30,113 nucleotides of DNA from a virus (taxonomy: Duplodnaviria; Caudoviricetes), in the IMG/VR virus record IMGVR_UViG_3300032103_000283, positions 1-30,113 of that record; one strand, 5' to 3'. This document shows positions 1 through 30,113 of the stretch, piece by piece. Position 1 is the first letter of the stretch. The number at the start of each line of letters is the position of its first letter. A program made the position numbers and the translations under genes. The notes below the pieces were generated by a model. That model did not search any database, had not been told where the DNA came from, and saw nothing but the letters and a program-made list of their open reading frames with translations.

Positions 1-2
1 TT

Positions 3-1136
3 CAAATATTAGGTTTTGGAAATATTCAGTTAAGACCTAAAGAGAAACTTGAGAATTTTGTAGTAAGAAATGGTTTGGAGTTTACTTCTTTTAGTGGTTT
101 TGGAAGCAACAGACTTATTTTAAATAATGGATTAATAACAACTTATGTAATTTCAAGACTTGTAGCTGCTCCAACATTAAATAATGTTTATGGATTTGCA
201 GCAGGCAATTTTTTAGGTGGTGGCAATAATTATAAGGTAACAAACAGCAGAATATTTGCTTGCACAATAGGACTGTATTCATTATTTAATTGTGATGTAG
301 ATTCTAATACAAGGTTATTTGGAAATAGCGTTGGAATATGGACATCTCATGGTATTTTCAGAGGTATTCTTGGCATTTCTCCTGCAGGACAAAATTCAGC
401 AAATACTCAAGATGTTTTTCCTGCTCAAGTATGGTCAACAGGTGGAAGTAATATTATTCTGAATAATGCTCAACTTAGAGCTAATACTCTTACAGTTAGT
501 AGAAACAGCGTTCATGGTTCTCAAGGTAAATGTTATTCTGCACACCATAACCAAATCAAAGATGCTCATTGGACATTTGCAACGTTTGGAGATATCATCA
601 GAAATAATACTATCAGACGTTCAGGAAGTGCATCATCTATAGAAGTAGTTCCGCTTTCAAGCTGTTCTCCTGATTTCCCTATAGAAATAATCGAAAAATG
701 GCAAGAACATAACGTTCCTGCTACAGCACAACAGAGGATAGTTTATATTCTTGGGGAAGGTTGGACTGTATTTCCAACTAATAGTGAACTATTCATCACT
801 GCTGAATTTTTCAATCAATCTACAGGTGCAAGCACTACAATAGCAACATCAGTTTTATCTGTTGACGACTCAACATGGGTAGGTTCAGCATCTAATCAGA
901 AATATAGGGCAACTTTAAACTTCACTCCTTCACAAGAAGGAACTGTTTACTATAAGGTTTATCTTGCAAAATTCCAATCAGCTTGTAAAATTTATATAGA
1001 CAATGCTTTATATCGACCAAATATGCCTATTTATACTGCTTATTGGAAAGATGGGGAAAGCTATATGGAAGCGGATTTTAGAGGTAAATTTTCAATATTT
1101 GGCGGCAATGTTATAAAAAGAGGTGGCGGGAAATGA
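3..1136 (+). CDS. Virion/tail-associated protein with right-handed beta-helix (pectin-lyase-like) repeats; 5'-truncated by the window edge
   Basis: The frame is open from nt 3 (QILGFGNIQLRPKEK...), so the TTG at 75 is probably internal. Gly/Asn-rich beta-helix-like rungs (CTIGLYSLFNCDV, NSVGIWTSHG). ATGA overlap with the next gene. Confidence 0.55.
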   Translation, partial: QILGFGNIQLRPKEKLENFVVRNGLEFTSFSGFGSNRLILNNGLITTYVISRLVAAPTLNNVYGFAAGNFLGGGNNYKVTNSRIFACTIGLYSLFNCDVDSNTRLFGNSVGIWTSHGIFRGILGISPAGQNSANTQDVFPAQVWSTGGSNIILNNAQLRANTLTVSRNSVHGSQGKCYSAHHNQIKDAHWTFATFGDIIRNNTIRRSGSASSIEVVPLSSCSPDFPIEIIEKWQEHNVPATAQQRIVYILGEGWTVFPTNSELFITAEFFNQSTGASTTIATSVLSVDDSTWVGSASNQKYRATLNFTPSQEGTVYYKVYLAKFQSACKIYIDNALYRPNMPIYTAYWKDGESYMEADFRGKFSIFGGNVIKRGGGK

Positions 1137-2512
1137 TATATAAACCTAATTCCATATATTATGCGGTATTTACAACTACAAGTCCAAACACAGGAGCAGC
1201 GAAGAATGCTGATTCATTACCTACTGCTATAGCTGTAAGAAATGGCGTTGATGACGGCAGTTTTTCCCTTACTGTTGTAAACATAGACATAGGCAGGTAT
1301 AGAGTATCAGGCACTATTCCTGCTTATGCTAATGGAGATACTGTGCAGATTGTAATAACTGCAGTAGTTGATGGAATCACTGATAGATTAGTTGTTGGAG
1401 CTTTCAGAGTAGATACAAGATTCGTATCAGATTTAAAAGACTTTGACTATACTACACAAGAATGTATTTTAACATCTGCATATAATGCTGCTAAAACAGC
1501 TTCATCACAAACAAGCGTTGACACAGTAGCGAGCAATGTTATATCTATTCTTAGCACTGTTAACCATGCTACACACGGTCTTAATGCTATCCTCAACAGA
1601 ATACTCGAAGTAAAAGCAAAGACTGATAATTTGCCCTCAAATCCAGCAACTGAAACAAGCGTCTTATCAATTCCAACTAACCCGTTGCTTACGAATGATA
1701 TAAGGTTAAATAATCTTGATGCTGCTATAACATCGAGACTTGCATTATCAGACTACACAGCTCCTGATAATGCAAACATTAATAGTATCAAACTTAAGAC
1801 TGATAATTTACCTTCTGACCCTTCTTCTGCTTCTATTATCAATTCAGCTTTCGATACGCTTAATACATATGTTGATGAAATAGAAACAATAATCAAAAAT
1901 GCCACTTATGGTCTATCAGCACTAAAAAATAGCATATTAGCTTGTGCTAAACCGACAGACGCTATGTCTTTAGTGCCTGAAGTTATTACAGACATCAAAA
2001 CTGGCCTTGCACTTGAGCAAACCTCTCAGGAATTAAAACTTGGTGTTACAACAATACAAACCTTAGTTATAGGACAAAATGAAATGATGACAGAAATTAA
2101 AACAGGATTCAGTATTAAGAATCTTAAATTTATTCAGCAACCTGATAATACAGTTGATATCGTAGCAAAACAAGGCACGACATGGGAATTTAATCTTGTT
2201 ATCCATGCTTTGCAAGATTTAACTGGATATACGTTTGCTGGACATGTAAGAGCATCTTACAAAACACCAATACATTCAGCAGAAATAACTACACATTCGT
2301 TTGACCCTAACACTAATAATTTAATTATGCGTGTTACAGCGACTGATTCTAAAAATGTTCCTGCTTATTATGAAAGTATTGATGAAACTCTACTTGAGAC
2401 ATACAAAGGGGTTGGGGTGTATGTGTATGATATCGAAATGACATCACCAGATGGATTTGTAAGCCGAATTTTAGAAGGTAAACTTTACAATGACCCAGAG
2501 GCAACAAAATGA
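1133..2512 (+). CDS. Phage virion structural protein with C-terminal baseplate/BppU-like Ig domain
   Basis: C-terminal QGTTWEFNL..DLTGYTF...YVYDIEM.SPDG.V.RILEG pattern is typical of phage tail/baseplate Ig-like domains. KTDNLPS(N/D)P is duplicated internally. Confidence 0.6.
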   Translation: MIYKPNSIYYAVFTTTSPNTGAAKNADSLPTAIAVRNGVDDGSFSLTVVNIDIGRYRVSGTIPAYANGDTVQIVITAVVDGITDRLVVGAFRVDTRFVSDLKDFDYTTQECILTSAYNAAKTASSQTSVDTVASNVISILSTVNHATHGLNAILNRILEVKAKTDNLPSNPATETSVLSIPTNPLLTNDIRLNNLDAAITSRLALSDYTAPDNANINSIKLKTDNLPSDPSSASIINSAFDTLNTYVDEIETIIKNATYGLSALKNSILACAKPTDAMSLVPEVITDIKTGLALEQTSQELKLGVTTIQTLVIGQNEMMTEIKTGFSIKNLKFIQQPDNTVDIVAKQGTTWEFNLVIHALQDLTGYTFAGHVRASYKTPIHSAEITTHSFDPNTNNLIMRVTATDSKNVPAYYESIDETLLETYKGVGVYVYDIEMTSPDGFVSRILEGKLYNDPEATK

Positions 2513-2667
2513 TAATCATTGTGCAGGTTAAACAAGAAGAACAAACAATAGTAACTGAAACAGAAAAACTTGAAATTAACTTAAAGGAGGCAAAAGATGA
2601 AAAAAGCGTTTATTTTAATTTTATTGTTGCTGCCACTTATATCTTGCACGAAGCAAATTTATTATGA
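2509..2667 (+). CDS. Possible small hypothetical protein (52 aa, MIIIVQVKQEEQTIVTE...)
   Basis: ATGA overlap with the upstream stop and fills the gap, but overlaps the lipoprotein gene by 71 nt. Confidence 0.25.
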   Translation: MIIIVQVKQEEQTIVTETEKLEINLKEAKDEKSVYFNFIVAATYILHEANLL

Positions 2668-2998
2668 AGATTTGCTTGCAATAGGTGTAAGTCAATCAGT
2701 AATGGTGGAAAAATATGAATATACTGCGTATAATATGCGGAAAATTCATGATGGAATTGAGTTTCTTTGCAAAAGTAAAGATACTGCTGAATGTAAGGAA
2801 ATAAGAACTTTCTATAACAAAACAAGGGACGCCTTTATTAATAAAGGCAATACTATCATTGCATTTTTAAATGAGAAAGATAAAGCAAAGAAAAGTGCAA
2901 TTTATGAACAATTCTTAAAAGAACAGAAAGAGTTTGACGCTTTATATTTTGTTTTAAGAGATATGGCAGTTAAGCTTGGTATCGGGGGTATAAAATGA
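2597..2998 (+). CDS. Lipoprotein (unknown function; spanin-like or exclusion protein possible)
   Basis: MKK + hydrophobic stretch + lipobox LISC (Cys17). Strong RBS AAGGAGG. Confidence 0.7.
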   Translation: MKKAFILILLLLPLISCTKQIYYEDLLAIGVSQSVMVEKYEYTAYNMRKIHDGIEFLCKSKDTAECKEIRTFYNKTRDAFINKGNTIIAFLNEKDKAKKSAIYEQFLKEQKEFDALYFVLRDMAVKLGIGGIK

Positions 2999-3198
2999 CA
3001 AGAGATGAATTAATCCAAGCAGCAGCAGTAGTGTTTGCAGAGATGTTAAGGGTGCAGACTAAAGACAAAGATTTAAGGGTAAAAACAAATATCGGCACTA
3101 TAGTTATCAAATTAATTAACGAAGATGAAGAAACAAAAGAATTAACAGATAGAGTAAAAAAAGCTCAGGAGAGTGTTCCTGAGAGCAAGGAGGAATAG
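2995..3198 (+). CDS. Hypothetical protein
   Basis: RBS GGGGG, ATGA coupling to the lipoprotein gene. Confidence 0.65.
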   Translation: MTRDELIQAAAVVFAEMLRVQTKDKDLRVKTNIGTIVIKLINEDEETKELTDRVKKAQESVPESKEE

Positions 3199-3843
3199 AT
3201 GAAAAAAATATTGTTATCATTAGTTTTAAGTATGCTTTTAGTAACAAATGCCTTTGCTATTGATACAGACCACATCAGCAATTTGCAGAAGTATGTAGCA
3301 ACAGGTGAATCGTATGGTCTCGCTATTAAGCAGATTGGAGCAATGGAGTTTGAACATATAGCTGTTGACGGCTCTGTTTTGTGGAGAGGCATAAGTTTCA
3401 ATAACCTTTCAGATGACGGAGAACAAATGTTCCTTGATTGTGTGTTGAGAGCGCAGAACTGCCCTGGCACTCCTTTTTATTTGAGACTTGCTGATTCAAC
3501 TTCAACTTGCAGTATAGTTGACACCAGCACAGTAGCTAATATTGTAGCAATGGGACAGCCTTCTGGTAATGGCTATGCTCATCAAACTATCGCAAGAACT
3601 ACCGTAGGGTGGCCTACTCTTGCTTTAGATGGTGGTGATTACATGGCTACATCAGTGCAAGTTACCTTCTCTGCTTCTGGTGGTTCATGGGGGGCGGTGC
3701 ATTGTGCTTGGCTTTCAAATTCTAATGCTGATTCAGGAACTTATCCAACTGCGTATCCTATAGCTTATACAGCCCTTTCACAAGGGAGAACTCTTGCATC
3801 TGGCGAGAGCTTAAATGTAACTTATAGGATTAAATTGCAGTAA
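3199..3843 (+). CDS. Phage tail/virion-type beta-sandwich protein with an N-terminal Sec-like signal peptide
   Basis: RBS AGGAGG. Signal MKKILLSLVLSMLLVTNAFA. The SGNGYA.QTI...W...VTFSASGGSWG.V....RTLASGESL.VT pattern is common in phage minor tail proteins. Confidence 0.6.
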   Translation: MKKILLSLVLSMLLVTNAFAIDTDHISNLQKYVATGESYGLAIKQIGAMEFEHIAVDGSVLWRGISFNNLSDDGEQMFLDCVLRAQNCPGTPFYLRLADSTSTCSIVDTSTVANIVAMGQPSGNGYAHQTIARTTVGWPTLALDGGDYMATSVQVTFSASGGSWGAVHCAWLSNSNADSGTYPTAYPIAYTALSQGRTLASGESLNVTYRIKLQ

Positions 3844-3856
3844 GAGGGATTAATCT

Positions 3857-4663
3857 ATGGCAATTACAACATTCGATGGAATAGTAGCGGGGTTTAAACC
3901 GCCAATAGCATTTGGTAAAGCAGCAACCCCAACTCTTGTAGCAGGCAGACCTCATAGTTTGTTTTATCTTGCTGGTAATCCAGGTGCAGCAACCGCCCCA
4001 ACACCAGGTATAGCAGGAGCTGCTCTTACATCTTATGCAGGACAATTAAGGTTTGATAATCCAGGTGGTGCAGCAAACGCTTATCTTGCTAAATTATTGG
4101 GTCAGGCTACTATTGCAGGAACATTATTGCTTTGTGATAGGCTTTGGCATAATAGTGGCATAAACATAACAAGCACAAGCCCTCAAACAATAAACTCAGT
4201 AGCCTTTCCTGCAAGAGATAATGCAGGCACTTCAAACGGTGATGGAATTATTGTTGGAGTAGAAGTGTCTGCTGCAACTGGTTCAGGCACTCCAACCCTT
4301 ACGCTTGGTTACACAAATGAAGTAAATACAGCGAGTAGAACAGCAACTAATATTCAACCTACTGTTGCTTCATCTGCTATAGGGGCGTTTTATCAAATTG
4401 GGCTTCAATCTGGAGATAACGGAGTAAGGTCAATTCAAACATTTACATTGTCAGCGACATGGACTTCAGGGACAATTCATCTTGTAGCCTACAGAATTTT
4501 AGGAGAGGTTGTTATACCAGGTGCATGGATATCTGGGGTTTCAGATGTATTTGATTTATGTATGCCTTTGTGTTATAGCAATACCGTTCCTTTCTTAATA
4601 TTCATTCCTCAAACCACAACAGCAACACAAATAACAGGCGGATTAACTTATACTCACGGGTAA
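3857..4663 (+). CDS. Conserved phage virion-region hypothetical protein (Ala/Gly/Thr-rich)
   Basis: RBS GAGGG. Motifs LLLCDRLWH, YTN, LQSGD.GVRSIQ recur in phage structural-region proteins. Confidence 0.65.
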   Translation: MAITTFDGIVAGFKPPIAFGKAATPTLVAGRPHSLFYLAGNPGAATAPTPGIAGAALTSYAGQLRFDNPGGAANAYLAKLLGQATIAGTLLLCDRLWHNSGINITSTSPQTINSVAFPARDNAGTSNGDGIIVGVEVSAATGSGTPTLTLGYTNEVNTASRTATNIQPTVASSAIGAFYQIGLQSGDNGVRSIQTFTLSATWTSGTIHLVAYRILGEVVIPGAWISGVSDVFDLCMPLCYSNTVPFLIFIPQTTTATQITGGLTYTHG

Positions 4664-4666
4664 GAG

Positions 4667-7600
4667 ATGACAGAACAAGACCTTCTACCAAAAATAATAT
4701 CCTGTCAAAGACCTTTTGATACTGTTGAATCAGGGTGGTATGAATATTATGCTACTGTTGGATGGGACTCTGCTACAAAAATAGTAGGGTCTCAATCTAT
4801 TAAACTAACTACAACTACTGCCGATTCAGGTAACTGGATGGCATGGGTTGCAAAAGACTTTTCCCCTGCTATTAATGTTCAGAATAAAGTATTAGGCTTC
4901 TGGCTTAAAGCTCCTTCTACTGCTTTATTTTTTAACTTCAGAATGCTTACAGATTTAGGTTGGGTAGGTTGGTCAGCTAAATATCAAGATTTAGTGTGGC
5001 CAAGACCCCAAGGCAATACATGGAGATATTTTACCATCAATACTGCTACTATGGAAAAATCTGCCCAGATGAATTTTAGTAGTGTTGTGCAGATTTTATT
5101 ACAAGTTCAAGCATCGACAAACACATCTGAGTTCTGGTTTGATGGGGTGTATGAGAGTGATTTATCACTTCAAAATGGGGCGATAATTATAAGATTTGAT
5201 GATGGGAATGAATCTGATTTAACTCTTGCTAAACCAGCTCTCGATACTTATGGATATAAAGCCTGTTCTTTTATTGTTAGGGATAATGTTGGACAAGCAG
5301 GTTATATGACCCTTGCAAATCTTCAAACTCTCAACAATCAAGGTTGGGATATCTGTAATCATTCAACTTCTCATCCAGACTTTACAACTTTAAATGAATC
5401 TCAAATTACAGACGAGATAACTACTTGTAAACAATATCTTATTGATAATAATTTAACAAGAGGCTCAAAGTTTTTTGCTGCTCCTTTTGGAGCAATGAAT
5501 CCAACAGTTGAAACAATAATTAATAATTATAATATCGTTTCATCTGGTGTAGGTTGGGGTATTCCAACAATAGAAGATATTACATCTATTCCTATTATTA
5601 ATACTTATCATGTTGAAGCTACACATTGTCCACATACTGCTACTGTAGGAAACTTACAAACATGGGTAGATGCGGTCAAAGCAAGCAGGGGGCTTGGAGT
5701 AGTATTATTTCATAAACTTGTTACAGGCACCCCTAACGAATACGAATATAATTCAACTAACTTTGCTTCTTTTTTAAGTTATATTAGTTCTCAAGGAGTT
5801 CCTGTAATTACACTTTCTGACTTAACGAGAATGTTTACTATTCCTGCACAAAAAGCAGAGAAAAAGAGGGATATTATAAAAATTCGTATCAGAGAGGCTT
5901 TTTTATTTGAACCGTTTACAACAATAACAAAGAATTTTTGGTTTGATGCAACAGTTTATATTGAATCCCTTACAACACAAGCCGTATCTGTATCAACACT
6001 TTCTGATTTTCTTGCTTATATTGAAACTTTAAATACAACGATTACATCAATTTCTAATATTACAGATACACAAATATTTTTAGAAAATTTACAGACAAAT
6101 ATAACATCTGTTTCAAATATTACAGATGTTCAAACTTATAGAGAAGAACAACAAACTTTAGGTATTTCAGTTGTTTCTGTAGTAGATACTATTGCCTATA
6201 ACGAATTACTTCTTACAACTGCTAATTCAATTTCTACTATTACAGAATTATATAATCAGGCTGAAACTCTTGCGACAACAATTAATTCTATTTCTTCTGT
6301 TACTGATGTTCAGGCTTATATTGAAAATTTATCTACTGTTATAAATGCAGTATCTTCATTATCAGATAATCAAACTTATATAGAAAATTTATTAAGCACA
6401 ATCGGCTCTATTTCTTCTGTTACAGATGCTCAAACTTATATTGAAAATCTCGCTGCTACTATTAGTTCTTCTGTAACATTAATAGATAATCAAACATATC
6501 TTGAAAATATATTTAGCACAATAGTTTCTATTAGTTCAGTAACAGAAAATATCTTTTATGCTGAAAATTTACAGACGATTTCAACAAGTTCAGCTTCTGC
6601 TATAGATGCTCAACATTATATCGAAATACTTAATTCGACTATTCTATCTGGAGTTACAATTACAGATGCTCTTGTATTTACAGAAAGTTTACTAACTACA
6701 GCTGCATCTATTTCTACTATCGAAGACAAACAGAATTATATAGAAAATCTATCAACTGTAATTCAAGCGTCTTCAGTTCTTACTGATAATTTAGTTTATA
6801 ACGAAAATTTACTCACTACTATTTCTGCTATCTCTACTATTGAAGACAAGCAGACTTATATAGAAAATCTTGCTGCTACTGTAACAGCGATTTCTATTCT
6901 TGCTGATAATCAAATTTTCAGTGAAAGTATTTTCACTACAATTACTTCTATTTCTTCTATTGAAGATAAACAATCTTATACAGAGAATTTAAACAGCGTT
7001 TTGCAATCGATTGCAAATTTAGAAGATAAGCAACTTTATATAGAAAGCCTGCTTACTACTATTTCTACTGTTTCTACTATTGAAGACAAACAAAGTTATA
7101 TAGAAAACCTCGCAAGTATTATAAATACGAGTTCAACTCTATCTGATGCTCAAACATATGTTGAAAATACACTTGTAACTATTAGTTCTATTTCAGCTAT
7201 TGAAGATAAGCAACAATATGTCGAACAGCTAACTTCAGTAATTTTATCTACATCAGAAGTTTCTGATGAACTTGTTAGTGTTACAAACGAAAACTTATTT
7301 ACTACTATTGCTTCATTAATTAACATCGAGGATAAGCAATCTTATGTTGAAAACCTCTTTTCTTTGCTTTTAAGTATATCTAACTTAATAGATAGGCAAC
7401 AATATCTCGAAAATATTCTTACAGATATAATTTCAATAAGCTCTGCTACAGATAGGCAAAATTATATTGAAAATTTATCATCATTATTAATCTCAACTTC
7501 AGCATTGTCAGAAGATTTAACTTATACTGAAAATATTCTTTCTATTATTCAATCTGTATCAACTATTGAAGACAAACTTATTACAGTAGAATCTTTGCAA

Positions 7601-7903
7601 ATAACTATTACAAGTATTTTAACAATAGAAGATAGGCAAAATTATATTAAGACTCTGTTAACAGATATTAGGTCAGGTGTTTCTCTTATTGAAAAAATAG
7701 CAGCACTCAATATTTCTTACACTAAACTTTTACCAACTGAAAAAGTTTACTACACAAAGACAAATACACAAAAATATTATAAACTAAAACCTAACATGAA
7801 TTTATGTTTTTCAGTAAATCAAACAGTAAAAAAATATCTTACAGAGACAACAACATCAGAGAAGTATTGTTTAGTAGTTTTAGGCACGGCAAAGGAGAGA
7901 TAG
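4667..7903 (+). CDS. Tail/fibre-like protein: N-terminal CBM-like domain + CE4/NodB polysaccharide deacetylase + about 29 x 20-aa Ser/Thr-rich repeats
   Basis: CE4 motifs IRFDDG, NHSTSH, FAAPFG, VLFH. Trp-rich N-terminal jelly-roll-like region. Repeat stalk. Confidence 0.8.
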   Translation: MTEQDLLPKIISCQRPFDTVESGWYEYYATVGWDSATKIVGSQSIKLTTTTADSGNWMAWVAKDFSPAINVQNKVLGFWLKAPSTALFFNFRMLTDLGWVGWSAKYQDLVWPRPQGNTWRYFTINTATMEKSAQMNFSSVVQILLQVQASTNTSEFWFDGVYESDLSLQNGAIIIRFDDGNESDLTLAKPALDTYGYKACSFIVRDNVGQAGYMTLANLQTLNNQGWDICNHSTSHPDFTTLNESQITDEITTCKQYLIDNNLTRGSKFFAAPFGAMNPTVETIINNYNIVSSGVGWGIPTIEDITSIPIINTYHVEATHCPHTATVGNLQTWVDAVKASRGLGVVLFHKLVTGTPNEYEYNSTNFASFLSYISSQGVPVITLSDLTRMFTIPAQKAEKKRDIIKIRIREAFLFEPFTTITKNFWFDATVYIESLTTQAVSVSTLSDFLAYIETLNTTITSISNITDTQIFLENLQTNITSVSNITDVQTYREEQQTLGISVVSVVDTIAYNELLLTTANSISTITELYNQAETLATTINSISSVTDVQAYIENLSTVINAVSSLSDNQTYIENLLSTIGSISSVTDAQTYIENLAATISSSVTLIDNQTYLENIFSTIVSISSVTENIFYAENLQTISTSSASAIDAQHYIEILNSTILSGVTITDALVFTESLLTTAASISTIEDKQNYIENLSTVIQASSVLTDNLVYNENLLTTISAISTIEDKQTYIENLAATVTAISILADNQIFSESIFTTITSISSIEDKQSYTENLNSVLQSIANLEDKQLYIESLLTTISTVSTIEDKQSYIENLASIINTSSTLSDAQTYVENTLVTISSISAIEDKQQYVEQLTSVILSTSEVSDELVSVTNENLFTTIASLINIEDKQSYVENLFSLLLSISNLIDRQQYLENILTDIISISSATDRQNYIENLSSLLISTSALSEDLTYTENILSIIQSVSTIEDKLITVESLQITITSILTIEDRQNYIKTLLTDIRSGVSLIEKIAALNISYTKLLPTEKVYYTKTNTQKYYKLKPNMNLCFSVNQTVKKYLTETTTSEKYCLVVLGTAKER
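5957..7702 (+). repeat. Coding tandem repeat, 60-nt/20-aa period, about 29 units (consensus YIENLxTTIxSISxIxDxQx)
   Basis: Units align vertically in the 60-nt lines. One 22-aa unit near 7217-7282 shifts the register by 6 nt. Confidence 0.92.
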
Positions 7904-8200
7904 ATGAGAACTTATAACAGGGGCTCTGTATTTTATATATTAGCAGAGGTGTTTAAATATGCTCCTTTTGGAAATTCAAGTTTGTATGACCCAACAGAAG
8001 TCCGTATTACAATTAGCGACCCAACAGGAGCTGATATTATTTCAGAAGAATTATTTGAAAAGACATCTATTGGACGCTATTATTACATATGTCAAACAGA
8101 AGAAAATTGGGAAGCAGGAGTATATAAAACGAAGACTATTACAAAAGATGGAGTTTTAACTGATATTACAATAGATGAATCAGGTTTTCATTTAATCTAA
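7904..8200 (+). CDS. Small Ig-like phage structural-region protein
   Basis: RBS AAGGAG. DPT.V.ITI.DP.G...G.Y.Y pattern. Overlaps the convergent gene by 9 nt. Confidence 0.65.
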   Translation: MRTYNRGSVFYILAEVFKYAPFGNSSLYDPTEVRITISDPTGADIISEELFEKTSIGRYYYICQTEENWEAGVYKTKTITKDGVLTDITIDESGFHLI

Positions 8201-9208
8201 AACTTTTTTGAAATTTGCCTTTGCTACTATTGTTTTATAAGTATTTAACGTATTTAAAATATTATTTCTTATCCAATAGTTCTTTGAGACATAATCGAAG
8301 GCATTTTTTGAAATAGTATTCATCGTTGTAGCATCAAATATTAGTTCTAATAGCGCAGTAACCCAGTTTTCTTTTTGGTTTTTAACCAAAACTCCTGCAA
8401 AAGGAGGAATGCTATTTCTATACACATCAACATCAGAAGCTATTGTTACAGCTTTTATAGCAGAATATTCACAATATTTTAAGGGACTTTTACTTTTATT
8501 AAATAGGTTATTTTCTAATGGAGCAATAGCAATATCAGCATTCAAAGAAGAAATAAAATTAACATAATCAGTAGCTGTTACTGAGCTATAAAAATAGGCT
8601 TTTCCTTTCAACTTAGGGGGAATATACCCAACAAAGATTAAATCAATTATATCTTTATGTTTCTTATATATCTCTAATAATGCACTGACAATACAATCTG
8701 AAAAATCTCCAACATGAGAAGAAGACCCACCCCAAATAATCCGCCTTTTACTTTTCTCTGCTTTCTTATTTAAAACAGGCATCTCAATATAATTAGGAAT
8801 AATATAAACATTTTTATTAAACTGTGAAACTACCTCTCGCAAATTATGAGTAGGAACAGTAACAGCAGTTGATATTCGTAACACTTCAGCAAGTCTATTA
8901 AGCCTCTCTCTATCCCAATATACTTTTGCGGGATTAGCTTCTGAGATTGACCAATAGTCATCGTCTATATCAGTAATAACAATAGTTCCTTTGCTTAATC
9001 TCTGTTTAAAATATTCTATAGCTTTATTTGTATGATGGTGTTGATTTACAATAACATCGCTTTCTTGTAAATCTTTATCTTCAAAATATGTATTATGCTT
9101 AATAATGCAAGGAATATATACATGTAAGTATTTACTTGGTAGAAACATTCTATAGTAACCTTTACCATAAACATCAATAGGTAAAAAATATATCTGCATA
9201 AAAGCCAC
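8192..9208 (-). CDS. Glycosyltransferase, GT-B fold (GT4-like)
   Basis: DIDDDYW, WGGSSSH.GD, DIAIAPLENNLFNKSKSPLKYCEY, ASDV..Y. Likely start is ATG 9199 after AAGGAAGGTG. Confidence 0.85.
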   Translation of the reverse strand: MAFMQIYFLPIDVYGKGYYRMFLPSKYLHVYIPCIIKHNTYFEDKDLQESDVIVNQHHHTNKAIEYFKQRLSKGTIVITDIDDDYWSISEANPAKVYWDRERLNRLAEVLRISTAVTVPTHNLREVVSQFNKNVYIIPNYIEMPVLNKKAEKSKRRIIWGGSSSHVGDFSDCIVSALLEIYKKHKDIIDLIFVGYIPPKLKGKAYFYSSVTATDYVNFISSLNADIAIAPLENNLFNKSKSPLKYCEYSAIKAVTIASDVDVYRNSIPPFAGVLVKNQKENWVTALLELIFDATTMNTISKNAFDYVSKNYWIRNNILNTLNTYKTIVAKANFKKVLD

Positions 9209-9215
9209 CTTCCTT

Positions 9216-9250
9216 AAAATAAATGGCAGCTACGATACTGTAGCTGCCAT
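9216..9250 (-). terminator. Intrinsic terminator
   Basis: Perfect 11-bp stem ATGGCAGCTAC/GTAGCTGCCAT (9223-9250) with a 6-nt loop, followed by TTATTTT on the - strand. Confidence 0.75.
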
Positions 9251-9257
9251 AAAAATG

Positions 9258-9329
9258 CTACTTTTTCTTCTTTTTTACTTTTGTATCAGGTTTTGCTTCA
9301 ACCTTCTTCTTTTTTTTCTTTACAGGCAT
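9258..9329 (-). CDS. 23-aa lysine-rich peptide MPVKKKKKKVEAKPDTKVKKKKK
   Basis: Consensus RBS AAGGAGGT 7 nt before the ATG, clean ORF ending in TAG, 13/23 Lys. Missed by the ORF track. Confidence 0.7.
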   Translation of the reverse strand: MPVKKKKKKVEAKPDTKVKKKKK

Positions 9330-9355
9330 ATGTATTACCTCCTTGGTTTTTTATT

Positions 9356-9781
9356 TTAACTTCCTGTGCTTCCAAATCCACCTCTATTAGTATTATGCAC
9401 TTTTTTATTTACAATATCCATCCTAACAACAGGACATAATACAATTTGCGCTATTCTTTCGCCCTTTGTGAATGTAATTGTCTCACCAATTCGACTTACA
9501 TTAGTAACAATCAACTTTATCTCCTGTCTGTAATCACTATCTATTGTAGCGGGAGAATTTTTCAACCACAAATCAGTCTTAATTGCTAAACCTGAACGAG
9601 GTCTTATTTGAAGTTCATATCCTTCAGGAATTTCAGCTTTTAATCCTGTAGGAATGAGTTCAGTTTTAAAAGGGTAAATTGTTATATCGTCTATTACAAA
9701 AATATCTGCACCTGAACTCCCTTCTGTAGCGTAAACTGGCAACTTTGCGTTTTTATGGATTAACTCGAAGATTACTTTCAT
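9356..9781 (-). CDS. dut: Trimeric dUTPase
   Basis: Motifs SSGAD, RPRSGLA, TIDSDYR, GERIAQ, RGGFGSTG. ATG 9781 follows GAGGG (the ORF track starts at 9826). Confidence 0.96.
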   Translation of the reverse strand: MKVIFELIHKNAKLPVYATEGSSGADIFVIDDITIYPFKTELIPTGLKAEIPEGYELQIRPRSGLAIKTDLWLKNSPATIDSDYRQEIKLIVTNVSRIGETITFTKGERIAQIVLCPVVRMDIVNKKVHNTNRGGFGSTGS

Positions 9782-9875
9782 TTTTCCCTCTAACACATTG
9801 CTATTTTCTTCCTGTATTTTATACACATTACCTTGATTGTTAGCTCTTCCATCTGAATAGTAATTGTTCAGTCGA

Positions 9876-10610
9876 TTACATCTCTAATAATGAAGTTATA
9901 TCATATAAGTGTAAAGGCAACTTCATTGATTTATACTCTTTTTGCTTATTATCTACCCAATAATTTGGATAAATTGGGATACCAAATTTTCCACTTAGTT
10001 CAATTAAGTTAAGCTCTTGCCATCTTTTCCCTTTCTCATAAAGGGATTTCAAAGTTTTTAATAACTGGGCATGTTTTAAGAAAACATTGTAATCTATAAC
10101 ATCGCTATCTCTGCACTCATGTAAATTTCTACCGTCAGTTGATTCAAGATATTCATGAGCTTCCCTAACATACCTACATCTTGATTTTCTCCAGATTCTA
10201 ATATGCGGGTCTAAATTTGAATTAACTATATACGTTCTTCTATTGTTAATTAACGTAATAGTAGGCAATCTTACTGCCGTTATATTTTTATCCATTATAA
10301 CATGTGCTAAGACTTCATCAATAGATTGGCTGTAAGTCTCATCAGCATCAATACCAAGAATTACACTGTTAGAAGCCAGCGATATGCAATAATTCCTCTG
10401 ATTGCAGAAGTTATCAAACTTCCGTGTCCTAAAAATAACTCGCTTATTACTAATCAGAATAAATGCTTCAATTATTTGAAGCGTATTATCAGTGCTATAG
10501 CTATCAACTATACAAATTTCGTCTATATTTTTGAGTGAGTTCAGGAATACAAGACAATACGGAAGCGTTTCTTCTTCATTATATGTTATAAGACATGCTG
10601 TTGCTCTCAT
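9876..10610 (-). CDS. Glycosyltransferase family 2 (WaaE/KdtX-like)
   Basis: LITYNEE, VDSYSTD.T, F..QRN, IDADE, HE motifs. Start placed at ATG 10610 just after a promoter (track start 10649). Confidence 0.88.
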   Translation of the reverse strand: MRATACLITYNEEETLPYCLVFLNSLKNIDEICIVDSYSTDNTLQIIEAFILISNKRVIFRTRKFDNFCNQRNYCISLASNSVILGIDADETYSQSIDEVLAHVIMDKNITAVRLPTITLINNRRTYIVNSNLDPHIRIWRKSRCRYVREAHEYLESTDGRNLHECRDSDVIDYNVFLKHAQLLKTLKSLYEKGKRWQELNLIELSGKFGIPIYPNYWVDNKQKEYKSMKLPLHLYDITSLLEM

Positions 10611-10615
10611 TTTAT

Positions 10616-10645
10616 ATTGTAACATGTTCACATTGAGCTTGTCAA
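10616..10645 (-). promoter_or_regulatory. sigma70-type promoter, probably leaderless
   Basis: TTGACA-N18-TACAAT with TGn extension, 5 nt before the ATG, no RBS. Confidence 0.7.
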
Positions 10646-10655
10646 GCATTCTTGC

Positions 10656-11051
10656 TTACTCAGATGTAAGAGAAACATTGACAATCTTTTTTTCTTTAAC
10701 AGCCTTTTTATCATAAATCTCGTTAATCTTATTTTTTATCTCAACCCGCCTATCGTTTATTTTTCTTATAGCTACTGCCCGTTTACCTATATCAGCATCA
10801 GCCATTGCAATACCTTTTCTAATATCAGCTTCTAAATTCCAAATACGTTGGTTTACTTGAGCAAGTTCACAAATAAGAGCTAATACAAAAGGCAAAGGGA
10901 AAGCGATTTTTAATCCATTCAAAATATTTTCATACTCCTGTTCGTAAAATTCGGGGTCATAGTTCATTTTCATAAGCAGAATTGTTAATCTATCAAGTAA
11001 CTCGCCTGTAGCCATTGGCATAACTTCACATTTATCGCATTTAGTTTCCAT
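10656..11051 (-). CDS. DUF6165-like helical protein
   Basis: GELLDRLTIL..K, L..VN..IW.LE.DIR, NDRR..IK.KIN, EKK pattern. Confidence 0.7.
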   Translation of the reverse strand: METKCDKCEVMPMATGELLDRLTILLMKMNYDPEFYEQEYENILNGLKIAFPLPFVLALICELAQVNQRIWNLEADIRKGIAMADADIGKRAVAIRKINDRRVEIKNKINEIYDKKAVKEKKIVNVSLTSE

Positions 11052-11052
11052 T

Positions 11053-11760
11053 CTACCCCTCCATTATTAGCTCATGAACCATTTCGGCGTATTTTTTGCC
11101 AATAAAATTCCACTCCTGCTTTCTAATATCAAGATTATCCCTTAAAATATCATAAAACTCATTTCTACTCTCAACAGATAGCTTATCCCCTGTTCCAAGA
11201 TGTTTGTGAAATATTTCTACATCTGTTTTAACTTCAAACCCAGAATATCTTGCATACGCTTCCCAACATCTATCTACAGAAGGGTTACTTCCTAATGAAA
11301 AAATCCCACCTAAAATATTATAAAGTTTTCTCGATATAGCAGGGCAAGAAAAACGAAAGCCGTTATGTTTACCTTCTTCTGGCGTTGTTATTTTTGCTGA
11401 AGCTACAGAATACGGATTATTTTTTAGAGCTTCTCTATACTTTAAATCCCAATCCTTTGACATCATTTCCATATCATCATTATATTGAATAATCACATCT
11501 CCGATTGCTGCCCTTGCACACATATCAATCATTTTCCAGTTATCAGCATAACCATTACCCCTTGAACCAATAAGATAAAAATACTTAAAAAATGATTGTT
11601 CCATAATAAAATTTAGATAATCATATACTGTTAAATCATCGCTATCAAGCCTTACTACAACTTCAACTTTAGAAGGTTCGGCGGCTTTTTCAAATAATAA
11701 ATTACAGCAATGCTTGAAATCTTCAAATCTACTTCTTGATGGCATAATAATACTTATCAA
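11053..11760 (-). CDS. Glycosyltransferase, GT-A fold (GT2-like)
   Basis: ISIIMPSRSR, LDSDD, YNDD metal motif, WD, late H. TTG start with RBS GAGGGGG. Confidence 0.8.
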   Translation of the reverse strand: MISIIMPSRSRFEDFKHCCNLLFEKAAEPSKVEVVVRLDSDDLTVYDYLNFIMEQSFFKYFYLIGSRGNGYADNWKMIDMCARAAIGDVIIQYNDDMEMMSKDWDLKYREALKNNPYSVASAKITTPEEGKHNGFRFSCPAISRKLYNILGGIFSLGSNPSVDRCWEAYARYSGFEVKTDVEIFHKHLGTGDKLSVESRNEFYDILRDNLDIRKQEWNFIGKKYAEMVHELIMEG

Positions 11761-11794
11761 GTATTCCCCCTCAAAATATTCTTCTTATTTTTTC

Positions 11795-11854
11795 TTAGAC
11801 AAGAATTTTACCTTTTACTTTACAAACAGCCTCTACTAAAAAATGTTTATTCAT
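11795..11854 (-). CDS. Possible 19-aa micro-ORF (MNKHFLVEAVCKVKGKILV)
   Basis: Strong RBS GGGGAGGT 6 nt upstream, immediately after the previous stop. Confidence 0.3.
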   Translation of the reverse strand: MNKHFLVEAVCKVKGKILV

Positions 11855-11856
11855 CT

Positions 11857-12846
11857 TTATACCTCCCCTTCAAAATACGATTCATATAGTTCAATCGCCT
11901 CTATTGATTTTATTGGTAAAAACTTTTTCTTTGTTGCTTCAATGCCTTCATCCTGTAAACTCCGTAAAAAATTATAAGTATTTTTATAAGCAAATATTTC
12001 ATTCTCTAAATCAGATATTGACGATTCATATGTCCTGTCTTGGTAATGTATAACAGACGGAGTTCCATAAATAACACTATTTGGATGTTTTGCTTGGAAT
12101 AAATAAGATGCCCATATATCATCAGCCCTACCTATAAAAGGAATATTTGCTGGAAAGTCTTTAACTATGCTTCTGTGTATAAAAGTATTCTGGGTATTTA
12201 CAGGTGTAAATTTAAACTTTCCTGTAAATAATTTAGTTTTCTGCTCAAAATAGTCAATGAACGGAGACTTCGATATTCTATCAACAGCATCAATATCAGG
12301 GTCTCCAAACCATAAGTCCTCCCTGATAAGTGGGACTATTTTGCAAATAGAGGATGTAAAGCGATAGCCATAAGAAAAACTCGAACTACTTTTAAGTTGA
12401 TATGGAAATCCCCTATGAGTAAGTAGTTCAGTAGGAAAAGTAGGGACTTGCAAATAATAAATTTCTAATGGGTTAAAACATAAATTATTTAAATTTGTTT
12501 CATACATATTAATTTCCATTTCTTTGTTCAAAATTATATCTTTTCCCCAATGCTCTAAAGGAAAATTATCATCATCAATAGAGGCAATTATTTCTCCACC
12601 ATGCTTATACCCTTCAATAAAAGCTATCATTCTACCTCGTGCAACACTACAAGCACCAATTAAATCACAGAAAGGACGATAAATATCCATTTGTTCTTCC
12701 CAAGAAATATATCGACCCTGTTCCAATTTGTAATTGGGAGTTTTTGTATCTCCGACAACAATTAAATCCCAATCGCTTAAAGCATCATATGACTTAATAG
12801 CTATAGTAGGTTTATTTATAGTCGTTGTAACAATTACGTTTTTCAC
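11857..12846 (-). CDS. RGP/STELLO (GT75/DUF288)-like glycosyltransferase or NDP-sugar mutase
   Basis: IVTTTIN.PT, LIVVGD.KTP, IDDDN.P, GDPDIDA..R, NTQNT, GRADDIW..Y motifs. Confidence 0.78.
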   Translation of the reverse strand: MKNVIVTTTINKPTIAIKSYDALSDWDLIVVGDTKTPNYKLEQGRYISWEEQMDIYRPFCDLIGACSVARGRMIAFIEGYKHGGEIIASIDDDNFPLEHWGKDIILNKEMEINMYETNLNNLCFNPLEIYYLQVPTFPTELLTHRGFPYQLKSSSSFSYGYRFTSSICKIVPLIREDLWFGDPDIDAVDRISKSPFIDYFEQKTKLFTGKFKFTPVNTQNTFIHRSIVKDFPANIPFIGRADDIWASYLFQAKHPNSVIYGTPSVIHYQDRTYESSISDLENEIFAYKNTYNFLRSLQDEGIEATKKKFLPIKSIEAIELYESYFEGEV

Positions 12847-13850
12847 ACTAAGTATAATCCCCCATTATTATATAAACGTTCAAAATTTTCATGATGGTAG
12901 AAAAACTTACAATCTACCGTTGCACAATCTCGTCTCCTAATTTTTTTAATACAATTATAATGATGCTCAGAGAACCATAATTTATCGAAATCAGCTTCAA
13001 AGATATTACCAAGTTTCATTCCGTCCCTATTATAATAATAGCAACAAACATACATATTACCAAAATAATCAAATACAGTATGAATAGGTGTAAGCCAACA
13101 CTGCGGAATTTCACCAAAAGGTTTTATCCATTTCTTTACTTTAAGTTTACCAAATGGAAGTTTTGATAAAATAGAATCTTCATATATTTTTTCTTTAAGT
13201 GATAGCTCTTCAGGCTCATGTCTTAATGCTTTAAATGTTACTTGTTTTACTTTTAATTCATCAGCTAATACTAAAGCACTTAAATAATGAGTTACACCTC
13301 GCAGTGATTTTCCGACAGAAAATTTCAGAGTAAAATCTTCCATTCGTTTTGCAAGTTCTTCTGCCGCTAACAAAGCATCTACCCAATCAGCTATTCCTAC
13401 TTTTTTATAATTACAATATGTTGCAGCATTAGACGCTTCAAGAGAAATACGAACATATGTAGCATTTTTAGATAAGAAATCAACAAATTCTTGACCGTTA
13501 TTTATTATATTAGTCCCATTTGTAATAAGCCCAAAATAACAACCATTCATTCGTATTAACTTGAGCAGCTCATGCAGATAAGGAAGCATAGTTGGCTCTC
13601 CACCTCCAGCAAAATCAAAAAACTTAACTCCTTTTGAAATTAAAAGTTCTACAAGGGCAAAATGATTTTCTTTGCTCATTATCTTTCCATTATGAAGAGA
13701 GCTATATGCACATCCATTACATTTTTGATTACATGTATAACTTGTATGAAAATCTACAAAATGAGGCAAAGGAAAAGAACGCCAGTTTTTTTCCTCTAAA
13801 TCTTGTTTATATTTAATAATTTCATTCGCTCTGAAAATAATATTACTCAT
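12843..13850 (-). CDS. Radical SAM enzyme with SPASM/twitch domain
   Basis: CNQKCNGC (CxxxCxxC), GGGEPT, ITNG, RISL. C-terminal C...G..YVCC...GNI...W...C...C. Confidence 0.92.
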   Translation of the reverse strand: MSNIIFRANEIIKYKQDLEEKNWRSFPLPHFVDFHTSYTCNQKCNGCAYSSLHNGKIMSKENHFALVELLISKGVKFFDFAGGGEPTMLPYLHELLKLIRMNGCYFGLITNGTNIINNGQEFVDFLSKNATYVRISLEASNAATYCNYKKVGIADWVDALLAAEELAKRMEDFTLKFSVGKSLRGVTHYLSALVLADELKVKQVTFKALRHEPEELSLKEKIYEDSILSKLPFGKLKVKKWIKPFGEIPQCWLTPIHTVFDYFGNMYVCCYYYNRDGMKLGNIFEADFDKLWFSEHHYNCIKKIRRRDCATVDCKFFYHHENFERLYNNGGLYLV

Positions 13851-14626
13851 GTTCTTACCTTTTCGATATAAGTAAACATGTCGTTAACTAATTGGAGGTT
13901 TATAGGTTTAAAGTTTTCAAAATCTTTAGGTGTTATGTCTTCTACTCTACTATTATCATGGTCAAAATGATAGTGCTCATAAATTTGAGTTACTTCTGTT
14001 TTTTGTGTTAACCTTTCAAGTAAGTCGTTATCCAAATGCCAATTACCATGCACCATTTTATATCCACCAACCTTATCATACAAAGTTTTCGTCATTACAC
14101 AAAAATCACCAGCAGCCGTATGTGAGGTAGCAAGTGTCATAAAAGTATTTTGTTCTGCTTCGTAGCATAAATCATTATTTCTTCGTGTGCAATACTCTCT
14201 GAATATATCGTATCTTATTGCCCTTGATACCTTTCCTTTCAGCGAACTATCAATAACAGACAGAAAGTTACGGTTTGGAAAGATATTATCAGGGTTTGCA
14301 ACAATAATATGCTCATTCTTAGCAGAGTATATTCCAACATGTTTTGCTATGTATTCATAAAATGGAAGTTTAATATTAGAATCTTCTTTTAATAACTGAT
14401 GATATTTTTTAGTAATTGTAATTATTCTAACTTTTGGGAATTTACGCACATGTTCAATTATTCTTAACTTATCAGGAGCAAACTCAACAACAATAAGTTC
14501 AGTTATAGCTTTTATTTGCTCTACAGAAAAACAAGTAACTTCAAGCCGTCTCATAGTAAAATTATCTACATCTGCACATTTACCACCATAACTATCGTTT
14601 CTTGTTGCTATTACCATTGAGAACAT
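13847..14626 (-). CDS. Glycosyltransferase, GT-A fold
   Basis: VIATRNDSYGG, LIVVEF, EYIAKHVGI..A, NPDNIF, AAGDF, GGY, YHFDH. RBS AGGAG. Confidence 0.75.
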   Translation of the reverse strand: MFSMVIATRNDSYGGKCADVDNFTMRRLEVTCFSVEQIKAITELIVVEFAPDKLRIIEHVRKFPKVRIITITKKYHQLLKEDSNIKLPFYEYIAKHVGIYSAKNEHIIVANPDNIFPNRNFLSVIDSSLKGKVSRAIRYDIFREYCTRRNNDLCYEAEQNTFMTLATSHTAAGDFCVMTKTLYDKVGGYKMVHGNWHLDNDLLERLTQKTEVTQIYEHYHFDHDNSRVEDITPKDFENFKPINLQLVNDMFTYIEKVRT

Positions 14627-14724
14627 TTGTCTTTTGTCTCCTATTACTTGTAAGCGTTATTTGCTCGATTTTACATATCTGTGTTTTTTTTTCTCTGTTT
14701 GTCTGCCACACTGAACACAAACTT

Positions 14725-16269
14725 TCAACCTATGATTTCTTTTACGCTTTTGTAAACTTCATCAACAGTTATCGTATTAACACACTCAAAATTATTTGTG
14801 CAATGCACACTATAAGTTTGAACAAGATGAATACATCCTTGACATTTAATATCTGCAACTACTGGTTTTAGAATTTTAGAAGATAAATTAGCTACAAGTT
14901 CAGGTTTACATACCGTATATAACACAACTGCTGGTGTATCAACAGCTTGTGCTGCATGGGCTAAAAATCCATCATGTCCAACATAAATATCAGCAAAAAG
15001 AAGACTTGCTGCTGCTTCAGTTATACTTAATACGTTTAGCAATGACCAATCATATTCAACATAAATAGGTTTTTTAGTTTTTCCTACTAAAACTACCTTA
15101 ATTCCATCTGCTCGTAATTTTTTACTGAGTTTCTCATAATTACTATGATGCCATTGCTTTGCAGTCCATGTATCAGATAAGTCTAAAAAAGCTACTTTAT
15201 TTTCAAAAAAACTTTTATCTGGTAAATAATTTTGTAATATATTTTCAATCGCTGACTTAGGTGTATATAAAATACCTCTCTTTGATTTTACTTCAACATC
15301 AGCAACCTTAGCATAAGCATCAATTATATGTATTGAAAAATCTTTTTCATAGGCATAATCTAAATCTATTAATCTATCGAAGTAGCAAGGAAAACCGATA
15401 GGTAATTCAATATCTATAAGAGGATAACCAACAACTCCTTTTGCTTCAGTTAAAAGAATAATACTTGTATCTGGATATTTATTTCTTAATTGTTCAAGGA
15501 TAGGTGTAACAAGTAAAACATCCCCTAAACTTCCTGTTCTCTTAACTGCTATAGTTTCCCCAAACTTTTTCCCAACAATATAGCTATACCATTTTTTGAG
15601 AAATTTATGTTTATTAATTTCTCTTATAGCCCCAATTCCAATTACTTTTACTGAAGATTGTGCTCTATGGTGTTTCCATTTTAAAGAAACAGAAGAAAGC
15701 GAAAATCCCTGTTTTTTTAACCTAAATGATAAATCTGTATCTTCAAAATAACCTAACTTATAAGTTTCTGAATCGAAAAGCTCTTTTAAAAACAATTCAG
15801 TTCTCATAACAAAACAAGAACCTTCGCAATATTCAGGTTCGTCAATATCGACTCCAGCACCATCTCCGTATATATCAACAACATTACATTGACCGTTTTT
15901 TATACTTACTTGAGCAACGTTTGTGTTATTTATTAAAGGATTACACAATTTATGAACCCATTCTTCATAAAACTCGATATCGTCATTTAATACAGCAAAA
16001 TAAGGTTGAGTTGCATGTAAAACATTTAAGTTATGTGCTTCTCCGAACCCTACATTTTCATTTAAACAACTTTTATTAATAAGAATATGAATATGAGGAA
16101 TATATACTTTTGCAAGTCTTAATACTTCTTGTGTAATACTTTCATTTAAAGGAGAATTATTAAAAATAATAACCTGTTTTAATCCAGCATTATATTTTCT
16201 AAATGACTTAAATAAATTTGCAATCATTTGCAAATTTGGTTCATAAATAGCGATGCTTGCTGTAAGCAC
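14725..16269 (-). CDS. Bifunctional glycosyltransferase: N-terminal GT2 + C-terminal GT9 (heptosyltransferase-like)
   Basis: GT2: NVGFGEAHN, LNDD, GSCF, YFEDTDLS.R. GT9: RTGSLGDVLL.TP...LR.KYP, KQW, YVGHDG..AH.A.A...P.VVLY, C.GC...C...ITVDEV. RBS AAGGAGG. Confidence 0.9.
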   Translation of the reverse strand: MLTASIAIYEPNLQMIANLFKSFRKYNAGLKQVIIFNNSPLNESITQEVLRLAKVYIPHIHILINKSCLNENVGFGEAHNLNVLHATQPYFAVLNDDIEFYEEWVHKLCNPLINNTNVAQVSIKNGQCNVVDIYGDGAGVDIDEPEYCEGSCFVMRTELFLKELFDSETYKLGYFEDTDLSFRLKKQGFSLSSVSLKWKHHRAQSSVKVIGIGAIREINKHKFLKKWYSYIVGKKFGETIAVKRTGSLGDVLLVTPILEQLRNKYPDTSIILLTEAKGVVGYPLIDIELPIGFPCYFDRLIDLDYAYEKDFSIHIIDAYAKVADVEVKSKRGILYTPKSAIENILQNYLPDKSFFENKVAFLDLSDTWTAKQWHHSNYEKLSKKLRADGIKVVLVGKTKKPIYVEYDWSLLNVLSITEAAASLLFADIYVGHDGFLAHAAQAVDTPAVVLYTVCKPELVANLSSKILKPVVADIKCQGCIHLVQTYSVHCTNNFECVNTITVDEVYKSVKEIIG

Positions 16270-16296
16270 TGTAAATCCTCCTTTTAGGGCAGGTTA

Positions 16297-16408
16297 TGAC
16301 ATTCTCTGTCCACTAAACTGCTTTAGCAGTTATAGTAGTAGTCTCCTTGACATGAATACGACATATTGGAAGTGTTTGCTAATGACAGTATTGACCACCA
16401 AAGGCTAA
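16297..16408 (-). mobile_element. IS200/IS605 TnpB right-end (reRNA)-like remnant, unit 2
   Basis: The - strand ends ...GGAGACTACTACTATAACTGCTAAAGCAGTTTAGTGGACAGAGAATGTCA, a subterminal hairpin plus GAGAATGTCA terminus resembling TnpB right ends. No tnpB ORF. Confidence 0.5.
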
Positions 16409-16550
16409 GTGAACTACTCACAACTGACGCTGATGCTTCGCTGCAACCTGAGCATTTCTACTTAGGTTTTTTGAACCTACCAATTCCCTATTTTTAGTCT
16501 TCACTCGACCTCCAACCAATTCTGTTATTCTGAAATCTTCCAATTTCAGA
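16409..16550 (-). mobile_element. IS200/IS605 TnpB right-end (reRNA)-like remnant, unit 1
   Basis: The - strand ends GAAGC...TCAGTTGTGAGTAGTTCAC. Upstream hairpins ACCTAAGTA-GAAA-TGCTCAGGT and TCTGAAAT-N6-ATTTCAGA. The 5' boundary is uncertain. Confidence 0.5.
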
Positions 16551-16973
16551 CATTTTTGTTACCTTGTCATTTAAATACTTATTAGTAAGTATTTCTAAAA
16601 ATTCTTTCTCCCAATTATTACCACCAATATATAACAATATATGTAATATAACATCCGCAAGAGAGCTAAGATAAACAAGTGGATATTCACCTTCTCTAAC
16701 TGAAAAAGGAAATGAATCGTCTGTGTAATCAAAAGTTTTTTCATCGAGCATTGCATAGAACTTACAGAAGTTCTGTATTCCCTCTACAATTCTATCTGTA
16801 TATGGGTCTTTACTTTTTGAAAGCCATAAAGAGGTATTTGACAATTCTTTCATTATGAGCATGATATGTGTCATATGATACTCAGGACGAAGCCCTTGCC
16901 TTTTAGCGTAATCGCCATATTCAGTAAGTAAAGTCTCAAGCTCCATTAGCTTTAAATTTCTCCCAAACTCCAT
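16494..16973 (-). CDS. Degenerate MazG-like (all-alpha NTP pyrophosphohydrolase-like) protein
   Basis: LIMKELS and SSLADVILHIL resemble MazG E..E and ELAD helices with acidic residues lost. Alternative start ATG 16946. Confidence 0.45.
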   Translation of the reverse strand: MEFGRNLKLMELETLLTEYGDYAKRQGLRPEYHMTHIMLIMKELSNTSLWLSKSKDPYTDRIVEGIQNFCKFYAMLDEKTFDYTDDSFPFSVREGEYPLVYLSSLADVILHILLYIGGNNWEKEFLEILTNKYLNDKVTKMSEIGRFQNNRIGWRSSED

Positions 16974-17133
16974 ATGCTATTAAAATTTGTCTTAGCTGGC
17001 TTCTATCAGATAAACATAATCGTTCAGCGATTATCGAACTACTTAAATTATATTTTTCTCTAAGTTCAAGTGCTTTACTTGCAATATATTGTTTCCTTTC
17101 GTCTGTAAGTTTTTTCTTATATAAATCTGACAT
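16936..17133 (-). CDS. Small helix-turn-helix DNA-binding protein
   Basis: LSSSIIAERLCLSDRSQLRQIL HTH pattern. RBS AAGGGGG. Confidence 0.6.
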   Translation of the reverse strand: MSDLYKKKLTDERKQYIASKALELREKYNLSSSIIAERLCLSDRSQLRQILIAYGVWEKFKANGA

Positions 17134-17145
17134 TATCCCCCCTTC

Positions 17146-19608
17146 TTAATCTTTAACTTCTTTAAGCTCGTTCCAATTAGTTCCTTGTTTTCTATCACTT
17201 TCAATCTTATATCCAACAAGTATATTAAAATATGTCTTAATATACTCTTTACTTCTATCACATAAACACTCTTTTAAAAGTAAAGCAGCGTCATCAAATA
17301 CATCTTCTTTAGCCCTAAACATACAAGCATCATGTGTAAAAAGCATTGATTTTACTTTATTTTTAAGTTTTCTATTTGTCTTAATTTCTTGATTAAATAA
17401 GAAAAAGCCGATAATGCCTAAATCAGAAGAAAAAGAAGAAACAGGAAAATTTATACACTGCCTAATAGCTTTGCTTCGATATTTATACTCGTTTGAATCA
17501 ATATCAGGTAGCCTTCTCTTTCTTCCTAATGGACTTCTTACATATTTATGTTTAATTAAAAAGTGTTCTTGATACGCATAAAAAGCAGGGAGTTTATAGT
17601 ATCCGTTAGGGTTTGCAAAAAAAGCTGTTCTTGTTGCTTCTGCTTCTTTTAGTGTCATATCAACATCATAATCTGATTTTACATATTGTTTTAACCCTTT
17701 TGCAGATAAACCATACATAAGACCAAAATTAATACCCTTTGCTTTTTGCCTCATGTCTTTTGTAACCTTATCAAGAGGAATATTATGATTAATAATAGAT
17801 GCTGTTTGTCTATGTAAATCTATCCCATTATTTACAGCATTTAATATATTCCTATCCCCTGCTAACCAACCCATTATACGCAATTCAGATTGTGATAAAT
17901 CACGAACCCCTAAAACCCAACCATCTTCAACAATAAAACACTTACGTATTAAATAAGCGTAAGGGTGTCTTACAGGAAGCTGATGTAAAGGAGGGTTATA
18001 AGTTGCTGTTCTTCCTGAGACAGTCTTATATAATAATGTTGAAGTATGGGCTAATCCATCTTCATGAATTTCTTTGTGTAATGTATTTAAGTATCCTGTT
18101 TTTATTTTTAGAAGTTTTTTCCAATCTAAAAATTTAGTTATAAATTTATGAGACTTAAGAGCCCTTAAATGTTCTTCATTTATTTGCGGTTCTTTTGTTT
18201 TAGCTGTGATATAAAATGGGTCTGGTTTTCTTTTTAACCCTTTTTCAGCATAAAACAAAATATCCTTAACAAATGCAGGGCGAGTAAGACTTAAATTGTC
18301 AGTATATTTTTCTTTAATAGACTCATGGACATAAGAAAGACATTCATCATGGAGTGATGTAAGCAATGTATCAGCTTCATTATTAGCTTCAGTAAGCATA
18401 TTTTTATCAATTAAGCATCCATTCATATAAGTATCAAAAAATAGCTCTTGTGCAGGTAAAATAAAATTTGTATAGTAATTAGTAATTTTTGTATCTTTTA
18501 TAAGTTCTTTTGAGAGAGTTCTAAAACATCGCATAGTAGCATCAGCATCAACACCAGAATATCTAATTAGAGTTTCTTCGTTTGCATCTTGTAAGTTTGT
18601 TCTATAACCTTCAGCAAGTTCTTTTATATTTTTTAAAGGTGTATATGTATTTGCAATTTCTTCAAGGCTATATGAATAATAATTTTCATCTATAAGATGC
18701 GCCATTAAAGCAACATCGTGTAATTTCCCTTTTAACTCAAATTTCAAACTTGCTTTAGTTACAGCTTCTTCAAACGGGCGAGACATTACAACTTTAGCTA
18801 TTTTAGGATTTTTAAGAAGTTCAATAACACTACTATCAAACGGAGGCAAGAAAATTTGCGCTTCTCCTTCTTTATGAGACACAGAGAGCGATAAGATTTT
18901 AAAGGTTGATTTGTTAAAAGGACTTAAACCAGTCGTTTCATAATCTATCGCAACAACTTTACAGTCAGGTGGGACTATAACTTTACTTGCTTTTTTATAG
19001 TCTTCTGAGTTTATCACAAGCTCACTAAAATCATTTTCAAAGAGCTGACTTATGATTTTAAAATCATTAAACAAGAGTTTTTCAGTCATAGACATTAAAT
19101 TATAAGGTTGATATGGATATTCTGCTGAGACACCTTGACGTAGAATATAAGACGGATGAACCGTAATTACAACTGGACAATTAAATTCGTCTGAAAAGAT
19201 AACTTTTCCTCTGTGTTGCATTATCTTCTGTTTTCCAAGAAGTTGTTTTAGTGCATATGCTCCTAAAGAAACAATTACTTTTGGTTTTATTGAATGAATT
19301 GCCTTTTCTAAAAAACTCCTGCAATGTTTCATTGCAGTATTTATATTTTTAGTCGAATCTATGTTTTTTTCAATCATACAACGACAGCTATTTGCAAGAA
19401 AAACTGTGCTGCGGGGTATCTTAATAGTTTCGAGAAGTTTATTAAGTAATTTTCCACTTCTTCCAACAAAAGGCATTCGTGGAGATGCTCCTATTTCATC
19501 AACCCCTGGACTTTCCCCTACTATAAGACATTCAGCTTCTAATGAACCAGCATATGGAACTTCTTCTTTTTCAAAATATGGACATGCTTTACAATATTCT
19601 TTTTTCAT
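17146..19608 (-). CDS. polA: Family A DNA polymerase with N-terminal family-4 uracil-DNA glycosylase domain and 3'-5' exonuclease
   Basis: UDG: CxxC, GESPG..E, PFVG.SG, N..RC, HPSY. Exonuclease: DYETTGL, Y...DA. Polymerase: DLSQSELR, D.H, RQKAK.INFGLMYG, HD. Start ATG 19608 (track 19623). Confidence 0.95.
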   Translation of the reverse strand: MKKEYCKACPYFEKEEVPYAGSLEAECLIVGESPGVDEIGASPRMPFVGRSGKLLNKLLETIKIPRSTVFLANSCRCMIEKNIDSTKNINTAMKHCRSFLEKAIHSIKPKVIVSLGAYALKQLLGKQKIMQHRGKVIFSDEFNCPVVITVHPSYILRQGVSAEYPYQPYNLMSMTEKLLFNDFKIISQLFENDFSELVINSEDYKKASKVIVPPDCKVVAIDYETTGLSPFNKSTFKILSLSVSHKEGEAQIFLPPFDSSVIELLKNPKIAKVVMSRPFEEAVTKASLKFELKGKLHDVALMAHLIDENYYSYSLEEIANTYTPLKNIKELAEGYRTNLQDANEETLIRYSGVDADATMRCFRTLSKELIKDTKITNYYTNFILPAQELFFDTYMNGCLIDKNMLTEANNEADTLLTSLHDECLSYVHESIKEKYTDNLSLTRPAFVKDILFYAEKGLKRKPDPFYITAKTKEPQINEEHLRALKSHKFITKFLDWKKLLKIKTGYLNTLHKEIHEDGLAHTSTLLYKTVSGRTATYNPPLHQLPVRHPYAYLIRKCFIVEDGWVLGVRDLSQSELRIMGWLAGDRNILNAVNNGIDLHRQTASIINHNIPLDKVTKDMRQKAKGINFGLMYGLSAKGLKQYVKSDYDVDMTLKEAEATRTAFFANPNGYYKLPAFYAYQEHFLIKHKYVRSPLGRKRRLPDIDSNEYKYRSKAIRQCINFPVSSFSSDLGIIGFFLFNQEIKTNRKLKNKVKSMLFTHDACMFRAKEDVFDDAALLLKECLCDRSKEYIKTYFNILVGYKIESDRKQGTNWNELKEVKD

Positions 19609-19613
19609 ATATA

Positions 19614-19643
19614 ATTCTAACATATTTAAATATAGTTTGTCAA
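19614..19643 (-). promoter_or_regulatory. sigma70-type promoter for polA, probably leaderless
   Basis: TTGACA-N18-TAGAAT with TGn extension, 5 nt before ATG 19608, no RBS. Confidence 0.7.
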
Positions 19644-20014
19644 GTTATATTTTCCCAAGAGCTTAAAGTTATTTCTTCAACTTTAGATGTCCATCTTAGT
19701 GCTTTTGAATTTCTATGCAGCTTTTGTTTTCCCCAACTATGAATTTCAATTTTTCCCCCGCATTTTAACCATGTAGGGGCGTATTCATTATCAAGGATTT
19801 TTTTCCTATGTTCAGCATGACCAGACCTTGCACAACATTGCACCCCAATAACCCCTCGTGATGGGTCTAAGGCTATAACATCAATAAAATGAAAAAGGTC
19901 TTTTCTTCTCCCTACAAATGAATTCCAATGCTCTGCAATATCACAGAGTATCCCTTGTTCTTTTAAATATTTTAATGTTCGGGCTGTTGGAGATATACTA
20001 CTTTTTGTCGGCAT
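19640..20014 (-). CDS. PD-(D/E)xK-fold nuclease, Holliday-junction-resolvase-like
   Basis: SPT.RTL..L..QG, DLF.FID.IAL, GVQ, W...GG.IEIH.W pattern. RBS GAGG. Confidence 0.65.
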   Translation of the reverse strand: MPTKSSISPTARTLKYLKEQGILCDIAEHWNSFVGRRKDLFHFIDVIALDPSRGVIGVQCCARSGHAEHRKKILDNEYAPTWLKCGGKIEIHSWGKQKLHRNSKALRWTSKVEEITLSSWENIT

Positions 20015-20864
20015 TCTTTTTAACCTCTAAACATATTTTTCTGACTTGACAATCTCGTGCAGGTATCGATAAGTCAGAAGAACACAACTCTCTTTTTGGT
20101 ATTTGTTTTGTAGATAGATATTTTCTTACTTTTTGTAATTTAGTAGCAATTTCAATCATAAACTTTTTTGATAAGGGCATTTCAAATACTTTATCGAGTG
20201 GGTCAACTACAGCTTCTTTAGGTATATAAATAACAGTTCCAGATTTATTATTAAATTTAAGATTAAGCTGTTTTTCTATATCTTTGATAGACCTATTTAA
20301 TAATAGAGTATCAGGATGATTAATAAGGTAAAGATATGTTGAAAGTTGATACTGATGTTGTAATTGTGGCTCAGTTAGCTTTTTAAATTCATCAGCTTTA
20401 ATACTTTTTATCTCGCAAGATTCAATAGACCCTGCAGCACAAACTACTTGTGCGTCTATATTCCCTTTAATACAAACATCATCCCCAAGTGAAAGTTCAA
20501 GAGGGGTGTCAATATATCGAGGATGTGATGCAGAGCTACATTTAGGACATATTATAGTATGAAATCCATAAATTGTTGTTCCGCAGCAGGTATATCTCCA
20601 TGTTCCAATAAGGCTCCCAGTCTTATGTAACCTACTTACAGTAATGTCTTGTATTTTTCGTCCGATTTCAAAAGTTAAAGCAAGCCCAGTTCCTATATAT
20701 TCCGTAACATGAAACGGGACTTTATTTTCTCTGCATAATGCAAACTTACGAGGACACAAAGAAAAAATATCAGACGCATGAATAGCTGTATTAAATTCAG
20801 GACGACCTGTTTTTTCACCTCTATATGCTGTTTTTAGCAATGTCTTAACATAGTTTTTACCCAA
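19998..20864 (-). CDS. Cas4-like PD-(D/E)xK exonuclease
   Basis: HAS....CPRK, GNID, EIKS, QL..Y, three C-terminal Cys (Fe-S staple pattern), plus an internal CC..CPKC Zn ribbon. Confidence 0.78.
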   Translation of the reverse strand: MGKNYVKTLLKTAYRGEKTGRPEFNTAIHASDIFSLCPRKFALCRENKVPFHVTEYIGTGLALTFEIGRKIQDITVSRLHKTGSLIGTWRYTCCGTTIYGFHTIICPKCSSASHPRYIDTPLELSLGDDVCIKGNIDAQVVCAAGSIESCEIKSIKADEFKKLTEPQLQHQYQLSTYLYLINHPDTLLLNRSIKDIEKQLNLKFNNKSGTVIYIPKEAVVDPLDKVFEMPLSKKFMIEIATKLQKVRKYLSTKQIPKRELCSSDLSIPARDCQVRKICLEVKKNADKK

Positions 20865-21380
20865 TTACCAAGCCCCCCTTTTCATAAAAGCAATAAATTC
20901 GCTATCTATTAAATAAAATTTAAACGGATAAAAGTAAGTAAATTGCTGAACTTTTTTTCTTGCCCCTAACTCCCATAATCCTTTTATCTCAAAGAAAATT
21001 AATGAATCATGGATAAGAAAATCAGGAACATAGCTTTTATTTTCCGACAGAGTAAATAAATATGGCTCATATTCTATTTTAGGTAAATGTTTATCATGTT
21101 CTTGATATATTTTATACAATGCACTAATAAATTCTAATTCAAGGGCACTTCTAAAATCATAAATAGATTTGTTCGGTTTTCCAAAAGGTATTCCAAGAAG
21201 TTTTATTTCTTGTTCTGTATAAGTTGTCGAATTTGAATCATTTATTAAATTATATAAACAATCAGTTGAACACACACAAGGAGCTAAATCAATATAAATT
21301 CCCTTTACATAGCTATTTTTATATACATTAGAACATACACTACAACGACTCGAATTCAGTTTCGGTTTCAATTTCTGCAT
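20865..21380 (-). CDS. PD-(D/E)xK endonuclease with N-terminal Cys-rich motif
   Basis: FRS..E, YEP..F, YVPDF, EIKG.W. CxxC...CS..C N-terminus. Start ATG 21380 after GGGAG (track 21413). Confidence 0.75.
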   Translation of the reverse strand: MQKLKPKLNSSRCSVCSNVYKNSYVKGIYIDLAPCVCSTDCLYNLINDSNSTTYTEQEIKLLGIPFGKPNKSIYDFRSALELEFISALYKIYQEHDKHLPKIEYEPYLFTLSENKSYVPDFLIHDSLIFFEIKGLWELGARKKVQQFTYFYPFKFYLIDSEFIAFMKRGAW

Positions 21381-22440
21381 CGTCAAATATTCTCCCAACT
21401 TTATTATCATCAAGAATTGCCTGTCTTACAGCATTACATAAAATATTATCATTTTCAATCGCCGTTGTTGCAGCTACTAAGTTAACATAAACTGAGCCAA
21501 GACACTCCCATTTAGTTCCTTTCTTTGTAAGAATATTATGTTTCCGTGCTTTTTCAATAACATCTTTTACATCAATAATATCTCCAATTTTATGGGATTT
21601 CGTCTCTTTTATATAAGTTTTATATTCTCCTGTCAATTTTGGAAGTCCAACTCTATTTTTTTCCAATACAAATGCGTGTGTGCATTTTGTAGTCATATCT
21701 CCTGATTTCTCATAGCCTTTATTATAGAACTTAATATCCATAGATACTACATGACTAACCATATAACCACATGGGGGTGTTGTTGTTGGTTGAAATGAAC
21801 GGGTTCCAATACTTGCTCTTGCTTGATTAATTAAAATCGTTGTTAACGGATTTTGCTCTGCTTTCTTTTGAGCTATTATTGGAATTATCTTTCTAAGCAG
21901 CTTGTTAACAAGTTTTGTTTGTTGTCCTACAAAATCATCTGTAGCAGAAGCTGTAGCTTCTGCTACAGGAATTATCATTGCAATGCTATCTATAACAAGT
22001 AAACCGATGTCTTCTGCTTTAATAAGTTCAACAATCATATCTACACCCTGCTCACCATAGTCAGGGTCAATTAAATAAAATTCATCAACATCTACAAGAA
22101 AATTCTTTGCCCAGTCATAATCAAAAGCATGTTCAAAATCTATCCATAAAACTTTTTTCCGCTTTGCTTTATTTTCTTCAATTTCTTTTTGCTTTTGTTG
22201 ATATCTTCCAGCAATCCTTAGAGCATGAGTTGTTTTACCACTTGAGCGGACTCCTTGAAATTGTGTAATCCGCCCCATTGGAATTCCACCTAATGTATAA
22301 TAATCAAATAGAAATATACCTGACTCAATACGTGGGACTACAAGTTTTGTCAGGTGATTTCCAGTAAAAATTAGATTTGGTTTTTTTCCATCTAACTTTA
22401 ACGCTAACTCTTCAATAAGTATTGTTTGTTTAGCCGCCAC
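21340..22440 (-). CDS. recA: RecA/UvsX-like recombinase
   Basis: GGIP.GRI, G..SSGKTT, D.EHA.D, VIDSIA, INQ.R, KNRVG.P. Confidence 0.93.
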   Translation of the reverse strand: MAAKQTILIEELALKLDGKKPNLIFTGNHLTKLVVPRIESGIFLFDYYTLGGIPMGRITQFQGVRSSGKTTHALRIAGRYQQKQKEIEENKAKRKKVLWIDFEHAFDYDWAKNFLVDVDEFYLIDPDYGEQGVDMIVELIKAEDIGLLVIDSIAMIIPVAEATASATDDFVGQQTKLVNKLLRKIIPIIAQKKAEQNPLTTILINQARASIGTRSFQPTTTPPCGYMVSHVVSMDIKFYNKGYEKSGDMTTKCTHAFVLEKNRVGLPKLTGEYKTYIKETKSHKIGDIIDVKDVIEKARKHNILTKKGTKWECLGSVYVNLVAATTAIENDNILCNAVRQAILDDNKVGRIFDDAEIETETEFESL

Positions 22441-22642
22441 TCGATACTCTCCGTAATCTTAAAACTTCAGCTTCCATTTCTTTTGTAACTTCAGCTTTTA
22501 ATGCTTTTATAGCTTTTGCTTTATTTTTTTTATCAGTTTGAATTGTCATCCCAAAATTAACACGTAAACTTTCATAATTACCAGCATTAAGTGTAGTTCC
22601 AAGTTCATATGTTACAGAAATAACATCATTTGTTATTTTCAT
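22430..22642 (-). CDS. Conserved small phage protein (T.N.GNYES.RV motif)
   Basis: RBS GGAGGT before ATG 22642. The track start at 22681 lies inside the RNA element. Confidence 0.7.
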   Translation of the reverse strand: MKITNDVISVTYELGTTLNAGNYESLRVNFGMTIQTDKKNKAKAIKALKAEVTKEMEAEVLRLRRVSSGG

Positions 22643-22659
22643 TTTATACCTCCAATGTA

Positions 22660-22863
22660 GATATTCCATCTTGAACCGCAAGGTAAGGTTAGAGAGGAAT
22701 ACATCTCCTTTCTATCAACATAGCTATAGAGCTTGCGGAATACCCTATAGTGTCTTGACCCACACAACTTCTGTTCAGCATTACCCGTTTACTCCCTTGT
22801 CAACCAAACTTGTCTTCACAAACCCTTACTATAATCCAGAGGATTTAGTGGGAGGTGATTGAC
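22660..22863 (-). ncRNA. Orphan IscB-type omegaRNA / HEARO-like RNA (non-autonomous IS200/IS605 derivative)
   Basis: 5' GTCAATCA pairs with TGGTTGAC and encloses two hairpins. Then CAGAAGTT and the hairpin CTATAGGGT-ATTCCGCAA-GCTCTATAG, whose CCGCAAG complements downstream CTTGCGG (pseudoknot). No iscB ORF follows. Confidence 0.72.
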
Positions 22864-23350
22864 TTTTTGTCTCTTTTGGAGGCAGTTTGTTAGGGTCATA
22901 TTTTGTATCCCAAACAGAAGAAAGAATTTTATACAAATCATCATATGTATATTTTGTATAATCGCCTGCATCAATTCTTGTTACTACTTCTTTTAAATAC
23001 TGTGCATTAGAATATGTGTAGTATTTTTTTACACTATTTCCAACAGTAAGATGTTTAGGTAAATAACCCCTAACTCTCCATCTGTAAACTACCGTATAGT
23101 TTCTCCCTATAAATTTTGCTACTTGCTTTAAAAGTAAAAGTAATTCTTGTCTTCCATCTATTTCTACAACAATAGGTTTTTTCACATTTGCCATCCTCTT
23201 CAATACATAAGCTATTCGTGAACTTATTTTTATTGTGCGTCTATAAGCTGCATCTGTCTCATACCTTGCTCGTTTTTTCCTTTGCAAACGGGACTTATTC
23301 ATTGTATAGTATTGATGCTGATATTGTTTTGCTGTAAGTTTAGCTGCCAT
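22829..23350 (-). CDS. MerR-like HTH DNA-binding protein with basic N-terminus
   Basis: LKQVAKFIGRNYTVVYRWRVRGYLP MerR-type HTH. RBS GGGGAGGTG. The last 11 codons are supplied by the RNA element. Confidence 0.7.
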   Translation of the reverse strand: MAAKLTAKQYQHQYYTMNKSRLQRKKRARYETDAAYRRTIKISSRIAYVLKRMANVKKPIVVEIDGRQELLLLLKQVAKFIGRNYTVVYRWRVRGYLPKHLTVGNSVKKYYTYSNAQYLKEVVTRIDAGDYTKYTYDDLYKILSSVWDTKYDPNKLPPKETKSQSPPTKSSGL

Positions 23351-24641
23351 GAATTTTATTATTCACCTCCCCTGCATGGGTTTTATAAAATTTTAATCTT
23401 GAATACATCCATTTTAACATAATTGAAGATGCGATGTCAACAACATCTATGACGACAGGAGTGCGTCCAGCAACCCGTGTAACCCGTCCAAAAGGTTGTT
23501 CTATATCAGTTCTTGGTGTAGCGAAAACAAGAGCAGAGAGACGAGGAATATCTGCTCCAAGTCCAGCAGAACCATAAGTTCCGAGTATTATTTTCTTATC
23601 TGATTCTTTTTGGTTTGCAATTAAAAGACCTATAATATTTTTAGGAACGCCTGCTTCGATTAAAAGTTGTTTAATGTTTTGAAGCATTTGTATTCTATCA
23701 GAAAGTAATAGAATATCTTCATTTTTTTTATATAGACTATATACAATATTAGCAAGTAGAACTGTTCTCGGTCTTGATTGCTCAAGTCTATTCATATACT
23801 TACCAAGAGAAAGTTCCCCTCTGTAAACACAATCAAGATGATTAGTATCAAGCCCCACATAAGGTAAAAGTATTACTTTAGGTTTTGATACTAATTGCGT
23901 TGATTTAGCTATTACATTTCCAATGCTATACTTAAATACATTTTCTGTTCCATCTTTTCTTCTGGGTGTTGCAGAAGTGCCAAGTAAGTATTTTGCATGA
24001 AACAAAGATACTGCTTTTGAAAAAACTTCTGTTGGAATTCTGTGTATTTCATCAAATAATACATTGTGAAAAGCTGAATAAATTTCTTTAGTATATTTTT
24101 TCATAGCAAGAGAATGAAGCATACCTATAACAACTGATTTTTTATTTACCTCGCATCTGTTTTGTTGGATAATTCCTATATCATCTTCAGTTAAATTTGT
24201 AAATTTTAAAATCTGAGATTTCCACTGATTCATTAAAAATGTAGTTGGAACTACTATAAGCGTTTTTCCACCTAACACAGTAAGTATATCTATCATTATT
24301 ACAGTTTTCCCACTTCCTGTTTTCGATGATAAAATACCTCCATAAGGAGAATAAGAAGATAAAGCAGAGAGAAAAGAGTCCTTTAATTCTTGCTGTTCTG
24401 GTCTCAATATTATGTTCGACTGAATTTGTTTTGCTGCATACCAGCTTTTACATTCTTCTACTTTAATACCTGAATTTGAAACGAGGGTTCTTGGAACCCA
24501 AAAACCCTCGTTGTCTTCAGTATAAAGTTTTAGCGTAAATAGCTTTTTTCCTGTTGACCTAACTGTAAGTTTGCGCTTTAATTCAGCAACAAGTTCTGTT
24601 TCAATCAATGCATACGCTTTAATTTTTTTAACTTTATACAT
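23340..24641 (-). CDS. Superfamily 2 DExH helicase (UvsW/XPB-like)
   Basis: LRPEQ, TGSGKT, DEIH, SATP.R.DG, G.DIP.L, Q..GR..R. Confidence 0.92.
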   Translation of the reverse strand: MYKVKKIKAYALIETELVAELKRKLTVRSTGKKLFTLKLYTEDNEGFWVPRTLVSNSGIKVEECKSWYAAKQIQSNIILRPEQQELKDSFLSALSSYSPYGGILSSKTGSGKTVIMIDILTVLGGKTLIVVPTTFLMNQWKSQILKFTNLTEDDIGIIQQNRCEVNKKSVVIGMLHSLAMKKYTKEIYSAFHNVLFDEIHRIPTEVFSKAVSLFHAKYLLGTSATPRRKDGTENVFKYSIGNVIAKSTQLVSKPKVILLPYVGLDTNHLDCVYRGELSLGKYMNRLEQSRPRTVLLANIVYSLYKKNEDILLLSDRIQMLQNIKQLLIEAGVPKNIIGLLIANQKESDKKIILGTYGSAGLGADIPRLSALVFATPRTDIEQPFGRVTRVAGRTPVVIDVVDIASSIMLKWMYSRLKFYKTHAGEVNNKIHGS

Positions 24642-24649
24642 ATTTCCTT

Positions 24650-25381
24650 CTACAGCAAGTCCTCAAGGGTAATCTCTGGAGTAGTTGTATTTGTTTCTGT
24701 TTCTATTGGAACAAAATCTCCAATTCCTATTGCTGAAAGCTCTTCATCTGAAGGATAAGCAAGAACTTTCATATAATCAATAGGTTTAAGTGAGTCATCT
24801 CCAAATTTCTTCTGCATGTTTACTTTTCCGATAAGCTCAAAATCACTACCACAATTAGGTTCTGTATCAGATATTCTTGACACTTTAAAAGCTAATCCAG
24901 CAAGGGACTTATTTTTTTCAAGTAATTTTTCAAGTCTTGCGATAGCATTTCCTTTTGCAGGATAAAGTATTTTTCTGTTCTTAACTTCTTGTCCATCAGA
25001 CTTTCTTGTAAATGCTCTCGTGTCTATAATGGTAAAATAAGCTGTCCATGTTGGTCTGTTATCAGGAAAATGCTGACATATCGGGCAAGGCTGTGTATCT
25101 TTCATGCAGGTATAGTGGTTACCCCATTTACCATCTATACGAAGATTATGTTCATATAAACCAAAAGGACTACTATCAACGAAACAAATAACAGCTTCGT
25201 CTCCAGCTTTAAGGAAAAAACGTTGAACCGCTCTTTCTTTTCTCGATTTAGCAAGTGAATCAAGTTGCTTTTTAACAGTAAATACATCTTTACCTTGTTT
25301 AAACCAATTACTTTGAGATGTTGTTTCTTTGTTTTCTACATTTTCTTGTGATGCTTTTGTTGTTTTTTCTTCTTTAGCCAT
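24650..25381 (-). CDS. Single-stranded DNA-binding protein (gp32-like, Zn-binding)
   Basis: RFFLK.G, H...C....CPIC, acidic C-terminal tail. Lies between primase and helicase. Confidence 0.7.
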   Translation of the reverse strand: MAKEEKTTKASQENVENKETTSQSNWFKQGKDVFTVKKQLDSLAKSRKERAVQRFFLKAGDEAVICFVDSSPFGLYEHNLRIDGKWGNHYTCMKDTQPCPICQHFPDNRPTWTAYFTIIDTRAFTRKSDGQEVKNRKILYPAKGNAIARLEKLLEKNKSLAGLAFKVSRISDTEPNCGSDFELIGKVNMQKKFGDDSLKPIDYMKVLAYPSDEELSAIGIGDFVPIETETNTTTPEITLEDLL

Positions 25382-25394
25382 ATAGCTGTATCTC

Positions 25395-26345
25395 CTAAAT
25401 TATAGGTTTGATGCTCTGTAACACAGAGTTTAATTTGTTTGCTTTAACAACTTCTGCAGGGTCTTTACACCCATAATAATTTGTTACTTTATACAATTTA
25501 GTAAGTTTTCCCAGTATCCTCCTTATGTTTTCTGTAGCTATCTTTCCAGCTACATCATTATCGAAAAACAAAACAATTTTGTTTCTCAGGTTAATAATAG
25601 TTTCAAGCTGTCTTTTTGAAAAAGACGCTCCCATTGATGCCCACACATTATTACATTTTCCAGATTGTCTTAATGCTATTGCATCACGTTCACCCTCTAC
25701 AAAAACAAGAGGGGCGTTTTCTTTAAGCGGCTCATGCATCAAATACCAAATTCCATAAGATTTAGCATCTTGTTGTTCAGGGTGCATTTTTGTATAAGAT
25801 AAATATTTAGCTTTCGTAATCTCTACACCAACATATCTGCCCCTAATTCCAACAAGACCTCCAGTTGTATTGCGAATTGGAAAAATAACCCGTTGACTGG
25901 GTATGTCATAACAAAGTTGATAAGTTTTTACTGTTTCAGCAGTAAAGCCTAACATTTCAATAAACGCTTTAGGCAGCTTTGCAAACGATTTCAAAATTTT
26001 TTCATCCATTACTGAAATGTCTCCATTACGATAATAAGTTATGTCTTTATAATCAGGGTAAGCAAAATTATTTTTTGAGAAGATAAAAGCCCGTGCTTCT
26101 GTAAAGTCTTGTCCAGTATGAAATGATAGTAGTGTTGGAAGAAACGCAAGCATTCCTTTCTTCTGACAAGTAAAACAATAATATCTACTATTTAAACCGA
26201 CACTAATTCCAAAACTTGGATGATTATCTGTTTGTTTCGGATGCAAACTTTTAAACGGACAAGAAGTTTGAATCCAATCGCCTGCATTTTTAATATTTTG
26301 TAACTGAAGTAAGTTAGCAAGAACATAAATATCTTCTGTATTCAC
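25395..26345 (-). CDS. dnaG: DNA primase (Zn finger + TOPRIM)
   Basis: CPF...H...D..PSF...CFTC, FPI, GR, KY, VEG..DA, FDND.AG, KDP.E. Confidence 0.92.
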   Translation of the reverse strand: MNTEDIYVLANLLQLQNIKNAGDWIQTSCPFKSLHPKQTDNHPSFGISVGLNSRYYCFTCQKKGMLAFLPTLLSFHTGQDFTEARAFIFSKNNFAYPDYKDITYYRNGDISVMDEKILKSFAKLPKAFIEMLGFTAETVKTYQLCYDIPSQRVIFPIRNTTGGLVGIRGRYVGVEITKAKYLSYTKMHPEQQDAKSYGIWYLMHEPLKENAPLVFVEGERDAIALRQSGKCNNVWASMGASFSKRQLETIINLRNKIVLFFDNDVAGKIATENIRRILGKLTKLYKVTNYYGCKDPAEVVKANKLNSVLQSIKPII

Positions 26346-26599
26346 TCAGTAACCCATGACGAATCAAGACCCCACTTTGCTAAATACTTAATAAGTTTAC
26401 CCTTTTCTACGTTATCTAAAAGCGTTATAGAACTCGGTGAAATTAAATAAGTTAATAGGTCTATAACTTCAGTTGGATGTATTTTTTCAATATCTTGAAG
26501 TTTAATTAATACAGGCAAAGTTGAACGTAATCTTGCATTACAAAATGTAGGAAGCCCTTTTTTCTTATACTCTTTTGTTTTACTAATTTTTACTGACAT
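26342..26599 (-). CDS. Hypothetical protein (85 aa)
   Basis: ATG 26599 follows RBS AAAGGGAG. The track's TTG start at 26653 is the -35 box of the promoter. Confidence 0.65.
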   Translation of the reverse strand: MSVKISKTKEYKKKGLPTFCNARLRSTLPVLIKLQDIEKIHPTEVIDLLTYLISPSSITLLDNVEKGKLIKYLAKWGLDSSWVTE

Positions 26600-26624
26600 G
26601 TTTTTTTCTCCCTTTCTTAATAAG

Positions 26625-26653
26625 ATTATAGCATATTTATTTATAAAAGTCAA
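26625..26653 (-). promoter_or_regulatory. sigma70-type promoter (leadered)
   Basis: TTGACT-N17-TATAAT with TGn extension, then a short leader with RBS. Confidence 0.75.
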
Positions 26654-26654
26654 A

Positions 26655-27953
26655 CTACCTAAAAAGGTTATTAAAATCGTATGAAGTTGTAGAATTAACT
26701 GGAATTAATTCTTCTGATGTAGAAGAAATTTCACTGAAATTCATTCGTTCCCAGTCCCAATTAATATAAAATCCGCCTGATTCACCCTCTCGCCCTACAC
26801 CCCCTATAATATCTAAATATTTTTTGCTTATTAAAACATCTTCAGTAACATTTGTTTCATAAGGAGACCTATCAAATATTCCAATACCAACAGACGCAAT
26901 AGCTCCAATATCATCAGACAAACGAATATCACTTAAATCAACCTCAGATTGTTTTTTCTTTAACATATCTTTATTAAATTGGAATGTTATAACAACAGGA
27001 ATATTTGCCCGCATAGCAATAGATTTAATTTGTTTCATTAAAACTTCCATCTCTTCCCATCTGTTCCTTCTTTGAGATTCTGTATCAATTAGATATCCAC
27101 CATCTATAAAAGCAATATGGGGGCGATATAATGTAATCATGTTTGCAAAATCTGATATGTTTTTCTTTAGTTGACCTTCAACATAATAAAAAGGATGTTG
27201 CTTTTTTATACTATTGACTTCTCGATTTAATGCTACTTCTGCAAATCCACTTAACAAACCTGATTTTAAATAGTTGTGTCCTATTCCACTTCTGATAGCA
27301 AGATGCCTTTTGACAAATTGTTTTACTTTCATTTCCATCGAGATTATAATTGGTGTATAACCAGCTTTATGGGCTTGGTCAGCAGAGAAAAGAAGACAAA
27401 GAGACTTGCCCGTTTTCACTCTTGCAGCAAAAACATAAACATCACCATTCTGATAGCCATGTGTTATCTTGTCTAATGTTTCCCATCCAGTAGGAATTCC
27501 TGTTATACCTGATGCTTTTCGTGTTTGTTTTATTTCTTCGATAACAGAAGATGCTAAATCTGAAAGTGCAAAAATATCTCTCTCATCTTGAAAATAAGAG
27601 TTTTCTAATCTGAATATCGAACTTTTTAAAAAGTCAACTGCTTTGCTCGGATTGTCTGTAAGCATGGGACTTACTGCTGTTAACATTTCTGTAAGGGCAG
27701 TGTAAGTTAATCTCTTCGAGGCTTCATCGAGCCAATAACTGAAAGGTTCATTAGCTTCAGAGAAGCTTAAATTAAACTTTCCTGATATTGTTTCTTCAGT
27801 TGGAAATAATCCATGCTTTATATAAAAATCCTTTACAAATGTATAAAGAATAATTTCATGGTCAAAAAATAATTCTTTCTTGAGTTGGATAAAATCCTTT
27901 TCTCTGTTTTCTTTTAAAATAGAAAGCAGTAAACAAACACCTAATGAAGCCAT
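26655..27953 (-). CDS. dnaB: Replicative DNA helicase, DnaB-like (SF4)
   Basis: GIPTGW..LD..T.G, AARVKTGKS, SMEM, FIDG.YL, IK.IA....IPVV...Q.N. RBS AAGGAG. Confidence 0.93.
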   Translation of the reverse strand: MASLGVCLLLSILKENREKDFIQLKKELFFDHEIILYTFVKDFYIKHGLFPTEETISGKFNLSFSEANEPFSYWLDEASKRLTYTALTEMLTAVSPMLTDNPSKAVDFLKSSIFRLENSYFQDERDIFALSDLASSVIEEIKQTRKASGITGIPTGWETLDKITHGYQNGDVYVFAARVKTGKSLCLLFSADQAHKAGYTPIIISMEMKVKQFVKRHLAIRSGIGHNYLKSGLLSGFAEVALNREVNSIKKQHPFYYVEGQLKKNISDFANMITLYRPHIAFIDGGYLIDTESQRRNRWEEMEVLMKQIKSIAMRANIPVVITFQFNKDMLKKKQSEVDLSDIRLSDDIGAIASVGIGIFDRSPYETNVTEDVLISKKYLDIIGGVGREGESGGFYINWDWERMNFSEISSTSEELIPVNSTTSYDFNNLFR

Positions 27954-27969
27954 AAAGAACTCCTTTGTA

Positions 27970-28524
27970 TTAGAGACGAATACCAGTTATTTTTTGTTTA
28001 GGGATATCAATGTGAACAAACGGTTTTGTTAAAATAAGTTGGGCAGTGCTTTCGCCAAGTGATGCAGTAAGACTCTCAATCGAAGTTGCTGACAGCAAAA
28101 CTATCCTGTTATCAGTCATAGCTGATACAAGTAAATTTTGAAGTTTTGCTTTTTGTTTAAAATCGCAAGACGTATCAACCCTCATAATAGCAGTCGCATA
28201 TACTACATCCCCTATATCTTCAATAGGACTGCTATAATAACAAACTTTCTTATTTTGGCTTGCATACCAAATAAGTAAGCATAAAACTATTTCATCTTTC
28301 AATAAGGAATCAAATCCAGTAATAATTACAGACCTTCCATTTAATTCAGGCGTTGTAACATACGTCTTTATTTTCTCTTGGTATTCTTTTTGAATACTTG
28401 CAAAAGGATTTTTAATGTTTTCTGGCATTAATGGCGCAGTTACATCCTTCAATACAAAAGAAGGTGGAATCCTTTTGTTCCGTAATAAAAAAGTAACGAC
28501 TTCAGAGTATCTGTTTAGTTCCAT
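27970..28524 (-). CDS. Degenerate DnaC/IstB-like helicase-loader homologue
   Basis: RIPP.F N-terminus, GRSVIITG strand with a decayed P-loop, C-terminal S....E.L...LGE pattern. Immediately upstream of dnaB. Confidence 0.5.
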   Translation of the reverse strand: MELNRYSEVVTFLLRNKRIPPSFVLKDVTAPLMPENIKNPFASIQKEYQEKIKTYVTTPELNGRSVIITGFDSLLKDEIVLCLLIWYASQNKKVCYYSSPIEDIGDVVYATAIMRVDTSCDFKQKAKLQNLLVSAMTDNRIVLLSATSIESLTASLGESTAQLILTKPFVHIDIPKQKITGIRL

Positions 28525-28530
28525 ATTTTT

Positions 28531-28559
28531 ATTTTAAATGATTTATGAGTATTTGTCAA
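28531..28559 (-). promoter_or_regulatory. sigma70-type promoter, probably leaderless
   Basis: TTGACA-N17-TAAAAT, 6 nt before ATG 28524, no RBS. Confidence 0.7.
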
Positions 28560-28596
28560 GAGCTTTTTAGTTAATAATAACAACAAAATCGTTTCT

Positions 28597-28691
28597 AAAG
28601 CACTTTAAATCAATTCTAACGAGTTTTTTTAAAAAACTCATATCTCGACATATGTTTAGTAAAAAAAACTCAACAGCGTTGATTGTGCTTT
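28597..28691. repeat. Nested imperfect inverted repeat (about 95 bp)
   Basis: AAAGCAC/GTGCTTT, AATCAA/TTGATT, GAGTTTTTTT/AAAAAAACTC and CATAT/ATATG arms are arranged symmetrically. Confidence 0.7.
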
Positions 28692-28704
28692 CAAATTCGC
28701 ATAT

Positions 28705-29229
28705 TTAATTTGAGTTGCATTTCATGTGTTTTTGTCTGAAGTTTTTAGCAGCAATCGCAGCTACTATCTCTGAATCAAAATAACCTACATGATAGTTTTT
28801 TTTGTGTATCTTTACTTGCGCTCTCCATTTACGCTTATCTTTACAATAAGATACCCCCCTAAAAGTAGATGAAGTTGGCTTTCCATGCAGAACAGGCATA
28901 CCTTTAGGGTTTTTATTTTGAGCATTATACTGTAAAGAAACAATGCGCATGTTCTTCCTTCTGCAATCAAGTTTATCTCTGTTTATATGGTCAACTGTTA
29001 AATGCTTAGGAGGACGCAGAAGAAAACGGTGCAACTGTATCCATATTCTGCTTCCATCTTGAATATTACGGTAAGTAGTAAATAAATAACCTCTCCCAAC
29101 ATACCACTTGTGCATTTTTACAAGCTCGAAGTCAGATAAATCTACTATAGCGTCAGCAATAAGTTCCTGTTGTTTAGTATATACATAGATATGTCCAACT
29201 CCATCTTTAATTTCAAACTTATTTCCCAT
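28705..29229 (-). CDS. HNH homing endonuclease with C-terminal AP2 domain
   Basis: LHRFLL, VDHINRDKLD.RR.N.R, SS.FRGVS....KWRAQ......HVGYFDSE..AA.A. Confidence 0.92.
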   Translation of the reverse strand: MGNKFEIKDGVGHIYVYTKQQELIADAIVDLSDFELVKMHKWYVGRGYLFTTYRNIQDGSRIWIQLHRFLLRPPKHLTVDHINRDKLDCRRKNMRIVSLQYNAQNKNPKGMPVLHGKPTSSTFRGVSYCKDKRKWRAQVKIHKKNYHVGYFDSEIVAAIAAKNFRQKHMKCNSN

Positions 29230-29383
29230 CTAAATCTACCGGCAGACCATATTTTATTGTGTCGTAAATATCATAAGCAAAGAAAATAATAAAAGCAATA
29301 AAACTAAGTGTTAGACCTACAGCTATGAATACAAGCGTAAATGGAAGACCAAGCAGTAAGCTCATCAAAAGAAAAGTTATCAT
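29219..29383 (-). CDS. Small membrane protein (54 aa, MITFLLMSLLLGLPFTLVFIAVGLTLSFIAFIIFFAY...)
   Basis: RBS GAGGTG, ATGA coupling to the upstream gene, about 36 uncharged hydrophobic residues. Missed by the ORF track. Confidence 0.65.
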   Translation of the reverse strand: MITFLLMSLLLGLPFTLVFIAVGLTLSFIAFIIFFAYDIYDTIKYGLPVDLDGK

Positions 29384-30111
29384 TTGCTATTCACCTCTCT
29401 TTTAAAAGTTTCTAAATCTACTGAAACAAAATCTAAGACCTTGCTTTTATCAATCGTAACTGGGTTATTAAGAGCATATATAAGCTCTCTGTGTAATTGG
29501 TAGATTTCCCAGAAATTAGGATTAGGCTTATATAATCTTGCTCTGCTTGTGTTAGACGATAGTCTCGGATGCTTTCGTAATGTATCCCATTCAGTAATAA
29601 CTCGGTATATAAACTCTACTATCTGACTATTAGTCATATGTTCATGTTGCTTAAGAGAACTTATCATCTTTTTCAAAGCAGCAGCTACCTTTTTATCCAT
29701 CACCTCATAAATCTGGTCAGTATGTCCTAACGAATTAAATGTCATATTCATAAAGCTATTTAACTTCGTTGGAGTTAGTAGCTTTTTGTCATAAACCAAA
29801 AAATCAATTTCTTTCGGCTTGCTTAAATCTGAAACAATTTCATCGAGGGATTTTCTGTTTTCCATTTCGTCTTTTTTCTCCCCAGAAAAAGGCAAAGAAA
29901 AATGAGAGCTTTTTGAGCATACCGAAATCTGTTTGTCAAAAAGGGGGACTATAGGGGGTTTTTCTTTTTCTTTTTCTTTTATATTTATATTTAATTTTTC
30001 CTTTGCGTTTTTTCCCTCCGACTTGGCGGAGGGACTTTTTAATAAAAATTTATTTTTATTAAAAAGATGAATGTCATTCCTTGTAGTCTTTTTTTTATTG
30101 TTAAAGAATGT
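29380..30111 (-). CDS. C-terminal part of a probable replication initiator/replisome organiser; 5'-truncated by the window edge
   Basis: The frame stays open from 30111 (…NINIKEKEKEKPPIVPLF…), a linker typical of phage initiators. Lies upstream of the DnaC-like gene and dnaB. Confidence 0.55.
   Translation of the reverse strand, partial: TFFNNKKKTTRNDIHLFNKNKFLLKSPSAKSEGKNAKEKLNINIKEKEKEKPPIVPLFDKQISVCSKSSHFSLPFSGEKKDEMENRKSLDEIVSDLSKPKEIDFLVYDKKLLTPTKLNSFMNMTFNSLGHTDQIYEVMDKKVAAALKKMISSLKQHEHMTNSQIVEFIYRVITEWDTLRKHPRLSSNTSRARLYKPNPNFWEIYQLHRELIYALNNPVTIDKSKVLDFVSVDLETFKREVNSK
30013..30066. repeat. Two adjacent inverted repeats inside the initiator-like ORF
   Basis: TCCCTCCG-N6-CGGAGGGA (30013-30034) and CTTTTTAATAAAAAT/ATTTTTATTAAAAAG (30035-30066). 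Confidence 0.75.
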
Positions 30112-30113
30112 AA

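Follow-up and report, generated by a model that had tools for sequence, protein, structure and literature searches.

Two probable remnants of IscB-type and TnpB-type elements with a common right end in a Caudoviricetes phage contig

The Caudoviricetes virus record IMGVR_UViG_3300032103_000283 (30,113 nt, analysed over its whole length and called the window here) represents an estimated ~37% of a phage genome, the remaining ~63% being unseen. It carries two short elements, A and B, among its phage genes, and the features discussed below are as follows.

14725..16269, minus: glycosyltransferase gene (GT2+GT9) downstream of A, with its own AGGAGG outside the element
16296..16485, minus: element A, probable TnpB-type remnant of ~190 bp, left boundary approximate
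16296..16348, minus: distal right end of A with the shared arms (family model, guide rule)
16349..16408, minus: body of A, a possible TnpB omegaRNA scaffold (weak support)
16409..16468, minus: probable second, inner TnpB-type right end of A with a preceding hairpin (read from sequence)
16494..16973, minus: phage ORF upstream of A, 159 aa, of unknown function
22430..22642, minus: downstream phage gene of B, 70 aa, directly before recA/uvsX
22639..22642, minus: target of B, ATGA (TCAT on the transposase strand), the start codon of that gene
22643..22863, minus: element B, 221 bp, a probable two-ended, internally deleted, PATE-like IscB-type IS200/IS605 element
22643..22700, minus: left end of B, an imperfect hairpin (sequence, fold, by-eye comparison with relatives' left ends)
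22689..22721, minus: candidate iscB 3'-end remnant, overlapping the start of the left end (IscB C-termini, nhmmer)
22723..22815, minus: probable retained omegaRNA core of B (HEARO score, alignment)
22816..22863, minus: right end of B, the 5' guide-adaptor hairpin of the omegaRNA, with the shared arms (family model, fold)
22829..23350, minus: upstream phage gene of B, 173 aa, PHROG transcription-regulator-like, its last 11 residues B-derived

The shared motif in the window

Both elements carry right-end arms written CCACTAAA...TTATAGT. The preliminary description had placed the termini at 16297 (plus strand) and 22863 (minus strand) with self-complementary inner sequences; on re-reading, coordinates and letters are as given there, and both inner sequences fold back on themselves. 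The pattern CACTAAA-N6-16-TTATAGT matches exactly twice, at 16311-16336 (+) and 22828-22850 (-), against 0.01 expected, and none of 100 shuffled windows contains two matches, so that the motif is real, although it was picked post hoc from the window itself. The terminus of A requires a small correction, since its guide GAGA predicts cleavage after the TCAT at 16296, one base further out.

The idea that both RNAs lie in operon sense at gene junctions stands in part. A is in sense only as a minus-strand, TnpB-type RNA whose 3' side is formed by the right end, and the plus strand originally quoted is antisense; B is not plainly intergenic, its first 35 nt forming 11 codons and the stop of the ORF at 22829-23350. 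Six-frame scans found no RRXRR/IscB, TnpB or Y1 TnpA match in the window and no protein-coding transposon gene in A or B, which upholds the reported lack of tnpA, tnpB and iscB as a contig-level statement.

The right-end family outside the phage

The two arms alone are not diagnostic as a marker, for all their reality in the window: in IMG/VR controls, an inner stem of at least 3 bp was found in 6 of the 120 bare-motif loci listed (~3,300 are estimated in the collection), and on inspection none had an IS terminus with a base stem, the matches being chance-like. Likewise, 26 of 30 loci from a GTDB pattern scan were chance-like, and the family pattern gave a single match, by chance, in five further genomes. 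An anchored pattern, in contrast, retrieved 37 metagenome loci, 20 of which have an inner stem of at least 3 bp, one of these (L189) probably by chance.

Intact TnpB, TnpA+TnpB and IscB elements from metagenomes and a bacterial MAG, as well as protein-less copies, are bordered by the same arms, with inner stems that covary, and the proposal that both hairpins are ends of related Y1 transposase elements is thereby borne out. A Pfam scan of candidate ORFs adjoining the family ends (13 of 15 scanned; L198 and the second ORF of L208 were dropped beforehand as apparent host genes) identified ten TnpB ORFs at nine loci, two Y1 TnpA and one RRXRR/IscB, and the HEARO score is above the gathering cut-off in L196, L187 and L186. 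The one Blastocatellia MAG concerned carries five copies of the end at different sites and also encodes IscB, TnpB and TnpA. Across 22 ends, pairing is kept in 98.4% of cells and both sides change in 27 cells (0 of 500 shuffles), and the rule that relates the guide to the cleavage site is obeyed by 20 of 24 ends (null mean 12.9, maximum 18).

A model of this family scores B at 34.4 bits (E 5.6e-8) and A at 25.8 bits (E 1.8e-5), with 9.0 for the next best match in the window; the family was gathered with a window-derived pattern, and both the arm identity and these scores are partly circular. Judging from their sequences, then, the two hairpins are right ends of one widespread IS200/IS605 subfamily, that of A being of the TnpB type and that of B of the IscB type. 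The likely reason why A and B share the hairpin is that one transposase-binding end serves both IscB and TnpB elements, and similar ends may appear in extended-data figures of PMC10055086. Relative to the family, the hairpins of both elements have unpaired or weakened positions, and at -6.3 (A) and -4.7 kcal/mol (B) they fold less stably as DNA than any of the 23 genuine relatives measured (-7.7 to -17.8 kcal/mol); an AT-rich lineage may account for part of this lower stability.

Anatomy and insertion sites of the elements

The transposase strand of B is the plus strand, and both ends and the target can be read, with no target duplication: the left end has the DNA guide GATA at 22660-22663 on the plus strand and abuts the TCAT target. 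At the right end, the guide CAAA/TGAC matches the guide rule at two of three positions, and the mismatch fits decay, yet weakens the boundary call. An alternative boundary at 22655 was rejected: it also yields a 167-aa upstream protein, but fits neither the guide rule nor a 17-nt gene overlap.

B resembles ISC/IscB elements with HEARO RNA (RF02033; PMC4810608, PMC10055086) in its GTCAA start, omegaRNA 5' helices, iscB-like tail, sense orientation to the upstream gene and N|ATGA target, a target described for these elements (PMC4810608). It differs in having lost the RNA 3' third and the iscB ORF. The 5' two-thirds of the omegaRNA is kept, including the closing strand GGTTGAC (22805-22799) and a conserved hairpin (22753-22723), whereas the downstream long stem-loop, its closing strand and the pseudoknot partner were not recognisable in the omegaRNA alignment. 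The HEARO covariance model accordingly gives only a partial match that lacks the 3' stem-loop, closing helix and pseudoknot, with 23.6 bits (E 0.41) against a gathering score of 83 and 93-121 bits in relatives (120.6 in L196). The Rfam alignment would make the last part of B a decayed omegaRNA 3' end, a reading that was rejected, as iscB tails and left ends match better. The peptide MLIERRCIPL* resembles the C-termini of intact IscB proteins (LLIERRKG in L220, LLTERRAV in L217, LLCERRKE in L219), and B is the best match in the window to an IscB-only nhmmer model, weakly (E 0.16); a left-end model made from 14 mixed ends missed B. From the conserved omegaRNA hairpin, the left end lies 1,327-1,443 nt away in five of six intact IscB elements and 1,679 nt away in the sixth, against ~25 nt in B. 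B is thus likely an IscB element that lacks an internal ~1.3 kb, its omegaRNA 5' part being fused to the iscB-like tail and left end.

A RecA search for related phages returned a single relative, at 35%. Proteins of one related phage are 76-78% identical to those flanking the B site. This relative's P0002 (167 aa) and P0006, each encoded on a 5,935-nt contig, allow no gene overlap other than 4 or 17 nt. Excising B exactly at ATGA yields a 167-aa upstream protein and a 17-nt overlap, as this pair allows; none of 30 control pairings allowed any overlap of 14-40 nt. The comparison suggests an empty B site in this one relative, although a generic 4-nt overlap also fits. The A site is ambiguous there (P0004, 84% identical, ends WRELDKN).

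Element A is less complete. Its distal right end obeys the guide rule (GAGA/TCAT) and is of a type common to the TnpB loci L193-L195, L207 and L213. Further in, GAAG, a hairpin, 6 nt and TCAC follow each other at 16439-16409, preceded by another hairpin (16468-16445), and A thus probably has two right ends in tandem. The inner end is not matched by the right-end family model R1, samples of 401 + 401 genomes from two phyla yielded no copy of its hairpin, and its pattern has one chance match and no homologue in IMG/VR; it could instead be degenerate tnpB sequence, one frame of A containing a CxxC. Neither a TAM nor a left end was recognised, the left-end model giving no match, and A is a one-ended remnant rather than a complete PATE. 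Compared with IS605/IS1341 TnpB elements and their omegaRNA/reRNA (ISDra2, PMC10097598), A likewise has a right end 3' of a putative operon-sense RNA, but lacks tnpB and a left end.

Origin of the elements and alternative readings

A and B are most probably ordinary remnants of two separate insertions, which are decaying, have lost their nuclease genes and have stayed because they do little harm. For B, a Y1 transposase would have pasted a host IscB element at N|ATGA, the start codon within a 17-nt gene overlap, after which one deletion of ~1.3 kb would have taken almost the whole of iscB together with the 3' third of the omegaRNA. The upstream gene would have acquired its new 11-residue tail from B, and the downstream gene would be translated from an outward GGAGG inside the left end (22653-22649), 6 nt ahead of the start codon. 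For A, a TnpB-type element would have inserted between two genes; a second right end would have come into tandem, and tnpB and the left end would have been deleted. The sense orientation and gene-start position of the elements are attributed to the ATGA target and the published orientation bias. Indeed, PATE-like protein-less elements, ends shared by IscB and TnpB, ATGA targets and sense bias are already in the literature. PATEs from Haloquadratum (PMC3119063) and ISGst1-5 derivatives of G. stearothermophilus (PMC10055086) also have no ORF, imperfect subterminal hairpins, no terminal inverted repeats and an origin by internal deletion, and one Haloquadratum PATE is described as keeping remnants of C-terminal coding sequence (PMC3119063). 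A and B differ in residing in a phage, each as a single degenerate copy of only putative mobility.

Element-specific patterns gave 0, 0 and 0 matches in IMG/VR and a further pattern two chance matches in coding regions, blastn of A and B against phages and plasmids gave nothing or four short matches at E 0.2-0.8, and no copy was found in other phages by these searches. Alignment of the flanking genes to JGI metagenomes recovered no related phage DNA. The sole sequencing run with the window sequence, which may be its source, agrees with the window across both elements; its contigs showed neither an excised form nor a second copy at 85% or 80% likeness, a result short of proof that there is none. 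No RNA sequencing run carrying the window is listed, and a sense-strand promoter and terminator scan of both elements found nothing above chance.

The preliminary description had proposed that the scaffolds are retained as a guide or decoy RNA system. The truncated omegaRNA of B, its inferred absence from the relative, the weakened hairpins and the lack of phage copies all speak against this. In its broadest form, the replication-operon transcript would carry A as a TnpB-loadable scaffold and B as a truncated IscB one, both engaging host OMEGA nucleases in trans, and the end family would have an outward ribosome-binding site that makes start-codon insertions self-repairing; this is unlikely. 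Much the same holds for the narrower reading of A as a selfish guide, in which a TnpB of the host or of the unseen phage genome binds a ~113-nt scaffold and the 3' flank directs cutting of relatives with empty sites. The segment from 16408 to the end of A is 113 nt long, close to the 116-nt ISDra2 scaffold (PMC10097598), and A may retain a near full-length, loadable scaffold; its orientation, self-consistent right end and a possible pseudoknot partner ~100 nt upstream of the end (by eye, one Watson-Crick and two wobble pairs) agree with this, and PATEs, according to PMC10055086, often encode omegaRNAs that would need TnpB in trans. Its pairings, however, are weak and by eye, the region folds no better than shuffles (z -0.75), the body has no meaningful Rfam match, and the family score is the lowest. 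That neither a left end nor a TAM is recognisable also counts against a guide, no cognate TnpB was found, and the contig has no perfect second 12-nt match to the flank.

Domestication in cis is more doubtful still: here the phage would have come to depend on the left end of B to supply a ribosome-binding site for the gene ahead of recA, while the hairpins would tune processing or stability of the replication-operon mRNA. The insertion displaced the original upstream sequence, and among relatives with an ATGA or GTGA target and a readable left end, a GGAG or GAGG run lies at a similar place in 5 of 11 (L216, L152, L154, L155, L211), three of the five being from one genome. The other six have no such run, B is apparently absent in the relative, neither element has a promoter or terminator match on the sense strand, and a short GGAGG suffices to make the insertion tolerable rather than selected.

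Host IscB or TnpB would be expected to target empty sites only, and a decoy would therefore have little to protect against. Decoy RNAs that titrate these nucleases, by analogy with RNA anti-CRISPRs, are very improbable. In their favour, phage RNA decoys of Cas effectors exist (PMC10651486 and two 2026 preprints), one phage operon holds two different OMEGA-type scaffolds, and binding without guidance is conceivable for a shortened scaffold. On the other side, B closes with an iscB tail and a left end, as a deletion product would, neither conservation in other phages nor a dedicated promoter was found, and small internal omegaRNA hairpin truncations already lower IscB activity, with only ~17-21 nt that could be trimmed from the 3' end (PMC13180657). 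Like Racrs (PMC10651486), A and B are phage-borne, RNA-like fragments of an RNA-guided system without its effector; they differ in having transposon ends and a target site.

Searches of the open-access literature found no paper that treats TnpB decoy RNAs, phages and transposons together, nor one on IS605 with ATGA start codons and ribosome-binding sites. If A or B bound host TnpB or IscB, they would constitute an RNA-only link between phages and transposon nucleases; a smaller idea open to testing is that some left ends carry an outward ribosome-binding site. As decaying insertions, A and B would offer a small, clean example of OMEGA element decay in a phage, with B as a case of insertion exactly at a start codon whose empty site is inferred, and the right-end subfamily common to IscB, TnpB and protein-less elements can now be recognised.

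Related element ends in a packed phage operon

The window is an entire linear virus record of 30,113 nt, and much of its minus strand is occupied by one packed operon. The features discussed here are:

about 29,200 to 8,200 (-): operon, in the order DnaB, primase, helicase, RecA/UvsX, nucleases, UDG-PolA, then glycosyltransferases, radical SAM, dUTPase
22863-22643 (-): element B, 221 bp, IscB-type, two-ended
about 16485-16296 (-): element A, ~190-bp TnpB-type remnant (distal right end 16296-16348)
22828-22850 (-) and 16311-16336 (+): CACTAAA...TTATAGT arms shared by B and A

Both sequences quoted in the preliminary description are found in the window as given, and the shared motif occurs twice against 0.01 expected. 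The reported absence of tnpA, tnpB and iscB also holds, in that no match to the IscB, TnpB or TnpA families was found in six frames of the contig, which has an estimated completeness of 37%. Rfam yields a single match for the window, a weak one to HEARO at 22863-22657 (23.6 bits, E 0.41).

The operon contains another mobile insertion, an HNH-AP2 homing endonuclease gene (28705-29229, minus strand). Directly behind the UDG-PolA polymerase, several glycosyltransferases together with a radical SAM/SPASM protein and a dUTPase (8192-16269, minus strand) possibly form a DNA or virion modification pathway; on the plus strand, a protein of 1,078 aa (4667-7903) that combines a polysaccharide deacetylase domain with a long repeat region of low complexity lies among probable virion genes. 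The window also has exact 19-20 nt matches (17109-17127 and 18124-18143) to one contig of 77.5 kb in run X1, and a 35-nt match with five mismatches (17345-17379) to a contig of 734 nt; these could come from a related phage or be spacer-like. The poly-T tract at 14683 has two more T in the sequencing-run contig than in the window, and a short ORF or an assembly error is possible in the intergenic gap 14626-14725.

The right-end family

The bare CACTAAA/TTATAGT motif, proposed earlier for a genome-wide search, is a poor probe: 6 of the 120 IMG/VR loci listed have inner stems that reach at least 3 bp, and inspection revealed an IS terminus in none of them. A B-specific pattern gave 30 loci in GTDB, four of which are IS-like ends at unrelated sites in one Blastocatellia MAG that holds a fifth copy and also encodes IscB, TnpB and Y1 TnpA. 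A terminus-anchored pattern gave 37 metagenomic loci, and in 20 of them the inner stem is at least 3 bp long (one, L189, probably a chance match); L199 and L212 were counted as members by eye. The 13 adjoining ORFs scanned, from 15 adjacent candidates, encode TnpB in ten cases (at nine loci), a Y1 transposase in two and IscB in one.

Across 22 aligned ends, 98.4% of cells are paired and covariation analysis yields 27 double-sided changes, most of them apical and reproduced by none of 500 shuffles, the arms being fixed by the search pattern itself. The right-end model scores B at 34.4 bits and A at 25.8 (next window match 9.0), and full-length held-out members at 66.3 (L158) and 62.8 (L207). 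In addition, at 20 of 24 ends the cleavage tetranucleotide is the one expected from the four bases that precede the hairpin (2,000 permutations: mean 12.9, maximum 18), a rule known for ISGst elements (PMC10055086). The family model, covariation, adjoining ORFs and guide rule thus identify both hairpins as right ends of related Y1-transposase (IS200/IS605) elements, as initially suggested. IscB and TnpB elements have common termini, with opposite gene orientation (PMC4810608).

Both right ends show signs of decay. Their hairpins are weak as folded DNA (A -6.3 and B -4.7 kcal/mol, versus -7.7 to -17.8 in 23 genuine relatives), which may be partly due to an AT-rich lineage, and each has lost C-G pairs that almost all other family members keep. 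The change to TTATAGTA, common to A and B, may be a local subfamily trait or may have arisen by two independent transitions. The B right-end guide has one mismatch to its cleavage site.

HEARO RNAs exceed the gathering score at three loci, and iscB adjoins only that of L196. The other two are full-length (L186:3001-3353 and L187:1090-1317; 93 and 96 bits): L186 carries an insertion of ~110 nt, and L187, with a duplicated internal repeat, is located at the ATG start of an ORF that, by motif, presumably resembles thymidylate kinase. L210:727-3038 has tandem tnpB ORFs (417 and 355 aa) that terminate in one shared-family right end. A ~55-nt element with a single hairpin and terminus-like sequence on either side (L190:1146-1202) is a candidate terminal-only PATE of this family.

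Anatomy and target site of element B

Element B aligns with the intact IscB omegaRNAs of three loci (L196, L217 and L216) until 22723, after a conserved hairpin. The next 33 nt translate to MLIERRCIPL and a stop; three of six intact IscBs examined have the C-termini LLIERRKG, LLTERRAV and LLCERRKE. After these tails come TTCCTC, a hairpin and ATGA, and the pattern GAAAGGAG-N3-14-TTCCTC has a single match in the window, at 22712. Scored with an IscB-end profile, the B tail region comes out first in the window, weakly (E 0.16); a mixed left-end profile did not find the B left end there. Inspection by eye gives GATA as the left-end guide, which calls for TCAT; this corresponds to the ATGA at 22642-22639, and L187 shows the same arrangement. 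The distance from hairpin to left end is ~25 nt in B and about 1.3-1.4 kb for five of the six intact IscB elements, so one internal deletion would account for this anatomy. Among the losses are the long 3' stem-loop, closing strand and pseudoknot partner. As OrufIscB omegaRNA tolerates removal of only about 17-21 nt from its 3' end, and shortening an internal hairpin slightly already lowered activity (PMC13180657), B is unlikely to serve as a guide RNA.

The genes flanking B have one relative each, P0002 upstream and P0006 downstream, each on a 5,935-nt contig, judging by this length presumably the same one. P0002 (167 aa, 76% identical) diverges where B begins, and its tail can share DNA with the start of P0006 only as a 4- or 17-nt overlap; an overlap of 14-40 nt is allowed in 0 of 30 control pairings. 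Excising B exactly between N and ATGA leaves the upstream protein 167 aa long and the two genes overlapping by 17 nt. Judged by these sequence comparisons, B is most likely a lineage-specific insertion. Its position and orientation need no special function, since N-ATGA is a known ISC target (PMC4810608), six of nine related elements checked have an ORF of 100 codons or more beginning at the target codon, and a sense-orientation bias of iscB elements is published (PMC10055086). A GGAG/GAGG run lies in the B left end (22653-22649, minus strand), a few nt before the target ATG/GTG, as near the target start codon in 5 of 11 relatives read (L216, L152, L154, L155, L211); some elements may thus bring a replacement ribosome-binding site when inserting at a start codon.

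Element A and the nature of the two remnants

On the minus strand, the right end of A is 3', the TnpB arrangement, and its guide, GAGA, would place cleavage just behind TCAT, at 16296; the ~60 nt upstream are a possible scaffold. A second right-end-like motif (GAAG, short hairpin, 6 nt, TCAC; 16439-16409), with another hairpin upstream, suggests two right ends in tandem. Alternatively, the inner end may be degenerate tnpB coding sequence; no homologue of this part was found with an IMG/VR pattern or in genomes sampled from two phyla. No left end was recognised with the left-end profile. The upstream gene ends in WRELDKN in a relative and in WRSSED, then RELV in another frame, in the window, a difference compatible with A being either present or absent in the relative. 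The distal 113 nt come near the 116-nt ISDra2 TnpB scaffold in length (PMC10097598), so loading by TnpB in trans is conceivable, though the region folds no better than shuffles (z -0.75).

The guide or decoy RNA system originally proposed is unsupported, and neither A nor B could be established as an intact omegaRNA or as an RNA conserved among phages. That these scaffolds engage host OMEGA nucleases as guide or decoy, with the end family carrying an outward ribosome-binding site, seems to us improbable. A parallel is offered by PATEs, protein-less IS200/IS605 elements formed by internal deletion, some with C-terminal coding remnants, in Haloquadratum (PMC3119063) and also in Geobacillus, where, according to the authors, their omegaRNAs would require TnpB in trans (PMC10055086). 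Element B works like, and is classed as, an IscB-derived PATE, whereas A is a one-ended TnpB-type remnant.

Follow-up and report, generated by a model that had tools for sequence, protein, structure and literature searches.

According to the excerpts of the sources used here, ISC (IscB) elements are non-autonomous transposons of the IS200/IS605 type with a 5' GTCA terminus, ATG(A/G)A after the far end and no target duplication seen, and N|ATGA targets have been documented from empty sites (PMC4810608). The transposase TnpA and its end hairpins underlie the 'peel-and-paste' movement described for such elements (10.1101/2023.03.14.532601, PMC4810608, PMC9581776, PMC9755519, PMC13180657). The Geobacillus element ISGst5 has the same 5' GTCA and far-end motif and lies in the direction of the upstream gene (orientation bias), and the same source describes PATE-like relatives of ISGst1 and ISGst5 that carry no ORF (10.1101/2023.03.14.532601). 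The omegaRNA of the OMEGA system of IscB, an ancestor of Cas9, is known in Rfam as HEARO RNA (RF02033); it starts with GTCAA, has a P1 stem closing on TTGAC, adaptor hairpins and a central hairpin with its loop, and takes its guide from the 5' flank. The pseudoknot pairs and the 3' hairpin are reported to be needed in IsrB/IscB (PMC9581776, PMC13180657). Breakage of pseudoknot pairs abolished nicking by IsrB (PMC9581776), and in an IscB omegaRNA a 3' truncation of up to ~21 nt was harmless and a 35-nt cut gave an off state needing complementation (PMC13180657). IscB can also use omegaRNAs that stand alone (PMC9581776, on the basis of earlier work), and >16% of HEARO-nuclease fragments have been classed as viral or prophage (PMC9755519).

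We analysed a virus record of 30,113 bases, called the window below, in which an element of this kind is embedded in a phage replication operon. The element has the HEARO features listed above, with a guide that would come from its 5' flank, and, like ISC elements and ISGst5, it has the 5' GTCA, the direction of the upstream gene and no target duplication seen, with ATGGA at 22669 or ATGAA at 22642 as the candidate motif after its far end. It differs from HEARO RNA in scoring 23.6 bits against 83 and in lacking the 3' 40% and iscB, and it differs from ISC elements and ISGst5, as described in those excerpts, in measuring 194 or 221 bp instead of ~1.5 kb, its nuclease being deleted and its far-end hairpin damaged. 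We consider it very probable that an IscB omegaRNA gene, of which the first 60% is left, has been joined directly to another part of its own IS200/IS605-type transposon, likely the final codons of iscB together with the far end, and that the product is likely a dead internal-deletion relic and not a working guide RNA. The features of the locus are as follows.

30,113 bases, linear: virus record (the whole window), 37% complete
Minus strand: replication operon with primase, DnaB, helicase, helix-turn-helix (HTH) gene (23350-22829), 70-aa gene (22642-22430) and RecA/UvsX
22829..23350, minus strand: phage HTH gene, 173 aa, last 11 codons and stop supplied by the element
22864..22883, minus strand: 5' flank and would-be guide, coding sequence of the upstream gene
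22726..22863, minus strand: 5' 60% of an IscB omegaRNA (HEARO) gene, also the right (guide-side) element end; begins GTCAA and holds, in order, P1 stem, right-end hairpin, GAAG hairpin, CAGAAGTT and central hairpin with loop CCGCAAG
22863-22856 and 22806-22799, minus strand: P1 stem strands GTCAATCA and TGGTTGAC
22849-22841 and 22837-22828, minus strand: hairpin arms ACTAAATCC and GGATTATAGT
22822-22809, minus strand: GAAG hairpin TTTGT-GAAG-ACAAG
22773-22766, minus strand: motif CAGAAGTT
22750-22743 and 22731-22724, minus strand: central hairpin arms CTATAGGG and CTCTATAG
22738-22732 and 22682-22676, minus strand: 7-nt complement pair CCGCAAG and CTTGCGG
22716..22725, minus strand: proposed deletion joint, placed by eye from the alignments
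22670..22718, minus strand: putative last iscB codons and damaged far (left) end, from alignment to far ends
22713-22705 and 22699-22691, minus strand: third hairpin of an earlier note, AGAAAGGAG and TTCCTCTCT
22643..22669, minus strand: 27 bases with a GGAGG ribosome-binding site, either phage DNA opening with the target motif ATGGA (boundary B) or a long-hairpin far-end tail reaching the ATGAA start codon (boundary C)
22430..22642, minus strand: 70-aa phage gene with ATGAA start, weak match to PHROG 5189 (function unknown), RecA/UvsX-like gene next downstream

On sequence grounds, the homology of 22863-22726 to omegaRNA is certain. Relatives were gathered in two ways, by DNA patterns and by IscB protein search, and a profile was built from five omegaRNAs (L047, L048, L049, L079 and L022) that had been located through their IscB proteins, independently of the window letters. 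With nhmmer, this profile gave a single match in the window, 22863-22726, at E 6.2e-21 over model positions 1-140 of ~234. An earlier note on this DNA, made from the letters alone, had proposed an IscB-type omegaRNA, and this value, far above chance, upholds the identification; every motif it named also sits at its minus-strand place. A second profile, from 12 pattern-found loci, gave a window match that stops at 137 of 234. The best single relative among the 21 compared was the iscB-bearing element L047, with 101 identities and 25 mismatches. Both the P1 stem (GTCAA.../...TTGAC) and the central hairpin keep all eight of their pairs, and both helices covary across the family. The right end has GTCAA and a subterminal hairpin, as expected of IS200/IS605 (ISC) elements, and this hairpin carries two pair-breaking changes at its base relative to L047 (GG to AA). 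The Rfam HEARO covariance model, which the earlier note had suggested running with cmsearch, was the sole family match in the 30 kb at E<=1; the match, spanning 22863-22657, reaches 23.6 bits, below the gathering cut-off of 83 (E 0.41 in 30 kb, E 0.0095 in 701 nt), and intact relatives (L003, L006) score 76 to 114 bits. A chance origin of the omegaRNA likeness was considered and is ruled out (E 6e-21), and an origin from IsrB is made unlikely by the closest pattern- and protein-found loci, which encode HNH-bearing IscB.

The scaffold had been described as near-intact, but its homology ends at model position 140 of ~234. Intact relatives run ~95 nt further, through a helix, the TTAAA domain, the closing strand and the CCCCGATG-GG pseudoknot strands, past which lies a terminal hairpin holding the iscB ribosome-binding site. 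No omegaRNA 3' half, whether TTAAA domain, closing strand, pseudoknot strands or terminal hairpin, is recognisable in the window element. By comparison with these relatives, the element has lost ~95 nt of 3' scaffold, and with it the terminal hairpin and the strands that natively pair in the closing stem and in both pseudoknots. Set against the excerpts of PMC9581776 and PMC13180657, a loss of ~95 bases would leave no working scaffold, and the element is likely unable to guide a nuclease.

What follows the omegaRNA part resembles the opposite end of the transposon. Bases 22718-22704 read Leu-Ile-Glu-Arg-Arg, the IscB C-termini of relatives show LIERR, LIERK or LMERR, and the bases after this stretch resemble the far ends of L030, L042 and L047. 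A test segment of 56 bases, 22725-22670, was aligned with 18 far ends and with 17 omegaRNA 3' halves. Against the far ends it reached a mean score of 21.0, compared with 10.9 ± 1.5 for shuffled segments, matched by none of 500 shuffles; none of 4273 background segments from the window reached this mean, and only one of 4273 did when the nine protein-found ends were used alone. Against the 3' halves the mean was 10.6 versus 10.7, and 1082 of the 4273 window segments reached it. The single exception is the omegaRNA 3' half of L004, which aligns to the segment with a score of 30.2 (z 5.0). One far-end HMM gave E 0.054 for an adjacent segment, two others found no match at 22725-22670, and a covariance model of 20 far ends (R1) ranked the segment 24th of 40 (E 4.6) and so did not pick it out. 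These models might be weak here since they are weighted to the GGGG hairpin arm, which is damaged or lost in this element. From the alignments, 22725-22670 is likely made up of iscB C-terminal codons and the transposon far end.

The same segment could instead be an eroded native 3' strand of the omegaRNA, comprising its closing and pseudoknot strands, with the middle domain alone deleted and no far end present. Such a reading would account for the Rfam HEARO model aligning the window end to end (model positions 1-211), for the L004 alignment, and for a spacing from AAC to TGCGG of 7 nt here and 8 in the family. We find it quite unlikely, since the mean over the 17 3' halves stays at shuffle level (229 of 500 shuffles), and the first 25 bases, with the Leu-Ile-Glu-Arg-Arg codons, are left unexplained. 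Moreover, the kept 5' strand GTTGTGTGGG belongs with those of L003 and L047, and strands of this type natively pair with one that ends in TTACAAC and not in CTCTTAAC, and the invariant G-A of the CGATG motif is absent.

The third hairpin and CTTGCGG, which the earlier note had counted as omegaRNA parts, both align to the transposon far end instead. CTTGCGG occurs in the far-end hairpin of two of the 18 related far ends, and TGCGG in five. Because the 7-mer recurs in related far-end hairpins, the CTTGCGG strand needs no selection, and the one perfect 7-nt inverted pair observed in the region is at chance level (shuffle mean 2.1). Two intact elements (L030:1428-1495 and L042:1497-1564) carry CTTGCGG in the far-end hairpin, where it complements the loop CCGCAAG of the omegaRNA that the same element encodes ~1.3 kb upstream. 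A far end can thus look like the 3' pseudoknot strand of the omegaRNA, and the practical lesson is that a low-score, end-to-end HEARO alignment can mask a half-deleted RNA. The left-end hairpin, with a folding energy of -3.9 kcal/mol at boundary B or -6.6 kcal/mol in a shifted register at boundary C, compares with -6.3 to -16.6 in the 18 related ends. The element is thus likely without the intact left-end hairpin that TnpA needs, which would prevent its movement by TnpA.

The guide-side boundary was examined through proteins of related phages. P0002 (167 aa), the sole relative among 38 candidates, is 76% identical to the HTH protein and matches it through Pro-Pro-Lys-Glu; it then ends KISEEGE, where the window protein enters element-coded residues. 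The boundary at 22863 follows from this parting of P0002 and the window protein at the junction. The insertion with this boundary, as the earlier note had it, is therefore borne out by the diverging protein tail (protein evidence, not empty-site DNA), and its statement that the element provides the upstream gene's stop and the 11 codons before it can be read off the sequence. Its 'MerR-like' label for that gene was not recovered: profile libraries returned no MerR family but PHROG 19880, a transcriptional regulator (E 2.6e-7), phrog_66, an excisionase, and a match to Pfam HTH_17 below the cut-off. The downstream 70-aa protein has a relative in P0004 (72 aa), 78% identical and likewise beginning Met-Lys. 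P0002 and P0004 come from contigs of 5,935 bases each, probably the same contig. The downstream gene has a further in-frame ATG at 22669 (window 22669-22643), from which its protein could be nine residues longer; P0004 starts at the position of the second ATG, not of this one. In the search for empty-site DNA, the HTH query found no viral locus, and the RecA query found one distant phage (35% identity) with the same gene order and no HTH gene at that place, which is uninformative for the boundary. The contigs of three sequencing runs included one identical to the window, possibly its source, and showed no rejoined, element-free joint. In the window, the final 10 or more bases of the flank 22864..22883 do not occur a second time.

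At the far side, boundaries B and C are about even. Boundary B, at 22670, is followed by ATGGA and requires that 12 bases were lost from within the hairpin; the rejoined gene would encode 170 aa, with Ile-Ser four residues ahead of the stop, like P0002. Boundary C, at 22643, directly precedes the start codon with its ATGAA, and the rejoined gene would encode 167 aa. The element would span 194 bp with B or 221 bp with C, and its GC content is 43%, against 32% for the window. Boundary C fits the long far-end type of L047 and L048, with a 5-bp outer stem ATGTA/TACAT and a 12-nt tail; in a post hoc test, stem and tail appeared in 356 of 20000 shuffled tails, and together with the spacer motif in 2 of 20000. 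The motif after the related far ends is ATGAA in 14 of 18, ATGAT in three and ATGGA in one, where only the letters after ATG(A/G) are free information since the ends were located by looking for ATG(A/G). Including the 27 extra bases of the tail does not improve the alignment beyond what shuffles give (61 of 300 were as good). The ribosome-binding stretch GGTATAAAATG within the tail recurs before another phage gene, at 2995, and the tail has a phage-like GC of 30%. Seven bases of the guide-side flank, 22882-22876, are also perfectly complementary to the ribosome-binding site downstream, at 22655-22649, which is at chance level; it could represent a coupling hairpin of the empty site.

These boundary data bear on whether the relic has been co-opted in cis, its boundary-C tail supplying a ribosome-binding site or its hairpins tuning how well the recombination genes downstream are translated or how stable their mRNA is. 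The far-end geometry of boundary C and the ATGAA after most related far ends would be compatible with this idea, which is nevertheless highly improbable in our view. The tail is no better than shuffles, its ribosome-binding stretch and base composition are those of the phage, and, judging from P0002, the end codons of the relative's upstream gene could hold a ribosome-binding site of their own. In addition, there is no promoter-like site on the minus strand, and the promoter scan as a whole stayed at shuffle level (4 found versus 4.7).

The earlier note went further and proposed that the RNA could act on a nuclease in trans. Its interpretation holds for the IscB omegaRNA insertion, the boundary at 22863, the recoded tail and the lack of iscB after it; it fails for the near-intact scaffold, ~95 nt of the 3' part being lost, and hence for trans-guided homing, which is unlikely. 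For such a model to apply to the element as read here, far-end bases would have to replace the lost strands so that the RNA can fold, and it would then either direct a host IscB, supplied in trans, to cut related phages' alleles that lack the element (homing) or serve as a decoy soaking up IscB; nothing points to the decoy role. Several observations are in keeping with the model. The element has the same direction as the operon, so flank and scaffold would be transcribed, and either rejoined site sets ATG(A/G)A directly after the guide match. Substitute pairs exist for the closing stem (8 of 10) and for the loop (7 bp), and standalone omegaRNAs are reported to work with IscB (PMC9581776, in its excerpt, citing earlier work). 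The sequencing run with the phage also contains a separate low-depth contig of 346 bases (laid on L047:2819-2882) with a related omegaRNA, including a 3' domain without counterpart in the window, so that IscB relatives may be in the phage's community.

Against these stand the ~95 nt missing from the scaffold and the predicted fold, in which the central hairpin has a pair probability of ~0.7 and the stem that would substitute for the closing one has 0.00; a fold constrained to close in a native-like way reaches -44.0 versus -54.1, a cost of 10 kcal/mol, in a model that leaves pseudoknots and protein outside. Folding z-scores of 0.09 and 0.25 are uninformative as a test because the same part of an intact relative scores alike (-0.19). 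No match to iscB (PLMP/RRXRR, RuvC, HNH) and no tnpA occurs across the 30-kb contig, which is 37% complete. The window has one copy of the element; blastn against phages and plasmids returned short chance matches and no record with 80% covered, and the strict metagenome pattern had no matches. We therefore judge the trans model to be very unlikely. In a bolder version, the deletion would have produced a small chimeric guide RNA, with the far end taking over from the closing and pseudoknot strands (AAC and TGCGG at near-native spacing, 7-bp loop pairing); it would load a host IscB in trans and cut element-free HTH alleles in co-infecting relatives, which would be nuclease-free, RNA-only homing. 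This seems extremely unlikely; if a chimeric RNA did work in trans, it would be a natural example of how small an IscB scaffold can be and of homing between phages by RNA only. Among the literature matches listed, no title concerned orphan omegaRNA homing in phages, which does not imply absence from print.

The internal-deletion relic, the reading that we prefer, has counterparts among the relatives. We examined 32 loci, of which two gave no match, six were duplicates and one lay at a contig edge, leaving 23 distinct classifiable copies; 11 had iscB and 12 did not, nine of the latter coming from one genome (G001), so that these counts are no population estimate. Three iscB-less copies (L007, L020 and L041) break off just past the central hairpin, at model positions 136-155, possibly a preferred break region. 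Five others are elements of 344-358 bp with full omegaRNA and both ends: the PATE-like, ORF-less L010, L013, L014 and L015 (344-358 bp, G001) and L040 (353 bp). They resemble the window element in having both ends and no protein gene, and L013 and L015 have the stretch before CAGAA closely in common with it. They differ in their whole omegaRNA, clean far-end hairpin and several copies, whereas the window element lacks the 3' omegaRNA and was found once. In G001, L010, L013, L014, L015, L017 and L019 form an ORF-less family with full omegaRNA and far end, each then followed by ATGA (four measured, 344-358 bp), and an IscB protein query found no match there at E<=1e-30. A further candidate, L008, was a chance pattern match inside an ABC-transporter gene and not a relative.

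A possible history would begin with an ISC/IscB element of ~1.5 kb, which a host Y1 transposase (TnpA) placed in the operon direction, with ATG(A/G)A next to it and the stop of the phage HTH gene only a few codons away. Either in the phage or before the element reached it, a deletion of ~1.3 kb, perhaps via the short microhomology TGTTG, would have taken almost the whole of iscB along with the 3' omegaRNA. TGTTG at 22720-22716 is a possible microhomology because it fits both sides of the joint, where an omegaRNA helix strand would end and where the C-terminal codons of iscB would begin. The scrap was likely tolerated, as it would swap a short protein tail only and leave the ribosome-binding site ahead of the next gene, and it would be transcribed passively along with the operon. 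Read as a relic, the element has little significance and is one more decayed IscB derivative of a known kind, which would indicate that an aquatic phage has acquired DNA of a Nitrospirota-like IscB subfamily.

Some further observations were made on the window and a related virus contig. L002 carries two IscB/IsrB-like genes ~1 kb apart (1285-2567 and 2-343), the first with a HEARO match of 81.6 bits and, by eye, without HNH. In the window, 17146-19623 encodes a family A DNA polymerase with an N-terminal uracil-DNA glycosylase domain fused on, and 8192-16269 holds an ORF cluster that by eye includes glycosyltransferase-, radical-SAM- and dUTPase-like genes. A free-standing HNH-AP2 endonuclease gene lies at 28705-29229 in the same operon as the element.
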